This document shows, one piece after another, positions 1 through 64,000 of a stretch of 64,000 nt of DNA. Under the pieces are notes generated by a model. It was not told where the DNA came from and made no database searches. It was given only the letters and a program-made list of their open reading frames with translations. Within the stretch, counting starts at the first letter, position 1; every line of letters starts with the position of its first letter. The stretch comes from an uncultured bacterium. GTDB taxonomy: Bacteria > Bacteroidota > Bacteroidia > Bacteroidales > Marinilabiliaceae. The position numbers and the translations under genes were made by a program. The stretch spans positions 28,342 through 92,341 of the forward strand of contig CBDUZZ010000005.1 of NCBI GenBank assembly GCA_965371855.1. Reading direction: 5' to 3'.

Positions 1-842
1 TATTCATTTTGAAACGAAGGTAATTTTAATACATTATCCATTCTAAAGGAAGAATTGACAGATACACTGGTCTTTTTAGCTCCTTTTTTACCTTTTTTGG
101 TGGTAATTATAAGTGCTCCATCTTTAGCTCTAGATCCATATAAAGCAGATGCTGCAGCACCCTTCAATACTGTAATGGATTCTATATCATCAGGATTTAT
201 ATCACCTGCTTTATTGCCAACATCAACTCCTCCAGCAATAATTTCGTTTCTTGTACCATTATAACTAGAGTTTGAAATAGGAACACCATCTATAACAAAT
301 AAGGGATCATTACCCCCTGCCATAGAACTCGCACCGCGAATTAAGATTTTCGAACTTCCTCCTAGAGAACCAGACTGTTGAGTAATTCGTACGCCGGCAA
401 CTTTACCTGCCAAGGAGTTAAGTACATTTGCATCTCTAGCTTCGGTTAATGCTTCAGACTCTACTGTTGAAATAGCATAACCTAAAGATCGTTTTACCCT
501 TTTAATACCAATAGCAGTAACAATGACCTCATCAAGGTCTAAAGTTTCAGATTCCATAGCTATGTTTATCACAGTTCTTCCTTCGATAGGAACTTCCTGT
601 GTAACCATACCTATAAAAGAAAAGATTAAATGGGTTGCATCTGCAGGTGCAGATAATGAGTACTTCCCATTCTCATCAGTAATAGTACCAATAGTAGTAC
701 CTTTTACTACGATGGAAACACCCGGTACAGAGCTTCCATCCTCACTACTGGTAATTGTACCAGTAATGGTCTTTGTTTGGGCCATTAAAGAATTAATGCC
801 TACAAAGACAATTAAGAACAAAATTAAAGTTAATCTACGCAT
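1..842 (-). CDS. SusC/RagA-family TonB-linked outer-membrane receptor, N-terminal part (3' end lies beyond the window start)
   Basis: Absent from the ORF track because it is open at the window edge. Hand translation of the minus strand from ATG 840-842 gives MRRLTLILFLIVFVGINSLMAQTKTITGTITSSEDGSSVPGVSIVVKGTTIGTITDENGKYSL...DEVIVTAIGIKR...LAGKVAGVRITQQSGSLGGSSKILIRGASS...DPLFVIDGVPI...ITVLKGAAASALYGSRAKDGALIITTKKG. This is a signal peptide, a carboxypeptidase-regulatory-like domain and a plug. Plus-strand ORFs 55..264 and 523..849 are antisense shadows of it. Confidence 0.85.
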   Translation of the reverse strand, partial: MRRLTLILFLIVFVGINSLMAQTKTITGTITSSEDGSSVPGVSIVVKGTTIGTITDENGKYSLSAPADATHLIFSFIGMVTQEVPIEGRTVINIAMESETLDLDEVIVTAIGIKRVKRSLGYAISTVESEALTEARDANVLNSLAGKVAGVRITQQSGSLGGSSKILIRGASSMAGGNDPLFVIDGVPISNSSYNGTRNEIIAGGVDVGNKAGDINPDDIESITVLKGAAASALYGSRAKDGALIITTKKGKKGAKKTSVSVNSSFRMDNVLKLPSFQNE

Positions 843-1304
843 AAAATAAAGGTTTAAATTAATTAATAGTGTTTAGAATAATTGCTTAAATCATAAGCTT
901 CATGTTAAATTCATTTTCAAAATTTGTTAATCATAAAATTTTAAAGATTTAATTTTCAATACATTAATAATACTTTATCCGGAATCAATCTCCGGCAGAT
1001 AATAGTTTTTGTTTTTCATTTATTAGTAGTTTTTTATTACATCGATAAATATAGGTTAATTTTATATAAATTCTAATAAATAATAACTTTTTTTCGATTA
1101 TACGAAAACTTCAATGTTTTTCTTCAAATCTTATGAAAGCCATATAACATAAACGATTTATCATCTATCATTTTTTTTTGACATGATAAATATCATTCGC
1201 AAAGATAATATTTAGAATAAAACATCCCAAATAAATATTAAAATATTCACCTGCTTTGTTAAATAATCTTAAATGTAGATTTGTGAATACATGTATTTCG
1301 TTGG

Positions 1305-1344
1305 GAATTACGAATTACGAATTACGAATTAGGAATTAGGAATT
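1305..1344. repeat. Tandem heptamer array GAATTAC x3, GAATTAG x2, plus a partial unit
   Basis: Read directly: gaattac gaattac gaattac gaattag gaattag gaatt. It lies in the spacer between the xylE stop and the susC-like start. Confidence 0.95.
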
Positions 1345-1422
1345 TTGAAGCATATATGTGGATTGTAGATGGAATAATTGTAGCACAAAAAACCACAAAG
1401 AAAACTTATAATTGTACAATTA

Positions 1423-1445
1423 TATCATTGTATCATTGTATCATT
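1423..1445. repeat. Tandem octamer TATCATTG x3
   Basis: tatcattg tatcattg tatcatt, ending 3 nt before the xylE stop codon (1449-1451). Confidence 0.9.
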
Positions 1446-1448
1446 AAA

Positions 1449-2867
1449 CTACTTCTCCCAGAATTGCTCCATCTCTTCGAGTGTCTTACCTTTTGTTTCG
1501 GGAACCATACGCCAAACAAACAAAGTAGCCAGAATACCCATTAATCCATAAATCCAATATGCAAAACCATGATTAAACATTTCTGTTAACCATGAATTAT
1601 TATTAAGCATTGGGAATGTCCAGGATACCAAATAATTAGCAATCCATTGGGCTGCTACCGCTATTGCCATAGCACGTCCACGTATTTTGTTCGGAAATAT
1701 CTCCGATAATAATACCCATGTTACAGGTCCCCATGACATTGCAAAGAAAGCCACATAAGTAAGCATAAAAATCAATGCCCCTATACCCAATGATTGTAGA
1801 TAGAATGCCAGCCCTAATGAAACCATACTAACCGCCATCCCTATTGCACCAATAATCTGCAATGGTTTTCTGCCAAACCTGTCAACTGTAAAAATTGCGA
1901 TAACAGTAAATGTCAGATTAATTATTCCAACAATAATAGTTTGCATTAATGCGTTGTTCGTTCCGGATCCCATATTTTTAAATATCTCAGGTGCATAATA
2001 CAAAACCACATTAATACCTACAAACTGCTGAAAAACAGACAACAATATACCAACAATAATTACCACATAACCAAATGAAAAAAGAGCACTGCTTTTTTTA
2101 CTTGCTAATGACCTTTTAATATCTTCCAATATTTTTTTTGCCTTTTCTGCCCCATTTACTTTAGTTAATACATTAAGGGCATCTCCTTCACGTTTTTTAA
2201 TAACCAGCCAACGTGGACTTTCAGGAACAAAAAACAGTAAAATAAAGAACAGAATAGCCGGAATAGTTTCAGAAGCAAACATCCATCTCCATCCAATTTT
2301 ATCAAGCCATGTATTATCCCCCTTAAGAGCAATAGAATAATTAACAAAGTAAACTATAAGCATTCCGAATATTATGGCAAACTGGTTCCATGATACCAAA
2401 TTTCCTCGTTTTGATGCAGGAGCCATCTCTGCAATATATAAAGGTGATAGCATTGAAGCCAAACCCACTCCAATACCACCTATAATACGGTATATTACAA
2501 ACTGTGTTAAATAAAGATGATTTCCGGTACCTATTTCAGCAAACCCAAGTTCAGGCATTGCTGAGCCAATAGCCGAAAATGTAAACAAAATAGCAGCAAG
2601 CCTCAATGTTGAACGCCGCCCCAAATGAAGTGCTAACAATCCGCCTGAAAAACCTCCAATAATACAACCTATTAATGCACTGGAAACAACAAACCCGTGT
2701 AATGAATTTGCTTCAAACTCTTCCAACCCCTGTGGTAGAATAAAAAAGCTTTTAAGTGAGCCTACTGTTCCTGAAATAACTGCTGTATCGTAACCGAATA
2801 ATAGTCCACCCAAAGTGGCTACCAGAGTTATTCCGATGACATAATTCTTGTTATATTTCTGATTCAT
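1449..2867 (-). CDS. xylE: MFS sugar:H+ symporter, D-xylose transporter-like
   Basis: 472-aa multi-TM protein with GGLLFGYDTAVISG near the N-terminus and a PESPRWL motif, both typical of the sugar porter family. It is the last gene of the xylB-xylA-xylE cluster. Confidence 0.8.
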   Translation of the reverse strand: MNQKYNKNYVIGITLVATLGGLLFGYDTAVISGTVGSLKSFFILPQGLEEFEANSLHGFVVSSALIGCIIGGFSGGLLALHLGRRSTLRLAAILFTFSAIGSAMPELGFAEIGTGNHLYLTQFVIYRIIGGIGVGLASMLSPLYIAEMAPASKRGNLVSWNQFAIIFGMLIVYFVNYSIALKGDNTWLDKIGWRWMFASETIPAILFFILLFFVPESPRWLVIKKREGDALNVLTKVNGAEKAKKILEDIKRSLASKKSSALFSFGYVVIIVGILLSVFQQFVGINVVLYYAPEIFKNMGSGTNNALMQTIIVGIINLTFTVIAIFTVDRFGRKPLQIIGAIGMAVSMVSLGLAFYLQSLGIGALIFMLTYVAFFAMSWGPVTWVLLSEIFPNKIRGRAMAIAVAAQWIANYLVSWTFPMLNNNSWLTEMFNHGFAYWIYGLMGILATLFVWRMVPETKGKTLEEMEQFWEK

Positions 2868-2887
2868 AGTTTATGGTTAATTGTTGA

Positions 2888-2989
2888 TTACCTGTTTATT
2901 TGGTTATTGGTTACCTGTTTATTTGGTTATTGGTTATTGGTTATTGGTTATTGAGTGTTGGATATTGGATATTGAATATTGAATATTGA
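2888..2989. repeat. Composite tandem array: 23-mer x2, then eight heptamers (TTATTGG / ATATTGG / ATATTGA types)
   Basis: ttacctgtttatttggttattgg occurs at 2888-2910 and 2911-2933, followed by ttattgg ttattgg ttattga gtgttgg atattgg atattga atattga atattga. An inverted partial copy, ccaatatcaataaccaat, lies at 3004-3021. The array fills the xylA-xylE intercistronic spacer. Confidence 0.95.
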
Positions 2990-3036
2990 TTTTCCCTGAA
3001 CACCCAATATCAATAACCAATTTCCAGCCTCCAGCA

Positions 3037-4362
3037 TCAAATATAAAGATTAATTAACTGCTCGTACAGCTCTTGTTTACCACTTCTTTGTTGGGGTTCT
3101 CCCACGCTCCCTGCAATCTCATACAAATCTTCAAGCGATAGTTTACCGGCCGAAAATTCGGATCCTTTACCTGTATCAAAAGAAGCATACCGATTATTTC
3201 TCATTTTCATATAATCAGACTCATTTAGTATTCTGTCAGCAATAAGCAATGCCCGGGCAAAAACATCCATACCACCAATGTGGGCAATAAACAGGTCTTC
3301 CAGATCGGTTGAATTACGACGAGTTTTTGCATCAAAGTTTATACCTCCATGGGTAAAACCACCTCCCTGTATTATTTCCAGCATTGCAACTGTAGTTTCA
3401 TAAATATTTGTAGGGAACTCATCGGTATCCCATCCGTTTTGATAATCACCTTTATTGGCATCTATCGAACCAAGCAGACCGGCATCAGTGGCAACACGCA
3501 GTTCATGCTCGAATGTGTGCTGTGCTAAAGTAGCATGATTGACTTCAATATTCATTTTAAAATCTTTATCCAAACCATAATGGCGAAGGAAACCAATAAC
3601 AGTAGCAGTATCGAAGTCATACTGATGTTTTGTAGGTTCCATAGGTTTGGGTTCAATAAAAAACGTACCGGTAAAACCCTGTTTGCGACCGTAATCTCTG
3701 GCTATTGTAAGCATCTGTGCCAAATGATCCAGCTCTATTTTCATATTGGTATTGTGCAGAGACATATACCCTTCACGGCCTCCCCAGAAAACATAACCTG
3801 TACCACCCAAAGCAATAGTTGCATCAATAGCATTTTTAATTTGAACTCCAGCATTTGCAACAACATTAAAATCAGGGTTTGTAGCAGCACCATTCATATA
3901 CCTCGGATCGGAAAAGACGTTTGCAGTACCCCACAACAGCTTCACTCCGGATGCTTCCTGTTTTCGTTTTGCAAGGTCAACTATTTTTGATAATTTCTTT
4001 TCGATATGAAATACGGAACCTCCACCAACTAAATCGGTATCATGAAAGCAATAATGGGGCACACCTAATTTAGTGATAAACTCAAATGCAGCGTCCAGTT
4101 TGGCCTTAGCAGCATCCATCTCACCGGCCGGCTTGTCCCATTCTAATAATTTTGTTCCGGGACCAAAGGGATCACCTCCTGTTCCGCAAAATGTATGCCA
4201 GTAAGCTACCGCAAAACGTAGATGCTCTTTCATTGTTTTATCACCTACAATTTTATTCTCATCATACCATTTAAATGCTAATGGATTTTTAGACTCTTTG
4301 CCTTCGTACTCAACCTTGTCTATTCCTTTAAAGTACTCCTTCTCTCCTATTAATACGCTCAT
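3037..4362 (-). CDS. xylA: Xylose isomerase
   Basis: Motifs [35 protein letters not shown] and [18 protein letters not shown] moved the start to ATG 4360-4362 ([13 protein letters not shown]...). The 47 extra residues in track ORF 3037..4503 are read-through of a heptamer array. Confidence 0.95.
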
Positions 4363-4370
4363 GTTAGTGT

Positions 4371-4469
4371 TGTTTATTTGGTTATTTGTTCCTTGTTTCT
4401 GGTTCCTTGTTTCTGGTTCCTTGTTCCTTGTTTCTTGTTCCTTGTTTCTTGTTCCTTGTTCCTTGTTTG
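4371..4469. repeat. 15-mer TGTTTATTTGGTTAT followed by about 12 tandem heptamers (GTTCCTT / GTTTCTT / GTTTCTG)
   Basis: Read directly. The array fills the whole xylB-stop to xylA-start spacer. The 15-mer is also present twice in the 2888-2933 array (2893-2907 and 2916-2930). Confidence 0.95.
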
Positions 4470-5957
4470 TCAATTTATCATTAAAAGAAGCTTCTTCTCC
4501 CACTTTTCGTAAGCCTTATCCAATGACTCTTTCCATTCTTTTTCAGGATTAATTGTTTCAACGCATTTCAAACCACTAAAGGCTTCTTTTTCCGATTTAT
4601 AGTATCCCAGACCCAGTCCGGCACCGCGAGCTGCTCCCGCCGAACCGTCGGTATTATACAGTTCAATAACAGCACCACTAAGTGTTGCCAATGTTTTTGC
4701 AAATACTTCACTCTGAAAAAGATTAGCGTATCCTGCACGAATAAGATTTGTATCTATGCCCATATCATTTATGATATTCATTCCGTAATAAAATGAAAAA
4801 GCAATACCTTCCAAAGCAGCCCTTAAAAGATGCTTATCCTGATGAATATTAAAATTAATATCTGTAAACTGAGCTCCCGGATTTGCGTTCTCCAACATAC
4901 GTTCGGCACCATTACCAAACGGAAAGCACAATACTCCTTCACTACCGGGATCAACCTCTTCAGCCATTTTGTTCAAAGCCGGATAATCAAAACGCTCCTG
5001 TCCCATCAAACGTTTAAGCCAGGCATATTGAATTCCTGTACCATTCACACATAACAGTACACCCAATCGCTTAACATTTCGGGTATGATTAACATGAGCA
5101 AAAACATTTACTCTTGAACGCAGATCAAATACTTTTTCCCCGGCAACGGCATATACCACTCCTGATGTTCCGCCGGTAGCTGCCACCTCACCCGGATTAA
5201 GTACATTAAGTGAAAAAGCATTATTCGGTTGATCGCCTGCACGGTATGTTACCGGTATCCCCGATTTTAATCCGAGTTCTTTTGCCACATCTTTTTTCAG
5301 AGTTACCTGATCACCAAAGCCCGGCACAACATCAGGAATCATTCTTTTCTCAAAACCATAATAATCCAACAACTTTTCAGATAAAGAGTTGGTCTCAAAA
5401 TCCCAGAATATTCCTTCAGAAAGTCCGGATATAGTTGTTGTGGTTTTACCCGACAATCGCATAGCGATATAATCACCCGGAAGTAAAAATTTATCAACTT
5501 TATTATAAAGTTCAGGTTCGTTATCTTTTACCCATTTAAGTTTTGATGCGGTAAAATTACCAGGTGAATTAAGTAAGTGAGTTAAACTCCACTCTTCACC
5601 CAATTCCACTGTCGCTTTATCTCCTATGCTTACAGCCCGGCTATCACACCAAATAATAGAAGGACGAATAACCTGCTGTTTTTTATCTACCAAAACTAAG
5701 CCATGCATCTGATAACTAATTCCTATTGCACTAATCTCTTCCCTATCTACATCAGCCCTTTGTAAAACTTCCGAAATTGCCTTCTGCAAATAGACAAACC
5801 ACATTTCCGGCGATTGTTCTGCCCAATCTGACTGAACGGAAACAATCTCCATCTCTTCTTTTGGTTGTTGCGCCTGTACAATTACGTCTCCTGTACTCCC
5901 ATCAATAACCGAAACCTTAACGGATGAACTACCTAAATCAATACCTAAAAATTGCAT
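4470..5957 (-). CDS. xylB: Xylulokinase (FGGY carbohydrate kinase)
   Basis: [15 protein letters not shown]... N-terminal kinase motif and FGGY-family length (495 aa). It lies directly upstream of xylA. Confidence 0.85.
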
Positions 5958-5988
5958 AGTCTGTTATGTTCTGTTCTGTTTGTGTTAG

Positions 5989-5996
5989 CAAAAGTA
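5989..5996 (-). promoter_or_regulatory. Possible Bacteroidota -7 promoter box (TAnnTTTG) for the xyl operon
   Basis: The minus strand reads TACTTTTG about 32 nt upstream of the xylB ATG. I saw no clean -33 TTTG. Confidence 0.3.
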
Positions 5997-6033
5997 GTAA
6001 TTTTTTATTAAAACACAATACAATAAGAGATAA

Positions 6034-6081
6034 CGGCTAAATATTATCCGTCAATAAAAAGCCGGACAGGTTTTGAGGTGC
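6034..6081 (-). promoter_or_regulatory. Bipartite motif GCACCTCAAAA-N23-ATAATATTTAGCCG, copy A, pointing at xylB
   Basis: The same two half-sites recur at 52685-52707 (N0) and 52900-52943 (N19). This copy ends 76 nt upstream of the xylB ATG. Confidence 0.5.
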
Positions 6082-6130
6082 TACTATTTAAAGAGGTTGA
6101 TATTAAAAAAAATGAGTATCCGTATGAATA

Positions 6131-6293
6131 CCTAATTGGGGTAAACGAATTGAGTTAATAAATATGTAAATTAAGCCCCTTTAGGGGTTTGGGGTAGTTA
6201 ACCTTCACCCCTCAGTCCCCTAAAGGGGATGACTGTATGGTATTTTAATTCACCCCCAATTGACTTCGCCTATCTTCGATTCCCCTAAGGGGA
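6131..6293. repeat. Cluster of GC-rich mini-palindromes (CCCCT-loop-AGGGG type)
   Basis: gcccctttaggggt (6175-6188), GGGG 6191-6194 paired with CCCC 6208-6211, tcccctaaagggga (6216-6229) and tcccctaagggga (6281-6293). An outer pair, cctaattggggt (6131-6142) and acccccaattg (6252-6262), encloses the first three but not the fourth. The cluster lies just downstream of the V-ATPase operon. Confidence 0.7.
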
Positions 6294-6321
6294 GCTGATT
6301 AGCAACTTAGTATGTTATATT

Positions 6322-8614
<2,293 letters not shown>

Positions 8615-8618
<4 letters not shown>

Positions 8619-9220
8619 GACTCAACCTCCTCCATTTGTTGTTGACGTGTTTTAACAATCTTCTGAGCCGATTTAGAGAGATTCTCCTCATCCTCAAGGA
8701 ATCGTTTAATCTTTCTTATAGCCTCCTGATATCCGGGAATCTGAACTTTCTCATAAAGATTAACTTTCTGAGTTGTCTTTTTCCTGGCAAAATCCAGCAA
8801 ATCCATTTTTCGAAGATAAACCTCCCGCTCAATACCTATCCGGGCTAAATCTTCAATCAAATTTATACCATCATAAAACCAAACCGGTTGATTAAATAAA
8901 CTAAATTCCTTTATCTGAAATAGAACTTCTTTTAGCACCGGAGTTTGAACTCCGGCTATTTTTTTAGCATCAAGATTTACATCGTCTATACTAATAAGTG
9001 AAGTATCAAACTCTCCCCACAATCGAACCATATGATCGTATTGAGTTATCATTTGTTGTAATTCCTTATCAAGAACCTTGGCCCGGTCTTTTGCACGTTT
9101 CACTTCCAGTCGCAATGCTGACTCTTTATTTTTAAGAGTAGGCAAAGCCCGTTCACGCATCTTGAGATTTTTATCAAGATGCTGAAGCGAAATCTTATTG
9201 TATTGAAATTTTATAGCCAC
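8615..9220 (-). CDS. ntpD: V-type ATPase subunit D
   Basis: 201-aa charged coiled-coil protein (ALPTLKNKESALRLEV...). Its stop overlaps the subunit I start by 4 nt. Confidence 0.85.
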
Positions 9221-9226
9221 GCTTTT

Positions 9227-9290
9227 GGATTTACGATTTATGATTTATGATATTTGGATTTACGATATTTGGATTTATGATTTATGATAC
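9227..9290. repeat. Tandem heptamer array (GATTTAC / GATTTAT / GATATTT types)
   Basis: ggatttacgatttatgatttatgatatttggatttacgatatttggatttatgatttatgatac, in the spacer between the subunit B stop and the subunit D start. Confidence 0.9.
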
Positions 9291-9328
9291 TCATTTTAAT
9301 TTTATTTTTTTTATTTATAACATCCTAA

Positions 9329-9348
9329 CATCCCCACATCGTAAATCC
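9329..9348. repeat. Inverted copy of array words (CATCCCCACATC + ATCGTAAATCC)
   Basis: atcgtaaatcc (9338-9348) is the exact reverse complement of ggatttacgat at 9227-9237 and 9256-9266. catccccacatc is the reverse complement of gatgtggggatg at 46996-47007. Confidence 0.85.
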
Positions 9349-9357
9349 TTACATCCA

Positions 9358-10698
9358 TTAATCCTTTATCCAATATTCATCCATAAACTCTTGCTTAATA
9401 CCCACTTCTGCTTTGGTAAAATACTCCATAAACAGTTTCCATGAAATATCCAACATCATCTCTGTGTCTACATTCACATCTATAGCAAGTAGTTTGTCTG
9501 AATACTCTTTTGCAAAGTTCATTGTTCTCTCATCATAATCGGTAAGGTCGAAACCATTTTCCATCTTTGTCCTTGCATTTGCAGCATCAGCATACAATCT
9601 GATTGCAGCATTCATAACCTGAGGATGGTCAGTACGGGTTTGTTTACCAATAACCAACTGCTTAAGACGTGATAAACTACGGAATGGGTCAATAATTACT
9701 TTACCTATATCGGTGTCACGACGCAGGAACAACTGCCCTTCGGTGATATATCCTGTATTATCAGGAATAGCATGTGTAATATCACCTCCCGAAAGTGTAG
9801 TTACTGCAATAATAGTGATAGAACCACCGGCAGGAAATTGTACAGCTTTCTCATAAATACGAGCTAAATCGGAATATAGCGAACCCGGCATACTATCTTT
9901 CGAAGGTATTTGGTCCATCCTGTTTGACACAATACTTAATGCATCAGCAAAAAGTGTCATATCGGTTAACAATACCAATACTTTTTCATTCTTATCAACC
10001 GCAAAATATTCAGCAGCAGTAAGAGCCATGTCAGGTACGAGCAATCGCTCCACCGGAGGATTCTCGGTTGTATTTACAAAACTGATGATACGGTCAAGTG
10101 CTCCGGCATTATCAAAAACATTCTTAAAAAAGAGATAATCATCATTAGACAATCCCATACCACCAAGAATAATTTTATCTGCTTCTGCTCTTAAAGCCAC
10201 ATTAGCCATAACCTGATTATAAGGCTGGTCAGGGTCAGCGAAGAATGGAATCTTCTGTCCTGTAACCAAAGAGTTATTCAGGTCGATACCGGCAATACCG
10301 GTAGCAATTAACTGTGATGGTTGTTTACGCCTTACCGGGTTTACTGATGGTGAACCGATATCCCGAATTTCACCTTCTACTTCAGGCCCCCCGTCAATAG
10401 GTTCACCGTAAGCATTGAAGAAACGCCCTGCCAACTGATCACTAACCTTTAGTCGTGGCGGATGCCCCATAAAGATAACTTCAGCATTTGTGGGTATTCC
10501 CTCGGTACCGGAAAACACCTGCAATGTAACATTCTCACCAATAATCTTCACCACCTGCCCCAGTCGCCCATGTATCATGGCTATCTCATCATAGCCAATC
10601 CCCTGTGCTTTTAATTGAACAGTAGCTTTAGTGATATTGGTGATTTTTGCATATACTTTTTGAAACGCTTGTTTTTCCATGAATTTATATTTTTCCAA
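9358..10698 (-). CDS. ntpB: V-type ATPase subunit B
   Basis: 446 aa, with regulatory (non-catalytic) AB-family sequence such as SMPGSLYSDLARIYE and ITIIAVTTLSGGDITH. Confidence 0.93.
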   Translation of the reverse strand: MEKYKFMEKQAFQKVYAKITNITKATVQLKAQGIGYDEIAMIHGRLGQVVKIIGENVTLQVFSGTEGIPTNAEVIFMGHPPRLKVSDQLAGRFFNAYGEPIDGGPEVEGEIRDIGSPSVNPVRRKQPSQLIATGIAGIDLNNSLVTGQKIPFFADPDQPYNQVMANVALRAEADKIILGGMGLSNDDYLFFKNVFDNAGALDRIISFVNTTENPPVERLLVPDMALTAAEYFAVDKNEKVLVLLTDMTLFADALSIVSNRMDQIPSKDSMPGSLYSDLARIYEKAVQFPAGGSITIIAVTTLSGGDITHAIPDNTGYITEGQLFLRRDTDIGKVIIDPFRSLSRLKQLVIGKQTRTDHPQVMNAAIRLYADAANARTKMENGFDLTDYDERTMNFAKEYSDKLLAIDVNVDTEMMLDISWKLFMEYFTKAEVGIKQEFMDEYWIKD

Positions 10699-10707
10699 AA
10701 ACGATTC

Positions 10708-12477
10708 TTAATTTTTCAATTTCTCACTGTACATCTCTTCCAGTTCAGCTTCATATTTTTTAAACTTATCCGATTTATACTCTGAATAGTTTATCTGCTT
10801 AAACAAGTTTATGATATTCTTAAAAAAATTCTGAACATCTTCAAAATGTTTAAAATCAAACTTTTTTTCTGTTACATCAAGAATTTTAAACAACATATAT
10901 TCCTGACGTTCCATTGAAGTAGAACGGTCTATACTATCAAACGCATCCTGCTGAAGAATTACAAAATCGATAAGTTCCGACTTCCAAAAACGTTCGTGAA
11001 AATCGATAAGAACTCCGTCATCACCAAGAATATTAATTTGTTCTTGTGCTTCTCGGCCCCTTAAAAGGATATCTTTTGCAGCAATAACACCGTCAAGCCA
11101 TTTATCACTAACATTTTCAGCATAGAATTTCTGCATTTCAGGATATTCGAGATATTTAGAATAGCTGTCAATCGAGTCGATAGCAGGGTAACGTTTACTG
11201 TCGGCACGTGCCTGTGATAAACCATAGAAACAACGAGCAGCTTTACGTGTTGATTCGGTAACAGGCTCTTTCAGATTACCTCCTGCAGGCGAAACAGTAC
11301 CAAGAAATGTAATAGAACCGGCTTGACCGTTATTAAGGTACACATAACCTGCCCGTGAATAAAAATTCGATATGATTGCTGAAAGATCCACAGGGAAAGC
11401 ATCCTGACCGGGCAACTCTTCCAAACGATTCGACATCTCTCGAAGTGCCTGAGCCCAACGTGATGTAGAGTCGGCCATTAGTAGTACACCCAGACCCATG
11501 GCTCTGTAATACTCACTGATAGCCATAGCAGTATAAACTGAGGCCTCGCGGGCAGCTACCGGCATATTTGAAGTATTAGCAATTATGGTAGTACGCTCCA
11601 TTAGTTTTCGTCCTGTACGCGGGTCATCAAGTTCAGGAAACTCTGCAAAAATCTCCACCACCTCATTGGCACGTTCTCCACATGCTGCAATAACTACAAT
11701 ATCTGCTTCAGCCTGCTTTGAAATAGCATGCTGCAATACCGTTTTACCAGTACCAAAAGGCCCGGGAATAAAACCGGTTCCACCTACTGCAAGAGGATTT
11801 AGAGTATCAATAACCCGAACACCCGTTTCAAGAGGTTTAAATGGTCTGGGTTTTTCAACATAAGCTTTTACAGCCACCTTTACAGGCCATTTTTGCACCA
11901 TAGTAACTGAAACGTCATTACCTTTACTATCAACCAACACAGCTATTTCGTCATCAACCTTGTACTGCCCCTCTTTAACAACGCTTTTTACGGTATATGT
12001 GCCTTCAAATTTAAAGGGTACCATAATTTTATGAGGCATCTCATTTTCATTTACCTCTCCCAACCAGTCACCGGCAATTACAGCGTCATCTTTTTTGGCA
12101 ATAGGTTTAAAATCCCATAATTTTTCTCGGTTTAACGGGTCTGTATAATCTCCTCTTTTCAGGAAGATTCCTTCCATTTTATCGAGATCGTTTTGCAATC
12201 CGTCATAGTTACGTGAAAGGATACCAGGCCCGAGAGTAACCTCAAGCATGTGTCCTGCAAAATTAGTTTCAGCACCAATCTTAAGTCCACGTGTACTTTC
12301 AAACACCTGTACATAAACATTCTCACCAAGGATTTTAATAACCTCAGCCATCAGGTCTGCTTCCTGATGTTTTATAAAACATATCTCATTTTGGGCTACC
12401 GGTCCGTCAACTTCAATAATGACCAGGTTTGCAATAATTCCGGTAACTTTTCCGGTTGTCTTATTTTTTTGTTCCAT
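10708..12477 (-). CDS. ntpA: V-type ATPase catalytic subunit A
   Basis: 589 aa with Walker A GPFGTGKTV and the MADSTSRWAQALREMS segment. Confidence 0.95.
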   Translation of the reverse strand: MEQKNKTTGKVTGIIANLVIIEVDGPVAQNEICFIKHQEADLMAEVIKILGENVYVQVFESTRGLKIGAETNFAGHMLEVTLGPGILSRNYDGLQNDLDKMEGIFLKRGDYTDPLNREKLWDFKPIAKKDDAVIAGDWLGEVNENEMPHKIMVPFKFEGTYTVKSVVKEGQYKVDDEIAVLVDSKGNDVSVTMVQKWPVKVAVKAYVEKPRPFKPLETGVRVIDTLNPLAVGGTGFIPGPFGTGKTVLQHAISKQAEADIVVIAACGERANEVVEIFAEFPELDDPRTGRKLMERTTIIANTSNMPVAAREASVYTAMAISEYYRAMGLGVLLMADSTSRWAQALREMSNRLEELPGQDAFPVDLSAIISNFYSRAGYVYLNNGQAGSITFLGTVSPAGGNLKEPVTESTRKAARCFYGLSQARADSKRYPAIDSIDSYSKYLEYPEMQKFYAENVSDKWLDGVIAAKDILLRGREAQEQINILGDDGVLIDFHERFWKSELIDFVILQQDAFDSIDRSTSMERQEYMLFKILDVTEKKFDFKHFEDVQNFFKNIINLFKQINYSEYKSDKFKKYEAELEEMYSEKLKN

Positions 12478-13339
12478 GGCTTAATATAAATTCTTCAGGA
12501 AATTCGTAACTATTTTCCATATCAGTTATTAATTGTTTAAATAATTTCCTACCTATTTCTTCATCAAGGCTAATCCAGCGCTCCACAATAAAAACTTTAA
12601 CTACAAAGGCCAGCACTTTCTCAATAGAAAAATAATTAAAAAAAGTGGATTCATCTAAAAACTGCCAACGCATCATGTCAAGTTTTATTTCCCTGTCTAA
12701 AAGATTAGGTATTTCATGTAATTGTATAATTGATTCCAGATTATCAATATCATTAGTAAGTCCAAAATCCCTTGCCCTGCTTTTTTTAAGGGCGTGTTCA
12801 ATGTCTCCCTCACCAATAATATCAGCAGATATATCCATGTCGAACTTCCGTCCGTTAAGAGCAGTAAGTACATTTCTCAGGTTTAATTCATGCCGGGTAT
12901 AATCACTCAGAAATTGATTGCCGAATTGTTGGAGATACTCATAATAATCGTTAGTAAGCTTTCGTTGGGCGTTCACTTTTAAAGCCTTCTCCTCAGCTTC
13001 AAAAAAGCCATCCAGAAAATCAACTATATAAACCGGCATGCTAATGTTTTCAGCTAGTTCAAATGTCTTTTTATCTGTAACCTCTTCTATCTCTTCAGCG
13101 GTAAAAATTCCATGATTATCATATACCGGCTCCTTATCATAGAGCCTGCTTAAAATATTAAGATGATCAAATGGTAGAAAGAATAAGTTCACAAGTTTAA
13201 AATCCTGCGGATGTATATCTTCCAGCAACAACTCCCTGAATGCGATGGAAGAGAACGCCAATTTACGTTCTTCCATAATCAAATCAGGTAACCCTGCAAC
13301 GAGACAATAATAGTTTCTAACCATCTTATTTATTCTCAA
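12461..13339 (-). CDS. DUF2764-family protein (occupies the subunit C position in Bacteroidota V-ATPase operons)
   Basis: 292 aa starting ...YYCLVAGLPDL..., located between E and A as in other Bacteroidota V-ATPase operons (from memory). Confidence 0.7.
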   Translation of the reverse strand: MRINKMVRNYYCLVAGLPDLIMEERKLAFSSIAFRELLLEDIHPQDFKLVNLFFLPFDHLNILSRLYDKEPVYDNHGIFTAEEIEEVTDKKTFELAENISMPVYIVDFLDGFFEAEEKALKVNAQRKLTNDYYEYLQQFGNQFLSDYTRHELNLRNVLTALNGRKFDMDISADIIGEGDIEHALKKSRARDFGLTNDIDNLESIIQLHEIPNLLDREIKLDMMRWQFLDESTFFNYFSIEKVLAFVVKVFIVERWISLDEEIGRKLFKQLITDMENSYEFPEEFILSHGTKK

Positions 13340-13937
13340 ATAACAATTCTACTGATTTAGGGCGCAGGTAGGCTTTGAAAAAATTATTAAAATCTTCTTC
13401 AGTAAAACTGATAATGTAACTATTGTCTTTAGGACCAACCCTAAATCCACCAACAAGACTCTTGTCAAATTTAACCTCAACACCATTATTAATTTCTGCA
13501 GCAAGACTATTTTTAAAAAACGTTTCAAGCTCTTTTTGATCCTTAGCAGGAAGAACAACGCCAAGGTCAAAATCACCGGTTTTTGTCCAACCCGTAACAA
13601 CAGTGAGAATAATACTTTGCAAATACTTTTTATCACCAAAAACCTCTTTCATTGTAGGTTCTACAACATTTAATGTAATAAGACCTGACACTTGTTGTTT
13701 CAAAGCACTTAAAGCCTGTGATGATGCCAGCTTCATTTCTGCCTGCATGTTTCTGTTAAACTCTTCGGCTTTTTTTTCTGCATTCTTAATTTTGTTATCT
13801 GCTTCAGTGTTAGCATTGGCTATTATCTCTTCAGCCTCTTTTTTAGCCGTTACCAATATGGCCCCGGCTTCTTCGTTGGCCTTCTGAATGCCCTCATTAT
13901 AAATCTTATCAGTTAATTCCTGAAGTTTAGTATGCAT
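13326..13937 (-). CDS. ntpE: V-type ATPase subunit E
   Basis: 203-aa protein with a long charged N-terminal helix (KKEAEEIIANANTEADNKIKNAEKKAEEF). It is the first gene of the operon. Confidence 0.8.
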   Translation of the reverse strand: MHTKLQELTDKIYNEGIQKANEEAGAILVTAKKEAEEIIANANTEADNKIKNAEKKAEEFNRNMQAEMKLASSQALSALKQQVSGLITLNVVEPTMKEVFGDKKYLQSIILTVVTGWTKTGDFDLGVVLPAKDQKELETFFKNSLAAEINNGVEVKFDKSLVGGFRVGPKDNSYIISFTEEDFNNFFKAYLRPKSVELLFENK

Positions 13938-14078
13938 AACTCTACTATATTAATTTATGATCAACTCAAAAAATAAAAAATTCAAGTGGGATAAAAATAG
14001 ACTATTATTATTTATAATACAACCATATTTCATGGTATAAACAATATTTTGTTAGAAAAAGTTCAATAAGGTTCTTTG

Positions 14079-14562
14079 TTATTTCCAATCCAACAATCGT
14101 TGTTCACCTTTAAGACTTCTTACTGTTGTGGCATCGTAAGTGATTTCCAAAACACCTTTATAACTTTCTTGATTATCTCTAACTGCAAAATACTGTATAT
14201 AAACAAATTTACCCTGAATGTTTATCCAAAAATTAGCTTCGTTACGTTCTATTAGTTCTTTAAAATGGCTGTTTTCTTTTAGGAAAGTTATGTACAGGAT
14301 GTCCTGCCGGAAATGAGCTCAAATCTTTTTGAGGAATCTTAGTTTCTATAACTTTAAAGATTTCACTTTCAATAACAGAGTGTTGATTGGTGTCGCTAAA
14401 CACTCCCTCTTCATCTAATTGCAGTGCAATATCCGATACTTCTTCGGCAGTTATTTCAGGAATATTATCTATAAACACTTTTATAAGTTTGTCAGCCTCC
14501 TCTATTTCATTTTTTGCCAACAAAGTCATTATCAGTTTAAGTAATTCTTTTTTATTTCTCAT
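14079..14562 (-). pseudogene. DUF438/PAS-family gene remnant: frameshifted and internally deleted
   Basis: Track ORF 14260..14562 ends ...FPAGHPVHNFPKRKQPF*. Shifting one nucleotide near 14285 gives LKENSHFKELIERNEANFWINIQGKFVYIQYFAVRDNQESYKGVLEITYDATTVRSLKGEQRLLDWK*, with the stop at 14079-14081. The GHPVH..F..EN and YFAVRD...GE.RLL motifs match the two ends of roughly 400-aa DUF438 proteins as I recall them. Confidence 0.6.
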
Positions 14563-14677
14563 TATATTTTTATTTAAGTAATCTTTATAAAGAACATTTA
14601 ATATCTTAAGATTGTTTCTTACAACAAATAAATAAAATTGAAAATCCTGTAATAACTTGTTTTAAGTAAATTTCAGG

Positions 14678-15973
14678 TTAAGAATTAATCGAAGTATAAA
14701 TCTCTTCGGCTTTTTCAAAAGCTTTTTCTATTTTCAGGATTAAATCTCCCGGATTTTCCAGACCAATACTCAAACGTACCAGAGATGGCGATATACCTAA
14801 ATGCTCACAGTCTTCTTCCGACACATCCACATGTGTCATTGTTGCAGGATGTTCTGCCAGGCTCTCTGTAGATCCCAGGCTAACAGCTAATTTAAACAAT
14901 TCTAGATTATTTAAAAAGGCAAACGCTTCTTTCTCTCCACCTTTTATCTCAAAAGCAATCATTGACCCTGAAGCTTCACACTGTTTTTTATATATCTTCT
15001 CCTGCCCTGAGCCAGATTCTAACAGACCCAGATAATGAAGCTTATCAACCATAGCATGAGTTGATAAATATTGTGCAACCTCCATTGCGCTTTTTGTCTG
15101 TTGCTCCATCCTAACTTTTAGGGTCTCCAAACTACGCATAATCAACCATGATGAATTGGGATCGAGCTGGCTTCCAAAGAATGTTCTCATTGCTTTTATC
15201 TGACCTACTAATTTATCACTACCAACACATGCTCCGGCAATAACATCGCTATGACCACCTATAAATTTAGTTGCTGAATATATAACCAAGTCGGCACCAA
15301 ATTTCATTGGGTGATGAAAAACCGGCCCTAAAAAGGTATTGTCAACAACCATCAAACATTTCTTATCTGCTCCAGTGAAACCATCAGACATATGTCTAAC
15401 CATATCCAGGTCTACCAATGAGTTTGTAGGATTACCCGGAGTTTCAATATATATCATAGATGGTTTTTTACCGGGAGCTTCCCGTTCTATCTTTTTCAAT
15501 ATGTCCAGTTCTTCATCTCCCGGAAAAAATTTCACCACCTTCACACCAAAAGAAGGCAATACATGATTAAAAAAGTGGTCGGTACCACCATAAACAGGTG
15601 ATGCATAAACAAACAAATCATCCGGACGAATAAATGTAAAAACAGTAGTACTTATGGCTCCCATACCACTGCTAAAGAAAGCTCCTTTTTCTGCATTGTC
15701 CCAAACTGCAAGTCTCTGTTCCAGGATATTCATATTTGGATTATCTACCCTGCTATATATCATACCTAACTCCTCACCCTCCCTCTTCTCTCTTATTCCG
15801 TATGCAATCTCAAAGAATGCTTTTCCTTCTTCAGCTGAATTAAATGCAAATGTGGAGGTTTGAAATATTGGACACTTTACAGCTCTTTGGTGATCTTTTG
15901 ATGAATAGCCCAATGACATCATATAACTTTCCGGTGACATTTTTCTGTTTTTCATAACCTTATAGTTTAACAA
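14678..15973 (-). CDS. Cys/Met-metabolism PLP-dependent enzyme, methionine gamma-lyase-like
   Basis: YSATKFIGGHSDVIAG is the PLP-lysine motif, and length is typical of the family. The true start may be an internal Met (MKNRKMSPESY...). It is divergent from an Lrp/AsnC regulator. Confidence 0.7.
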   Translation of the reverse strand: MLNYKVMKNRKMSPESYMMSLGYSSKDHQRAVKCPIFQTSTFAFNSAEEGKAFFEIAYGIREKREGEELGMIYSRVDNPNMNILEQRLAVWDNAEKGAFFSSGMGAISTTVFTFIRPDDLFVYASPVYGGTDHFFNHVLPSFGVKVVKFFPGDEELDILKKIEREAPGKKPSMIYIETPGNPTNSLVDLDMVRHMSDGFTGADKKCLMVVDNTFLGPVFHHPMKFGADLVIYSATKFIGGHSDVIAGACVGSDKLVGQIKAMRTFFGSQLDPNSSWLIMRSLETLKVRMEQQTKSAMEVAQYLSTHAMVDKLHYLGLLESGSGQEKIYKKQCEASGSMIAFEIKGGEKEAFAFLNNLELFKLAVSLGSTESLAEHPATMTHVDVSEEDCEHLGISPSLVRLSIGLENPGDLILKIEKAFEKAEEIYTSINS

Positions 15974-16171
15974 GTTTAAAGTAGAAAGCCCATAAAGTCG
16001 TTCTGTTTGTACTTTTTAGATCTAACTATTCTCACATCAAAATTACAACATATTAGGTTTATTTTCTTGTAGATTCTACTTTATTGGTATATTTTTCTTT
16101 ATTTTGTATATTTACCAGTTATTAATTTACTTGCAGGTCATTCAATAGCTTACAAACAGAAAATCATTCTA

Positions 16172-16642
16172 ATGGAAATAAAACTGGATAAAACAGACAA
16201 AAAGCTTTTAACACTTTTACAGCAGGATGCCAAACTGACAACCAAACAACTGGCACATCATCTTGAGCTAACCGTTACTCCTGTATTTGAGCGAATCAAA
16301 AAACTTGAGAAGCAGGGTGTTATATCTAAATATGTTGCATTACTTGACAAAGAGAAGATTGGTTTGAAACTTATCGCTTTCTGCAACGTTTCTATAAAAG
16401 AACACTCAAGGGAGTACATTTATCATTTTGAATCACAAATAACAAAATTTTCTGAAGTGATGGAGTGTTATCATATTGCCGGGATGCATGATTATATGTT
16501 GAAAATAGTTACCAAAAATATGGATTCATACCATGATTTCATATATAATAAACTTGCAACTATAGAAAACATAGGGAATGTACGCAGCTCCTTTGTTATG
16601 AATGAACTTAAAAACAGTACCGTTCACCAGTTAATACAATAA
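16172..16642 (+). CDS. Lrp/AsnC-family transcriptional regulator
   Basis: 156 aa. DKTDKKLLTLLQQDAKLTTKQLAHHLELTVTPVFERIKKLEKQGVI is an HTH_AsnC region, followed by a RAM/ligand domain. Confidence 0.9.
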   Translation: MEIKLDKTDKKLLTLLQQDAKLTTKQLAHHLELTVTPVFERIKKLEKQGVISKYVALLDKEKIGLKLIAFCNVSIKEHSREYIYHFESQITKFSEVMECYHIAGMHDYMLKIVTKNMDSYHDFIYNKLATIENIGNVRSSFVMNELKNSTVHQLIQ

Positions 16643-16672
16643 AATTTAATTACTTTAAGCATCTGAATATAT

Positions 16673-19600
16673 TTATTCTATAGGAAGAGTAAAATAAAAC
16701 TTAGTCCCCTTTCCTTTTTCCGATTCAACCCATATCTCGCCATTAAGTGCTTCAACTAAATTTTTGGTAATTGCTAACCCCAAACCATTTCCCCGATACA
16801 GGTTTTTATCCACATTTTCAAGCTTATAAAAACGATTAAATATCTTTTTTATCACCTTATCATCAATTCCGATACCCGTATCTTTCACAAAGAAAAGCAA
16901 TTTGTTTTTCTCTTTTATATAGCCAAACTCAACAAAACCTTTGCCAGTAAATTTTATAGCATTTCCTATCAGATTATTCAATATTTGCAGTAAACGCTGA
17001 GAATCTGTTTTAACAACAGAATCGGAATTATTATCAATATTTATAACTAACTTAACCTGCTTCTTCTCTGCAAGCTGAGTTGAACTTTCAAATAATATAA
17101 AGACATTATTAATAAGATTATAAATATCAACATCAGATAAACTAAGCTTCAGTTGTCCTGATTCGATCATAGATATATCAATAATATCATTCAAAAGATT
17201 AAGTAATGCATCACTATTTGTTCTAACCATTCTGGCAAATGATAGTCGTTCTGACTCATCGAAACCGGGAGTAGACAGAAGTTCGGAGAACCCCAAAATT
17301 GCATTCATCGGAGTTCTGATCTCATGCGACATATTCGAAAGAAAAGCAGATTTTAATTTATCTGATTCTTCAGCTTTTTGTTTTGCCAGTTCAAGTTCAG
17401 ATGTTCTTTTCTTAACTTCTTCTTCCAAACCAGCTGCAAAATGCTCCAGTTTATCTTTTTGTCGGGCAATCTCGTCGCTTTTTAATTGAATCTCATGTGT
17501 ACGGCTTTTTACAATATCCTCAAGTTTTTTCTTCTCTTTGCTAAGACGATAAGTTCTGTATTTAAAAACAAATATTACTATAAATAACAACAACAATATC
17601 TCAACGAATATCACCCATTTTTTCTTCCAAAATGGTGGTTTAACAACTATTGTAATAGACTTAACATTATCACACAAAACCCCATCTCCATTGGTAGATT
17701 TTACTTCCAGATTATAGTCTCCCGGGCTAAGGTCAACAAATGTAACAAAGTTATGTTCTCCTAACGACACCCATTCAGGTGATACAGGTAACATACGATA
17801 ATAATATTTTATTCGTTCAGCATTGGAATAATCCAAAGCCGCAAATCTGAGAGAGAACATTTTTTCCTTAGGATAGAATGAAATTTTAGATGCTGAAATA
17901 ATATTCTTTTTAAAGTTAATTTTATCAGACAAAATAGTATCACTCATCGTAATTTCTTCACCAAAAACCGACAATCCGGTAAAATATATTGGCGGAATAA
18001 ATCCGGATTTATGAATACTGTCAGGATAAAATCCTGTAACTCCATTAATACCTCCGAATAAAAAATATCCGTCATTAAGTTTTATAGCTGCAGGATTAAA
18101 CTCATTGCTCTGAAGCCCATCCTCTTCATAATAAACATCTTTAACCTTATACGTATTTTTATCAATTACTGCCAATCCCCTATTTGTTGACACCCATACA
18201 GTAGTTTCTGACTCAAGCATTCTATACACAAAAGGATTAGGCATTCCGTCCTTCACCCCAATATTCTTGATAATTACTCCTTTTTCAGAATCAAAAATTG
18301 AAATTCCTTTACTTGTTGCCAGCCAAAACTCATCATCCTTAGTTTCAAACATAAAAAAGATATCATTTGAAAGAATTTCAGTCCCCTCATCAAATCTATA
18401 CACTTTAAAATCATCAGATTCCGTATTATAAAGATTTAATCCGTCAGCCGTACAAAACCATAATCGTCCTTTTCTATCATTATATATTTGCTCTACATTC
18501 GAATTGCTAATGCTATTGGGAGTTCCATCGGCAAAATAATTAACAAATGTATTTGTTCGTGTATTAAAACGGCTTACACCATTGCTTGTTGCAATCCAAA
18601 CATTACTGTTTTGATCCTTTGCAATGTAATAAATATCATCATTTACAAGACTACCCGGATCTCCATCCTTATTGTAGTAGTGTTGCTGGGATCTGCTATT
18701 TACATTATATCTGACAACTCCGACTGATGTTGCAATCCATAAATCATTGTTTTCATCTAATGACAAATTCCAGATAGCATTATCATAACTATATTCACCA
18801 AATATTTTTAAACCAATTGTTTCAAATGTATTATCTTTTCTATTCCATAACGACAACCCATTTTCTGTTCCTATCCAAACTCTACCTTTATCATCTTCAG
18901 AAAAATCAAAAATCGAATTATCAGGGATACTCGGCTGGTTAGCCACATGATATAAGTTCGTAAAAGGTTTTCTTTTTGTATTAATCCTGACAGCACCATT
19001 ACTTATAGTACCAATCCAAACATTTTCCAAATTGTCACAATAAGAAACAAACAAGCTATTATCAGTAAATGATTGTTGATCAAAATCATTATGCTTAAAT
19101 TCTGTTATCTTCCCCTTTTTATCAATACGAATCAAACCATTGGAAACAGTCGTTATCCAATAATTTTTATTTTTATCCTTAATTACATCTCTCAAATTTT
19201 TACCTAACAGGTTAAAAAGTTCATAGTTCCCAACCTCAGGATCAAAAACAAAAAGACCGGCTTTTGTTGCTAATAGCATAAAACCATCTTCATACTCAAC
19301 AATAGATCTAATATAATTCCTGCTAATAAGATTTTCACTTGAAACATTATTCTGATAAAATTTATAACTGCCATCAACCTGACTAAGCTTAAGCAATCCC
19401 CTGCCATTTGTTCCCACCCATAGATTGATATCATTATCCACAAATAATGAAAGAGCATTTAATCTTGACATAATATCCGTAGAATCATGTTTAAAAGGGT
19501 AATTGTGGAAAGTTTCCTTTTCAGGATTAAATCTTGAAACACCTTTATCTGTAGCTATCCAAACTGTTGTATCATTAACATACAATATAGCATTAAGATA

Positions 19601-19996
19601 ATTATCGATGATAGAAAGCGAATCATTCTTTTCATAATATTTAAACTTATTATTACTCAAATTTAAAACATTAAGTCCTCCTCCGTATGTAGCAATAAAC
19701 ATCTTATCATGCTTATCTCCGTCTAACCCCGTGATTGTTCCATGAGAAATTGATTTAATACTATCATCCTTAACATAAGGCAGGAAAGCCTTTATTGATC
19801 GGCCATCGAAACGATTAAGTCCGTCAAACGTACCAAACCAGATAAAACCTTTGCCATCCTGATATATTGAAAGAACAGTTGATTGGGTCAATCCATCTTT
19901 AATGCTAATACTTTTAAAGTCATACTCTGAAATCTGTGTATAACCTATATGCCCCATCAACATCAACAATACTACCAACAACTTGAAATTCATCAA
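16673..19996 (-). CDS. Sensor histidine kinase with periplasmic two-component-regulator propeller repeats and a Y_Y_Y domain (no receiver or DNA-binding domain)
   Basis: 1107 aa: signal peptide, repeated ...W(I/V)(G/A)T..G(L/V).R(F/Y)... propeller units, one TM segment, coiled coil, H-box [18 protein letters not shown] and G-box [24 protein letters not shown]. Confidence 0.85.
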   Translation of the reverse strand: MMNFKLLVVLLMLMGHIGYTQISEYDFKSISIKDGLTQSTVLSIYQDGKGFIWFGTFDGLNRFDGRSIKAFLPYVKDDSIKSISHGTITGLDGDKHDKMFIATYGGGLNVLNLSNNKFKYYEKNDSLSIIDNYLNAILYVNDTTVWIATDKGVSRFNPEKETFHNYPFKHDSTDIMSRLNALSLFVDNDINLWVGTNGRGLLKLSQVDGSYKFYQNNVSSENLISRNYIRSIVEYEDGFMLLATKAGLFVFDPEVGNYELFNLLGKNLRDVIKDKNKNYWITTVSNGLIRIDKKGKITEFKHNDFDQQSFTDNSLFVSYCDNLENVWIGTISNGAVRINTKRKPFTNLYHVANQPSIPDNSIFDFSEDDKGRVWIGTENGLSLWNRKDNTFETIGLKIFGEYSYDNAIWNLSLDENNDLWIATSVGVVRYNVNSRSQQHYYNKDGDPGSLVNDDIYYIAKDQNSNVWIATSNGVSRFNTRTNTFVNYFADGTPNSISNSNVEQIYNDRKGRLWFCTADGLNLYNTESDDFKVYRFDEGTEILSNDIFFMFETKDDEFWLATSKGISIFDSEKGVIIKNIGVKDGMPNPFVYRMLESETTVWVSTNRGLAVIDKNTYKVKDVYYEEDGLQSNEFNPAAIKLNDGYFLFGGINGVTGFYPDSIHKSGFIPPIYFTGLSVFGEEITMSDTILSDKINFKKNIISASKISFYPKEKMFSLRFAALDYSNAERIKYYYRMLPVSPEWVSLGEHNFVTFVDLSPGDYNLEVKSTNGDGVLCDNVKSITIVVKPPFWKKKWVIFVEILLLLFIVIFVFKYRTYRLSKEKKKLEDIVKSRTHEIQLKSDEIARQKDKLEHFAAGLEEEVKKRTSELELAKQKAEESDKLKSAFLSNMSHEIRTPMNAILGFSELLSTPGFDESERLSFARMVRTNSDALLNLLNDIIDISMIESGQLKLSLSDVDIYNLINNVFILFESSTQLAEKKQVKLVINIDNNSDSVVKTDSQRLLQILNNLIGNAIKFTGKGFVEFGYIKEKNKLLFFVKDTGIGIDDKVIKKIFNRFYKLENVDKNLYRGNGLGLAITKNLVEALNGEIWVESEKGKGTKFYFTLPIE

Positions 19997-20119
19997 AATA
20001 ACTTTATTTCCAGATTTAAAATTAAAAAGGTATACGTATAATTAATAAATTAGTTGTAAAAACTAACTCCATAATGCTAAGCGTCTGTTCTCATCTATAA
20101 AAAAGCAAACTATTCCGAA

Positions 20120-23100
20120 CTATTGTTTCGGTATAGTAAAATAAAATGTAGTTCCTTCTCCTTCTTCTGTATCAAACCAAATCTCTCCTTTCAGGGCTTC
20201 AACCAGGCTTTTAGTAATTGCTAATCCCAAACCATTACCACCATATATGTTTATTTCATCTTTTCCAAGCTTATAAAACCTTTCAAATATCTTATCTTTA
20301 TATTCATCAGAAATTCCAATACCTGTATCTTTCACAAAAAATATAATCTTATATTCCTCTTCTTCACACCCTAACTGAACACTTCCTTTATCAGTAAATT
20401 TCAATGAGTTACTTAAAAGATTAGTTATTACCTGTCTCAACCTATTAATGTCAGTATTAATAATTATTGATGAATTTACGTTAACTGACAATAGTAAGCT
20501 AACAGCCTTTTTTTCACCTAATAACTTTGAATTATTAAAAGTTAAAAAAATATCATTTATAAGTTCACAAACATGAACATCGGCAAAATTCAATTTCAGT
20601 TGACCTGATTCAATCATCGATATATCAATAATATCATTTAACAGGCTAAGTAAAGCATCACCATTCGATTTGACCATCCTTGCAAAATTTTCCCGTTCCT
20701 GTTCATCAAATCCTGTAGTCAATAGTAGTTCCGAAAACCCTAATATGGCATTCATGGGTGTTCTGATTTCATGTGACATATTTGACAGGAATGCCGATTT
20801 TAACCTGTCTGATTCTTCAGCTTTCAGTTTGGCATATTCCAACTCTTTTGTTCGTTCTCTTACTTTATACTCAAGCCCTGCTGCAAAATCTTGCAGCTTT
20901 TCTTTTTGACGTACAATTTCATCCCGTTGCTTATTTGCAATGTTTCGCTGCGTCTGTATCTCCCTGGTACGAACATTAACAATATTCTCAAGTTTCTTTT
21001 TATCTTTTCTTAACCTTAAAATACGTAATCTGAAAATTAACAACACCAATAAGACCAAAATGAATATACCGGAAGATATTATCCACCATTTTCTCCAAAA
21101 AGGAGGGGAAATAACCAGTTCAAGAGACCTTACATTGTCGCACATAATGCCGTCTCCATTTGTTGATTTTATTTCAAGAATATATTCTCCGGGATTAAGA
21201 TTTATAAAAGTAATAAAGTTTCGTTTACCTATTGATATCCACTCCTCAGACACGGGAAGGATTCTGTAAAAATATGAAACGCGTTTAGGATATATATAAT
21301 CAAGAGCAGAAAATTTCAGTGTAACCATCTTCTCATCCGGCGTAAAGGTTATTCTTGAGGCTGAAATAATATTTTTATTAAAATTTGCCCTTTCCCAAAC
21401 TAAAGGATTTTCAGGAGATACTTCTTTCCCAAACAAAGAGATATCGGTTAAATAGACAGGCGGACAATAATCAGACTTGTGAATATGATCAGGGTTAAAC
21501 ATTGCAACTCCCTTTATCCCTCCAAATAAAAAATAACCATCACTTAGTTTCACTACAGCACCGCTATTAAATTCATTACTTAACAGTCCATCATCAGCAG
21601 AATATCTTGTTTTTATGGTATAATTGTCCTTATCAACAACCACAATCCCGTTATTAGTAGATGCCCAAAATGAATCATCTGTTTCTAATATATAATAAGC
21701 TAACTCTTCTGAGATTTCATCACCTGCCTTTACATATCCTTTAATATTTTTATTTTCAGGATCGTATATAAAAACGCCACTCTCGGTTGTAACCCAAATC
21801 TCCCCCTTTTCAGATTCAGTGACTGATATTGTGCTATTAGACAACATATTTCCAGAATTAAAACTACTACTACTAAACCTTATTACACTAAAGTCATCAG
21901 TTTCATAGTTATACAAATCTAACCCATCCTCAGTACAAAACCATAACCTGCCCTTACTATCACATAGGATATCCCACACTTTATTATGGCTGATAGAATT
22001 TTCAGTTGAATCACCCACATAATAATTTACAAATGAGTTTGTCTTTTTATTTAGCCGACTAATACCATTGAGTGTTGACATCCATAAATTATCATTCTTA
22101 TCTTTTTCTATACTAACTACATCATTATATATCAGACTTGAAGGTTTATTTGGATCATTATAATAATGCGTTTGCCTACCGTTTTTTCTGTTATATTTTA
22201 TCAAACCCAAATTAGTACCAATCCATACAACATCATTATTATCAAAATATAGTGACCAAACAGAAACATCATAAACTAATCTTTTATTATATAATCTTAA
22301 TCCAACCGGTTTAAAGCTATTTTTCTTTCTATTCCAAATTGCCAAACCTTTAGTTGTTCCTATCCAAACATCTCCATTTTCATCTTCTGCAAGTGCAAAA
22401 ACAGAATTATCGGCAATACTTGGCTTATTAGGTACGTGATAAAGATTAACAAATGGTTTTCTTTCAAGATTAATTTGAACCACTCCTTTTGTCCTTGTAC
22501 CAATCCAGATATTCTGAATATTATCTTTATATGCTCCCAATAGCTGAGAATCAGGAAATGATAATAAATCATACGGATTATTATTAAACCGTTCTAATTT
22601 TTCATTTTTATCAATATGATACAAACCATTAAACCTCGAAGTAATCCAATAACCTCCAAATTGATCTTTTGCAATTTGAAACAGTTCAATTTCATTAATC
22701 AGATACTTAAAAAAACCTCCTGTTTGAGGATCAAAAAGAAACAAACCATTTTTTGTAGCAACAAGAAATAACCCGTCTTTAAATTCAACAATACTTTTAA
22801 TAAAGTTCTTTTTAACAATATCTCCTCCTTGGGTTTTATTCACAAAAGGAATAAATCGTTCCTCCTCAGGAATATATTTTAATAATCCTCTACCTTGCGT
22901 TCCTATCCATAATCCTCTGTTTTCATCATAAAACAAAGAAAAAGCTCCGTTCCCTGATACTCCATGTGTTTTTTTTTCAGGAAGTATATAGTTACGGAAT
23001 GTACCTGTCAATGGATTTAATCTGGACACTCCTCTATCCGATGCTATCCATACAGTCTTTTCATCAATACATAATACAGAATTCAAATATTTACACATTA

Positions 23101-23524
23101 ACGAATTCTCAATGGAATCTGAATGATAATAATTTATAACATTATCATTATTTATGTTATATACATTTAAGCCCACCCCATAATTTGCAATGTAAAGATT
23201 TCCTCCAGCTCCTTCGTCCAATCCCCTTATAGATCCTTTTATAGTCTTTTGCTCCTTTCCATCCTGAAATGATAATAGTGATAAATTTCTGCCATCATAA
23301 CGACTGATACCATCATTAGTACCAAACCAAATAAATCCTTTACTGTCTTGAAATATTGAAAAAACAGTTGATTGAGACAGACCTTCTTCAAGAGAGATTG
23401 TTCTAAATTCATATTTAGATATCTGAGAATACATACCGGTACTCCAAAGCAACAACAATACTACTCCAATTATATAGTTATTCCTCGTTAAAAGATTATA
23501 TTTCAACCCAAATATTTTTCTCAC
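20120..23524 (-). CDS. Paralogous propeller/Y_Y_Y sensor histidine kinase
   Basis: 1134 aa, collinear with the neighbouring kinase over its whole length, with the same H-box [18 protein letters not shown] and G-box [24 protein letters not shown]. Confidence 0.85.
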
Positions 23525-23621
23525 AATCTATTCAATTACCATTTTAATGCTATTAAGTTAACGAATTTAATGCAATATATGTTTCTAAAACAGATAAAAA
23601 CATTTTTCAATCATAGTTATG

Positions 23622-23629
23622 TAAATTTG
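23622..23629 (+). promoter_or_regulatory. Possible -7 promoter box TAAATTTG upstream of GH92
   Basis: Matches TAnnTTTG, 64 nt upstream of ATG 23693. No clear -33 element. Confidence 0.3.
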
Positions 23630-23692
23630 GAGATTCGATTAAAAAAATATATTTTATCTTTATTCCCTCTATTAATAGCAAAAATAAATAAT

Positions 23693-25993
23693 ATGCTTAA
23701 ACTTACTTATTCAATATTTGTGTTGTCATTATGTTGTTTGATGCTATCATGCCAACCCGGTAAAACAGAAACTTCATCTTCTGAAGATCTTACCACTTAT
23801 GTTAATACCTTAATGGGTACTGACTCAAAATTCTCTTTATCAAACGGCAACACTTATCCTGCTATAGCGGTTCCCTGGGGAATGAACTTCTGGACACCGC
23901 AAACAAACAAAATGGGTGATGGCTGGGGTTATATGTATGATGCAAATAAAATCAGAGGGATAAAACAGACTCACCAACCAAGTCCGTGGATAAATGACTA
24001 TGGTGCATTTAGTTTAATGGCTGTCACCGGAAAGCTCAAATTCAACGAGAATGAACGAGCTTCATGGTTTTCACACAAATCAGAAACGGCAAGCCCATTT
24101 TATTACAAAGTATATCTCGCTGATTATGATGTAACAGCCGAAATTACTCCTACAGATAGAACTTCTCATTTCAGGTTTACTTTCCCTGAAACAGATTCAG
24201 CATATATTTTAATAGATGCTTTTTACCAGGGATCAATGGTAAAAATATTACCTGAAGAGAGAAAAGTTATTGGATATTGCAGGAATAATTCCGGGGGTGT
24301 TCCACGAAATTTCCATAACTATTTTGTTGCTGTCTTTGATAAAGATTTTGATGCAGTAAGTACATGGAACGGAGATAAACTGAATAAAAATTCAGAAATC
24401 GAGGAAGGATTTCATGTTGGTGCGGTTCTTCGTTTTAAAACTAACAAAAAGGAACAGGTTCATGTTAAAGTAGCCTCTTCATTTATCAGTCCGGAACAAG
24501 CAGAATTAAACCTCAAACGTGAACTAAGTAAAAATTCATTCAACGACACAAAACAAAAGGCTCATGATATCTGGCAAACAGAATTTAATAAAATAAAAGT
24601 TGAAGGCGGAACGATAGACCAAAGAAGAATTTTTTATTCAACACTATATAGGCTTTTACTATTTCCAAGGAAATTTTATGAGTATAATGCTGATAACAAA
24701 GTTATACACTACAGCCCATATAACGGAAAAGTCCTACCCGGCTACATGTTTACTGATAATGGTTTTTGGGATACTTTCAGAGCAGTATTTCCGTTTTTCA
24801 CACTAATGTATCCTGAGTTAGATTCTCAAATAATGCAAGGACTTGTAAACACATACAAAGAGAGTGGGTGGTTACCCGAATGGGCTAGTCCGGGACACAG
24901 AGGCTGTATGATAGGTTCAAATTCTGCTTCTCTCATTGCAGACGCATACATTAAAGGAATAAGAGGATATGATATAGAAACCCTATACGAAGCTGTACTT
25001 AAAAATACAAAAGGGCATTTGAAAGACATAACATCAGTAGGCAGATATGGTGCTGAATATTACAATAAACTGGGATATATTCCTTATGATGTGGAAATAA
25101 ATGAAAATGCTGCACGTACATTAGAATATGCTTACAACGATTTCTGTATTATGCAACTGGCAAAAAAGCTTAATCGTCCACAGGAAGAGATTGACCTATT
25201 TGCCAATAGGGCTATGAATTACAAAAACCTTTTCGATGCTGAAACAAAACTTATGAGAGGAAAAAATATTGACGGCACTTTCCAGTCTCCATTCAATCCG
25301 TTCAAATGGGGTGATGCTTTTACCGAAGGCAATAGTTGGCACTACACCTGGTCAGTATTTCATGACATAAACGGTTTAGTAAATCTTATGGGAGGTGAAA
25401 AAGAGTTTATTGAAATGATGGACTCAGTTTTCTCCATGCCTCCTCTGTTTGATTGCTCATATTACGGTTTTCCCATTCACGAAATTCACGAAATGCAAAT
25501 AATGAATATGGGTCAATATGCTCACGGTAACCAACCGATTCAACATTTTACATACTTATATAATTATGCCGGTGAACCATGGAAAACCCAATATTGGGTC
25601 AGACAAATTATGAACAAGCTATACACTCCTACACCCGATGGATATTGCGGTGATGAAGATAACGGACAAACTTCGGCATGGTATGTATTTAGTGCTTTAG
25701 GATTTTATCCTGTTTGCCCGGGGCAGCCAATGTACGTGTTCGGTAGTCCGGTTTTCGATAAGGCAATCCTGCAACTCCCAAACGACAAAAAACTTGAGAT
25801 AATAAGCAATAACAATACCGATAAAGCTTTTTATGTAAAAAATATAACATTGAACTCTTCAGACTACAATAAAAATTTCATTTCACACGACAATCTGCTT
25901 AAGGGTGGAGAGCTGATATTTGAAATGGATAGTACTCCTAATAAATCAAGAGGGGTTAAACCTGAATCATTCCCTCCATCTATGAGCAATTGA
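23693..25993 (+). CDS. Glycoside hydrolase family 92 (alpha-mannosidase)
   Basis: GH92-like sequence throughout (YVNTLMGTDS..., GYCGDEDNGQTSAWYVFSALGFYPV). Start set at ATG 23693 (MLKLTYSIFVLSLCCLMLSCQ, a lipoprotein signal) rather than track start 23570. Confidence 0.88.
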   Translation: MLKLTYSIFVLSLCCLMLSCQPGKTETSSSEDLTTYVNTLMGTDSKFSLSNGNTYPAIAVPWGMNFWTPQTNKMGDGWGYMYDANKIRGIKQTHQPSPWINDYGAFSLMAVTGKLKFNENERASWFSHKSETASPFYYKVYLADYDVTAEITPTDRTSHFRFTFPETDSAYILIDAFYQGSMVKILPEERKVIGYCRNNSGGVPRNFHNYFVAVFDKDFDAVSTWNGDKLNKNSEIEEGFHVGAVLRFKTNKKEQVHVKVASSFISPEQAELNLKRELSKNSFNDTKQKAHDIWQTEFNKIKVEGGTIDQRRIFYSTLYRLLLFPRKFYEYNADNKVIHYSPYNGKVLPGYMFTDNGFWDTFRAVFPFFTLMYPELDSQIMQGLVNTYKESGWLPEWASPGHRGCMIGSNSASLIADAYIKGIRGYDIETLYEAVLKNTKGHLKDITSVGRYGAEYYNKLGYIPYDVEINENAARTLEYAYNDFCIMQLAKKLNRPQEEIDLFANRAMNYKNLFDAETKLMRGKNIDGTFQSPFNPFKWGDAFTEGNSWHYTWSVFHDINGLVNLMGGEKEFIEMMDSVFSMPPLFDCSYYGFPIHEIHEMQIMNMGQYAHGNQPIQHFTYLYNYAGEPWKTQYWVRQIMNKLYTPTPDGYCGDEDNGQTSAWYVFSALGFYPVCPGQPMYVFGSPVFDKAILQLPNDKKLEIISNNNTDKAFYVKNITLNSSDYNKNFISHDNLLKGGELIFEMDSTPNKSRGVKPESFPPSMSN

Positions 25994-26282
25994 AAAACAA
26001 TATATATTGAACCGGGAATACAATATTATTAATTTGACATAATAAAATATCTGTTTCTCGAACATATAAACAGGCATGCTTTTTGCTTGAAAGAATTATC
26101 TTTGTCACAAGTTAACATTTTAAATGTGCTTGCACATAAACAATGCAACAATGCAATTTCAAAACTCACTCAATAATCCCTTAAATGTGATATTCCTACA
26201 AACACAACATATTATTTTCCCCTTAATGGGAATAAAAAGAGTACAAATAAAAAAATATTTAATTTTCTCACTGACAGTAAGT

Positions 26283-28724
26283 ATGTTTGCCCATATTAAG
26301 GAAAACACATATAGAAACTCTCTGTTTTTAATCATCATAATGCTTTTATTGACGGCTAATAATTCACTGTCTCAAACACTCATATTAAAAGATGAAATTA
26401 CTCATGAGCCTATTTTCATGGCTAACATTTACTCTAAAGATCAAAAATTATCAACAGCTTCCGATGTAAAAGGGAAAGCTGACATAACAACATTCTCACA
26501 ATGCGATAGTATTTATATCAAATACATAGGCTATTCACTGGAAATTTATAGTTTTGAACAATTAAAGAAGAAAAATTTTACAGTTTATTTAAAACAAAAC
26601 TCCATTTCATTAGATGAGATGGTTGTATCAGCAACCAGATGGAAACAGAAGAAAACTGACGTTCCAAACAAAATAACCACCGTTCGCGCCCGCGATATCA
26701 TCATTCAAAATCCGCAAACAACAGCCGACCTCCTGGCACAAACCGGAGATGTATATATTCAAAAAAGTCAATTAGGAGGCGGAAGTCCCATGATTCGTGG
26801 CTTTGCTACAAACAGAGTGCTTATCTCTGTTGATGGCATACGTATGAACAATGCAATTTTCAGAAGCGGAAATATTCAAAATGTCATCTCTCTTGATGCT
26901 TTTGCAATAGACCAGACAGAAGTAATTTTCGGCCCGGGCTCTATTATTTATGGCAGTGATGCCATAGGTGGTGTAATGAGCTTTTACACTTTAAACCCTG
27001 GATTCTCATCAAATAACGATGCATGGTTCAATGTACATGCAACAGCTCGTTATGCTTCGGCAAACAACGAAAAAACCGGCCATTTCGATTTTAAAACAGG
27101 ACTAAGAAAATGGGCTTTTACTACTAGTGTTACATTTTCTGATTATGATGATTTGAAGATGGGTAAATACGGTACTGATGATTATCTGCGTGAAGAATAT
27201 GTAATACGCAAAAACAATAGAGATGAGATTATCCCTAATTCAGATTTCAGACAACAAGTATCTTCCGGTTTCCAACAAATAAACCTGATGCAAAAAATCA
27301 GATTTCAGGCAGGTAGAACATGGACTTTAAACTATGACTTTCACTACTCAACAACAGGTAATTATCCCCGCTACGACAGATTAATAAGATATAAAAACAG
27401 CCACCTGCGATCTGCTGAATGGTATTATGGCCCTCAAAAATGGATGATGAACCACCTGTATGCTCATAACAAGAAAAAGACTACTTTTTATGATCAAATG
27501 GTCATCCATCTGGCACAACAACATTTTCAGGAAAGTCGCCATGACAGGGACTTTAACAATAACACAAGACATAACAGAACAGAAACGGTAAATGCTTTCA
27601 ATCTGAATTTAGATTTTGAAAAGACATTTAATGAAAAACATCATCTGACATACGGAACTGAATTTATTTTTAATAAAGTTGGCTCCGTTGCAAACGATCA
27701 AAACATAAATACATTTTATCAATCTCCTGCAGCAACACGATATCCTGACGGTTCAACATGGAGCTCAATGGCTGTTTTTGCTGATTACCGATATAAATTA
27801 ACGGAAAAGACTGACATAAAAATAGGCTCACGCTATAACCACATTATTCTGAATGCAGATTTTGACACACAATTTTACCCATTCCCGTTCGACAATTCAC
27901 ACATTAACACAGGTGCTGTAACCGGAAGTTTTGGATTAGTCTACAATCCGGATGAAACAATGCAGTTGATGGCAAATCTCTCTACCGGATTCAGAGCTCC
28001 CAATATTGATGATGCAGGCAAAGTATTTGATTCTGAACCCGGTTCTGTTGTTGTTCCAAATCCAAACCTTAACTCAGAATACTCATTAAATAGTGAAATT
28101 GGCATAACTAAAGTTTTTACCGGAAAGTTAAAATTAGATTTCTCAGCCTATTACACCAATCTTTTTGATGCCATGGTACGCCTTGACTATACACTAAACG
28201 GACAAGACAGCATTGTTTATGATGGAGAAATGAGTAAAGTACAGGCAATTCAAAATGCAGCAAAAGCTTATGTCTATGGCATTCAGGCCGGAATAGAGTG
28301 GAAATTACCATTAAACCTTACATTCTCATCAAGGTTTAACATTATGAAAGGAGAAGAAGATCTTGACAACGGTGAAAAAGCTCCTTTACGACATGCTACA
28401 CCATGTTTTGGTATTACACATATAATATACTCCCACAATCATATTAAACTGGATATATATGCAACTTATAATGGACAAGTATCATACGAAAACATGCCTC
28501 CTTCAGAAGTTTCAAAAGATTATATGTATGCCAAAGATTCAAATGGAAACCCGTTCTCCCCAAAATGGTATACAGTAAATATAAAAAGTTTGTATCGCTT
28601 AAATGATAACCTGATATTAACTGCCGGAGTTGAAAACATTACCAATCAAAGATATAAAAATTATGCATCAGGAATAGCTGCTGCCGGTATTAATTTTATT
28701 ATTGCTGTAAAAGTTTCTTTCTGA
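26283..28724 (+). CDS. TonB-dependent receptor (not SusC type; no SusD partner)
   Basis: Plug motifs DEMVVSATR..., GGGSPMIRGF, VDGIRMNN and GPGSIIYGSDAIGGV, plus a C-terminal beta-barrel ending in F. Start set at ATG 26283 (MFAHIKENTYRNSLFLIIIMLLLTANNSLSQ), since the track start 26124 adds an unlikely leader. Confidence 0.85.
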   Translation: MFAHIKENTYRNSLFLIIIMLLLTANNSLSQTLILKDEITHEPIFMANIYSKDQKLSTASDVKGKADITTFSQCDSIYIKYIGYSLEIYSFEQLKKKNFTVYLKQNSISLDEMVVSATRWKQKKTDVPNKITTVRARDIIIQNPQTTADLLAQTGDVYIQKSQLGGGSPMIRGFATNRVLISVDGIRMNNAIFRSGNIQNVISLDAFAIDQTEVIFGPGSIIYGSDAIGGVMSFYTLNPGFSSNNDAWFNVHATARYASANNEKTGHFDFKTGLRKWAFTTSVTFSDYDDLKMGKYGTDDYLREEYVIRKNNRDEIIPNSDFRQQVSSGFQQINLMQKIRFQAGRTWTLNYDFHYSTTGNYPRYDRLIRYKNSHLRSAEWYYGPQKWMMNHLYAHNKKKTTFYDQMVIHLAQQHFQESRHDRDFNNNTRHNRTETVNAFNLNLDFEKTFNEKHHLTYGTEFIFNKVGSVANDQNINTFYQSPAATRYPDGSTWSSMAVFADYRYKLTEKTDIKIGSRYNHIILNADFDTQFYPFPFDNSHINTGAVTGSFGLVYNPDETMQLMANLSTGFRAPNIDDAGKVFDSEPGSVVVPNPNLNSEYSLNSEIGITKVFTGKLKLDFSAYYTNLFDAMVRLDYTLNGQDSIVYDGEMSKVQAIQNAAKAYVYGIQAGIEWKLPLNLTFSSRFNIMKGEEDLDNGEKAPLRHATPCFGITHIIYSHNHIKLDIYATYNGQVSYENMPPSEVSKDYMYAKDSNGNPFSPKWYTVNIKSLYRLNDNLILTAGVENITNQRYKNYASGIAAAGINFIIAVKVSF

Positions 28725-28744
28725 TAAACGATCTCACAATCAGG

Positions 28745-28823
28745 ATAAAATAAAGAAATGGGAACAACTGATGTTGCTCCCATTTCTTATTAACCTAACC
28801 CAAATCTATGAAAAAAAATTCAA
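28745..28823 (-). ncRNA. Candidate sigma-54-dependent small RNA, copy 1
   Basis: Starts about 12 nt downstream of the -12 element and runs UUGAAU-U8-CAUAGAUUUGGGUUAGGUUAAUA. A 15-bp hairpin follows (28754-28768 paired with 28773-28787), then UUAUUUUAU. Confidence 0.55.
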
Positions 28824-28833
28824 TTAGTAACAT

Positions 28834-28849
28834 TACAACTACTGTGCCA
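28834..28849 (-). promoter_or_regulatory. Sigma-54 (-24/-12) type promoter, copy 1 (TGGCAC-N5-TTGTA)
   Basis: The minus strand reads TTGGCACagtagTTGTA. The -24 element is perfect. The -12 element has GT instead of the consensus GC. Confidence 0.5.
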
Positions 28850-28949
28850 AAAATAACGCCCTAATGTTATTGTATGTTAATTGTTATTCAAATTTCCTAA
28901 ATAGTAGCTTGCCAGCACTAAATAACAATACGCTTACTTTTTTCATTGT

Positions 28950-29026
28950 AAAAAAAGAGATGGGAACAATCCATTGAATGTTCCCATCTCATATTAACCT
29001 AACCCAAATCTATGAAAAAAATTCAA
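28950..29026 (-). ncRNA. Candidate sigma-54-dependent small RNA, copy 2
   Basis: UUGAAU-U7-CAUAGAUUUGGGUUAGGUUAAUA, then hairpin GAGAUGGGAACA/UGUUCCCAUCUC (28957-28968 paired with 28979-28990), then U7. This is a textbook intrinsic terminator. Confidence 0.65.
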
Positions 29027-29036
29027 TTTAATGTAT

Positions 29037-29052
29037 TGCAACTACTGTGCCA
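29037..29052 (-). promoter_or_regulatory. Sigma-54 (-24/-12) promoter, copy 2 (TGGCAC-N5-TTGCA)
   Basis: The minus strand reads TTGGCACagtagTTGCA, an exact match to the RpoN consensus TGGCAC-N5-TTGC. Confidence 0.7.
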
Positions 29053-29130
29053 AACATTCCAACACTTTGTTATTAAGAGTTAAATGAATTAAAATACTGT
29101 GAAATCCCATATTCTGCTTCCCTACATACT

Positions 29131-29170
29131 CAGTGACTATTAACAATATGAGCGTGTCATGCAGTGACTA
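29131..29170. promoter_or_regulatory. Direct repeat CAGTGACTA x2 (31-bp period), a possible enhancer-binding-protein site
   Basis: cagtgacta at 29131-29139 and 29162-29170, 80-120 bp upstream of the copy-2 sigma-54 promoter. Confidence 0.3.
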
Positions 29171-29204
29171 AAATAGGGCACAAAAAAAAATATCACACAT
29201 ATTT

Positions 29205-30128
29205 TTAAAAGAAGTACTTTCCTGCGTCAGTTTTTATACTACACTTCAAAGCATAGTACAGTTTGTATAAATTAAACAACATCAAATCAGGGTATATCTT
29301 TAATAAAAAGAATTTCAACAGTGGTAAAAACAATCTTAAAATAGCAAATACTATCTTATGCAGATGCATTTTATATAACCTTTGAACAAATACCAGAAGT
29401 TTGACATCCAAAATAAAATCAACATTGCCATTAACAATGTCAAGTACTTTAAACAAACTTTTTACAGCCTCACGGCTTTTATACAAAAACTCTTCATTTG
29501 TATCAAGGTCTTCATTAACTACACCATTATCTATATGAATAATTTTAACCTTCGCTTTTTTCAAATCATAACCCATTAAAGTATCCTCATGACCATATCC
29601 GGTGATAGATTCATGAAAAGATATTTGTTGCAATATATCTTTAGGAATAATAACATTCTTTGTAATAAATGATTTATAAGAGTTCTTGCTCCTGATTTTT
29701 GAAGGTTTGCTTTCAACCTTACGGCCATACTTCCATCTTAATATTTTATCCTGCTGAGGTCTGTTTTTCGAATAAACACTCCCCCCAATAATTACATGTT
29801 TTTCATTAGATTTCAACGTTTTTATATACAAACCTAAAAAACCGGAATTATCTATTATGGAATCTGAATCAATAAAAAGTAAATTAGGTTTTTCCGCGTA
29901 CTGTAAAAACAGATTCCTTATACGGGCTCTTCCAATATTTTCATCAAGTTCAATGTATTGATCGATATACTTTCCTAATTTCCTGTTTTTCTCTTTATAA
30001 TATATATCAGATGCATCATCGATAACAATAATCTCTACTATATATTTTAGTTTAGCTTTCTGAAAATACAGAGCCTTAATCAACCGCTCTATATCACTGT
30101 TAAAAACGGGAATACATACACTAAGCAT
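29205..30128 (-). CDS. Glycosyltransferase family 2
   Basis: MLSVCIPVFNS...VIDDASD...FIDSDS are GT2 (GT-A fold) signatures. 307 aa. Confidence 0.85.
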   Translation of the reverse strand: MLSVCIPVFNSDIERLIKALYFQKAKLKYIVEIIVIDDASDIYYKEKNRKLGKYIDQYIELDENIGRARIRNLFLQYAEKPNLLFIDSDSIIDNSGFLGLYIKTLKSNEKHVIIGGSVYSKNRPQQDKILRWKYGRKVESKPSKIRSKNSYKSFITKNVIIPKDILQQISFHESITGYGHEDTLMGYDLKKAKVKIIHIDNGVVNEDLDTNEEFLYKSREAVKSLFKVLDIVNGNVDFILDVKLLVFVQRLYKMHLHKIVFAILRLFLPLLKFFLLKIYPDLMLFNLYKLYYALKCSIKTDAGKYFF

Positions 30129-30248
30129 AAAGCATTTTATTACAAATATATAATTATAAAAGCACTTGTTATAATAACATCCTTTTAAATTTTTGATAAA
30201 TTTACAGTCTTTAAAAGCATATGCTACTGAAAAGCAACAAATCTTGAT

Positions 30249-30698
30249 ATGACATCTTTTATAATAGCTCTTGCTACACTCATTCTTGGTTATTTTTTTT
30301 ACGGCCGTGTAGTTGAACGCTTCTTTGGCGCTGATGACTCAAAGCCAACACCGGCAATGAAAATGCAAGATGGCGTTGACTACACACCTATGCCTACATG
30401 GAAAGTATTTACTATTCAATTTCTTAACATTGCAGGTCTGGGGCCAATTTTCGAAACCATTCTCGGGGCCATGTATCTGGCTAAAGTAAAAAAACCTCTC
30501 TGGATGCTTTCATTGCCGGCAGCTTTTATGACAACTGTGACGTTTACATACCTGCTTGTTGCTCCGGTGAAAAACGGCGGTTTCTTTTTAAGTACTGACA
30601 TTGGCTATTTAATTGGTCTCGCAGGTGGTATCTTTTCACTTATTCTATTCATAAATAAATCACGTAAACATTCAAAGGGAAACAGATTACATGAATAA
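30249..30698 (+). pseudogene. Carbon starvation protein CstA remnant with an in-frame internal deletion (intact 149-aa ORF)
   Basis: The N-terminus GYFFYGRVVERFFGADDSKPTPAMKMQDGVDYTPMPTWKVFTIQFLNIAGLGPIF matches the CstA N-terminus. It runs straight into a C-terminal-like segment KKPLWMLSLPAAFMTTVTFTYLLVAP. Several hundred central residues are absent. Confidence 0.6.
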
Positions 30699-31890
30699 TT
30701 TCAGACCTTTCTCAAGAAAGACAGTACTCATTTGGTTTGCTCTGCTAACCTTCGGATTAACTGAATTGGCAGCAGCTTATCCGCATATTACAGAGAAGTA
30801 TTATTCTACCGGCATTTATCCTGTTATTGCATCCATATTAAGCAGAATAAGTAATGCTTTCCCGTTTTCGTTGGATGACATTTTCTACATATCTCTAATC
30901 GTTGTAGCCATCACTCTGACAGGACTTTTAATAATTAGTGTCTGCAAGAAAACTATCAAATTTAGAGGTTTGCGTCATTGCGAACGAGGTACGAGTAAAG
31001 CAATCTCTATTGGATATCAACAGATTGCTTCGTCCTATCGTCCTCGCAATGACGATCTGTGTCATGTTTTCTTGCAGACACTAATTAGAAAGGTTCGAAT
31101 AAAAAAAATCATCTATACGCTTATAAATGTTTTAGCTGTAGTTTACATTCTCTTTTACTGGTTATGGGGTTTTAACTATTTCAGAATACAATTAAACGAA
31201 AGATTAACTATTCCTGAACAAACAGTATCGAAGGAAAATTTCAACTATGCACTTGATTATTTAATAGAATCTGCAAACAAAAATCACACTGACACATTTA
31301 ATATTAGCTACAACGACATAAACATATTGGTTGAAAAAAGTTATCAAGAGTCATCCGGTTTTTTAAAAATAAATTACCCTCAGGGAGTTCGTAATCCAAA
31401 ACCTATTACATTCAGCAGGTTTTTTGCCAAGGCTGCCATTTCCGGGTATTTCGGGCCATTTTTTAATGAGATACATATTAACCACTATCTGTTGCCTGTT
31501 GAGTATCCATGGACACTTGCACATGAAAAATCACATCAGTTTGGAATAACAAGCGAAGCAGAAGCAAATTTTTATGCATGGATTATTTGCAACAATAGTG
31601 AAAACAGTCAAATCAGATATAGTGCTAACCTAAATGCACTGTTCTACTTTTTATACGAGGCAAGAAAACTGAAAGATTATAAAAATACTATTTCTAAAAT
31701 TGACGAAGATGTAAAAGAAGACATTAGAGAAATCATTAATCACTGGGCCAAACTTCGTAATAAACATGTTGAGAAAGCTGCATCCAAAGCAAACGACACT
31801 TACCTTAAAACAAACAAAATAGAAAAAGGTATTGATGACTACAATGAAGTTGTAAAGTATGTTACTGAGTATTTGGTGATGAAGAAATGA
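30691..31890 (+). CDS. DUF3810-family putative membrane metalloprotease
   Basis: 399 aa with N-terminal TM segments and a LAHEKSHQFGITSEAEANFYAW zinc-protease-like motif. It carries a 52-codon palindromic insertion (separate feature). Confidence 0.7.
   Translation: MNNFRPFSRKTVLIWFALLTFGLTELAAAYPHITEKYYSTGIYPVIASILSRISNAFPFSLDDIFYISLIVVAITLTGLLIISVCKKTIKFRGLRHCERGTSKAISIGYQQIASSYRPRNDDLCHVFLQTLIRKVRIKKIIYTLINVLAVVYILFYWLWGFNYFRIQLNERLTIPEQTVSKENFNYALDYLIESANKNHTDTFNISYNDINILVEKSYQESSGFLKINYPQGVRNPKPITFSRFFAKAAISGYFGPFFNEIHINHYLLPVEYPWTLAHEKSHQFGITSEAEANFYAWIICNNSENSQIRYSANLNALFYFLYEARKLKDYKNTISKIDEDVKEDIREIINHWAKLRNKHVEKAASKANDTYLKTNKIEKGIDDYNEVVKYVTEYLVMKK
30932..31087. repeat. 156-bp palindromic element inserted in frame in the DUF3810 gene
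   Basis: Outer arms taattagtgtctgcaagaaaac (30932-30953) and gttttcttgcagacactaatta (31066-31087) are perfect 22-bp reverse complements. Inner arms are cgtcattgcga (30973-30983) with tcgcaatgacg (31044-31054), and aagcaatct (30998-31006) with agattgctt (31022-31030). 156 is 52 codons, and there is no stop in the gene frame. Confidence 0.8.
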
Positions 31891-32071
31891 TGTGATGAGC
31901 TAATGTGATAATTTGAGTGTTTATGAAGTATAGCACAATCAGTGCCGACACTTCGAGAAAGAAATGAAAATTAAACAAATCATCACACACCATATTATCA
32001 CATCAACACATCAAAAATGTAACCTTTTTCATACGGAAGGCATCAAAGAAGAAACTTTAAATAATTAAATT

Positions 32072-32449
32072 ATGGATCACACAGCAGAAAGCATCGCAAC
32101 ATCAATTACAGTTGCACTTACTTTTATCAGCCTTATTGCAGGATTATTCCTTGCATGGTATTTTTATCTGAAAGCAAAACAAAAAGAACGTCTGGCTCTT
32201 ATTGAAAAAGCATCGGAGGGGATTGATTTCACAAAGCTCTTTGAACGTCCGAAAAAACAGCAATTCAGGTTTAAGTTCCCATGGTTAAAACTGGGGATTT
32301 TGATTTTCTCCATTACCTTTGGTGTTGCAATTAAGCTTCTGTTTTTTCGTGGAATGGATGATGATTACGCACCTCTGTTCGGGTTTATGTTTGGAGGTAT
32401 TGGCATGATTGCTGCCCACTTTGCAGACAGGCGAAAAGACGGCGAATAA
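32072..32449 (+). CDS. Small membrane protein, first gene of the ECF sigma module
   Basis: 125 aa with TM segments at the N-terminus and centre. Contains RLALIEKA. No confident family assignment. Confidence 0.5.
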   Translation: MDHTAESIATSITVALTFISLIAGLFLAWYFYLKAKQKERLALIEKASEGIDFTKLFERPKKQQFRFKFPWLKLGILIFSITFGVAIKLLFFRGMDDDYAPLFGFMFGGIGMIAAHFADRRKDGE

Positions 32450-32454
32450 CATTT

Positions 32455-33012
32455 ATGGAAGAGGCATACATAAAACGGGTTACAGAAGGTGATGTAGAGG
32501 CATTCCGGTTTATAATCAGGAAACACCAACACATGGCCTTCACCGTTGCTATGTCAATTGTTAAAGATGAATTTACGGCAGAAGAGGTCACACAGGAAGC
32601 TTTTATCAAAGCCTTTGAAAACCTTAACAAATTCCGATTTCAATCAAAATTCAGCACATGGTTGTACAGGATAGTTGTGAATTTAGCTTTCAAACAACTA
32701 AAAAAGTTAAAGGTACGCGAAGAGAGCTTTTTTAATGCAGCTAATGATAATTTCACTGATGAGCCTGACGGGTTTGATAATTTAAAAGAGAATGACCGAA
32801 TATACTACATTAATAAGGTATTAAATATACTTTCGCCAAAAGAGAGCCTGGCATTAAGACTTTTTTATCTTGATGAAAACTCAATTGAAGAAGTGAATAA
32901 TATCATCGGGTGGTCAAAAAGTAACACAAAAGTCATCCTGCATAGGGCACGCAAGAATTTTTACTGTGCTTTAAATGAAATGCTAAAAAATGAGATGAAA
33001 ACAATTTTATAA
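32455..33012 (+). CDS. ECF-type RNA polymerase sigma-70 family factor
   Basis: 185 aa. Region 2 reads EEVTQEAFIKAFENLNKFRFQSKFSTWLYRIVVN, and region 4 reads EESLALRLFYLDENSIEEVNNIIGWSKSNTKVILHRARK. Confidence 0.9.
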   Translation: MEEAYIKRVTEGDVEAFRFIIRKHQHMAFTVAMSIVKDEFTAEEVTQEAFIKAFENLNKFRFQSKFSTWLYRIVVNLAFKQLKKLKVREESFFNAANDNFTDEPDGFDNLKENDRIYYINKVLNILSPKESLALRLFYLDENSIEEVNNIIGWSKSNTKVILHRARKNFYCALNEMLKNEMKTIL

Positions 33013-33020
33013 CCGAAGAG

Positions 33021-33380
33021 ATGTTTCTTATGGATATTTTTAGTAAAAACAGTGACGATAAATTAAAACGCTTAATAGGTGAAAGTAAGCTGGAGATGCC
33101 ATTCTCTGATTTCGAAGCCAGGTTGATGAGTCGCATAAACAATGAAGTAAGCAGTGAAAAAGTGATAACGAAAAACATTCGTCTGTCGTGGTTATTCTTT
33201 AGTCTTGGTACACTGTTTGGAATTCTATTAACAATTATTTTAAATCCCTCTAACATTATTTTTGGAGTGCCAGTATCGAAACTAACAATACCTTTGTATG
33301 TAATTGGAGTTACTATATTCTTCCTTATGTTTGAGCAGCTTCTAAAGCTTACTTTAAACCACAAAAAACATCATCTGTAA
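33021..33380 (+). CDS. Putative membrane anti-sigma factor / hypothetical
   Basis: 119 aa with 2 TM segments, immediately downstream of the ECF sigma gene. Assigned by position only. Confidence 0.4.
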   Translation: MFLMDIFSKNSDDKLKRLIGESKLEMPFSDFEARLMSRINNEVSSEKVITKNIRLSWLFFSLGTLFGILLTIILNPSNIIFGVPVSKLTIPLYVIGVTIFFLMFEQLLKLTLNHKKHHL

Positions 33381-33425
33381 TACTCAATTGTTCAGGACTG
33401 TTATAAAGACGCACTGCCGTACATC

Positions 33426-34127
33426 TCATAATGCCATTACCAACCGGTCAAGCATTATCTCTAATCTCTTGTTATTGTCTTCTATATATCTACCTGCATC
33501 AGATAGCATCTCCTTTTCAGATTGAATATAAGGAGCATTAATCAACTCATCCCGGCAATTGCTTGTTATCTCTTTTAATGAATGCACTGTTGTTTCAAAA
33601 TGAAATTGCAAACCCAAAACCTTATCGTTGAATAAAAAGGCCTGATTAGCACACACATCTGAAGATATCAGACGAACAGCACCTTTTGGAATATCAAATG
33701 TGTCGCCATGCCAGTGAAAAGTAACAAACTCATCAGGAAATTCTTGCAACAGCAGATGTTCTTTTCCGGCTTTTGTTAGTTGAATCGGCCACCAACCAAT
33801 CTCTTTGCTCTTATTAGGATACACTTCCGCACCCAAAACATGAGCAATCAATTGCGCACCAAGACAAATGCCAATAACCGTTTTACCGGCATCAATGGTT
33901 TCTTTAATAAATTGTTTCTCTTTGTTTAGCCACAATAAGCCTTCATCAAATATATTCATACCACCACCCATGACAATCAACCAGTCAAAATCATTTAATT
34001 CAGGTAGCTTTTCATCCTCAAAAAATCGGGTAAAAGAAAGTGAACAATTATTCTTCTCAGCCCATTTATTTATATAACCAATACCTTCAAAAGGCACATG
34101 CAAAAAACAGTGTATTCGTATACTCAT
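33426..34127 (-). CDS. Class I glutamine amidotransferase-like protein
   Basis: 233 aa. GICLGAQLIAHVLGA contains the nucleophile-elbow Cys. Also has FHWHGDTF and LGLQFHFE. Confidence 0.85.
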   Translation of the reverse strand: MSIRIHCFLHVPFEGIGYINKWAEKNNCSLSFTRFFEDEKLPELNDFDWLIVMGGGMNIFDEGLLWLNKEKQFIKETIDAGKTVIGICLGAQLIAHVLGAEVYPNKSKEIGWWPIQLTKAGKEHLLLQEFPDEFVTFHWHGDTFDIPKGAVRLISSDVCANQAFLFNDKVLGLQFHFETTVHSLKEITSNCRDELINAPYIQSEKEMLSDAGRYIEDNNKRLEIMLDRLVMAL

Positions 34128-34145
34128 CCTTAACTCATTAATATG

Positions 34146-34856
<711 letters not shown>

Positions 34857-34901
34857 AGAGGATACATTTATATTTTCAGACTAAAAATTGTGAAATATTT
34901 C

Positions 34902-34941
34902 AAAAAAAATGTCGCCTGAAAAAATCAGGCGACATTTTTTT
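34902..34941. terminator. Bidirectional intrinsic terminator
   Basis: A8-atgtcgcctga-aaaaa-tcaggcgacat-T7. An 11-bp stem is flanked by an A-run and a T-run, directly 3' of the BCCP gene. Confidence 0.85.
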
Positions 34942-34942
34942 A

Positions 34943-35263
34943 TTACTCAATGGTAATCATTAATTCATTTTTAGGAACCATGACTCCCATTTTCACATGA
35001 ATAGAAGTAATCCTGCCGTCAAACGGCATAATTATTTTGTTTCTCATTTTCATTGCCTCAAGAATTAATAACGGCTCTCCCTCCTTAGCTTTATCCCCTT
35101 CCTTAACAAATATTTCTACAATTGTACCCGGAATATACGATAATATTAAATTAGGATTCGGAGCCTCATAACTCTTTCTACTCTTGAAATTCTTAGTCAA
35201 TCTTGTTTTATACTTCAGGCTATGTACCTGAAAATCGACTAAATCCTTAAACTTTTTTGCCAT
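34943..35263 (-). CDS. Biotin carboxyl carrier (biotinyl/lipoyl domain) protein
   Basis: 106 aa with the EAMKM biotinylation motif (LLILEAMKMRNKI), downstream of the carboxyltransferase. Confidence 0.85.
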   Translation of the reverse strand: MAKKFKDLVDFQVHSLKYKTRLTKNFKSRKSYEAPNPNLILSYIPGTIVEIFVKEGDKAKEGEPLLILEAMKMRNKIIMPFDGRITSIHVKMGVMVPKNELMITIE

Positions 35264-35275
35264 AGTACATTAAGA

Positions 35276-36820
35276 TTAAAATGGTGGAATTCCATGTTTC
35301 TTTTTTGGACGAAAAGCACTTTTATTTGCAGCTACCTCAATAGCATGCAATATAAGCTTCCTGGTTTCTGAAGGTTCAATAACAGCATCAATATAACCTT
35401 TAGCTGCTGCAACATATGGATTAGCAAATTTATCTTTATATTCCTGAACTTTCTTCTTACGCATTTCATCCGGTTTTTCAGCAGATTCAATCTCTCTTTT
35501 AAAGATAATATTTGCAGCACCTTCAGGTCCCATAACAGCAATTTCAGCAGTAGGCCATGCCACCATGAAGTCAGCACCAAGGTGACGAGAATTCATGGCT
35601 ATATAACCCCCTCCATAAGCTTTACGTAGGATAACTGTAATTTTTGGTACAGTAGCCTCCGAATATGCATAAAGAATCTTTGCTCCATGACGAATTACTC
35701 CGGCATGTTCCTGATCAACACCCGGCAAATATCCGGGCATATCTTCAAGTGTAACAATCGGAATATTAAATGCATCACAGAAACGAATAAAACGCGCAGC
35801 TTTATCCGATGAATCAACATCAAGCACACCGGCCAAAACCAATGGCTGATTAGCAACGAATCCAATAGTTTCGCCATTCAAACGGCCAAAACCAATTACA
35901 ATATTCGCGGCCCACAGTTCCTGAATTTCAAAGAAATCAGAATTATCGACAACAGCCCTTATTACATCCCTGATATCGTAAGGTTGCTTTGGATCAGATG
36001 GGATAAGATCCTCTATCTTACCTTTTAGCTTAGGTGGTTTAGGAGGAAATGTTCGTGCTTTTGTTTCATTATTCCAAGGGATAAATGATATCAGTTTTTT
36101 AATCTGATCGAAACACTCTTTTTCACTTTCAGCAAAAAAGTGAGCATTTCCGGTTATTTCGGCATGAACACGTGCACCTCCAAGATCTTCCATCGAAATA
36201 TCTTCTCCAAGCACTGTTTTAATCACACTTGGACCGGTTATGAACATTTTGGATATCTTATCCACCACAAACACAAAATCAGTAAGAGCAGGAGAATAAA
36301 CAGCTCCACCGGCACATGGCCCCAGAATAACAGAAATTTGAGGGATTACACCTGAAGCCATTGTGTTACGATAAAAGATTTCTCCATAACCGGCAAGAGA
36401 ATTAACTCCCTCCTGAATTCTGGCACCTCCTGAGTCGTTAATACCAATTAAAGGAATACGCATTTTAAGAGCATGATCCATTATTTTTGTTATTTTCCGG
36501 GCATGCATTAAACCTAATGAGCCGCCTGCTACAGTAAAATCCTGTGCAAAAACACAAACAGGAGAACCATAGATTGAACCAGTTCCAATAACGACTCCAT
36601 CACCGTGAAGTTCTTTTTTTTCCATGCCGAAGCCACGGGCTTCATGTTCTACAAACAGGTCGTATTCTATAAAAGAATCTTTATCACAAAGTGCCTGAAT
36701 ACGCTCACGAGCAGTCAATTTCCCCATGGAAACCTGCTTCTCAATGGCTTTTTCACCACCCCCTTGTTGCACTTTCTCCTTTCTTTTACGAAGATCAAGG
36801 ATACTTTTTTTCAATGACAT
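35276..36820 (-). CDS. Acyl-CoA carboxyltransferase (methylmalonyl-CoA decarboxylase alpha / propionyl-CoA carboxylase beta family)
   Basis: 514 aa with family-typical GKLTARERI, AQDFTVAGGSLG, NDSGGARIQEG and RKAYGGGYIAM. Confidence 0.9.
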   Translation of the reverse strand: MSLKKSILDLRKRKEKVQQGGGEKAIEKQVSMGKLTARERIQALCDKDSFIEYDLFVEHEARGFGMEKKELHGDGVVIGTGSIYGSPVCVFAQDFTVAGGSLGLMHARKITKIMDHALKMRIPLIGINDSGGARIQEGVNSLAGYGEIFYRNTMASGVIPQISVILGPCAGGAVYSPALTDFVFVVDKISKMFITGPSVIKTVLGEDISMEDLGGARVHAEITGNAHFFAESEKECFDQIKKLISFIPWNNETKARTFPPKPPKLKGKIEDLIPSDPKQPYDIRDVIRAVVDNSDFFEIQELWAANIVIGFGRLNGETIGFVANQPLVLAGVLDVDSSDKAARFIRFCDAFNIPIVTLEDMPGYLPGVDQEHAGVIRHGAKILYAYSEATVPKITVILRKAYGGGYIAMNSRHLGADFMVAWPTAEIAVMGPEGAANIIFKREIESAEKPDEMRKKKVQEYKDKFANPYVAAAKGYIDAVIEPSETRKLILHAIEVAANKSAFRPKKKHGIPPF

Positions 36821-36995
36821 AATTTATAAATTTGAGTTAACCAATTATTATTCAGGTTATAATCATACTAAATGAATATCTATGAATAATATTTCGAGCT
36901 ACATAGTTACAAAATTTATTTTTATACTAAACACAAATCACTAATTCATTCTATTCTGAAAGTTACACAAATAAAATCTAAAAGCAAAGCCATCT

Positions 36996-38075
36996 TCACT
37001 TAGGTGCTCTATAATAAAGGACTACACCAATCATTGCAAAAACAATATTTGGAAGCCATACTGCTAACAAAGGGCTCATATTTCCATTAACAGCAAAAGT
37101 AGTTGAAATTGTCATAAACATTATGTATGCAAAACTCAATGATATTCCAATTCCGATATGCAGTCCCATTCCTCCCCGCACTTTCCTTGAAGCTAAAGAC
37201 ACCCCTATTAAAGTAAGAATAAAAGCAGCAAAAGGATTGGCTGTCCTTCTGTATTTCTCAATTACAAAAGCCTCAACATTACCCACTCCACGTCTTTGCT
37301 GTTCTTCAATATAGTCATTCAACTGGTCATTATTCATCATTTCATAGTAATGTCTTTCCTCTTTGAAATCACTCGGCTTAATAGCAATAACAGTATCCAT
37401 TACTTTTCCCGAAGTTATTCTTTGATGATCATCATCATAAATTTCCCTACTGATATAATTCCTTAATTTCCACCCTCCTGTAACAGTATCATAATTTATA
37501 CTTCTTGCTGATAGCTTTAATTTAAGTGTCTTTCCTTCAAATTTCTCAAGGCTAAAATAATCTCCCCTATCATTATAAGAATAGTAACTTGCCATATAAA
37601 TGAATACCCCGGGTTCAATCTGCATGTGAATATTTTTCATTCCTGTCTCTCTTCTGTTATTAATGTACCTGTTCTCAAACATCAACCTCACCTTATTTGC
37701 AGGAGGAATAATATAGCCACCAAGCCAAAATGAAAATATAGCAATAACAAGGGCTCCCAGAAAATATGGATACATCATCCGTCTGAAACTAACACCGCTT
37801 GAAAGAATAGCAATTATTTCAGAATTATATGCCATTTTTGATGTGAAAAATATCACAGCAATAAATACAAAAAGAGGAGTAAATAAGTTGGTAAAATAGG
37901 GAATGAAATTTTTATAATAATCAAATGCAATAGCATCTAAAGGAGCACCTTTTTCTATAAAATCATCTATTTTCTCTGTAATATCAAAAACAACAGAAAT
38001 GCTAATGATAAGCACTATAGCGAAAAAAAATGTTCCTAAAAATTTTTTAAGTATATAAAAATCTATTTTTTTCAA
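36996..38075 (-). CDS. LptF/LptG-family (YjgP/YjgQ) permease
   Basis: 359 aa. MKKIDFYILKKFLGTFFFAIVLI is a typical N-terminus, with 6 TM segments and a central periplasmic domain. Confidence 0.8.
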   Translation of the reverse strand: MKKIDFYILKKFLGTFFFAIVLIISISVVFDITEKIDDFIEKGAPLDAIAFDYYKNFIPYFTNLFTPLFVFIAVIFFTSKMAYNSEIIAILSSGVSFRRMMYPYFLGALVIAIFSFWLGGYIIPPANKVRLMFENRYINNRRETGMKNIHMQIEPGVFIYMASYYSYNDRGDYFSLEKFEGKTLKLKLSARSINYDTVTGGWKLRNYISREIYDDDHQRITSGKVMDTVIAIKPSDFKEERHYYEMMNNDQLNDYIEEQQRRGVGNVEAFVIEKYRRTANPFAAFILTLIGVSLASRKVRGGMGLHIGIGISLSFAYIMFMTISTTFAVNGNMSPLLAVWLPNIVFAMIGVVLYYRAPK

Positions 38076-38167
38076 AATTCAATATTTATAAATTCTGTCA
38101 TCAAGAAAACAAGTTACATACAAAAGAACAAAAAATATATGTTATTAAATATTAAACTACATGAAGC

Positions 38168-39298
38168 TTACAATCTTTGAGAAACTTGTTTTACCATAAC
38201 ACTCTTCCATGATAAAAAATCTCCTTGAAAAATATGTTTTCTGGCCTCATTAACAAGCCACAAATAAAAGCTCAGATTATGTATTGTAGCTATCTGTGCA
38301 GCCAACAACTCTTTAGACACAAAAAGATGTCGCAAATAAGCTCTGGTATAATGTTTATCAACAAAAGAAGTTCCCTCAGGGTCAACCGGTGTAAAATCAT
38401 CTTTCCATTTGTTATTTTTCATATTCATGATACCCTTGCTTGTGAACAGCATACCGTTTCTCCCATTTCGTGTAGGCATCACACAATCAAACATATCAAC
38501 CCCCAAAGTTATTGCTTCAAGAATATTAGCAGGAGTACCAACTCCCATAAGATAACGCGGTTTATCCTTTGGCAAAACAGCATTTACCAGCTCAATCATT
38601 TCATACATCACTTCAGCAGGTTCGCCTACTGCCAACCCTCCGATTGCATTTCCATTACAGTCCTGAGAGGAGATAAACTCAGCTGATTGTATTCTAAGGT
38701 CTTTAAAAACGCTTCCCTGAACAATGGGGAAATAAGCCTGAGAATGTCCATACAGCGGATCAGTTTCATTAAATCTTTTCACCCCTCTTTCCAGCCAATT
38801 ATGGGTCAACATCATTGATTTCCTTGCATAGTTGTAATCAGCGGTAGAAGGAGGACATTCATCAAAGGCCATCATAATATCAGCACCAATAATACGCTGT
38901 ATATCTACAACATTCTCTGCAGTAAAAAGATGCTTTGATCCATCGATATGAGAACAGAACTCCGCTCCATTTTCATTCAATTTGCGATTATTGCTCAATG
39001 AGAAAACCTGATAACCACCACTATCAGTAAGCACAGGCTTATCCCAACCATTAAACTTATGCAAACCTCCGGCTGCTTTAATAATATCCATGCCGGGGCG
39101 TAAATACAAATGATAAGTGTTTCCCAAAATAATTTGAGCCTTAATATCATCTTTCAAATCTCTGAAATGAACCCCTTTTACCGAACCCACAGTTCCAACC
39201 GGCATAAATATGGGTGTTTGAATAGTGCCATGATCAGTGGTTATTTCTCCTGCTCTGGCAGAACTATCCTTATCGGTATATTGTAAATCAAACTTCAT
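38168..39298 (-). CDS. tgt: tRNA-guanine transglycosylase
   Basis: MKFDLQYTDKDSSARAGEITTDHGTIQTPIFMPVGT..., TDSGGYQV, LMGVGTP and DCVMPTRNGRNG. Start set at ATG 39296-39298, since track start 39364 adds 22 unlikely residues. Confidence 0.95.
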   Translation of the reverse strand: MKFDLQYTDKDSSARAGEITTDHGTIQTPIFMPVGTVGSVKGVHFRDLKDDIKAQIILGNTYHLYLRPGMDIIKAAGGLHKFNGWDKPVLTDSGGYQVFSLSNNRKLNENGAEFCSHIDGSKHLFTAENVVDIQRIIGADIMMAFDECPPSTADYNYARKSMMLTHNWLERGVKRFNETDPLYGHSQAYFPIVQGSVFKDLRIQSAEFISSQDCNGNAIGGLAVGEPAEVMYEMIELVNAVLPKDKPRYLMGVGTPANILEAITLGVDMFDCVMPTRNGRNGMLFTSKGIMNMKNNKWKDDFTPVDPEGTSFVDKHYTRAYLRHLFVSKELLAAQIATIHNLSFYLWLVNEARKHIFQGDFLSWKSVMVKQVSQRL

Positions 39299-39459
39299 TA
39301 AGTCATTTATCAAATAAAAATCTTGCTTGTAACAATGTGTGTTTTTCGGGCAACAAAGATACAAAAGCCAGCTCTATTAATTACTTATGGTAAATAAAAA
39401 GATTTGTTTAAATATATTTTACAATGAAAAGTTTTTTACGCTATAAAATTATCTGATAT

Positions 39460-40614
39460 TTGCATTTTTATTTTACCAATAAAAAATTAATAAAATTGAA
39501 TCCGGAAACACTATATATTCTATCAGCTATTTTTATTTTTTCCTGGTTTTTTCAGGCCGTCCACTATTTATACATAATGGCTGCTTTTAATCGTTTTAAA
39601 CCTTCAACTCAAAATCCCACACCACCTTCCGTATCTGTTGTCATTTGTGCTAAAAATGAGGCAGAAAATTTACGTAATTTCATACCATTAATTTTAAACC
39701 AAAAATATCATGATTTTCAGGTGGTGGTGGTAAATGACTGTTCTACTGATGACACTGAGATGGTATTAGCGGAATTAAAGAAAACTTATAAAAGCCTTTA
39801 TTACACATCTATTCCTATTGACAAAAAATTTTTTCATGGAAAAAAGCTGGCTTTAACAATTGGTATTAAAGCCGCAAAACATAAGCATTTAGTCCTTACT
39901 GATGCAGATTGTTATCCGTCATCAGACAAATGGCTTCAGAACATAGCCGGTTCTTTCACTACAGATAAAAAAATTGTACTAGGTTACGGAGCGTATGAAA
40001 AAAAGAGAGGTCTTCTTAATTTATTAATACGTTTTGAAACTTTCTGGAATAGTGTTCAATATTTTGGATTCTCATTGACCTTAAGACCTTTTATGGGCGT
40101 TGGTCGTAACATTGCATATGAAAAACAACTATTTACTGACAGCTCACAATTCAAAAACAACTTATCAGTAGCTTCAGGTGATGATGACCTGTTTATAATT
40201 GAGATGGCCAAACAGGAAAACACTACCATCTGTTTTACACCTGACAGCCAGACTCTGTCAATACCTTCATCTACATTTAAGGATTGGAAATCGCAAAAAT
40301 CACGCCATCTAACATCATCCGTTTATTACCCCTTCTTCATAAAAGGATGGTTATTTTTTGAATTTTTAACAAGGCAAATAATATGGCTATTTACCTTTTG
40401 TTCAATATTTTTTTCTATTTTTGCGACCATAATTGGAGTACTTTTTACTTTACATATATTTATAAAAATAGTTGTATTAAATTTTTCAAGTAAAAAACTT
40501 CAGGAAAAGCAATTATTTTGGGCAATACTAATATTTGATTGGTTTATTCCAATTTGGATAGGAGTATTGTGGATTAGTAATTTATTGAGACCAAAAAAGA
40601 ATAAATGGAAGTAA
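39460..40614 (+). CDS. Glycosyltransferase family 2, membrane-bound
   Basis: VSVVICAKNEAENL, VVVVNDCSTDDT, TDADC and SGDDDLF motifs, with N- and C-terminal TM segments. The start (TTG at 39460) is uncertain. Confidence 0.8.
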   Translation: MHFYFTNKKLIKLNPETLYILSAIFIFSWFFQAVHYLYIMAAFNRFKPSTQNPTPPSVSVVICAKNEAENLRNFIPLILNQKYHDFQVVVVNDCSTDDTEMVLAELKKTYKSLYYTSIPIDKKFFHGKKLALTIGIKAAKHKHLVLTDADCYPSSDKWLQNIAGSFTTDKKIVLGYGAYEKKRGLLNLLIRFETFWNSVQYFGFSLTLRPFMGVGRNIAYEKQLFTDSSQFKNNLSVASGDDDLFIIEMAKQENTTICFTPDSQTLSIPSSTFKDWKSQKSRHLTSSVYYPFFIKGWLFFEFLTRQIIWLFTFCSIFFSIFATIIGVLFTLHIFIKIVVLNFSSKKLQEKQLFWAILIFDWFIPIWIGVLWISNLLRPKKNKWK

Positions 40615-41213
40615 ATCCAAATCTTTCAGATAAAGCCAGGTATGATTATGATTTGGTTCAGCACGCCGTAAGGGGTGACCAAAAGTCCTATGCAGAACTG
40701 ATGGGGAGATACAGAGATGCAATCTACTTTATGTTATTGAAAATGGTTAATAACAAAAGTGATGCCGAGGACTTAACAATAGAAGCCTTTGGTAAAGCAT
40801 TCAAAAACCTTAGTCAGTATTCACCAAACTACGCTTTCAGCACATGGCTTTTCAAGATTGCTTCAAATAATTGCATCGATTATCTACGTAAGAAACGAAC
40901 CAATCTGGTGTCTATTGATGGAGCCGGCTCTGATAACAAAGAAAATGAAGCTCCTATTCATCTAAAAGATGATACTCCTGACCCTGAAGAGGGATTAATC
41001 AAACAACAGAAGGCTTTACTGATGAGAACTGTTGTAAAGAAACTCAAACCGCGTTACAGAACACTTATTGAACTACGTTATTTTAAAGAGTTTTCTTACG
41101 AAGAGATAGCTATTGAACTTGACTTACCATTAGGTACTGTTAAAGCTCAACTTTTTCGTGCCAGAGAATTGTTATTCAACACTCTAAAGGGATCTGATGT
41201 GAAATTTAATTAA
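40605..41213 (+). CDS. Sigma-70 family (ECF-like) RNA polymerase sigma factor
   Basis: 202 aa. Region 2 reads AEDLTIEAFGKAFKNLSQYSPNYAFSTWLFKIASNNCIDYLRKK, and region 4 reads RTLIELRYFKEFSYEEIAIELDLPLGTVKAQLFRAR. Confidence 0.9.
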   Translation: MEVNPNLSDKARYDYDLVQHAVRGDQKSYAELMGRYRDAIYFMLLKMVNNKSDAEDLTIEAFGKAFKNLSQYSPNYAFSTWLFKIASNNCIDYLRKKRTNLVSIDGAGSDNKENEAPIHLKDDTPDPEEGLIKQQKALLMRTVVKKLKPRYRTLIELRYFKEFSYEEIAIELDLPLGTVKAQLFRARELLFNTLKGSDVKFN

Positions 41214-41243
41214 CAGGCGTTTATAACTTAGAAAACACCCTAT

Positions 41244-41864
41244 ATGGAAATCATCATCAAATATTTCCCTCATTTAACAAAACTTCAAATTAATCAACTC
41301 TCAAAATTAGGCTCTCTTTACCAAGAGTGGAACAGTAAAATAAATGTTATTTCCAGAAAAGATATTTCTGAAATATATACAAATCATGTTTTGCACTCAC
41401 TGGCAATTGCCAGTTTCACCTCCTTTACCAAAAGTACAAACATTTTGGATGTAGGTACCGGCGGTGGCTTTCCCGGTATCCCACTGGCCATTTTGTTTCC
41501 TGATGTATCTTTTCACCTGATTGATTCTATAGGAAAAAAAATCAAAGTCGTTAATGCTGTTACCGAATCTCTTAATTTGAATAACGTAACTACCCGGCAA
41601 ATAAGAGTAGAAAACTTAAAAAACAAATACGACTTCATTGTGAGTAGAGCGGTTACTGCCTTCCCCGATTTTGTAAAGCTTTGCAACAACAGAATAAAAA
41701 AAGAACAAAAAAATGCTATTTCAAACGGGATACTATATCTGAAAGGCGGAAATTTTGATAATGAACTTAAACTTTTTAAACGGAGAGTCAGCATAATCCC
41801 ATTAATACAATATTTTGATGAGCCTTTTTTCGAAACAAAAAAGCTAATTCACCTCTCTCTTTAA
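41244..41864 (+). CDS. rsmG: 16S rRNA (guanine527-N7)-methyltransferase
   Basis: 206 aa. WNSKINVISRKD...HVLHSL...ILDVGTGGGFPGIPLAI is the GidB/RsmG signature. Confidence 0.9.
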   Translation: MEIIIKYFPHLTKLQINQLSKLGSLYQEWNSKINVISRKDISEIYTNHVLHSLAIASFTSFTKSTNILDVGTGGGFPGIPLAILFPDVSFHLIDSIGKKIKVVNAVTESLNLNNVTTRQIRVENLKNKYDFIVSRAVTAFPDFVKLCNNRIKKEQKNAISNGILYLKGGNFDNELKLFKRRVSIIPLIQYFDEPFFETKKLIHLSL

Positions 41865-41906
41865 AAAATAAATAACATTTTTTTTTGAAAAAAGTAAGTT
41901 ATACTT

Positions 41907-41936
41907 TTTGGAAGAAGAAAAAAACATGTATTTTTG
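41907..41936 (+). promoter_or_regulatory. Possible Bacteroidota promoter (TTTG-N18-TATTTTTG) for rpmH
   Basis: TTTG at 41907-41910 and TAttTTTG at 41929-41936, 53 nt upstream of the rpmH ATG. Confidence 0.4.
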
Positions 41937-41988
41937 CAGTCCATTTTATAAAAACCAAGAATAAGTCGAAAGATAAAAACATATTACA

Positions 41989-42147
41989 ATGAAAAGGACA
42001 TTTCAACCATCAAACAGGAAAAGAAAGAATAAGCACGGTTTCAGATCAAGAATGGAATCTCACAACGGACGTAATATTATCAATGCCCGCAGAGCAAAAG
42101 GAAGAAAAAAAGTTAGTGTTTCAGACGAGAAAAAGCATAAAGCATAA
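41989..42147 (+). CDS. rpmH: 50S ribosomal protein L34
   Basis: Below the ORF-track size cut-off. Hand translation gives [52 protein letters not shown], with the [16 protein letters not shown]34 signature. Confidence 0.95.
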
Positions 42148-42173
42148 TATACTTTTTTAAAATATATAGAATT

Positions 42174-42206
42174 AAAGGGCTCAAATGAGAGCCCTTTTTC
42201 TTTTTT
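42174..42206 (+). terminator. Intrinsic terminator after rpmH
   Basis: aaagggctc-aaatga-gagcccttt followed by a T-rich tail (tttttcttttttat). Confidence 0.8.
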
Positions 42207-42273
42207 ATCCTATCTTATTTCTGCAAGATTACTTATTTTATATTATTTTTGAATAAAACAGAAAATTACTGAT

Positions 42274-43134
42274 ATGTCATTCATAAAATTCATAATAAGT
42301 AAACCATTCCTGAAAAACATTGGAATAATCATGGCTGCCTTAGTCTTACTCCTTATAGTTGTATTTGTAAGTTTAAGCATCTACACCCATCATGGCGAAG
42401 CTAATCCATTACCCAATCTTTCAGGATTAACTGAAAAACAGTTTCAGGATATTATTAAAAAGAACAACTTACGTTACAAGATCATAGACTCAGTACATAT
42501 TGCTGACAAATTACCGGGCGTAGTAATTGAACAAACACCTGAAGCAGGTGCAAAAGTAAAAAGAAACAGAACCATTTTTTTCACCATAAATGCTTATACA
42601 TCTGAAAAAGTTCAAATGCCAAATGTTGTTGAATTCTCACTTCGCGATGCAAAAGTAACTCTTGAATCTTATGGGCTTAAAACAGGGAAAATAATATATG
42701 TGCCCAGCGAATACACCAACCTGGTAATGGGCCAGATGCATAAAGGAAAACCTATAGAACGCGGGACATCCATACCTAAGGGTTCAGGAATAGACTTAAT
42801 GATTGGTAAAGGCCTGAGCAATAAAAAAACCAATGTGCCAGATCTTACAGGCTTTTCCATTGAAAAATCTGAACAAACTTGTTTGAACGCTTCCCTTAAT
42901 ATTGGTGCAATTATTTGTGATTCAACAATAAAAACTGTAGAAGATTCGACAGCAGCATTTATTTGGAAACAGAGACCCAAAGCCAAAGATGGCACTCGAT
43001 TGTATCTCGGAGCATCAATAGACATTTGGATAAGCCTCGACTCTGCTAAAATACTTCCCGACTCCCTAGCGTTAGAATTACTACAAACGGAATTAGGAAA
43101 AGACTCCATCATCTCAAACAACAATAATGAGTGA
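42274..43134 (+). CDS. PASTA domain-containing membrane protein
   Basis: 286 aa with an N-terminal TM segment and three repeats of the PASTA-like pattern (PNL.G....A...L...GL.......). Confidence 0.7.
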   Translation: MSFIKFIISKPFLKNIGIIMAALVLLLIVVFVSLSIYTHHGEANPLPNLSGLTEKQFQDIIKKNNLRYKIIDSVHIADKLPGVVIEQTPEAGAKVKRNRTIFFTINAYTSEKVQMPNVVEFSLRDAKVTLESYGLKTGKIIYVPSEYTNLVMGQMHKGKPIERGTSIPKGSGIDLMIGKGLSNKKTNVPDLTGFSIEKSEQTCLNASLNIGAIICDSTIKTVEDSTAAFIWKQRPKAKDGTRLYLGASIDIWISLDSAKILPDSLALELLQTELGKDSIISNNNNE

Positions 43135-44176
43135 GGAGATAGCAGAAAATATGGAAGAGCCGGAAGAGAGCAGCGAACTGTATGAGCACTACAGATTTTT
43201 GGTTGATAGCGGACAAACAGCGTTGAGAATAGATCGGTTTCTGGTTAATCGCATTCAGAATGCTTCACGAAACAAAATACAATCAGCCGCAGCTGCCGGT
43301 AATATCCTGGTAAACGGCAAATCTGTAAAATCAAATTACAAAGTAAAGCCCAACGATGAGATATCAATAGTGATGTCTTATCCGCCACCTGACAATGTAA
43401 TTATACCCGAAAATATCCCTTTAAATATTGTTTACGAAGATGACTCTGTATTGGTGATAAATAAAGATGCAGAGATAGTAATCCATCCCGGTTACGGAAA
43501 CAAAACAGGTACTTTAGTTAATGCATTGGTTTACCACTTTAAAGGAGACCCTTTTTTCAACCCCGAAAATGAACGACCCGGCATTGTTCATCGCATTGAT
43601 AAAGGCACAACCGGGCTTTTGGTAGTTGCAAAAACAGACATTGCACGAAATCATCTGGCTCGCCAGTTTTTTGAAAAAACATCAGAAAGAACCTATGTTG
43701 CATTAGTTTGGGGGCAGCTCAAAGAAAACGAAGGAACAATAACAGGTCATATAGGAAGAAGCATGAAAGACAGATTGCAGATGGCTGTTTTTCCGGATGG
43801 TGAAAACGGCAAGCCGGCTATAACACATTATAAAGTGATTGAACGATTAGGGTATGTGACTCTTATTGAATGCAAGCTTGAGACAGGCCGCACCCACCAG
43901 ATACGAGCACACCTTAAGTACATGGGCCATCCTTTGTTCAACGATGAAAGATACGGAGGGAATCAAATACTAAAAGGAACAACCTTTACAAAATACAAGC
44001 AATTTGTGCAGAACTGTTTTAAATTAATTCCAAGGCAAGCCTTACATGCCAAAACACTAGGATTCATCCATCCCAGAACAGGAAAAAAAATGGTTTTTGA
44101 TTCTGGTCTACCTGATGATCTGGCACAGGTAATTGATAAATGGCGAAACTATATTGTCAATAGAAAGAATAGTTGA
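43127..44176 (+). CDS. rluD: RluA-family 23S rRNA pseudouridine synthase (RluD-like)
   Basis: N-terminal S4 domain (RIDRFL...SRNKIQ) and catalytic HRIDKGTTGLLVVAK motif. Confidence 0.88.
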   Translation: MSEEIAENMEEPEESSELYEHYRFLVDSGQTALRIDRFLVNRIQNASRNKIQSAAAAGNILVNGKSVKSNYKVKPNDEISIVMSYPPPDNVIIPENIPLNIVYEDDSVLVINKDAEIVIHPGYGNKTGTLVNALVYHFKGDPFFNPENERPGIVHRIDKGTTGLLVVAKTDIARNHLARQFFEKTSERTYVALVWGQLKENEGTITGHIGRSMKDRLQMAVFPDGENGKPAITHYKVIERLGYVTLIECKLETGRTHQIRAHLKYMGHPLFNDERYGGNQILKGTTFTKYKQFVQNCFKLIPRQALHAKTLGFIHPRTGKKMVFDSGLPDDLAQVIDKWRNYIVNRKNS

Positions 44177-45183
44177 TTATGAAAAAAAATATTGCAATTG
44201 TTTATGGAGGATATTCATCTGAAATTATTGTTTCAGAAAAAAGCATGGAAGGAATACAATCTTTCATCGATAAAGACAAATTCAATACCTATCCGATACT
44301 TATTAAAGACCTTGAGTGGAAGGCTGTCATAGACAGTAACTATATTTCAATTGACAAAAATGACTTTTCATTTAACCTTAATGGTAAGAAAGTAACCTTC
44401 GATTGTGTTTACATTACTATACACGGGACACCGGGTGAGAACGGCATATTGCAAGGTTACCTTGATATGATAGGCATACCTCATACCACTTGTAATGTAT
44501 TGCCTTCAGCAATAACATTTAACAAATTTACTTGCAACACCTATTTAAAAGGATTTGGAGTTGCAGTAGCCGATTCTGTTCTATTACGTAAAAACAATGA
44601 ATACAGTGCTGATGAAATTGTTGAAAAATTAGGATTGCCATGTTTTGTAAAACCTAATGCCGGAGGTTCAAGCTTTGGCATAACAAAAGTTAAAACTCAG
44701 GAAGAGGTTAATCCGGCAATAGAAAAAGCTTTTAAAGAGAGTGATGAGGTTATAATTGAACAGCTTATCGAAGGAAGAGAACTGACATGCGGATTGTATA
44801 AAACGTCAGATGGAGAAAATATCTTTCCAATAACAGAAGTAGTAAGTAAAAATGAGTTTTTTGATTTTGAAGCAAAATACACAGCTGAGAAGGTAGAGGA
44901 GATTACACCTGCCCGAATTCCCGGGGATATCAGAAAACGTATCAGAACGATATCCTCACTTATTTATGATATTTTAGGATGTAAGGGAATTATCCGAATA
45001 GACTACATATATAGTAAGGATAAAAATTTCATGCTTGAAGTTAATACAACACCCGGAATGACTCTTACAAGTTTCATCCCTCAACAAATTAAAGCTGATA
45101 ACCTTAACATAACTGATGTTTTTTCTGATATTATTGAAGATGCTATAGACAGGTTTTCCCCTCTATTTCCCCTCTCCGTTTAA
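44173..45183 (+). CDS. ddl: D-alanine--D-alanine ligase
   Basis: KKNIAIVYGGYSSE, IHGTPGENGILQGYLD, FVKPNAGGSSFGI and LEVNTTPGMT. The start is probably ATG 44179. Confidence 0.93.
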   Translation: MIMKKNIAIVYGGYSSEIIVSEKSMEGIQSFIDKDKFNTYPILIKDLEWKAVIDSNYISIDKNDFSFNLNGKKVTFDCVYITIHGTPGENGILQGYLDMIGIPHTTCNVLPSAITFNKFTCNTYLKGFGVAVADSVLLRKNNEYSADEIVEKLGLPCFVKPNAGGSSFGITKVKTQEEVNPAIEKAFKESDEVIIEQLIEGRELTCGLYKTSDGENIFPITEVVSKNEFFDFEAKYTAEKVEEITPARIPGDIRKRIRTISSLIYDILGCKGIIRIDYIYSKDKNFMLEVNTTPGMTLTSFIPQQIKADNLNITDVFSDIIEDAIDRFSPLFPLSV

Positions 45184-46176
45184 CAAGGTGCCAATAGTAT
45201 AAAACAAAATCTTCAAATCCAGTAATAGCGTCTGATTTTCAACATATAGCACATCGTAACGAAGGCGCAAGATCATTTGTTCGAGATTTTCGGCATACCC
45301 AAACTTAACCATTCCAAGTGAAGTAATACCCGGTTTGACTTTCAGCACCAATGAGTAATAAGGTGCTTTCTCCAAAATCTTTTCCAGAAAATACTGTCTC
45401 TCAGGTCGTGGACCAACAAGTGACATGTGTCCAATTAGCACATTTACTAATTGAGGCAATTCATCTAACCTCCACTGCCGTAACCACTTTCCGGCTATAG
45501 TAATACGTGGATCATTAGACGATGATAAGGCCGGAGTCCCATTTTCCGCATCCTCATACATTGTACGAAACTTAAACATCCTGAACGGCACACCATTTCT
45601 TCCAATTCGTTCCTGCGTAAAAAATACAGCCCCGGGTGAGCTCCTTTTAATTGAATAAATAATAAATGGCAATACCGGTAACAATAGTATTAAACCTATA
45701 ATTGAAATAACAATATCTAATAACCGTTTTACTAAAACCTGAATAAAGGGTATTCCTTTACTATGTATTACAACAAACGGGGGTTTTTCTATTTCATCAA
45801 TTGTTACTTGTCCTTTTAAAATATCAGTAAGTTGTCCCGGAATATTAAGCGTTAAATTATACCGTTTACTAAACGTAATAACATCTCGTAATTCATTAAA
45901 ATCCTTTAGAAAAGAGCTTATTGCTTTACTCTTTCCCAGAATCACGAAATTAAACCGAACATAACCCCAGTCAAATAGTTTATTAATTATAATAAAGGTA
46001 AAAACACGGGAAACCCCCATGATTATAATAAACTGAATTGATATTTTCAGAAATGTTATCCATGAATTATCATATTCGAACAATTTAAGAGTACCAAAAA
46101 CGACAAGAAAAAACAGGTCAACTAAAAAGAAAATCAGAACAATCTTTCGGTTAGTAATATGTCTACTTTCCTTCAT
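45163..46176 (-). CDS. Polyprenyl-phosphate sugar transferase (bacterial sugar transferase family)
   Basis: The C-terminal domain reads KRLLDIVISIIGLILLLPV...FTQERIGRNGVPFRMFKFRTM...DELPQLVNVLIGHMSLVGPRP. Its 3' end overlaps the ddl 3' end convergently by 21 nt. Confidence 0.88.
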   Translation of the reverse strand: MKESRHITNRKIVLIFFLVDLFFLVVFGTLKLFEYDNSWITFLKISIQFIIIMGVSRVFTFIIINKLFDWGYVRFNFVILGKSKAISSFLKDFNELRDVITFSKRYNLTLNIPGQLTDILKGQVTIDEIEKPPFVVIHSKGIPFIQVLVKRLLDIVISIIGLILLLPVLPFIIYSIKRSSPGAVFFTQERIGRNGVPFRMFKFRTMYEDAENGTPALSSSNDPRITIAGKWLRQWRLDELPQLVNVLIGHMSLVGPRPERQYFLEKILEKAPYYSLVLKVKPGITSLGMVKFGYAENLEQMILRLRYDVLYVENQTLLLDLKILFYTIGTLLNGEGK

Positions 46177-46324
46177 ATGTTATTAAATCATAAAAAAGAG
46201 TATGTATCTATCAGATACCTGAATTATTATAACGTATAATATAATTATTTATTCTATTCTTTTATAATCAAAATAAACATTTTTCATTTCCTGATTAAGA
46301 GTAATCTTTGTATTTTTACCACCT

Positions 46325-46972
46325 ATGACAATCAAAGACACATACCGACATAAAGGACTAAGGAACAAACTAGTACAAACACTTAAACAAAAAGGCATAT
46401 CAAACGGGGATTTATTAAAAGCTATCGGAGAGGTTCCACGTCATCTGTTTATCGAAAGTGGTTTTGTAAACTTTGCATATCAGGATAAAGCGTTCCCAAT
46501 TGGAGCCGGACAAACAATCTCACAACCCTATACTGTCGCATTTCAAACACAATTACTTGAATTAAAGCCTGAAGATAAAGTTCTGGAAATTGGAACAGGC
46601 TCAGGTTATCAGGCTGCAGTACTTATTGAAATGGGTGTAGATTTATATACTATTGAACGGCAATCTGAATTATATAAAAAGACAACAAAACTATTAAAAA
46701 ACATGGGATATAAAGCCCATTTTTATCTGGGAGATGGATTTAACGGATTACCTTCTTTCGCCCCGTTTGATAAGATACTTATAACTGCCGGCGCTCCTTT
46801 TATTCCTAAAAACCTGTTACTTCAACTAAACCAAGGCGGACATCTTATAATTCCTTTAGGAGAAAAAGAGCAGATAATGACAAAAATAGTAAGAATTAAT
46901 GATGACGAATTTGAACAAACAGAATTAGGCCCTTGCGCATTTGTTCCCATGTTGGAAGGAGTGGTGAAGTAA
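46325..46972 (+). CDS. pcm: Protein-L-isoaspartate O-methyltransferase
   Basis: VPRHLF..., QTISQPYTVA and VLEIGTGSGYQAAVL motifs. 215 aa. Confidence 0.93.
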   Translation: MTIKDTYRHKGLRNKLVQTLKQKGISNGDLLKAIGEVPRHLFIESGFVNFAYQDKAFPIGAGQTISQPYTVAFQTQLLELKPEDKVLEIGTGSGYQAAVLIEMGVDLYTIERQSELYKKTTKLLKNMGYKAHFYLGDGFNGLPSFAPFDKILITAGAPFIPKNLLLQLNQGGHLIIPLGEKEQIMTKIVRINDDEFEQTELGPCAFVPMLEGVVK

Positions 46973-47012
46973 GGATGTGGGGATTTATGATTTATGATGT
47001 GGGGATGCGAGA
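46973..47012. repeat. Short word array GGATGTGGGGAT-TTATGAT-TTATGAT-GTGGGGATG
   Basis: ggatgtggggatttatgatttatgatgtggggatgcgagat starts directly after the pcm stop. It shares the GATTTATGAT and GATGTGGGGATG words with 9227-9348, in the opposite orientation. Confidence 0.85.
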
Positions 47013-47057
47013 TATGGTTTTTTTCAGATATGTTAACTAATTTATAGATTTTAATTT

Positions 47058-47696
47058 ATGAAAGTAGATGTAATTCCACAAAATCCATGGCAGGTAAATA
47101 CCATTATTCTGTCAGATGAAACAAATGAATGTGTAATAATCGATCCGGGTTGTTTTAATGAGGAAGAGGAGCAACAAATCCGGGAGTTTATCTCAACAAA
47201 CAAGTTAAAACCTGTCAGATTACTGCATACACACCTTCATCTGGATCATGTTTTTGGAACCCGATATATTGCCGATACTTATGGTCTGAAACCGGAAGCC
47301 CATCCTGATGATGAATTTCTTATAGACATAACCAAAGATTATGCAACACAGTTTGGTGTAACTATTGAGCAAAATCCACCGGCATTAGGCAATTACCTTA
47401 ATGATGATGATGAAATAGCATTCGGCAACTCTAAATTAAAAATCATTCATGTTCCCGGTCATTCCCCGGGAGGTATTGCATTTTATAACGAGAACAATAA
47501 AACAGTGATTGCGGGTGATGTTCTGTTTAAAGATAGTATTGGCAGGTCTGATCTTCCGGGAGGAGATTACGACACTCTTATTTCAAATATTAAAAGCAAA
47601 CTGCTTATTCTACCTGAAGATACAATCGTCTATCCCGGGCATGGCTCTTCTACTACCATAGGCTATGAAAAAGAAACAAACCCGTTTTTACAGTAA
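47058..47696 (+). CDS. MBL-fold metallo-hydrolase (glyoxalase II-like)
   Basis: THLHLDH metal-binding motif plus HVPGHSPG. 212 aa. Confidence 0.88.
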   Translation: MKVDVIPQNPWQVNTIILSDETNECVIIDPGCFNEEEEQQIREFISTNKLKPVRLLHTHLHLDHVFGTRYIADTYGLKPEAHPDDEFLIDITKDYATQFGVTIEQNPPALGNYLNDDDEIAFGNSKLKIIHVPGHSPGGIAFYNENNKTVIAGDVLFKDSIGRSDLPGGDYDTLISNIKSKLLILPEDTIVYPGHGSSTTIGYEKETNPFLQ

Positions 47697-47812
47697 TAGA
47701 TTTTAATTGCATATAATTTTCCTTGATTTTAATAGCAAAAATCATTGTATATTAATGAAAACTTTATTCAATTTGGATAGTTAAAATAAACACTAAAATT
47801 AAATAAAACAAT

Positions 47813-50683
47813 ATGGCAACTGATATGTTTGTTTCCCGCCACATTGGCCCAAGGGAACATGAAATTAAAACAATACTCAAAAAAATTGGTGTTTCATCCA
47901 TTGATGAATTAATCGACCAAACAGTACCTTCTGACATTAGAGCCAAAGAAAAATTAAATATTAACGAGGGATTAACCGAAAGACAATATTACAGGAAGAT
48001 ATTAGACATCGCAGGTAAAAACAGAGTATTTAATACATACATCGGGATAGGGTATTACGATACCATTACGCCTGCTGTGATTTTACGCAATGTTTTAGAG
48101 AACCCTGTTTGGTACACTTCTTACACTCCTTATCAGGCAGAGATATCTCAGGGACGTTTAGAGGCTCTATTGAATTTTCAAACAGTTATTACCGAGCTAA
48201 CCGGAATGGAACTGGCCAATGCTTCGCTTCTGGATGAAGCTACCGCTGCCGCAGAGGCTATGATAATGATGCATAATGCCAGAACAAGAGCTGATGTAAA
48301 AGCAGGGAAGAACAAACTCCTTGTAGATGAAAAAATCTGGGCGCAAACAAGAGCTGTTCTTGAAACACGTGCTAATCCACTAGGTATAGAGTTACAATTT
48401 ACCGACTACAAAACAGTTAACTTTGACGATAACCTTTTTGGAATAATAGTACAATACCCAAATTCGGACGGAAACATTGAAGACTATTCTGAGTTCGTAA
48501 AAAAAGCTCATGAGAACAGTATCAAAGTTGCTGTTGCTGCGGACTTGCTCAGTCTGGCTTTACTAACTCCTCCCGGAGAATGGGATGCCGATATTGTTTT
48601 CGGTTCATCTCAACGCATGGGTATTCCAATGGGATACGGCGGCCCACATGCAGCTTTTTTTGCAGCTCGCGAATCTTTAAAACGTTCTATGCCGGGAAGA
48701 ATTATTGGTGTTTCAAAAGATGTAAACGGAAAAAGGGCTCTCAGAATGGCACTTCAAACCCGTGAGCAACATATTAAACGCGAAAAAGCAACTTCAAATA
48801 TTTGTACAGCACAAGCATTGCTGGCTACCATGGCCGGATTTTACGCTGTTTATCATGGAGCTAAGGGAATAAAAAATATAGCGAACAGAATTCATGGTAT
48901 AGCATCTCAATTGTCCGAAGAAATAGAAAAATTTGGGTACAAACAGCTTAATGAAAATTATTTTGACACTATCCGTTTTTCAGTACCTGAAAATGTAAAC
49001 ATAAAAAATATAGAGGAATTATCGCTTGCATTAGAGATGAACTTCCGCTACTTTCAGAACGGTGACGTTGGATTAAGTATTGACGAAACAACTAACCTTG
49101 AAGATATCAACTGGATAGTTGAAGTATTTGCTAAAGCAGCAAATTATCAACAACCGGATATCCTTGAAATTAAAGAGTCGTGCAGTATTGACAATAAATA
49201 TCTTCGAACAAGTAATTTTTTGACACAAGATATTTTTAAAGAGTATCATTCCGAAACAGAAATGGTTCGTTACATCAAAAAATTAGAACGACGCGACATA
49301 TCATTGACTCATTCAATGATCTCACTGGGTTCCTGCACAATGAAACTGAATGCAGCTACTGAGATGTTACCATTGAGCTGGATTGAATTTGGCGGGCTTC
49401 ATCCATTTATTCCCCAAAATCAGGCTGAAGGATACCACGAGATGATGAAAGAGTTACGAAAAGACCTGGCTGAAATAACCGGTTTTGAAGATGTATGTCT
49501 GCAACCAAATTCAGGAGCTGCCGGGGAATATGCCGGGCTAATGGTTATCAGAGCACATCATCAAAGCCGTGGAGACAATCAGCGTAATATTGCAATTATA
49601 CCTTCCTCAGCACACGGAACAAATCCAGCCAGTGCCGTAATGGCAGGAATGAAAGTGATAGTAGTAAAATGTGATGAGAGAGGAAATATTGATATTGAAG
49701 ATCTGAGAGAAAAAGCTGAAGCAAACAAAGACAATCTTTCGTGTTTAATGGTCACATACCCATCTACTCATGGAGTATTCGAAAGTGGCATTAAAAAAAT
49801 GTGTGAGATTATTCACAATAATGGCGGTCAGGTCTATATGGATGGAGCAAACATGAACGCCCAGGTTGGACTGACAAGCCCCGGACTCATTGGAGCTGAC
49901 GTGTGCCACCTTAATCTGCATAAAACATTTGCTATACCTCATGGAGGCGGAGGCCCGGGTGTAGGCCCGATTGGTGTGGCTAAACACCTTGTTCAGTTTC
50001 TACCCAAGCATCCTGTAGCAGACAATTCACACACAGGAATATCTGCTGTATCAGCTGCACCATGGGGTAGTGCCAGCGTTTTACCCATAACATATGGTTA
50101 CATAAAAATGCTTGGGGGCGATGGCCTTACCCAATCTACTAAAATGGCCATTTTAAATGCAAACTACATGGCTACTATGCTTAAAGAAGGCTATGGGATA
50201 TTATATACCGGTGAAAATAACCGTGTAGCTCACGAAATGATTCTTGAATGCCGTCATTTTAAAGCCACGTCCGGTGTTACAGAAACAGATATTTCAAAAA
50301 GACTTATGGATTATGGCTTCCATGCTCCTACAGTCTCGTTCCCTGTTCATGGAACTTTAATGGTTGAACCAACAGAAAGCGAATCACTTCAGGAAATGGA
50401 TCGTTTCATTGAAGCTATGCAAAGTATCCTTAAAGAGATTAAAGAGATTGAAACAGGTGAAACAGATAAAACAGATAATGTTCTTAAAAATGCTCCTCAT
50501 CCTGCCTATGTAGTTGTGGCCGATAACTGGGAACATTCTTATGGAAGAGAAAAAGCTGCTTATCCTCTGGAGTGGATACATAACAATAAATTTTGGATTG
50601 ACGTAGCCAGGATAGATGATGCTTACGGTGATCGCAACCTGATTTGCACATGCACTCCTATTGATAAGTATAATGAAAAATAG
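47813..50683 (+). CDS. gcvP: Glycine dehydrogenase (decarboxylating), single-chain P protein
   Basis: 956 aa with TSYTPYQAEISQGRLEALLNFQT and HLNLHKTFAIPHGGGGPG (the PLP-lysine region). Confidence 0.95.
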   Translation: MATDMFVSRHIGPREHEIKTILKKIGVSSIDELIDQTVPSDIRAKEKLNINEGLTERQYYRKILDIAGKNRVFNTYIGIGYYDTITPAVILRNVLENPVWYTSYTPYQAEISQGRLEALLNFQTVITELTGMELANASLLDEATAAAEAMIMMHNARTRADVKAGKNKLLVDEKIWAQTRAVLETRANPLGIELQFTDYKTVNFDDNLFGIIVQYPNSDGNIEDYSEFVKKAHENSIKVAVAADLLSLALLTPPGEWDADIVFGSSQRMGIPMGYGGPHAAFFAARESLKRSMPGRIIGVSKDVNGKRALRMALQTREQHIKREKATSNICTAQALLATMAGFYAVYHGAKGIKNIANRIHGIASQLSEEIEKFGYKQLNENYFDTIRFSVPENVNIKNIEELSLALEMNFRYFQNGDVGLSIDETTNLEDINWIVEVFAKAANYQQPDILEIKESCSIDNKYLRTSNFLTQDIFKEYHSETEMVRYIKKLERRDISLTHSMISLGSCTMKLNAATEMLPLSWIEFGGLHPFIPQNQAEGYHEMMKELRKDLAEITGFEDVCLQPNSGAAGEYAGLMVIRAHHQSRGDNQRNIAIIPSSAHGTNPASAVMAGMKVIVVKCDERGNIDIEDLREKAEANKDNLSCLMVTYPSTHGVFESGIKKMCEIIHNNGGQVYMDGANMNAQVGLTSPGLIGADVCHLNLHKTFAIPHGGGGPGVGPIGVAKHLVQFLPKHPVADNSHTGISAVSAAPWGSASVLPITYGYIKMLGGDGLTQSTKMAILNANYMATMLKEGYGILYTGENNRVAHEMILECRHFKATSGVTETDISKRLMDYGFHAPTVSFPVHGTLMVEPTESESLQEMDRFIEAMQSILKEIKEIETGETDKTDNVLKNAPHPAYVVVADNWEHSYGREKAAYPLEWIHNNKFWIDVARIDDAYGDRNLICTCTPIDKYNEK

Positions 50684-50692
50684 TTTTTTGAG

Positions 50693-50717
50693 AAGTTAGT
50701 CATCGGATGACTAATTT
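50693..50717. terminator. Hairpin between convergent gcvP and the GH13 gene
   Basis: ttagtca-tcgga-tgactaa is a 7-bp core stem, extendable to about 10 bp by one G-T wobble and two A-T pairs. It is followed by tttatctgcttttt. The terminator-like character is only moderate. Confidence 0.5.
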
Positions 50718-50727
50718 ATCTGCTTTT

Positions 50728-52605
50728 TCATTCAAAACCTGTTTTTTCAAGCTCCAATATCATAGCTGACTTTGGATAAACCATAATCCCGCTAAAATCA
50801 GAATAGATATTACCGGTCATAACATCACGGGCGAACTTAAAGTTTATAAGATTTTCTTTATACTTTTTAAAGTCAACCCTTTTTTGTTCATCAGGATCAT
50901 TATTAAAAACAACCATTACATTCTTTAATTCTGTAGTCCTGAAATATACATACATTCCTTTCGATGGTCTGTAATGAGTTAGTGCCCCTGAATGGATTGC
51001 CTCACTGGTTTTTCGCCATTTAAGTAACTTTTGCATATATGCAAAAAACTCACGTTGATCTGATGACAAACCTTTTTGTGTAAATGCATTAACATTATCA
51101 TTGGACCATCCGCCGGGAAAATCAGATCTGACAAAGCCCGGTCCCATGCTTGCTAATCCTTCCTGTAAAACCTCAGTTCCATACAGTATTAAAGGTGTTC
51201 TTTTAATGGTCAACATATATGCCAACATCATTTTCATTTGGGGCAACTCCTTATCTGAAACATTATAAGCTCTGTCGAGATGATGGTTATCAAGAAATAC
51301 TATATTATTCTCCGGTTGTTCATACACAAAATCTCTGGTTATAATATCATACAAAACCATTAATCCTGAAGTTGGTTTATCGAAGGCTGAAAATGCTTCT
51401 CCAATTTCTCTGGCTAACGGATAATCAGCTGTATGAGTAAAATAAGCAGAAAATTGCTGCGGGTGGTTATTCTTTTGCACCCAATATTCTACCTGACAAG
51501 GATAAGTTGTTTCCACATCACTGAAAATAGAAAGATTAGGATACTCCTTGTGCAAGATGTCAGTCAACTCATGTAAAAATGCTTTTTCATTATATGATGA
51601 ATAATCAATTCGTATTCCATCAACACCTGAGGTTTCAACCCACCACAAACAATTTTGTATCAGAAATTTCTTCAAATGAGAATCTTTTTGGTTCAATCTC
51701 GGTGTATCAAAAGACCTCCAGCTATACTTATTAAATGAGTAATCTGTCTCGCTGACATATGGATCAGAAAAAACCTTAACGTTAGACTCCTCAAGATACT
51801 TCTTTGAATCAGTAATAATCCAGTTTTTTATCGGGGAATCACTTATAATATTATTTTGCTTACCCGCCTGATGAAAAACAAATGTTTTAACAACTTTCAT
51901 ATCCCTTTTATGACAATCGTTAATCAGTTTAATATAATCCGAAAGAGAACCTATTCTTTCATCTATCTTATAAAAATCAGTTATCGCATAATGATCGTAA
52001 GACTGAGAAAACTGATTACTTTCAAAAACAGGAGTAAGTTCTATACCTGTTACTCCCAATTCAGAAATATACTCAAGATTGTTAATGATCCCCGACAAAT
52101 CACCACCATGAACACCCGCCGGATTTAACCTGTCAGCTCGTTCAAGGTAACCTTTCGGATTATCATTTTGAGTGTTACCGTTGGCAAACCTGTCAGGAAC
52201 AATCTGATACAAAACATCAGCACAGGTAATCCCATGATTACGTTTTTCATCCTGACTCTTTTCATAAAGCATAAAACTATATTCATTAATAATCTTACCA
52301 CTCTCTTTGAAAACCAACTTCATAACTCCGGGAGGAGTTTTAGGTGAAATATAAAGATCAATGAAAAGATAACTGGTACTCTGAGTAGATATAATTTTAT
52401 TAATTTTCACACCCGGATAGTTAGTAGAGATATTTGTATTACTAATGTTTTCTCCATAAGCAATAACAAGTAAATTATTGTATGACATGTCAACCCACCA
52501 GTTAGACGGATATACAGCTTCAAGACTGGCTTTTCCGGAAGAAAAACTTATAATAATAAATTGAATTAAAACTATAAGAGAATATCTAAGCATATCTCTT
52601 TTCAT
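50728..52605 (-). CDS. GH13 (alpha-amylase superfamily) protein with a cyclomaltodextrinase-type N-terminal domain; catalytic motifs look atypical
   Basis: 625 aa with a signal peptide. GGDLSGIINNLEYISELGVTGIELTPVF and GVDGIRID are GH13 hallmarks. The positions I align to conserved regions I, III and IV appear substituted (see finding). Confidence 0.75.
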   Translation of the reverse strand: MKRDMLRYSLIVLIQFIIISFSSGKASLEAVYPSNWWVDMSYNNLLVIAYGENISNTNISTNYPGVKINKIISTQSTSYLFIDLYISPKTPPGVMKLVFKESGKIINEYSFMLYEKSQDEKRNHGITCADVLYQIVPDRFANGNTQNDNPKGYLERADRLNPAGVHGGDLSGIINNLEYISELGVTGIELTPVFESNQFSQSYDHYAITDFYKIDERIGSLSDYIKLINDCHKRDMKVVKTFVFHQAGKQNNIISDSPIKNWIITDSKKYLEESNVKVFSDPYVSETDYSFNKYSWRSFDTPRLNQKDSHLKKFLIQNCLWWVETSGVDGIRIDYSSYNEKAFLHELTDILHKEYPNLSIFSDVETTYPCQVEYWVQKNNHPQQFSAYFTHTADYPLAREIGEAFSAFDKPTSGLMVLYDIITRDFVYEQPENNIVFLDNHHLDRAYNVSDKELPQMKMMLAYMLTIKRTPLILYGTEVLQEGLASMGPGFVRSDFPGGWSNDNVNAFTQKGLSSDQREFFAYMQKLLKWRKTSEAIHSGALTHYRPSKGMYVYFRTTELKNVMVVFNNDPDEQKRVDFKKYKENLINFKFARDVMTGNIYSDFSGIMVYPKSAMILELEKTGFE

Positions 52606-52684
52606 ATGTGTCTATAATTTTGAACCAACACTAAAATATGTTAAAGATATAAAAAAAAACTAATTTCACGTGTTGTGCAAATTT

Positions 52685-52707
52685 GGCTAAATATTATTTT
52701 GAGGTGC
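52685..52707 (-). promoter_or_regulatory. Bipartite motif GCACCTCAAA/ATAATATTTAGCC, copy B-left (no spacer), pointing at the GH13 gene
   Basis: The plus strand reads ggctaaatattattttgaggtgc. The motif ends 79 nt upstream of the GH13 ATG (52605). Confidence 0.5.
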
Positions 52708-52899
52708 TAGCTTCAATTTATTACTCTTTTAATACCATTTTTGAGTATGGTTGTTTGGAAATTTAAAAGCAAACCAAGTTTATATTTACCTAATCTGATC
52801 ATAATAACATGACGGGTAGGCTATTGCACAAAGTTACACTACGACCCCGACAAATAGGGGCAAAAAACACAAAGATAGGATGTCATTTAAAAAACTACG

Positions 52900-52943
52900 G
52901 CACCTCAAAAACTTGTCTGCCTTAGGCATATAATATTTAGCCG
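52900..52943 (+). promoter_or_regulatory. Bipartite motif GCACCTCAAAA-N19-ATAATATTTAGCCG, copy B-right, pointing at gene 53146
   Basis: gcacctcaaaa acttgtctgccttaggcat ataatatttagccg. The spacer contains the hairpin tgcc-taa-ggca. The motif ends 202 nt upstream of ATG 53146. Confidence 0.5.
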
Positions 52944-52952
52944 TTTTTGAAC

Positions 52953-52998
52953 CATATAAGAATTATAATTTCTTATATGACCTTATAATTCTTATATG
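52953..52998. promoter_or_regulatory. Perfect 16-bp inverted repeat CATATAAGAATTATAA-N14-TTATAATTCTTATATG
   Basis: Arms at 52953-52968 and 52983-52998 are exact reverse complements, about 150 nt upstream of gene 53146. Confidence 0.6.
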
Positions 52999-53145
52999 CT
53001 GTTGCCGTTGTATGTTGTCATGCATAGAGCAGAATAATCACTACTCTCAACTTTGATTGAAATGATAACTTTTACATTTTTTTTCCGTAATTAAGGTGCG
53101 TAAGATATTTTCATTTACTTTTATCCTTGACAAACTTTCAACTTT

Positions 53146-54750
53146 ATGAACTTGAAGTTACGAATTGTATACATTTTTATTTTTCTTTTCTCCGGCGGTG
53201 TCTTGTTTTCACAAGGATACAGCCATTATGAGAGTTTTGATTATGCTCCTTTTGCAAGATATTTGTATAAGCCGGGTATTAATTTCCACACATCTGTAAG
53301 GAATTATCGGATGGATGAAGTTAATCGTATTGTCAACAGTGACTCTGTTTTATATGATGGATTAAGGATTCCTGCCGGAAAGTTGAATTTCTGGAAACGT
53401 ATTGTTCACGATGATCTTTTCAGGTGGAAAAATGAAGATTTAAAAATTGTAATAAATCCGTTGTTTAATTTTGGTGGTGGGTATGAAACGAATGATGGTA
53501 AATGGACTTATGTTAATACTCGTGGAGTATTCGTAAAAGGAAACATAGGTAAATACTTTTCTTTTTATACTGATTTTGTTGAAAATCAGGCTACATTTCC
53601 CAACTACATTGATGAGTTTGCCGGTAAGTATGATATTGTTCCCGGGCAGGGAAAACGAAAAGATTACAACGAAACCGGCCATGATTATGCTCAGGCAACA
53701 GGTTATGTGTCATTTAACATGGCAAAATATTTCAATTTGCAACTCGGTTACGGTAAGAACTTTATTGGCGATGGGTATCGCTCTTTAATAATGTCGGATG
53801 CGGCATACAGTTATCCATACATGAAATTCACTACTACATTCTGGAAGATTAAGTATATGTTTTTGTGGAATAAAATGTTGAATCTTGAACGCGACGAATC
53901 GTTGGGAGATACGCGTTATCCGGCAAAGTACAGTGCTAACCACTATTTAGACTGGAATATAGGTAAGCGGTTCAGTATGGGATTATTTGTGAATGTAGTT
54001 TGGGCTCAGGAGGATACTATTGGTTATCGTGGTGTTGATTTTTCATATCTGATTCCCGGTGTTTTTGTCAGGCCGGTGGAGTACTCTAACGGTTCACCTG
54101 ATAATGTTACGATGGCACTGAACTTGAAATATATCGTTGCCAGACAACTTACTGTATACAGTCAGTTTGTTATGAGTGAGTTTAAAGCAGATGATGTTTT
54201 TTCGGGTGAAAAATGGTGGGCTAATAAACATGGATTTCAGATTGGATTAAAAACATTTGATCTGTTCAATGTGAAAAATCTTGACATACAAGCGGAGTAT
54301 AATCAGGTCAGGCCATATACATATTCTCATTATACCTCTATCTATAGTTATGGCCATTACAATCAACCTATGGCACATATTCTGGGAGCAAACTTTAGGG
54401 AGGGGATTTTCATCGGCAGGTATCGCTATCGCAGGATGATGTTTAAAGTACAAATGGTGAAGTCGATGTATGGAGATGATTATGGTGATGGCGTAAGCTG
54501 GGGTAAAGATGTGTTAATGCCCAATACCCAAAGGCCATCTGATTATGGTATATATATTGGCCAGGGGCTGAAAACTAACGTTCTTTATGGTGATATGAGT
54601 GTCAGTTTTATGGTTAATCCACGCAATATGTTCAATCTTGTTGCAGGTATGCAACTGCGCAATCTAGAGAATGAACAAACAATACTCAATACAAACTATT
54701 TTTACTTTGGAGTACGTACCAGCCTAAAGAATCTCTATTATGATTTTTAA
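53146..54750 (+). CDS. Outer-membrane beta-barrel protein, possibly RemB/Wzi-like
   Basis: 534 aa with a signal peptide (LFSGGVLFSQ), the motif GYGKNFIGDGYRSLIMSD, alternating beta-strand character and a C-terminal aromatic residue. The family name is a recollection and is not verified. Confidence 0.5.
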   Translation: MNLKLRIVYIFIFLFSGGVLFSQGYSHYESFDYAPFARYLYKPGINFHTSVRNYRMDEVNRIVNSDSVLYDGLRIPAGKLNFWKRIVHDDLFRWKNEDLKIVINPLFNFGGGYETNDGKWTYVNTRGVFVKGNIGKYFSFYTDFVENQATFPNYIDEFAGKYDIVPGQGKRKDYNETGHDYAQATGYVSFNMAKYFNLQLGYGKNFIGDGYRSLIMSDAAYSYPYMKFTTTFWKIKYMFLWNKMLNLERDESLGDTRYPAKYSANHYLDWNIGKRFSMGLFVNVVWAQEDTIGYRGVDFSYLIPGVFVRPVEYSNGSPDNVTMALNLKYIVARQLTVYSQFVMSEFKADDVFSGEKWWANKHGFQIGLKTFDLFNVKNLDIQAEYNQVRPYTYSHYTSIYSYGHYNQPMAHILGANFREGIFIGRYRYRRMMFKVQMVKSMYGDDYGDGVSWGKDVLMPNTQRPSDYGIYIGQGLKTNVLYGDMSVSFMVNPRNMFNLVAGMQLRNLENEQTILNTNYFYFGVRTSLKNLYYDF

Positions 54751-56183
54751 TTCACTACATTCTTATAGTGTTCATATCTCTCAAGGATATCATTAACGTA
54801 TTGATACGGTTCTTCTCCTCTGCAGTAACCATATTTTACAACAGAATCGTTATAATATTTTGGTTTCGATTTATTCAATAGATAAAAGTCTACATTGTTA
54901 TCCCATATAGTAGAATCTTTTCCATATTTCTCAGCCAACCGCATAGCATCCAGTACATGCCCTAACCCTACATTATAAGAAGCTAAAACAAATTTCACAC
55001 GTTCTTCAGGGTCAGTAATGTTGCTCATTAATTGGCCATCCAACCATTTTAAAAACTTTAGTCCGCCTTTGATATTATCAGTTGGAGAAGTAATCTCTCT
55101 TACTCCGAAAGTTTTGGCAGTTTCCGGCATAAGTTGCATTAATCCTACAGCACCTGCCCAACTCTCAACACCGGGTGAAAACCTCGATTCCTGATATATA
55201 AGTGAGGCAACTAAACGCCAGTCAAGGTCAAACTTTTTACTCTCCTTCTTTATCACTTCATCATAAACTGAAAACTGCCCTCCCTTAAGAGAATGGAAAC
55301 CTTTATTAACAATATGAGTAGATCTTTTATTAAGAAAATATTTCTGATAAATCATTTTATACCTGACAGTTCGTTTAAATCTAATCAACCATTTATTTAC
55401 AACATCCTGCAAGCTTTGTGATTCAGGTCTCATAGCCCAGGCTATTTTTTGCGGAAAACTAATTGGAGTCTCCACATCTATGTTATTGTAATAATTTTTA
55501 TTCACTCTGGCCAGATTTTCATCACAAACTGTATATGGAATCTCCCCACTTGCAACAAGACCGATTAATTGCTCAACTTCATAATCCGGTATTTCAATAA
55601 CATTGATACTATCACCTATCTCATTGGCCAGCGCCCTTAAACGTTCCGCATAGGATGAATTTTCCTGAACATAAATAGATTTTCCTGCCAAATCCAGCTG
55701 ATTCCTTATTAGTTTATTAAATCCTTGCTTATTAGACTTTTCCTCATTTTTTTTATCTTTCTCTTGTTTACGCTGAACAAGCACTTGTCTGGTAAAACAA
55801 TGTGGTTCAGAAAAGGCTATTTTGTAAGATCGGCTGCGTGTAACTGTCAAATCCATAGCTATCAAATCCACTTTTCTCGCAAGCAAATCGTCAAAATTCT
55901 TTTTTACATCATTTGAAACAGATATGTCAAGCTTTAATCCCAGATGATTACTTAACTCTTGCAATAGTTCAAACTGATAACCAATAGGACGTCCTTTGTA
56001 AATAAAGTAATCGACAGAATTATATGCTGTAACAACTCTTATTTTCCCACTGGCCTTCATTTCATTAAGATCAATTCTGTCAGCTTCTGTTACCGTTTTT
56101 TTCCCGGCATCCTCTTTTTTTACATCACAGCTCCAAAAGAATCCGAATAATAAAACAAATATAAATTGAAAATATCTGTTCAT
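54747..56183 (-). CDS. mltF: Membrane-bound lytic murein transglycosylase F-like (SBP_bac_3 + SLT domains)
   Basis: The N-terminal half resembles a solute-binding protein. The C-terminal half carries LVASLIYQESRFSPGVESWAGAVGLMQLMPETA (SLT catalytic Glu motif). Confidence 0.85.
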   Translation of the reverse strand: MNRYFQFIFVLLFGFFWSCDVKKEDAGKKTVTEADRIDLNEMKASGKIRVVTAYNSVDYFIYKGRPIGYQFELLQELSNHLGLKLDISVSNDVKKNFDDLLARKVDLIAMDLTVTRSRSYKIAFSEPHCFTRQVLVQRKQEKDKKNEEKSNKQGFNKLIRNQLDLAGKSIYVQENSSYAERLRALANEIGDSINVIEIPDYEVEQLIGLVASGEIPYTVCDENLARVNKNYYNNIDVETPISFPQKIAWAMRPESQSLQDVVNKWLIRFKRTVRYKMIYQKYFLNKRSTHIVNKGFHSLKGGQFSVYDEVIKKESKKFDLDWRLVASLIYQESRFSPGVESWAGAVGLMQLMPETAKTFGVREITSPTDNIKGGLKFLKWLDGQLMSNITDPEERVKFVLASYNVGLGHVLDAMRLAEKYGKDSTIWDNNVDFYLLNKSKPKYYNDSVVKYGYCRGEEPYQYVNDILERYEHYKNVVN

Positions 56184-56254
56184 ACTTAATTGTTTTTATT
56201 TAAAATACAACAATCTTAGAGATGTTTAATATTGTTTAACGAGATAGTTTGTGT

Positions 56255-58390
56255 TTAGTTGTAAAAATTCCATGAAACGCCAAATTTTAAATTTCGAGGA
56301 TTTGCCGGGTATCCGGTGGTATGGAAATAATCTTCTCCGGTAAACCCTTGATTTGCATGATCTAACTTAACAAAAATACGAGCACGTTTTAACTGAAAGT
56401 TCAAAAACAGGTCAAAAAACGGATAATTACCTACTTTTCTGATATTCTGAGTGTGAAACTGGCCTGTAGCAGGCATGTAAGTAGGTGTATAGTATTTGGT
56501 ATGATATCTTAAGTCAAAACCAACCTGAAAGGTTAACACTTTAAATAGTATATTTTCATAATAATTTGAACTATAAGCAGCAAAGTCGGGTAGTGGTAAA
56601 ACTTCGGGCGAACTGGTCATCTGATAAACAAGTTTATTTAGACTGTGAACCCTTCCCAAAATAAAATGTTTGTTCAAAGAGAGCTCAATAACCTGAATAA
56701 ATCCGGATTGTTGTTCAGGCAAAGTATCATTATTCCAATATATATGGTCAGTAATTGACCTTACTTCAGCATTTAACTCTAACCGTCTGGTTGGTACTCG
56801 TATTCCACCGCGGATACGTATAGTTTTTTCTGTTGTGAAATCGTTATCCCATTTAATATGATTAGAAAAATACTTATTTTGAAACAGTTCCGGAGATACG
56901 ACATACAGTCCTCCTTCTGCAAAAACACCTAAAGTATCTTTTTTGCTAAATTTAAAACTACTGTTAATTTTACCTGTCAATTCGGTATCCCCGGTTCTAT
57001 ACCCCTGAAAATAGAATTTAACTCCGGCATTCCACCAAAAATTCTCACCGAGATTTTTAAATATCTGACCTCCCAGGAAAGAAGTAACTAAAGTTGTGTC
57101 TGAGCTTCTGTAATGAGGGGTGTATTCTCTGTCATCAGGATCATAATATGGTGCTGCCGGCATCTGATACAATCTGATAGCATTTGAAATAAAAACACGA
57201 ACACCAAACTTTAATAATGAATTAGCTTCTTCATTGAATTTCAATTGGAAAGTATTTATTAACTCATGATATCTAACCGAATCACGAGTTTGAAGAGAGT
57301 CTGCATATATGTTATTATAAAAAGGATTCTCCACGTTTGACCCCATATATTGTGGAAGATCATCGATAGAATATTCCCTCTTAACATTTTCATATTTTAA
57401 AGTATAATAAACGGTACTGACAGGAAGTGTAACCGGCTCTTCTTCTTCAAACTCTCCCGGAGTTCTTCTAAAATCAGCCATTAAGGAATCTCTTTTAGTT
57501 TCTATCATCTTTAATGAGTCATCCACAACAGCTAAGTCTTCTTCTTCAAAATTTCCTTTCTTTTTAATTTTTATCGATCCTAAACCATATGATTGATTTA
57601 CAAAAATCTGGTAATTCTTTATTCCGTTAGTTGCCGTAGTGAAATTTACAGGTAAGTTTTCCAGCTGTTCAAACTGGTATTTATCACTATTCAAAATATA
57701 ATCATCATTAAGTATTCCTCCATTCTCAAACTGTTTTGCACTACTATATAAAAAAGTAGAATGTATTGAGTATTTTCTCCCGGTATAACTTGCAAAAAGA
57801 GTAACGTTTTGGTTGTCTATTTTTTGAGCTTCGTATTGACCAACAGATGAATACAACCTATATCTCAGTCCGACATTAAAATTCTTATTAACATTTTGAG
57901 TAAATAATACACCAACAGACTCTTCTGACCGGCGCTTGGGCCCTCCAAATTCATACATTAAATTAGTATATGGCGTTTTCGTGTTAAAAAAAACAACATC
58001 TTCAGGATAATAGAAATAATAAAGTAATGAGTTATAAAAAATAAACTGATTCCTCCACTTCTGATCACTAATGATTTGTGACTGATAAGGAGAGCCTAAG
58101 TTTCCTGTAAAAACATTTGCAATACTCTCACGAAAGATAGGGTTATGTATCTGAACACCTGTTGTGAGAGTATCTACCTGGATAGTATCGGCAAAGGTAA
58201 AATCATCCACCAATCTCCAGTTTTTAATTCCCTGTTTTATTGCTGGTTGTTGTTCTTCATCCGTGCCGGAGGAGCCATCCATCGATGGGCTGCTCATTGA
58301 ATTTCGCCTTTCCATGCGATCACGTTCTTGTGCACAGATAATTACAGAAAATACAGCTACAAATAAAAATACTAAAACTACTCTTTTCAT
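56255..58390 (-). CDS. Putative outer-membrane porin / beta-barrel protein
   Basis: About 711 aa from MKRVVLVFLFVAVFSVIICAQ (ATG 58388-58390), rich in Y/F/N and ending ...KFGVSWNFYN. The function is not established. Confidence 0.5.
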   Translation of the reverse strand: MKRVVLVFLFVAVFSVIICAQERDRMERRNSMSSPSMDGSSGTDEEQQPAIKQGIKNWRLVDDFTFADTIQVDTLTTGVQIHNPIFRESIANVFTGNLGSPYQSQIISDQKWRNQFIFYNSLLYYFYYPEDVVFFNTKTPYTNLMYEFGGPKRRSEESVGVLFTQNVNKNFNVGLRYRLYSSVGQYEAQKIDNQNVTLFASYTGRKYSIHSTFLYSSAKQFENGGILNDDYILNSDKYQFEQLENLPVNFTTATNGIKNYQIFVNQSYGLGSIKIKKKGNFEEEDLAVVDDSLKMIETKRDSLMADFRRTPGEFEEEEPVTLPVSTVYYTLKYENVKREYSIDDLPQYMGSNVENPFYNNIYADSLQTRDSVRYHELINTFQLKFNEEANSLLKFGVRVFISNAIRLYQMPAAPYYDPDDREYTPHYRSSDTTLVTSFLGGQIFKNLGENFWWNAGVKFYFQGYRTGDTELTGKINSSFKFSKKDTLGVFAEGGLYVVSPELFQNKYFSNHIKWDNDFTTEKTIRIRGGIRVPTRRLELNAEVRSITDHIYWNNDTLPEQQSGFIQVIELSLNKHFILGRVHSLNKLVYQMTSSPEVLPLPDFAAYSSNYYENILFKVLTFQVGFDLRYHTKYYTPTYMPATGQFHTQNIRKVGNYPFFDLFLNFQLKRARIFVKLDHANQGFTGEDYFHTTGYPANPRNLKFGVSWNFYN

Positions 58391-58494
58391 CGGTGGCAAA
58401 TATAGCCAAAAACTTTACAAAAGCAGATATTTATAGTCTGTGGAAATAGCCCGGTAACTATAAATGATTATTCAAAAATTGTAGACTAGCCCTA

Positions 58495-59655
58495 CTATTC
58501 TTTTTTGAATTTATATAGATATAACATCTTATCAAATATCTCAGTATTTTCATAAACCCCTTTAAACAGATCAGCTCCAGGGCCAAAAGCAAAAACCGGA
58601 ACCATAATTCCTGTATGTCCTCCGGTATTAAATCCACCTTTTACGATACCGGTTTTCATATCTCCTCCCATGTTACTAAGTCCACCTGTTTCATGATCAG
58701 CTGTAACAATTACAAGCGTGTTTTTATGGGTTGCTGCATATTTAAGCGCAATGCCTATAGCCATATCAAAGTCGAGCGTTTCCCTTGTAATAAATGCTAT
58801 ATCATTAGCATGTCCGCCCCAATCTATTTGAGAACCTTCAACCATTAGAAAGAATCCTTTTTTAGATGAGGCATCCAATACCTGAATTGCTTTTTCTGTT
58901 GCTTTAGGTAACATGCTTCCACGTTCAGGCATGGCAGGGTTATGCTTTGGTGCCGTTAGTACTCCCAGTTTTCCGGTTACACTAAAAGGCACACTATCTA
59001 AATTATCGTAGATAGAATATCCGTCTTTCGTTAATTCATCTAACAAATTACGGTTGTCCTTTCTTTCTGTGAAATAATCATATCCTCCTCCTATAAATAC
59101 ATCAATCCCACTATTCATAAAATCAGCTGCAATCTCTTCATACATACTACGTTTAGGTTGATGTGCAATAAAAGATGCAGGTGTAGCATGAGTTATGGCT
59201 GAAGTTGACACCAGACCTGTAGCTTTACCCTCCTTTTCAGCAATTTCAAGAATTGACTTAACGGGTTCATTATTAGCATCAACGCCAATAGCTCCATTAT
59301 TTGTTTTTACTCCACAAGCCAAAGACGTTCCACTGGCAGCTGAATCTGTAATATATTTATCTGCACTTTGAGTTTTAGCAAATCCAATGTTTTTCATATT
59401 TACCAGATTCAATTGCCCTTTATTGGCGGTTATTCCGGCAAATACTTCGGCTACCCCCATACCATCACCAATCAAAAGAATGATGTTATCAGGATGTTTT
59501 TTAAATTTCAGATCCTTGTCTGAATATATTTTTACTTCATGAAACTCTTTATTCTCATAAATGAGTTTTGTGTCAATATTTTTATAGTTCTCCTGTGCAG
59601 TAAACATTACTGTTACAGAAAAAGAAATCAGGAGCAATGCGATTATTCTTTTCAT
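58495..59655 (-). CDS. Alkaline phosphatase (PhoA family)
   Basis: ILLIGDGMG, TDSAASGTSLACG (active-site Ser region), DWGGHAND and VTADHETGG. Confidence 0.92.
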   Translation of the reverse strand: MKRIIALLLISFSVTVMFTAQENYKNIDTKLIYENKEFHEVKIYSDKDLKFKKHPDNIILLIGDGMGVAEVFAGITANKGQLNLVNMKNIGFAKTQSADKYITDSAASGTSLACGVKTNNGAIGVDANNEPVKSILEIAEKEGKATGLVSTSAITHATPASFIAHQPKRSMYEEIAADFMNSGIDVFIGGGYDYFTERKDNRNLLDELTKDGYSIYDNLDSVPFSVTGKLGVLTAPKHNPAMPERGSMLPKATEKAIQVLDASSKKGFFLMVEGSQIDWGGHANDIAFITRETLDFDMAIGIALKYAATHKNTLVIVTADHETGGLSNMGGDMKTGIVKGGFNTGGHTGIMVPVFAFGPGADLFKGVYENTEIFDKMLYLYKFKKE

Positions 59656-59880
59656 TTTATAAAATATAAGTTTTCTTAAAATTCATTTTTGCATTGCAAA
59701 AATAATAAACCATAATTAAGAAATTATCAAAATCATATAATTTTTTATCTTATTGAATAACTCAGGAACTTTATTTATACTGAAATTCCTGATGTGAAAA
59801 TAACAACCTATGATATTTTCAACCGGCATTATACCAAAGTGTAAAAAAATAATTAATTTGGAGCACTAAAAATATAAGCA

Positions 59881-60432
59881 ATGAAAGTATATACTAAAAC
59901 CGGAGATAAGGGAATGACAAGTTTGATTGGAGGTGCCAGAGTTGCTAAAAATGATGTAAGGCTGGAAACTTACGGAACAATAGATGAACTTAACAGCTAT
60001 ATAGGATTATTGCGTTCATATATTTCAGAGGAAGATATCAGAGATGTAATCGTAGATATCCAAAATCAGTTGTTTAATGTGGGTTCATATCTTGCTACGG
60101 ATACTACTATTTCGGAGATGAGGTCAAATATCAAGCTCGAAGAAGTTAAAATTGAGTTACTTGAAGACGAGATGGATAAGTTAGAACAGGCATTACCTCC
60201 TTTAACCGGTTTTGTACTGCCTGGCGGACATCCGGCAACAGGCTTTTGTCATATAGCACGTACGGTATGCAGAAGGGCGGAACGCAGAATAATTGGTATG
60301 TCAGATCAGTATGAAATTGACAATTGGATTATTCGATATCTTAATCGATTGTCTGATTTTCTTTTTGTTTTATCCCGTCATTTATCGAACTATTATAACA
60401 TTGACGAAATTCATTGGAGTGGGAAGTTGTAA
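59881..60432 (+). CDS. PduO-type ATP:cob(I)alamin adenosyltransferase
   Basis: MKVYTKTGDKGMTSL... N-terminus, plus FVLPGG and CRRAERR motifs. 183 aa. Confidence 0.92.
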   Translation: MKVYTKTGDKGMTSLIGGARVAKNDVRLETYGTIDELNSYIGLLRSYISEEDIRDVIVDIQNQLFNVGSYLATDTTISEMRSNIKLEEVKIELLEDEMDKLEQALPPLTGFVLPGGHPATGFCHIARTVCRRAERRIIGMSDQYEIDNWIIRYLNRLSDFLFVLSRHLSNYYNIDEIHWSGKL

Positions 60433-60504
60433 TATTCATTTTTTTTTATAATTTCGCCAATAATTGAAAGAATAATATTAAATAATAATATTAAGTTAAA
60501 TTTT

Positions 60505-60726
60505 ATGTATTGGACACTTGAATTAGCATCGAAGTTAGAAGATGCACCTTGGCCGGCCTCTAAGGACGAACTTATTGATTTTGGAATTCGTTCGGGTGCT
60601 CCTCTTGAAGTAATAGAGAATCTTCAGGAAATTGAAGATGAAGGTGAAGTTTTTGAAAGTATTGAGGATATTTGGCCGGATTATCCATCTAAAGAAGATT
60701 TCTTTTTTAATGAAGACGAATACTAA
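60505..60726 (+). CDS. DUF2795-like small protein
   Basis: 73 aa. WPASKDELIDFGIRSGAPLEVIENLQEI matches the DUF2795 pattern as I remember it. Confidence 0.6.
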   Translation: MYWTLELASKLEDAPWPASKDELIDFGIRSGAPLEVIENLQEIEDEGEVFESIEDIWPDYPSKEDFFFNEDEY

Positions 60727-60757
60727 TAAAAAAGGGACTTTGAAAGTCCCTTTTTTA
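60727..60757. terminator. Bidirectional intrinsic terminator
   Basis: aaaaaagggactt-tga-aagtcccttttttat sits between convergent genes. The stop codon of the OstA-like gene (60755-60757) lies in the T-run. Confidence 0.85.
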
Positions 60758-62368
60758 TTTTTTGTTTTTTGTTGGAGCTACAGTATTTATATCTTCTATC
60801 TGAAATCCCTCATAGATATTTGTTACCTCCTCGTTCTTTGGCAACTCATCCTTAATATAAATATCTGTTTTACTTTTGGGTCTATAATCGTCAAGCCATC
60901 TGAAACCTGCTAACGATGATTCTTCATCGGTAAGAAAGATTGGAGGTTTCAAGGTTCCCTTAGGTGTATTGCGCATTATTATATCTTTAATCTTTCCATG
61001 GTTGAGAAATATTGTCATGTCGCTACTTTCTGCCTTATTGGCTCCTATAACAAACCCGTTATCTCTGGGATAATAAATTGTTTGAGCGCTTCCTTCCACA
61101 TCAATCTTGTAAAGGTTATTATCCTTTATATATCCAACCATGTTCTTGCCCTTTAACTGATTATAAAACAGCGTATCATCAGGAGCTATGATGAAAGCAC
61201 CGTTTTCCAGTTCCGCCTTATATATGGTTTTATTTCTGGTATAAAGCTTTATAACCTGTGCCGTCATCTGATTACCTGTAGCCCATAACACAGGGTCATT
61301 GTAAAAGATATTTATGGAATCCCTGAAATCATACACCATTGAGTCGCATCTTCCCTGAATGTCAGTCCTGAAAAATTTTACATGATGAAAAGCTCTGATA
61401 AGTTTACTCTTTTTATTGGTAATCGTATCTTGAACAGGGTCTAATCTTAGAGTATCAGCGTGTAAGAAAAGAGTGTCACCATGATATATTTGTAAGAGAG
61501 TAGCTTTTTTTATGGCAAAAGCCTTTTTTGTAAGTTCGTTATAATACCCGTAATTACCCCTGATAATTATATTATTAGTAGTATCCACGAGTTCCATATT
61601 ACCATAAACTTCTCCAAAGCCGGTTTTCCTGGCATAATAAATTGTATCCCCTTTCAACAATGTACTCTTCCCTTCCACATAACTGTTCTTTCGAAGATTC
61701 GCTATATCATTAAATGTATCATAATACCCATCTTCCGAATAGATAAGGTTATCTTCACTTACGATAAAGGTAGGCCCAAGGATTCTTGTTACTTTAGAAA
61801 CAGTATTATACATTAAGGTATCAGAAAATATGGTGCATTTATTATTTTCGGCAACGACAGAATCCTTAAAGAAAGCTTCGTTACTATTTGCATAAAAAGA
61901 TCCCAATTTACTGGTAAGAACATTTCCTCCATCAACTATCTTTCCTCCATTAAAATAGTAGGCAATATCATCATTCCGGTCATAGTCAAGATAGTTGGTA
62001 GTTAGTACCATCTCCTTTTTCACCAATCTAACATTGTTCCGAACTCTCACAAGGCCAATATTACCTTCATACTCCAGATAATCTCCATACAGATGAATAG
62101 AGTCATTCTGAATGACATGAATATTATTATAAGCCTCTACTTTGTTTGAATCGTTATAAAAATATGCACTATCACAAAACATCAGTATATTTCCATGAGT
62201 AATTTCTACATTCCCAATTACCAAGCGGACATCGTCGCCCATAGAGTCGTCATGCACCAACTTTGATCCAGTGATCTGAATCTTTTTTTTCTTCTTGGTA
62301 TCATCCTGGCTTAAACCTGGATATGCCGATAAAAAGATAAAGGCAAAAATTATTAATAATATCCTCAT
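60755..62368 (-). CDS. OstA-like (LptD N-terminal-like) periplasmic/outer-membrane protein
   Basis: 537 aa with a signal peptide and repeated beta-jellyroll-like segments (...GNV.I.HGN..M.CDSAYFY...N..V.Q.D...). Sits in a SurA-lipoprotein-OstA gene context. Confidence 0.6.
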   Translation of the reverse strand: MRILLIIFAFIFLSAYPGLSQDDTKKKKKIQITGSKLVHDDSMGDDVRLVIGNVEITHGNILMFCDSAYFYNDSNKVEAYNNIHVIQNDSIHLYGDYLEYEGNIGLVRVRNNVRLVKKEMVLTTNYLDYDRNDDIAYYFNGGKIVDGGNVLTSKLGSFYANSNEAFFKDSVVAENNKCTIFSDTLMYNTVSKVTRILGPTFIVSEDNLIYSEDGYYDTFNDIANLRKNSYVEGKSTLLKGDTIYYARKTGFGEVYGNMELVDTTNNIIIRGNYGYYNELTKKAFAIKKATLLQIYHGDTLFLHADTLRLDPVQDTITNKKSKLIRAFHHVKFFRTDIQGRCDSMVYDFRDSINIFYNDPVLWATGNQMTAQVIKLYTRNKTIYKAELENGAFIIAPDDTLFYNQLKGKNMVGYIKDNNLYKIDVEGSAQTIYYPRDNGFVIGANKAESSDMTIFLNHGKIKDIIMRNTPKGTLKPPIFLTDEESSLAGFRWLDDYRPKSKTDIYIKDELPKNEEVTNIYEGFQIEDINTVAPTKNKK

Positions 62369-62391
62369 ATTCTCATCAAGAAATTTTCAAA

Positions 62392-63390
62392 TTATCTGAG
62401 ATCTTCAGAGATCAACTCTTCACCTGTTTTATCAACAGAATTTAATGAGGTAGTTTGTGCTTTATTAAGAAGTTCATAGATAAGTACCAATGGGAATTTA
62501 TTTGAGTTTATGGTATCTTTCTGAATTATATAGTTAAGTCGTACTCCTGATTCTCTGACTTTTTTATCTCTTTCAGTATATTCAACGATGCATAAATAAT
62601 CTTCAGGAATCATTTTTACAACCCTTTTCCCATCCCGGCAACGAACAAAGAAACCTTTCTCTGTTCCACTCGTTTTATGACTTCTATAATAATTTAGTTC
62701 CGGCACATTTTCTATTTCAAGAAAAAAAGATTGACTTAATTCATTTTCAAAAACCGGATAAATGCCGCCATTGTCATTTACTTTAAAAATGAGCGCGTTA
62801 TTTGTCGACTTTGGATCCAGCCATATATCAGCACTATCAAGATTTGAAGTAGCTCTGTTATTTAAAAAATCAAAACCCCAAACCTCAAGTGGATGATTTT
62901 TCTCCTTAACATCAGGAACAACAACCTTCTTTATTCTTATGTATGGTGTAGTTTCTGAAAGATTATAACCGGAAAGAACAGAAAGAGACAAATCAGTTTT
63001 TTCAGGCTCTTTTATTAAAAACAATGTGTCAACAAATCTTTTTTTTGCAAGCACTTTATCTTTATAATTCAAATACCCGGGACATGATGCTTTTACTTCC
63101 AGCAGATAACCTTTATTAAAAGAGACCGATACGACTCCTCCGACATCACTTTGTACTTTCTGATGCTGCGAAAGTGAATTGTCAATATTATCCTGATATA
63201 TACAATTAATGTCAAAATATGCACCCGACAGTGTTTGTTTTGTATTCGAATCTGCTATTACAGTATTAACAGAAAAATTATACACTTCCCTTGAGCACGA
63301 AAATAAAATAGTGCTCGTTATTACACTCAAAATTAAAGTTGCCCGAAATATGTATTTAAAACAGTTCAATAGGAATATTATTTTATCCAA
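62392..63390 (-). CDS. Hypothetical lipoprotein
   Basis: 332 aa with a lipobox-like ...STILFSCS. I recognise no family. Confidence 0.6.
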   Translation of the reverse strand: MDKIIFLLNCFKYIFRATLILSVITSTILFSCSREVYNFSVNTVIADSNTKQTLSGAYFDINCIYQDNIDNSLSQHQKVQSDVGGVVSVSFNKGYLLEVKASCPGYLNYKDKVLAKKRFVDTLFLIKEPEKTDLSLSVLSGYNLSETTPYIRIKKVVVPDVKEKNHPLEVWGFDFLNNRATSNLDSADIWLDPKSTNNALIFKVNDNGGIYPVFENELSQSFFLEIENVPELNYYRSHKTSGTEKGFFVRCRDGKRVVKMIPEDYLCIVEYTERDKKVRESGVRLNYIIQKDTINSNKFPLVLIYELLNKAQTTSLNSVDKTGEELISEDLR

Positions 63391-64000
63391 CCATTATATT
63401 CAAAGTCACAATTTAACCATTTTTTATCAATTGTTATATATGTTGTCCTCTGTTTTTCTTTAATCCATGTTTTAATTACTTCCTCCCGTTCTTTATCTTC
63501 AAGCATTCCTTTCAGTAATTGATAGTCGCTACGCAGGCTGGCACGGTGAGGAGACGTTTTATTTTTAAGTAAAACAATCCTGAAAGTTTCTTTCCCTTTA
63601 CGGTCATCAATCATTTTAAATGGCTTTGATATATCCCCGATAATAAATCCCTGAATAGCTTTATTCATTTGTGGCGGTATATCGCCTATTTCAAACTTAC
63701 CATTACCGGTATTAGGATTAACCATTATACCTCCATTGGCACGTGTGTCTTTATCCGTGGAAAAGCGTAATGCAGCTTCCTCAAAAGACAATTTGTCATC
63801 AACAATAAAAGTCCTTATAGAATCCAACTTGCCTAACACCTCTGTTCTTGCATTATCAGATATCTTAGGTTTTAACAAAATATGCCTTACATTTATACGA
63901 TCCCCTTTACGGTCTATTAACTGAATTATGTGATATCCATATTCTGTTTCAACAATCTTCGATACCCTGCTTTTATCAGTCAAATTAAAAGCAACAGATG
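63378..64000 (-). CDS. SurA-like peptidyl-prolyl isomerase (parvulin type), C-terminal part; the 5' end lies beyond the window end
   Basis: The frame stays open upstream of the track start (...SVAFNLTDKSRVSKIVETEYGYHIIQL). A second parvulin domain reads INVRHILLKP...GGIMVNP. Confidence 0.8.
   Translation of the reverse strand, partial: SVAFNLTDKSRVSKIVETEYGYHIIQLIDRKGDRINVRHILLKPKISDNARTEVLGKLDSIRTFIVDDKLSFEEAALRFSTDKDTRANGGIMVNPNTGNGKFEIGDIPPQMNKAIQGFIIGDISKPFKMIDDRKGKETFRIVLLKNKTSPHRASLRSDYQLLKGMLEDKEREEVIKTWIKEKQRTTYITIDKKWLNCDFEYNGWIK

Follow-up and report, generated by a model that had tools for sequence, protein, structure and literature searches.

Heptamer arrays in the spacers of a Bacteroidota xylose operon belong to a genome-wide class of oriented tandem repeats

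Both intercistronic spacers of a putative xylose operon, located in a 64,000-nt stretch of DNA from an uncultured member of the Bacteroidota (the window), are occupied by short tandem repeats, which raises the question of whether these arrays are a device of this operon or instances of something more general. Profile matches agree with the gene identities given in the first-pass annotation, and all three genes lie on the minus strand. The first cistron, xylB (xylulokinase; 4470–5957), has as its best NCBIfam match TIGR01312 XylB, whose score of 303 bits is below the family cut-off of 380 bits yet the top among 12 FGGY-kinase matches. It is followed by xylA (xylose isomerase; 3037–4362; NCBIfam profile, 687 bits, residues 8–441 covered) and by the third cistron, xylE (D-xylose:H+ symporter; 1449–2867; NF007484, 801 bits), an order that is kept in most of 80 related loci. 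The xylA ORF as listed spans 3037–4503, its reading frame being open across the upstream array up to a GTG at 4503, yet the gene truly begins with the ATG at 4362; arrays that stay open in frame can in this way cause overlong gene calls.

The xylB-xylA spacer measures 107 nt, and from 2 nt past the xylB stop it is filled by a period-7 array (4386–4467, minus strand; TRF score 122) of 11.7 units reading AAGGAAC, AAGAAAC or CAGAAAC on the mRNA strand, in accordance with the roughly 12 heptamers initially counted there. On that strand the 82-nt array is composed of 61% A, 22% G, 17% C and 0% U, and it contains neither a stop nor a start codon in any of its frames; the whole spacer has 3% U and is devoid of AUG, GUG and UUG. 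RNA folding leaves the spacer almost unstructured (−2.9 kcal/mol over 131 nt) and yields no inverted partner or stem of at least 20 bp for the array. Within the array, two-unit blocks are visible in duplicate, (GGAACAA GAAACAA)x2 and (GGAACCA GAAACAA)x2. Fold and composition together thus give this spacer the sequence features of an enhancer leader, in that it is unstructured, A-rich, free of start codons and close to a start.

The xylA-xylE spacer, which is 169 nt long, carries a more composite set of arrays (2884–2989, minus strand), comprising about five copies of CAATATT/CAATATC, about five of CAATAAC and about three of the 23-mer CAATAACCAAATAAACAGGTAAC. TRF resolves these as 3.1 copies of period 23 at 2884–2953 (score 105), 10.4 copies of period 7 at 2900–2974 and 5.9 copies of period 7 at 2949–2989, so that both repeat types described earlier are present, at about three and about ten copies, respectively, as compared with the two 23-mers and eight heptamers first counted. 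The arrays of both spacers had also been characterized as A-rich and G-poor on the mRNA strand; the A-richness applies to both, whereas the scarcity of G applies to the xylA-xylE arrays (4% G) but not to the xylB-xylA array.

Folding of the xylA-xylE spacer predicts a hairpin, the 5′ arm of which is the G/U-rich segment UUGGUUAUUGAUAUUGGGUGUU (2999–3021, minus strand), starting some 15 nt past the xylA stop, and the 3′ arm of which is the C/A-rich segment AACACUCAAUAACCAAUAACC (2936–2959, minus strand), built of array units. An inverted partial copy at 3004–3021 had been proposed to pair with array units at 2937–2968, and the fold recovers essentially this arrangement. The opposed units form a stem of about 22 bp, with about 40 nt and no ORF enclosed between the arms, and the spacer RNA reaches a minimum free energy of −35.8 kcal/mol (z = −3.2), equalled by one of 200 shuffles. 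Between the hairpin and xylE is an open, CA-rich leader of about 80 nt. The predicted stem is AT-rich, with AACCAAUAACC after it, unlike the GC-rich hairpin and U tract of an intrinsic terminator; a scan of the xyl region for sigma-70 promoters and terminators gave nothing above shuffles and nothing within the spacers, and the Rfam 15 families gave no match at E ≤ 0.1 in 800–6400. The hairpin may have a modest effect on mRNA stability or processing.

Further repeats flank the operon. An AACAG repeat (5960–5980, minus strand; TRF period 5, 4.2 copies, about four full units) sits in the xylB leader directly before the ATG and has more C than G on the mRNA strand, as is typical of start-proximal arrays (see below), and 4.9 copies of the octamer AATGATAC (1407–1445, minus strand) follow immediately after the xylE stop as an array of the stop-proximal type. 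A heptamer array of 5.7 GAATTAC units (1305–1344) lies about 105 nt downstream of xylE; the most frequent unit family genome-wide, AATTACG, accounts for 20 arrays. No pairing of a leader array with a trailer array of the same gene was seen for xylE.

The genome-wide count that the first-pass annotation had called for shows the xyl arrays to be two among several hundred. The genome carrying the window (G000, 4.37 Mb) contains 316 period-7 and 167 period-8 arrays; the heptamer units are of 129 kinds, and the common ones are AT-rich. Non-coding TRF rows of periods 7, 8 and 9 number 339, 177 and 60, as compared with 4.3, 1.3 and 3.3 in third-order Markov simulations, an excess of about 80-fold for period 7. 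Approximately 92% of the arrays are non-coding, and 26 of the 316 period-7 arrays may lie within ORFs, coding signal being seen to either side of them. Array density is 0.66/kb in tandem and 0.63/kb in convergent spacers versus 0.13/kb in divergent ones (p = 2e-12), a roughly five-fold depletion in the latter; the arrays persist almost only within transcribed non-coding spacers. They also interrupt assemblies, with 21 of 260 contig ends falling inside an array. A search for inverted partners using 12-mers with at most two mismatches discriminated poorly (103 versus 93 for decoys), and stricter settings gave 46 versus 13. Loss of mismatch repair is rejected as a cause of this array richness because G000 and its congeners have intact MutS and MutL. 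The count of AAGGTNN arrays over 121 genomes of the order tracks one unit family and reflects array richness only weakly.

The arrays are strongly oriented with respect to genes, so that the lack of orientation bias which the first-pass annotation had given as a ground for refutation does not apply; both xyl spacers obey the bias. On the sense strand, G exceeds C within 10 nt past a stop and C exceeds G within 10 nt ahead of a start. For period 7, the ratio of arrays with G>C to those with G<C is 61:7 where the array contains or adjoins the stop and 34:9 where it lies 1–10 nt beyond; convergent spacers give 22:4, and arrays 0–10 nt ahead of a start give 8:31. The independent period-8 set behaves in the same way, at 48:8 near stops and a very sharp 0:34 near starts, as compared with 463:288 and 333:400 in array-free spacers. 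Stop codons as the sole cause of the stop-proximal bias are ruled out, because the 34:9 bias remains in arrays that begin after the stop. The polarity, in which the G-rich strand runs 5′ to 3′ away from the adjacent gene, thus holds here for AT-rich heptamers and octamers.

Orientation has a marked predicted consequence ahead of genes. Start-proximal arrays are A/C-rich on the mRNA strand, nearly without AUG, GUG or UUG and almost unstructured, and the leaders that contain them fold at −3.9 kcal/mol versus −7.9 for control leaders (p = 1.5e-15), with an A content of 44% versus 38% in ordinary leaders. When 77 start-proximal arrays were flipped in silico, the real orientation was the less structured in 64 (−3.9 versus −8.3 kcal/mol, p = 2e-11) and had 1.26 upstream start codons per leader versus 4.35 after flipping, whereas flipping stop-proximal arrays altered folding weakly (p = 0.05). 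The polarity is thus tied to a measurable property, in that an inverted array comes with a two-fold rise in predicted leader structure and a three-fold rise in upstream starts.

Array variation was judged between species. The xylB-xylA spacer of the congener G002 is 34 nt long and has no array, and both xyl spacers of a second congener, G004, hold arrays of other units. Among 60 syntenic spacers compared between G000 and G004, arrays occur in 17 and 11, respectively, and in both genomes at eight (3.1 expected, p = 0.001), with different units every time; this co-occurrence could reflect function and permissive sites alike. Syntenic spacers of G002 are shorter by about the array length, and TRF rows per Mb amount to 77 in G000, 30 in G004, 3 in G002 and 18 in G011, a further genome compared. 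The arrays thus turn over quickly between species. Nearer relatives were sought by exact-protein look-ups for XylA and XylE and by scanning metagenome contigs for an exact 27-mer, both of which returned no match, and protein-guided scans, run on genome as well as metagenome contigs, turned up no relative whose XylA is more than 85% identical.

Taken together, these arrays are tandem beyond chance, numerous, non-coding, depleted in divergent spacers, polar and variable at the species level, as are heptamer repeats of the STRR and LSSR type. The xyl arrays are members of this published repeat class and not a xyl-specific device. On balance, they are probably ordinary slippage arrays that selection has filtered by orientation and that serve mainly as tolerated, translation-compatible padding. 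Replication slippage would create and resize them by whole units and by two-unit blocks, the latter suggested by the doubled blocks in the xylB-xylA array, and selection would purge those oriented so as to harm translation. Translation in Bacteroidota starts without a Shine-Dalgarno sequence and requires leaders that are open and A-rich. Several observations sit less easily with padding: translation constraints leave the stop-proximal G>C bias unexplained; the bias is four- to seven-fold above that of ordinary spacers, which could mean positive function and not mere filtering; the above-chance sharing of orthologous spacers could likewise reflect function; and the strong association with PF05635 genes described below points to some arrays being components of an element and not free slippage products.

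It is unlikely, if conceivable, that the arrays instead act as putative enhancers or tuning knobs, with recruitment of the ribosome, for example through protein S1, or post-termination scanning as the means and unit number setting the xylB:xylA:xylE ratio. The start-free and nearly structureless xylB-xylA spacer and the openness and A content of array leaders in general are what such a role would call for, and translational roles have been proposed for TAACTGA repeats ahead of Beggiatoaceae starts (PMC4679880) and for heptamers before Nostoc recF (bioRxiv 10.1101/2022.06.06.494920), although both proposals are speculative. However, the same operon has short, array-free spacers in G002 and in most of the 80 relatives, orthologous spacers carry unrelated units, and the arrays closer to a stop outnumber those closer to a start by 144 to 83. 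Of the suggestion that these are translation-enhancing leaders, the open A-rich leader fits the data; the enhancement itself is putative.

Rather unlikely, too, is an origin of the arrays as arms or relics of cassettes that resemble intervening sequences (IVS) and carry a PF05635 (S23p-type) gene, even though the association of the two is strong. On this view, inverted arrays would make up the stem around a small gene for a four-helix bundle that inserts co-directionally into operon spacers, and solo arrays would be arms left behind. All 24 PF05635 matches in G000 are located in operon spacers, and 14 of the 24 genes have arrays on both flanks, whereas among other genes the count is 121 of 3300 (odds ratio 37, p = 2e-14), which offers a clue to the origin of such arrays. 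The 21 PF05635 genes for which both neighbours are called all run in the direction of those neighbours; the flanks are complementary, with a duplex of −47 kcal/mol versus −33 for shuffles and control small genes, and comprise a G-rich arm upstream and a C-rich arm downstream. Close paralogues share arm families in three of four pairs, and the cassettes at kdgK-eda and thiL-ruvA are absent from eight relatives (kdgK-eda being readable in seven, as the G004 contig ends in an array). A precedent exists in the Coxiella IVS, which has an S23p ORF and a 28-bp terminal stem and is excised by RNase III (PMC4990558). The polarity might be general to short-period arrays, and not a property of G-quadruplex repeats, and it might arise from the stems, or relics of stems, of PF05635 cassettes that, by analogy, RNase III would cut from the mRNA; in that case the xylA-xylE hairpin would represent a version without an ORF, at which a putative RNase III cut between cistrons uncouples xylE from xylBA. 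Against this, a PF05635 gene is nearby for 38 of 457 arrays, and the 355 solo arrays show the polarity at equal strength (119:17 and 6:50). Congeners bear arrays with few PF05635 genes (G004, one copy and 30 rows/Mb; G002, four copies and 3 rows/Mb), and none of the 24 matches is in the xyl region, neither spacer of which holds a PF05635 remnant. A terminal inverted-repeat stem of at least 20 bp, as a cassette would have, occurs in the xylA-xylE spacer and is lacking in the xylB-xylA spacer, whose array has no inverted partner.

The two spacers also share the 15-mer ATAACCAAATAAACA, which had been noted near the downstream ATG once for xylA and twice for xylE. An exact-match scan agrees, placing one copy at 4371–4385, ending 8 nt ahead of the xylA ATG, and two at 2916–2930 and 2893–2907 inside the xylA-xylE arrays (all minus strand). 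That this and other repeated words are DNA or RNA sites for a regulator of the xylose operon is highly improbable, since the restriction of the exact 15-mer to the two xyl spacers (three copies in 4.37 Mb) is set against its absence from the xylB promoter region and from the xylA leaders of about 70 relatives, which are merely AT-rich, against one-mismatch variants that precede 13 unrelated genes in G000, and against the spread of the arrays over the genome as one class of 129 unit types. Those same xylA leaders rule out a conserved regulatory word; most simply, the 15-mer would stem from local copying of a leader-type word between spacers 1.45 kb apart.

Knowledge of heptamer arrays goes back to 1990, and the STRR heptamers of cyanobacteria (Calothrix, Anabaena/Nostoc; the Calothrix report is cited in PMC4692102) occur as several families per genome in intergenic regions and in the intercistronic spacers of operons. 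The likeness to these repeats of heterocystous cyanobacteria drawn in the first-pass annotation is apt at the level of description; phylum and unit sequences differ. A parallel can also be drawn with the G-rich heptamers of Xanthomonas (GGGAATC) and Nostoc (GGGGA(C/T)T), for which the same polarity, depletion between divergent ORFs and length variation among relatives were described (Rehm et al., 2015; PMC4692102). In both cases the arrays have period 7, are mostly intergenic, favour co-directional spacers and avoid divergent ones, with the G-rich strand sense at up to 50 bp past a stop (stop overlaps included) and antisense at up to 50 bp before a start; some inverted pairs occur, and relatives differ widely in length and sequence. 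The arrays described here differ in having AT-rich units of 129 kinds that are unable to form G-quadruplexes, in their Bacteroidota host and in that octamers follow the rule as well, and none of the xyl units AAGGAAC, CAATAAC and CAATATT has the run of at least three G per unit that marks G-quadruplex repeats.

Similar comparisons can be extended to the TAACTGA repeats of marine Beggiatoaceae, cyanobacteria and five Bacteroidetes, which usually have two to six copies, with long arrays beside other heptamers in Gramella and Aequorivita (MacGregor, 2015; PMC4679880). These are likewise intergenic direct heptamer repeats, many of them forward-oriented a few nucleotides before starts, but they involve one unit, whereas the present genome has many units, longer arrays and a distinct stop-proximal class. 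Heptamers are also the commonest of the LSSR, whose units of 5–11 nt have been attributed to polymerase slippage (Mrazek, Guo and Shah, 2007, as cited in PMC4679880); as reported there, the LSSR work is a survey without gene-relative polarity. The PF05635 cassettes, for their part, resemble the S23p IVS of 23S rRNA in Coxiella, Leptospira and other bacteria (PMC4990558) in that an inverted-repeat stem surrounds a small S23p-type ORF, but they are situated in mRNA spacers with stems of tandem heptamers, and the xyl spacers have no such ORF. Alongside these systems, the present genome stands as a dense example of AT-rich arrays in a phylum that starts translation without Shine-Dalgarno sequences.

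The three genes of the xyl operon lie on the minus strand in the order xylB (4470-5957), xylA (3037-4362) and xylE (1449-2867), which is kept in most of 80 family-level loci. XylA, whose closest named relatives are from Saccharicrinis MAGs (85% identity), and XylE exceed the respective NCBIfam cut-offs, and the best match of XylB is to TIGR01312 (303 bits, under the 380-bit cut-off). Promoters in Bacteroidota carry a -7 box of the form TAnnTTTG, and a putative box that fits it, TACTTTTG (5989-5996, minus strand), precedes the xylB ATG by ~31 nt and is, from its sequence, likely the operon promoter. Its position upstream of xylB therefore points to a single transcript for xylB, xylA and xylE, and because a sequence scan finds no TTTG on the sense strand of either intercistronic spacer, an internal promoter there is improbable. 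GC-rich palindromic elements (CCCCTTTAGGGG, CCCCTAAAGGGG; ~6170-6300) separate the xylB promoter region from the V-ATPase K gene; comparable GC-rich hairpins occur in operon spacers of relatives, before xylA (loci L009, L054, L070 and L071) and between kdgK and eda (genomes G001 and G002).

As the first-pass annotation observed, heptamer arrays are present in both intercistronic spacers. In the 107-nt xylB-xylA spacer, tandem repeat finder (TRF) detects 11.7 units of period 7 (4386-4467), which on the mRNA strand form a series of GGAACAA, GAAACAA and GGAACCA followed by ATAACCAAATAAACA, 8 nt and the xylA ATG. This spacer (A 61%, C 20%, G 17%, U 3%) contains no AUG, GUG or UUG on the mRNA strand and its predicted fold is weak (-2.9 kcal/mol over 131 nt). 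The xylA frame meets no stop within the array, and the ORF (3037-4503, minus strand) is open to a GTG at 4503 that overlaps the 3′ end of xylB; a gene caller could therefore append 47 repeat-encoded residues to XylA. The xylA-xylE spacer contains a 23-mer in 3.1 copies (2884-2953) and heptamers (2900-2989). Here a G/U-rich arm (2999-3021) comes first and is predicted to pair with array units at 2936-2959 (-35.8 kcal/mol, z = -3.2, equalled by 1 of 200 shuffles), in agreement with the inverted copy proposed earlier to pair with the array after the xylA stop. Beyond this hairpin, ~80 nt of open CA-rich repeats extend to the xylE ATG; the earlier description of the arrays as G-poor on the mRNA strand holds for these repeats (4% G) but not for the xylB-xylA array, which is instead U-free. 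The 15-mer said to be common to both spacers near the downstream start codons is indeed so, and a genome scan places all three exact copies in 4.37 Mb within these two spacers and none elsewhere. No Rfam family and no terminator-like site were found in the xyl spacers by the respective searches.

Across the whole draft genome (4.37 Mb, 36% GC), the TRF period spectrum has its maximum at 7, with 316 period-7 arrays (merged, three copies or more) that cover 12.7 kb and represent 129 distinct units, alongside 167 arrays of period 8 and 93 of period 9. Non-coding TRF rows of periods 7, 8 and 9 number 339, 177 and 60, versus 4.3, 1.3 and 3.3 in third-order Markov simulations, and only 26 of the 316 period-7 arrays lie within frames with coding signal on both sides. 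This census is a lower bound because 21 of the 260 contig ends fall within a tandem array (e.g., in C50, C52, C55, C82, C84 and C90), 15 of these arrays having period 7; long arrays break the assembly and are hence under-counted. The mismatch repair genes mutS and mutL are intact. On another contig (C36:12137-14083), a single long open frame of membrane-protein character spans six heptamer arrays (including GGTTCAA and, as complement, AACCCGG), which appear to be inserted in frame within a coding gene.

The placement of the arrays was analyzed with gene calls from our own crude caller, arrays being masked. Array density is 0.66/kb in tandem and 0.63/kb in convergent spacers versus 0.13/kb in divergent ones (p = 2e-12); 144 arrays are nearer the upstream stop versus 83 nearer the downstream start, and in 67 of 254 cases adjoining a confident gene the stop codon is inside the array. 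Array orientation depends on position relative to the gene. Expressed as arrays with G>C to arrays with G<C on the sense strand, the counts for periods 7 and 8 are 61:7 and 32:4 where a stop is inside or abuts the array, 34:9 and 16:4 where the array begins 1-10 nt after a stop, and 8:31 and 0:34 where it ends 0-10 nt before a start; in convergent spacers, period-7 arrays no more than 10 nt from the nearest stop give 22:4. The strand bias relative to genes that had been suggested as a genome-wide check is thus strong. Array-free spacers display the same trend faintly (463:288 after stops, 333:400 before starts). A single unit family can occur in two orientations, GAATTAC after stops versus GTAATTC before starts, and likewise CTGTTTAT versus ATAAACAG. 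Each of the four junctions of the xyl operon obeys the rule: AACAG precedes xylB, AAGGAAC (G>C) abuts the xylB stop, the xylA stop is followed by the G/U-rich arm and then by CAATAAC/CAATATT before xylE, and AATGATAC directly follows the xylE stop.

Initiation without a Shine-Dalgarno sequence, as in Bacteroidota, favours open leaders with few start codons. Over positions -60 to +15, the predicted folds of 77 start-proximal arrays average -3.9 kcal/mol, versus -8.3 kcal/mol when the arrays are reverse-complemented in silico and -7.9 kcal/mol in 600 array-free control leaders, in line with the open-leader idea of the first-pass annotation; in 64 cases the native array gives the weaker structure and in 11 the flipped one (p = 2e-11). 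Upstream ATG, GTG or TTG codons number 1.26 per leader in real arrays, 4.35 in flipped ones and 2.3 in controls, and of the period-7 arrays that end 0-10 nt ahead of a start, 2 carry ATG in the sense and 15 in the antisense direction. The in-silico flip and start-codon counts therefore indicate that the start-proximal orientation yields unusually open, start-codon-poor leaders. Near stops the flip test is weak (-12.6 versus -11.1 kcal/mol, p = 0.05), and YC dinucleotides there number 4.7 per 90 nt versus 8.8 when flipped; neither result explains this half of the polarity rule.

Of the 80 family-level loci, most lack arrays in the spacers next to xylA, and a few have short arrays of different units between xylB and xylA. 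One congener, G002, has an array-free xylB-xylA spacer of 34 nt and a small hairpin with TAACCAA x2.7 after xylA. Another, G004, carries TAAACAAA x4 before xylA and unrelated heptamers between xylA and xylE (GGATACT, ACTGAGA, CTGGGAA); the xylA-xylE spacer of G003 (L094), a run of N (masked or an assembly gap), was left out of this comparison. An additional ~1.4-kb gene resides between xylB and xylA in G004 (L095, C376, 1643-3062) and G003 (L094, C299); neither the genome studied (G000) nor G002 has it, nor do most of the 80 loci. Its N-terminus resembles a signal peptide (SRRTFIKSASVAGVGAM), and the xylB-xylA array occupies the place that this gene holds in the closest relative. Among 60 syntenic spacers, arrays are found in 17 in G000 and 11 in G004, with 8 shared versus 3.1 expected (p = 0.001) and units that differ every time; G002 counterparts of array-bearing spacers are shorter by approximately the array length. 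Sampled densities are 77, 30, 3 and 18 TRF rows/Mb in G000, G004, G002 and G011, respectively. Between kdgK and eda, the TAATGGT/TAATGAT family has 4.7 units in G000 and at least 12 in G004, whose contig ends in the array, and between thiL and ruvA the arrays of four relatives are G-rich after the stop and C-rich before the start. The best explanation, and on balance a probable one, is that the arrays are slippage-born and then filtered by selection for mRNA compatibility: slippage would generate them, and selection would retain those that the mRNA can accommodate. The first-pass interpretation as a whole is partly supported, in its analogy to STRR repeats, orientation bias and open leaders; the translation-enhancing and copy-number-tuning roles that it proposed are less probable.

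The boldest reading, which we consider unlikely, is that the arrays and the xylA-xylE hairpin reflect IVS-like cassettes of PF05635, the family of 23S rRNA IVS proteins, or S23p-type four-helix bundles. The genome contains 24 matches in operon spacers, 22 over the family cut-off (examples outside the window are C69:12191-12602, C19:42881-43474, C60:19027-19686, C1:57975-58302 and C3:31741-32247). Four copies and many arrays cluster in 20 kb at C19:26000-46500, where the starts of neighbour genes resemble those of biosynthetic proteins, one of them an asparagine-synthase-type enzyme. Of the 24 PF05635 genes, 14 have arrays on either side, versus 121 of 3300 others (odds ratio 37, p = 2e-14), and the 21 for which both neighbours were called all run in the same direction as these, within operons such as kdgK-eda, thiL-ruvA and an RND pump operon. 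Their upstream arms are usually G-rich and the downstream arms a C-rich complement, typically inverted, with flank duplexes of -47 kcal/mol versus -33 for shuffles and control small genes; close paralogues have arm families in common in 3 of 4 pairs, and the cassette is missing in eight relatives at two tested sites (seven readable at kdgK-eda, where the G004 contig ends in an array). This design recalls 23S rRNA intervening sequences, with their S23p ORF, terminal stem and excision by RNase III (PMC4990558). However, the xyl spacers contain no PF05635 ORF, only 38 of 457 arrays are near such a gene, polarity persists in solo arrays (119:17 and 6:50), and PF05635 copy number and array density do not track among congeners.

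Similar arrays have been described in other bacteria. The intergenic heptamers GGGAATC of Xanthomonas and GGGGA(C/T)T of Nostoc are enriched between aligned ORFs and depleted between divergent ones, carry the G-rich sequence on the sense strand up to 50 bp past a stop (overlaps included) and on the antisense strand in the 50 bp preceding a start, and differ in length among relatives (Rehm et al., 2015; PMC4692102). TAACTGA heptamers precede start codons in hosts that include five Bacteroidetes (MacGregor, 2015; PMC4679880), and heptamers dominate the long simple sequence repeats in the survey of Mrazek (2007), which, as cited in PMC4679880, proposed slippage as their origin. Given this match, the xyl arrays belong to an already known class. 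Unlike the repeats of Rehm et al. (2015), the units described here are AT-rich and unable to form G-quadruplexes, yet they follow the same polarity rule, which is thereby extended to AT-rich non-G-quadruplex units and to octamers.

Follow-up and report, generated by a model that had tools for sequence, protein, structure and literature searches.

Tandem candidate sRNA genes with putative sigma-54 promoters and a FopS-like seed in Marinilabiliales-type Bacteroidota

The DNA analysed here is a 64,000-nt stretch from an uncultured bacterium (hereafter, the window). On its minus strand, between a gene for a TonB-dependent receptor and a gene for a GT2 glycosyltransferase, lie two short repeated units, in which an earlier note on this DNA had proposed a pair of small RNA (sRNA) genes with sigma-54 promoters, a combination with no described equivalent in Bacteroidota known to its author. 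The locus raises the question of whether the units are sRNA genes, which RNA polymerase holoenzyme would transcribe them, and how much of the arrangement is new to the phylum. The sequence analysis described below supports the core of the earlier reading, a tandem pair of sigma-54-promoted, terminator-capped genes for sRNAs of ~75 nt.

Anatomy of the two units

All of the features described in the note were present. The two paralogous sRNA-type units are 204 bp apart (about 200 bp in the note), and both have the same layout: TGGCAC-N5-TTG(C/T), a U-rich 35/36-nt segment common to both copies, a strong hairpin, and a U-tract. The features, in the direction of the minus strand, are as follows; R1 is a covariance model built from homologous units, and the model-based alignment was used for the stem statistics given below.

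29205..30128, minus strand: GT2 glycosyltransferase gene, upstream of the sRNA pair and on the same strand (Pfam Glycos_transf_2); syntenic context only
29068..29083, minus strand: conserved box TTAACTCTTAATAACA, lying 15-30 nt ahead of the -24 element in the upstream copy
29038..29052, minus strand: -24/-12 element of the upstream copy (copy 2 of the note), TGGCACAGTAGTTGC; TGGCAC-AGTAG-TTGC, an exact match to the sigma-54 consensus
28950..29025, minus strand: predicted upstream sRNA (copy 2), ~76 nt (R1, 95.7 bits; fold; Rfam FopS, 28.3 bits)
29021-28992, minus strand: seed of the upstream sRNA, U7-CAUAGAUUUGGGUUAGGUUAAUA, 5' and single-stranded in the predicted fold
28990-28957, minus strand: terminator hairpin of the upstream sRNA, with a U7 tail at 28956-28950
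28835..28849, minus strand: -24/-12 element of the downstream copy (copy 1 of the note), TGGCACAGTAGTTGT; TGGCAC-AGTAG-TTGT, with T at the -12 C position
28746..28821, minus strand: predicted downstream sRNA (copy 1), ~75 nt (R1, 87.8 bits; terminator scan; fold; Rfam FopS, 29.4 bits)
28818-28788, minus strand: seed of the downstream sRNA, U8-CAUAGAUUUGGGUUAGGUUAAUA
28788-28753, minus strand: hairpin of the downstream sRNA, with a U-rich tail to about 28746
26124..28724, plus strand: convergent TonB-dependent receptor gene (Pfam Plug, TonB_dep_Rec_b-barrel, CarbopepD_reg_2); context only

The two -24/-12 elements are as the note had read them, exact in the upstream copy and with TTGT at -12 in the downstream one. 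Judging from promoter geometry, the upstream sRNA would start near 29024-29026. The segment common to both copies reads ATTGAA-T7/8-CATAGATTTGGGTTAGGTTAATA, and its sole difference, one extra T, is the extra U of the note. The window has exactly two occurrences of the 23-mer CATAGATTTGGGTTAGGTTAATA (29014-28992 and 28810-28788; shuffles expect 0). In each copy, the U7/U8 run followed by CAUAGAUUUGGGUUAGGUUAAUA comes 18 or 19 nt after the -24/-12 element, and centroid folds leave the 5' 35 nt unpaired in both copies. The 3' hairpins proposed as terminators have a 12- or 16-bp core followed by the U-tract, with folding energies of -24.2 and -25.2 kcal/mol (z-scores of -3.6 and -4.9 compared to shuffled sequences). 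The compensatory pair noticed between the two hairpins is real, G-C in copy 2 (GAGATGGG/CCCATCTC) and A-U in copy 1 (GAAATGGG/CCCATTTC); in the note, "cccaCctc" was mistyped for cccatCtc.

No reading frame is conserved between the copies on either strand, as the note had stated. A search of the 64 kb with R1 revealed no copy beyond the two. Two TGGCA-N6-TTG sites in the window are intergenic, both at the sRNA units, and the remaining six lie inside ORFs. No other convincing copy of the TTAACTCTTAATAACA box was found in the window; the box may be bound by a regulator or a DNA-bending protein. A distance of 22 nt separates the end of the downstream sRNA from the stop codon of the convergent TonB receptor.

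Homologous units and the promoter

Homologues were collected using several searches. An IMG/VR search with a degenerate seed pattern returned 78 loci, nearly all of them Bacteroides-type FopS with ...TACCTTTGcaatgtgTTTTTCAT; FopS genes were the only ones seen in viral contigs, none of which carried a unit with the window's seed. FopS-like sequences occur in proviral contigs, in one case directly after a tRNA-Met gene. A seed pattern lacking the 2-nt insertion, applied to one genome per GTDB species, gave 24 loci, most of them from Marinilabiliaceae (Carboxylicivirga, Geofilum, Alkaliflexus, Alkalitalea, Natronoflexus, Saccharicrinis) and a few from MAGs labelled Chlorobiota, Ignavibacteria or Bacteroidetes. 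Five further non-redundant contigs came from a search of metagenomes with the exact seed. The window's seed is present in 16 non-redundant units (two from the window, nine from genomes, and five from metagenomes), and 25 non-redundant homologous units were compared, including the two from the window; these came mostly from Marinilabiliaceae genomes, with two MAG contigs and five metagenome contigs in addition.

Second tandem copies that the pattern searches had missed were found with R1 at three loci (L099, L103, and L108). They have the seed variant GGGUUUGG, and each is preceded by its own TGGCA(C/T)-N5-TTGC. Units of class C, also from the R1 search, have the seed UUUCUCAUAGUUUAGGGUUAGGUU and promoters of the form TGGCA(T/C)-N5-TTG(T/A/C), and are located in Alkaliflexus, Alkalitalea, Natronoflexus, Geofilum, and Marinilabiliaceae MAG loci. 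The perfect seed identity among pattern-retrieved homologues is partly an ascertainment effect, and the copies found with R1 do vary (GGGUUUGG, UUUCUCAUAGUUUAGGGUUAGGUU). The window holds two copies, MAG JAADEM01 at least three (L086 and L099), and Carboxylicivirga linearis at least two (L084 and L100). In other Marinilabiliaceae, a copy with a sigma-ABfr promoter stands in tandem with a copy with a putative sigma-54 promoter. On this sampling, the family appears as a dispersed, multicopy one of Marinilabiliales-type Bacteroidota.

The arrangement of promoter, core, and terminator, whose conservation the note had proposed to check, is kept in these relatives. Over the 25 units, mean pairwise identity reached 97% in both the TGGCA block (1.9 bits per position) and the TTG block, compared to 33% in the 5-nt spacer, 32% in the upstream flank, and 41% in the 8 nt downstream. 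TGGCA-N6-TTG was exact in 23 of the 25 units, against a background of 4.1e-5 per nt in 1.95 Mb of sequence; since the units are related to one another, the informative contrast is that between block and flank rather than the chance probability. Conservation of this kind has the look of a -24/-12 promoter footprint. In 15 of the 16 units with the window's seed, TGGCA(C/T/G)-N5-TTG(C/T) lies 21-24 nt before the seed CAU, and homologues have a purine-rich AGA, GAA or GGA 13-16 nt beyond -12, at the distance expected for initiation. In one homologue (L086), the element has decayed to TGGTAA-N5-TTTA and the RNA is intact.

The C at -12 is normally among the most conserved positions of sigma-54 promoters. 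Here, it is far from invariant: C is found in 13 of the 25 units, T in 8 (the downstream window copy is one of them), and A in 4. This poor conservation favours an alternative, in which the sRNA genes are real, TGGCA-N6-TTG is a transcription-factor operator or the site of another sigma factor, and transcription starts from a weak, non-canonical promoter of the sigma-ABfr type. The second conserved box just upstream can be read in the same way, as can a TAnnTTTG that in 3 of the 25 units, including the downstream window copy (28855-28848), coincides in part with the T-rich run ahead of the GG, and the fact that neither an rpoN gene nor an enhancer-binding protein is encoded in the 64-kb window. 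Yet the conserved bases are exactly GG and TTG(C) in the right 10-nt register, the spacing from the element to the RNA is fixed, and no TAnnTTTG is conserved at -7 or at any other usable distance among the 25 units, which thus do not show the canonical sigma-ABfr promoter (TTTG at -33, TAnnTTTG at -7). In contrast, 69 of the 78 Bacteroides-type FopS genes have the sigma-ABfr -7 box TAnnTTTG, as do the class-B relatives, and none of the 78 has TGGCA-N6-TTG within 60 nt upstream. A sigma-ABfr or sigma-70-type promoter was rejected for the units, as it was not conserved across homologues and the scan for such promoters was not enriched. We therefore consider a start from a promoter other than sigma-54 to be unlikely, and dependence of the units on sigma-54 to be likely.

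Sigma-54 promoters are established in the phylum. In Flavobacterium psychrophilum, the canonical -24/-12 motif is found at mapped 5' ends and has been validated by mutagenesis, and genes for chaperones, envelope stress, gliding, and exported proteins are abundant in the sigma-54 regulon (PMC9723704). C. linearis encodes an activator with the domain order GAF-Sigma54_activat-HTH_8, orthologues of which are 68-80% identical across Marinilabiliales; it is called NifA-like because two of the three examined orthologues adjoin nif genes (in Labilibaculum and Marinilabilia). These NifA-type orthologues indicate that a sigma-54 system is present in the order. An enhancer-binding protein encoded 1.4 kb from the L100 sRNA was evaluated as the cognate activator and set aside: it is a NifA orthologue, and an sRNA was found within 10 kb in none of three orthologues, Saccharicrinis included.

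Synteny, gene neighbours and RNA structure

The complete order of GT2 gene, two sRNAs, and convergent TonB receptor gene is found in the window, L099, and L103, while in L108 the sRNA pair faces a convergent, unannotated ORF of 600 aa. The TonB receptor orthologue in L099, in the same arrangement, is 69% identical to that of the window, and the GT2 orthologue is 62% identical. Although the flanking proteins share no more than 62-69% identity, the upstream copies do not differ at all in their 5' 32 nt. In a four-way alignment of the intergenic regions, the only conserved blocks are the AACTCTTAATAACA box, TTTGGCA, TTG, the seed, and the hairpins. The upstream box is nearly invariant at these four loci, reading AACTCTTA[A/G]TAACA in surroundings that cannot be aligned. 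Since hairpins at equivalent positions match across these genomes, upstream copies can be considered orthologous to upstream copies, and downstream copies to downstream ones. The tandem duplication must thus be old.

In the R1 alignment, 95.9% of the cells in the terminator stem are paired and 10 of the 11 pairs show changes on both sides; none of 500 shuffles reached the observed values. The stem thus covaries strongly across homologues, in line with the selection on RNA structure that the note had deduced from a single pair. A GC-containing hairpin, a U-tract, and a covarying stem, the features of a rho-independent terminator, are all present. From locus to locus, the hairpins are free to change in sequence, in contrast to the 5' 32 nt. 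No conserved ORF was found on the same strand. Overall, the units are very probably sRNA genes.

All copies are positioned tail-to-tail with an unrelated gene, coding for PriA, a TonB receptor, ferrochelatase, an M28 peptidase, UvrB, a DJ-1/PfpI protein or a histidine kinase, and their hairpins lie 0-22 nt from the stop codon of the convergent gene or slightly overlap it. The terminators are probably shared and bidirectional, including the one between the downstream sRNA and the TonB receptor gene. With every copy placed tail-to-tail, there is no downstream gene that could be regulated in cis. The convergent gene itself could be affected if the unit consisted of a bidirectional terminator and an antisense promoter, acting through transcriptional interference or 3'-end effects, with the 5' segment incidental. 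Such cis action would account for the abutment of all copies on a 3' end, and the A-rich and U-rich flanks probably make the hairpins bidirectional terminators. However, the convergent genes are unrelated in function, in most loci the units overlap them by 0-2 nt (by 23 nt in L088), and conservation is strongest in the 5' seed, which is located outside the neighbouring gene and resembles the proven trans-acting seed of FopS, while the hairpins vary freely. Action in cis is for these reasons quite improbable.

Multiple dispersed copies, together with the FopS-like sequences of proviral contigs and the one following tRNA-Met, would also be expected if the repeat had no function or acted at the DNA level, for instance as a miniature mobile element or a recombination site, and had spread recently, its conservation being due to recent copying. 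This is very improbable. Against 97-100% conservation in the promoter blocks and the seed, the sequence is randomised both in the 5-nt spacer and between -12 and the start. Syntenic loci with proteins no more than 62-69% identical hold orthologous copies, terminal repeats are lacking, and no unit with the window's seed was found in the viral contigs. Finally, a small protein (MKK...) encoded on the opposite strand, starting at the ATG complementary to the seed CAU and reading through -12/-24, is hardly credible and was rejected: although the upstream window copy can be read as MKKIQFNVLQLLCQTFQHFVIKS, several units with 23-nt spacing read ...LQxLCQ..., and C/T variation at both promoter blocks is synonymous in this frame, ORF lengths vary between units from 3 to 54 codons (11 of 26 stop within 8 codons), and units with 21-, 22-, and 24-nt spacing have other opposite-strand frames and still keep TGGCA and TTG.

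Likeness to FopS and a proposed role

In the Rfam scan that the note had suggested, the window and 20 related loci yielded two tRNAs and no other family at its gathering threshold. In a permissive scan, the best hits of both copies were to RF04319 BTncRNA_FopS over the full model (1-71 of 71), at 29.4 and 28.3 bits compared to a gathering threshold of 56 (E about 0.02-0.07); a weaker match to BTnc231 was seen as well. The FopS threshold was reached by 0 of the 20 related loci. The alignment with FopS has UUUUUCAU, AGGUUAAUAA, and the terminator in common, and we count about 25 identical positions among 33 aligned at the 5' end. In the reverse test, R1 matched Bacteroides-type FopS at 18-38 bits. 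The units share with FopS-type RNAs an unpaired 5' seed (R1'), UUUUUCAU...AGGUUAAU, and a single terminator hairpin, at a length of ~75 nt versus 65-70 nt. Since the Rfam match is well below threshold, the shared seed could be convergent.

FopS has been described as a 14-member "family of paralogous sRNAs" in B. thetaiotaomicron, whose members block translation of susC-like mRNAs through pairing of the 5' seed beside the start codon; FopS is transcribed from canonical sigma-ABfr promoters and is antagonised by the RRM protein RbpB (PMC11697453). Its relative GibS uses a non-canonical "PM2" promoter (PMC7366714). The units described here resemble both in size (65-77 nt), in the unstructured, U-rich 5' seed UUUUUCAU...AGGUUAAUAA followed by a single terminator hairpin, in the multicopy, dispersed, and intergenic nature of the genes, and in a seed that is antisense to AUG and a Lys-rich start. 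They differ from FopS in a seed that is 2 nt shorter and changed at about 8 of 33 positions, in the -24/-12 element that stands in place of sigma-ABfr or PM2 promoters, and in their hosts, which are Marinilabiliales-type rather than Bacteroidaceae; FopS paralogues number 12-15 per Bacteroides genome. No RRM-type (RNP1) motif was found in the window. The relationship of the RNA body to FopS/GibS means that multicopy sRNAs of this seed type were already known in Bacteroidota. Thus, the view that the phylum has no equivalent does not hold for the RNA body, which has a distant relative in FopS/GibS, and stands for the sigma-54 promoter and for the taxon.

Qrr1-5 of Vibrio, which are controlled by LuxO and sigma-54, provide a functional analogy: they are near-identical paralogues with a common seed, each with its own sigma-54 promoter and terminator. 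There is no similarity in sequence or structure, no LuxO-like activator is linked to the units, and the Qrr Rfam model did not match the region at the gathering score or at E<=10. Qrr RNAs fold into four stem-loops and are Hfq-dependent. Another possible analogy, purely functional, is with the sigma-E-dependent MicA, RybB, and MicL of enterobacteria, through which an alternative sigma factor that governs the envelope drives sRNAs shutting down outer-membrane protein synthesis; the sigma factor is different and there is no homology. The envelope-stress, chaperone, and exported-protein genes of the F. psychrophilum sigma-54 regulon would fit such a role. In Bacteroidota, the only sigma-54-driven non-coding RNAs that we found in the literature are Rfp1, Rfp36, and Rfp45 of F. 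psychrophilum, which are listed as sigma-54-driven transcripts (PMC9723704). The Rfp36 promoter, TTGGCATTACTTTTGCA, is of the same type as those described here. The three RNAs were rejected as relatives of the units, their sequences being unrelated; they differ also in being 85-348 nt long, uncharacterised, antisense in two cases, and in none reported as multicopy. Full-text searches revealed neither a sigma-54-dependent FopS-like sRNA nor a FopS outside Bacteroidaceae.

The seed is the reverse complement of UAUUAACCUAACCCAAAUCU-AUG-AAA-AAA, i.e., of an A-rich leader (5'UTR) and a Met-Lys-Lys start typical of signal peptides. When the whole window was scanned for ungapped complementarity, the best non-self site scored 34.5, inside the range obtained with shuffled seeds (29.5-36.5). 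RNAduplex was run on 476 candidate start regions, drawn from the window and from related loci totalling about 250 kb, and showed no enrichment over shuffled seeds. The sole strong RNAduplex sites, at the start of a 728-aa protein without a Pfam domain (L091 and L093), were discarded as targets because the seed pattern itself had retrieved these loci, which makes the evidence circular. A ruvA site upstream of sprA in L082 (-22 kcal/mol) was within the shuffle range and was also discarded. The targets are presumably located elsewhere in the genome than the window and the related loci.

The best explanation of these data, which we favour with moderate confidence, is a pair of stand-alone, trans-acting, FopS-like sRNAs under sigma-54 control. 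The units would be two independent genes, each for a base-pairing, trans-acting sRNA of ~75 nt, transcribed by sigma-54 (RpoN) RNA polymerase from TGGCAC-N5-TTG(C/T). A promoter of this kind implies the need for an ATP-dependent enhancer-binding activator. Transcription would stop at the intrinsic terminator, which would also close the convergent neighbouring gene. The functional part of the RNA would be the unstructured 5' end, U7-8-CAUAGAUUUGGGUUAGGUUAAUA, the seed of which would pair with mRNAs for secreted or outer-membrane proteins, e.g., TonB-dependent/SusC-like transporters, over the region of the start codon, so that translation initiation would be blocked. By analogy with FopS, seed pairing and a translational block at such start codons are the most likely mode of action; that the units do act in the manner of FopS at start codons has a slightly better than even chance. 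The housekeeping promoter of Bacteroides FopS would be replaced by a sigma-54 promoter in the Marinilabiliales-type family.

To our knowledge, RNA-based regulation in Bacteroidota is poorly mapped, the FopS/GibS network being the best-understood trans-acting example and one so far tied to Bacteroidaceae and to sigma-ABfr or PM2 promoters, and we know of almost no defined sigma-54 regulon in the phylum. The FopS/GibS seed family itself is already known; what is new here is the putative sigma-54 promoter, the tandem organisation, and the host range in Marinilabiliales. The loci would extend the FopS-like seed family to marine and alkaline-habitat Marinilabiliales and link it with sigma-54. Sigma-54 promoters are silent without their activator, and a -24/-12 element ahead of a known type of repressor would therefore be a clean, testable switch. 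More tentatively, sigma-54 of Bacteroidota may command a post-transcriptional arm, in which activator-gated, multicopy sRNAs act at the AUG-AAA-AAA starts of secreted and outer-membrane mRNAs, and the related FopS lineage of gut Bacteroides may have exchanged the -24/-12 element for a housekeeping promoter; we regard this as possible and still rather doubtful. If it is true, the sRNAs would lower the envelope protein load or re-programme nutrient-uptake transporters, as a counterpart of sigma-E with MicA and RybB, and tandem copies with sigma-ABfr and sigma-54 promoters would give one seed family two independent inputs. The loci would also be a natural example of promoter swapping inside one sRNA family.

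Upstream elements and sigma-54 activators

In the window sRNA pair, a box with the sequence TTAACTCTTAATAACA was found ahead of the −24 element. At the equivalent position, this box is almost invariant across four orthologous intergenic regions (those of the window, L099, L103 and L108), and looser TTAAC...TAAC(A) forms precede many other sRNA copies. A regulator or a DNA-bending protein may bind there. A second element, a perfect palindrome in L108, occupies a position that is typical of enhancer-binding-protein sites; half-sites are present in L099 and L103, and the window counterpart consists only of GTGCTGGCAAGC (28918-28907).

Window, 29068-29083, minus strand: upstream box, 15-30 nt upstream of the −24 element
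L108:2009-2027, minus strand: palindrome TTTGGCA-TGGCG-TGCCAAA, ~85 nt upstream of the promoter of the downstream copy
L099:5535-5546, minus strand: palindrome half-site
L103:1763-1773, plus strand: palindrome half-site
L100:2050-3606, plus strand: gene for a sigma-54 activator, close to an sRNA copy of C. linearis

The activator in L100 is a NifA orthologue. In Labilibaculum antarcticum and Marinilabilia rubra (L109, L111), the orthologue has nifH, two P-II genes and nifDK-type genes as neighbours; sigma-54-controlled nitrogen fixation thus appears to be widespread in Marinilabiliales.

Other genes in the window

16673-19996 and 20120-23524, minus strand: a pair of sensor-kinase paralogues in tandem, each of ~1,100 aa with Reg_prop repeats, Y_Y_Y, HisKA and HATPase
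30249-30698, plus strand: 149-aa ORF, matching CstA (carbon-starvation protein) over the first 134 of 560 positions only
6322-13937, minus strand: V-type ATPase operon (A, B and I subunits, DUF2764)

Both sensor kinases lack a receiver domain and an AraC output domain, and no response regulator for them was found within the 64-kb window. The pair adjoins a divergent GH92 alpha-mannosidase gene (23570-25993) and the TonB receptor gene. The CstA-like ORF, which overlaps the start of the DUF3810 gene (30691-31890), may be a gene remnant; the ATPase operon is an ordinary chromosomal gene cluster.

Seed classes and seed context

In other Marinilabiliaceae, a related, single-copy class B sRNA (GAGAGUUUUUUCAUAGGUUUAGGUUAGGUUAAUUAGGUUUAGG...) carries a sigma-ABfr-type TATATTTG box; next in tandem comes a class C sRNA (UUUCUCAUAGUUUAGGGUUAGGUU...) bearing the element TGGCAT-N5-TTG (loci L081, L083, L085, L087, L089, L094 and L102). 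Thus, seed-related paralogues adjoin one another, and their promoter types differ. A degenerate TGGCGC-N5 motif ~45 nt before the CAU of the seed also occurs in class B upstream regions.

L089:6407-6501 and 6707-6789, plus strand: class B and class C in tandem
L087:871-942 and 1116-1194, plus strand: class B and class C in tandem
L091:4133-6319, minus strand: gene for a protein of 727-728 aa that lacks Pfam domains
L093, start at 2666, plus strand: its counterpart
L015:5202-5312, minus strand: FopS-like seed after tRNA-Met or tRNA-3'-end-like sequence (also L002, L003, L063)

Inside the window seeds, TAGATTTG (28801-28808 and 29005-29012, minus strand) fits the sigma-ABfr −7 consensus TAnnTTTG. 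Transcription begun from it would yield the hairpin alone, and the match is probably a coincidence.

The 727-728-aa protein is encoded in MAGs labelled Ignavibacteria and Bacteroidetes (L091, L093), where its gene begins UUAAUUAACCUAAACAAAAUCU-AUG-AAAAAAA. The complementarity of this sequence to the seed is near-perfect (−32 kcal/mol), giving it the appearance of a natural "target-type" leader, though both loci were retrieved by the search pattern itself.

In some proviral contigs, the FopS-like seed begins directly after a tRNA-Met gene or a tRNA-3'-end-like sequence, the latter giving no ARAGORN tRNA call, which hints at a connection with integration sites.

sRNA 3' ends and convergent genes

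At the loci surveyed (L080, L082, L084, L086, L088, L096, L097, L100, L104, L107 and window 28724-28790), the 3' end of each sRNA copy lies 0-22 nt away from a convergent gene's stop codon, or overlaps it by up to 23 nt (L088). These convergent genes are functionally unrelated. Promoter and seed make up the conserved module of the family, while the hairpin appears to be locus-specific; the family may therefore spread by docking onto pre-existing bidirectional terminators.

Follow-up and report, generated by a model that had tools for sequence, protein, structure and literature searches.

The gene at positions 30691–31890 of the 64-kb stretch of DNA analyzed here (the window) raises the question of what a long palindrome is doing inside an open reading frame: what kind of element it is, by what route it arrived, and what its arrival has meant for the protein. 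The gene encodes a 399-aa member of the DUF3810 family, and its frame runs through the palindrome without a stop codon, as had been noticed in a sequence-only reading of the region. The palindrome is bounded by perfect 22-nt arms (30932–30953 and 31066–31087), which enclose, as that reading had also described, inner complementary arms of 11 nt (30973–30983/31044–31054) and 9 nt (30998–31006/31022–31030). No perfect inverted repeat in the window (arms within 400 nt) is longer than the one formed by the outer arms. Folded as RNA, the region has a predicted energy of −71.7 kcal/mol (z = −9.6), a value equaled by none of 200 shuffles; folded as DNA, it reaches −39.5 kcal/mol (z = −9.2). The element has a G+C content of 42.4%, compared with 32.9% in the rest of the gene and 34.9% in the window, and is thus GC-rich relative to its surroundings, as the sequence-only reading had it. 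No second copy was found in the 64-kb window, again in agreement with that reading. No intrinsic terminator was predicted at the element, and the single promoter-like match directed outward from it was within chance expectation. Two known kinds of structured element were considered and dropped: the integron attC site, since AAC/GTT boxes are lacking, and the hammerhead ribozyme, since neither its core nor an Rfam family matched.

The palindrome had been described as an element of 156 bp, or 52 codons. That it lies in frame stands, while its length has to be revised. In each 22-nt arm, the outermost 6 nt (TAATTA) belong to a duplicated target (TSD), present as identical copies at 30932–30937 and 31082–31087. 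The element proper is therefore 144 bp long (30938–31081) and ends in 16-bp inverted repeats (TIRs), and the net insertion, consisting of the element and one TSD, is 150 bp, or exactly 50 codons. Both pairs of repeats are perfect in the window copy, with 16 of 16 TIR positions and 6 of 6 TSD positions matching. The parts of the locus are as follows.

30691–31890, plus strand: host gene, DUF3810 family, 399 aa, compared with 340–369 aa in orthologues (Pfam PF12725, E = 1e-78), with MITE-encoded residues 82–131
30932–30937, no strand: left TSD, TAATTA, identical to 31082–31087
30938–30953, plus strand: left TIR GTGTCTGCAAGAAAAC, perfect complement of 31066–31081
30954–30972, plus strand: left subterminal spacer TATCAAATTTAGAGGTTTG, containing a stretch, ATCAAATTT, that recurs beside the TIR in other MITE subfamilies (L188, L207)
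30973–31008, plus strand: core unit 1, a CGTC-tagged REP-like module, CGTC-ATTGC-GA-(degenerate middle)-AA-GCAAT-CTC, fitting the motif (C/T)GTCATTGCGA-N8-20-AAGCAATC-C/T
31009–31020, no strand: central loop between the inverted core units, apex of the predicted hairpin
31021–31054, minus strand: core unit 2, inverted, its minus strand reading CGTCATTGCGAGGACGATAGGACGAAGCAATCTG; pairs with unit 1 in the predicted fold
31055–31065, plus strand: right subterminal spacer ATCTGTGTCAT
31066–31081, minus strand: right TIR GTTTTCTTGCAGACAC, complement of the left TIR
31082–31087, no strand: right TSD, TAATTA; excising 30938–31087 restores ...LTGLLIIRKVRIKK..., colinear with the orthologues

Alignment with orthologues places the insertion at the same boundaries. 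The 50 residues ISVCKK...FLQTL are absent, exactly, from all 16 of the aligned DUF3810 orthologues (51–72% identical to the 399-aa protein and 349–369 aa long), and the flanking residues are colinear, so the alignment proposed in the sequence-only reading as a check returned a clean gap. At the DNA level, an uninterrupted empty site, CTTGTTATTATCAGAAAGGT, is present in the syntenic relative GCA_053985695.1.

Further copies of the element were found elsewhere. A scan with the TIR and the core, covering one genome per species, gave 12 loci in four Bacteroidota MAGs, nine of them in one Bacteroidales MAG. Nine further complete copies, 131–159 bp long and distributed over four MAGs (at least seven of them in one MAG), belong to the same subfamily and have the same ends, GTGTCTGCAAGAAAAC and GTTTTCTTGCAGACAC; the search for copies in relatives that the sequence-only reading had called for has thus produced them, and the core is not unique to this locus. 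Identical 6-mers flank seven of the nine: TATTTA, TACATA, TAGATA, TAACTA (twice), TATCTA, and TAATTA. With the window copy included, flanking 6-mers are identical in 8 of 10 subfamily copies, and 18 of the 20 flanks conform to TANNTA. The closest copy, L127, from a Draconibacterium sp. MAG, is 81–82% identical to the window copy and lies at an unrelated locus.

The same ends also occur on elements of other kinds. When metagenomes were scanned with TA plus the TIR, at least 120 loci were recovered; the TA adjoining the TIR was part of the search pattern, so that one flank position is biased in this set, while the genome set is unbiased. Among the matches listed, at least 26 are MITEs of 84–231 bp that carry the same TIR and TSD around other interiors. 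The occurrence of one TIR on MITEs with unrelated interiors means that the TIR defines a MITE superfamily with several subfamilies. Viral contigs scanned with the same TA-plus-TIR pattern yielded no match, and neither did a plasmid collection searched by BLASTN with the 156 bp.

These copies bear on the possibility that no transposon is involved at all, and that a lineage-specific stretch of protein, or a chimeric palindrome arising as an assembly artefact, accounts for the 50 residues. The allele is indeed present in one assembly only, where the protein (P0001) forms a singleton cluster. Yet the TIRs and TSD are common to dozens of independent copies in other assemblies, the segment is precisely absent from all orthologues, and two small database ORFs translated from further copies, P0241 and P0242, yield a peptide almost identical to the insert. 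We regard this explanation as exceedingly improbable.

The metagenome scan also provided a candidate for the source of the transposition activity. Among the matches listed were 16 full-length elements of 1794–1874 bp with the same TIR and with TANNTA flanks. An intact ORF in one of them (L192:406–1914, 503 aa) matches the NCBIfam model NF033593 (ISNCY family transposase) with an E-value of 1.9e-125 and a score of 419 bits against a cutoff of 325, while its matches to IS5 models, IS1182 models, and Pfam DDE_Tnp_1 are weak. Homologues of this transposase number in the thousands, mostly on contigs of ~2 kb, and some of them are named “ISNCY family transposase [Bacteroidota bacterium]” by NCBI. 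In their length (1.79–1.87 kb), their one ORF of ~500 aa matching NF033593, and their 6-bp duplications, the partner elements are like the ISNCY family. With a length of ~1.8 kb and a 6-bp duplication, the partner probably belongs to the ISDol1 group of ISfinder, with lengths of 1.6–1.9 kb and duplications of 6–7 bp. The flanks of 10 of the 16 full-length elements listed are not identical, which may be due to collapsed metagenome assembly or to recombination between copies. The insertion sequence and the MITE have only their 16-bp ends in common. No transposase gene and no full-length element were found in the 64-kb window.

The interior of the MITE has a different affiliation. In every copy of the subfamily it is an inverted pair of the unit CGTC-ATTGC-GA-(middle)-(G)AA-GCAAT-C. 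The pattern GTCATTGCGA-N8-20-AAGCAATC was found on at least 120 viral contigs, giving at least 175 units, and CGTC palindromes have been tied to Bacteroidetes (PMC3733652), which bears out the earlier claim that the core is widespread. The consensus of the 175 viral-contig units listed is (C/T)GTC-ATTGC-GA-[hairpin]-GAA-GCAAT-C-(C/T), with C (42%) or T (54%) before GTC; both window units are tagged CGTC. Each unit has a 5-bp stem, ATTGC...GCAAT, that opens with two A-T pairs; an internal loop (GA/GAA) follows, and then a distal perfect mini-hairpin of 2–7 bp. The tail reads C-(C/T)-(C/A) across the population, with CTC and CTG as its forms in the two window units. The sequence of the mini-hairpin is fully different between copies, even in the same contig (examples are GC-gaa-GC, GGGC-aaa-GCCC, GGCTGAC-gaa-GTCAGCC, and GTCCCGA-ttta-TCGGGAC). 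Folded singly, the window units are weak and no better than shuffles. A strand-specific (RNA-level) role for the core was considered and rejected: intergenic units share the strand of the flanking genes in 37 cases and are opposed to it in 32, which is no bias. No Rfam family was found for the element or the core in searches with the region and six core-rich loci, and a search of literature text with the core as a literal string returned unrelated primer matches only.

The unit resembles the CGTC-tagged REPs described by Di Nocera, De Gregorio, and Rocco (2013, BMC Genomics 14:522; PMC3733652) in Bacteroidetes, Chlorobi, Spirochaetes, Thermotogae, and Proteobacteria, a superfamily defined by an unpaired CGTC (or TGTC/CCTC) tag and a 3-nt tail close to CCA. 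Compared by its stated features, this class has in common with our unit a CGTC/TGTC tag, an AT-first stem, an occurrence both as single units and as inverted dimers, and perhaps a short C-rich tail. It differs in architecture, since the described families have an 8–9-bp stem and a 4–5-nt loop, whereas the core unit has a 5-bp stem, an internal loop, and a variable distal hairpin. REP dimers inside longer palindromes have precedents, e.g., CGTC-1 of H. neapolitanus (PMC3733652). The REPIN/RAYT system is marked by a GTAG tag and by repeats on either side of a RAYT gene; the window units carry CGTC in place of GTAG. Because the interior is foreign to the insertion sequence and is a REP-like dimer, the MITE subfamily is chimeric, combining insertion-sequence ends with such a dimer; this make-up is a new point.

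An interior of this kind raises the possibility that the element is an RPE- or REPIN-like palindrome spread by a single-strand hairpin mechanism, with an HUH/RAYT-type or other enzyme acting on CGTC-tagged hairpins and with the outer arms being incidental. Such a mechanism would suit an inverted dimer of a CGTC-tagged unit, the more so as the class includes the Rickettsia elements RPE-4 and RPE-6, with which CGTC-tagged REPs have been equated, and consists mostly of inverted dimers (PMC3733652). The unit is, moreover, very abundant in bare form, singly and as dimers without TIRs, and Bacteroidetes possess their own subclass of TnpA-REP, with atypical flanking hairpins (PMC6006769). Against this, the 16-bp TIRs of the window copy and of related copies are exact, and in both TIRs and 6-bp duplications these copies agree fully with a DDE insertion sequence. 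HUH-mediated transposition, to our knowledge, produces no target duplication. Furthermore, the core hardly occurs outside the MITE in ~150 kb of MITE-bearing genomes, which indicates that in that lineage it travels with the MITE, and no dedicated transposase has been found for CGTC repeats (PMC3733652). Spread by hairpin mobilization is accordingly, in our judgment, very improbable for this element.

Among the ~185 units listed from viral contigs, 23 form convergent dimers, and flanking inverted repeats of ≥10 nt were found around none of the 23. The widespread core is thus not generally a MITE. Since dimers occur bare while the core is nearly confined to the MITE in MITE-bearing genomes, the widespread core alone is not what moved here.

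We conclude, with a probability of roughly 0.9, that the window element is a MITE, a non-autonomous transposon, of an ISNCY-family insertion sequence with a CGTC-type dimer interior, which landed in frame in the DUF3810 gene. Several observations underlie this conclusion: the element has TIRs and a TSD, it belongs to a family with many copies, a full-length partner shares its ends and its duplication, and the orthologues show a clean gap where it lies. For the mechanism, we infer mobilization in trans by the ISNCY transposase. A DDE transposase of ~500 aa, supplied by a full-length copy elsewhere in the genome or the population, would bind the TIRs and insert the element at a TANNTA site by a 6-bp staggered cut, the repair of which would generate the 6-bp duplication. 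The target here would have been TAATTA, at the point where the DUF3810 gene encodes ...L-I-I-R.... Only one of the six frames across element plus TSD is free of stops throughout, and this is the frame used by the gene; phase and orientation would have fallen on it by chance. With a gain of 150 bp in a stop-free frame, the ORF stays open and 50 residues are added to a loop of the protein.

The position of these residues can be described from the protein itself. The inserted residues are mostly hydrophilic, with a net charge of +6. They lie between hydrophobic segments at approximately residues 58–88 and 139–160, beside a basic RKVRIKK loop, so that the insertion point is a basic loop, short and poorly conserved, that connects two predicted transmembrane helices and is outside the HExxH domain. 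The loop bearing the insert is probably cytoplasmic. In an AlphaFold2 model, the insert has pLDDT values of 45–49, and the conserved C-terminal domain with its invariant HExxH exceeds 90. The loop position, and the contrast between an insert modeled at low confidence and a well-modeled C-terminal domain, make the site a plausibly tolerable one. A Foldseek search of the model against the PDB gave no significant match (best E = 1.2).

The upstream gene, cstA, which overlaps the DUF3810 gene, is itself altered: an in-frame deletion, located at a repeated GAMY motif, has removed residues 73–408. The deletion hints at relaxed selection at the locus, which may be decaying.

That the protein may tolerate its insert must be weighed against the possibility that the insertion is that of a MITE and the DUF3810 gene is effectively dead, its open frame being a matter of luck, the event too recent for decay, and the 399-aa protein unmade or non-functional. 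The still-perfect TIRs and TSD suggest a recent event, and if the insertion is as recent as it appears, the intact ORF argues only weakly for tolerance. An open frame is also not improbable by chance when one frame in six is free of stops. Among the copies listed, 0 of 35 others lie in an ORF of more than 135 aa, only short spurious ORFs being present, which makes residence in frame an exception for this MITE family and would fit a regular purging of intragenic copies; adding 6 to the element length gives a multiple of 3 in 15 of the 36 copies listed, about the third expected by chance. The loss in cstA points the same way, and an mRNA hairpin of −72 kcal/mol could impede translation or draw double-strand-specific RNases. 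On the other hand, the insertion is in a poorly conserved basic inter-helix loop and not in the HExxH-containing domain, and the remainder of the ORF, free of frameshifts and stops, retains all family-invariant residues. A dead gene is therefore a serious possibility, to which we would give somewhat less than even odds.

The identification of the element as a MITE agrees with what is known of such elements in other bacteria. Like MITEs that an insertion-sequence transposase moves in trans, such as Correia/NEMIS in Neisseria, RUP in S. pneumoniae, Nezha in cyanobacteria, and QMITE in Coxiella, it is short (below ~300 bp), non-coding, and multi-copy, and it has 16-bp TIRs, a duplication of fixed length, and TIRs identical to those of an autonomous insertion sequence. 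It differs from known MITEs in having as its partner a Bacteroidota insertion sequence of the ISNCY family, which duplicates 6 bp at TANNTA, and in carrying a REP-like dimer of the CGTC type inside it in place of insertion-sequence remnants. The mechanism is that of a standard TIR/TSD MITE with an identified transposase family, and the phenomenon is already known. In-frame fusions of MITEs with host ORFs have been described for QMITE2, ERIC, and others (PMC5896051, PMC10969869), and a 2024 review of MITEs calls them “not unusual”, citing RPEs, QMITE, and ERIC (PMC10969869). The same review makes no mention of ISNCY or Bacteroidota (PMC10969869), and an ISNCY-derived family of Bacteroidota MITEs with a TANNTA 6-bp duplication is a new point. 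The in-frame allele of DUF3810 with a MITE is likewise new.

The element has TIRs, a TSD, and an assigned transposase family, whereas we know of no transposase, TIR, or TSD assigned to the RPEs of Rickettsia, nor of a DDE mechanism shown for them. The resemblance to RPEs that the sequence-only reading had proposed nevertheless holds in part. Like RPEs (Ogata et al. 2000, 2002, via PMC10969869 and PMC3733652), the element is a palindrome of ~150 bp lying in frame in a protein gene and encoding a hydrophilic peptide, and it shares with RPE-4 and RPE-6 a CGTC-tagged hairpin, the likeness being that of the tag as given in PMC3733652. The analogy fails in the habit of recurrent in-frame insertion in many genes: nearly half of RPE copies are in ORFs (PMC10969869, PMC3733652), compared with 1 of the 36 copies listed for the present family, and the element is, by its ends, an ordinary TIR/TSD MITE.

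The current understanding of MITEs is left unchanged by this finding. What had been a bare palindrome becomes an element with defined ends, a target rule (TANNTA, with a 6-bp duplication), and a named transposase family. For annotation, it means that many small “hypothetical proteins” of Bacteroidota containing peptides of the RHCE.../...PRND type are translations of such repeats, and that the 399-aa DUF3810 protein should be flagged as MITE-bearing. The locus offers a natural test case for the tolerance of a 50-residue insertion in a loop of a membrane protein. For CGTC-type palindromes, it points to one way in which they can spread, as passengers of a DDE transposon. A broader reading, in which CGTC-type dimers were captured between ISNCY ends and spread as the cargo of a DDE-MITE, and in which one copy gave rise to a DUF3810 variant that is viable and has gained a cytoplasmic loop of 50 residues, is one that we put forward tentatively and consider rather doubtful in its entirety. 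If true, it would extend MITE-driven protein remodeling beyond Rickettsia and would provide a mobilization route for some CGTC repeats.

The DUF3810 gene that carries the MITE is overlapped over 8 nt by its upstream neighbour, cstA, which is itself rearranged:

30249-30698, + strand: cstA, 149 aa, an in-frame internal-deletion derivative

With the 480-aa CstA of the syntenic relative (locus L253:2566-4008) as reference, residues 1-72 of the window protein align to residues 1-72, and residues 73-146 to residues 409-480. The junction falls inside a repeated GAMY motif, which suggests that short direct repeats mediated the deletion of the cstA segment. A window-wide repeat scan also revealed further structures, repetitive or imperfectly inverted:

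2923-3026, 6167-6237 and 9249-9355: repeats of the (TGGTTAT)n type opposite their complement; a hairpin of the GCCCCTTTAGGGG type; repeats of GATATTTGGAT

The MITE is unrelated to any of the three.

Among the metagenomic MITEs, one large subfamily (loci L135, L136, L167, L169, L242 and others) has, about 30 nt inward of one end, a further TIR-like sequence in degenerate form, GTCTTTGATAAGAAAACG. The opposite terminus reads GTCTTTGCAAGAAAAC. These sequences together suggest nested or tandem ends. In 10 of the 16 full-length ISNCY elements among the metagenome matches listed (L144-L212), the TANNTA hexamers on the two sides were unlike. Recombination among the copies could account for such mismatches, as could the collapse of a repeated element during metagenome assembly.

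In the viral contigs listed (L001-L120), the widespread CGTC-type unit has the general form (C/T)GTCATTGCGA-[hairpin]-GAAGCAATC. Examples are:

L054:315-460 and L016:3339-12744: CGTC-type units in viral contigs

The outer 5-bp stem and the GA/GAA internal loop are constant across these units, and the most frequent form among the matches listed contains the GCGAAGC mini-hairpin sequence. The distal hairpin is wholly different among copies on one contig, with perfect stems every time. Flanking sequence is not conserved, and neither TIRs nor a TSD were found around the units in these contigs.

Two types of small G+C-rich perfect hairpin, TCCCGAT-N2-4-ATCGGGA and CCGCC-N4-GGCGG, recur at differing positions in unrelated MITE subfamilies, and are also seen in the CGTC-type unit, as its variable distal hairpin:

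L124:1497-1650, L163, L167, L179, L199, L203 and L235: small G+C-rich hairpins in MITE interiors
L016:8828, L054:411, L041:6170 and L120:5827: small G+C-rich hairpins in core units

These hairpins look like independently inserted modules.
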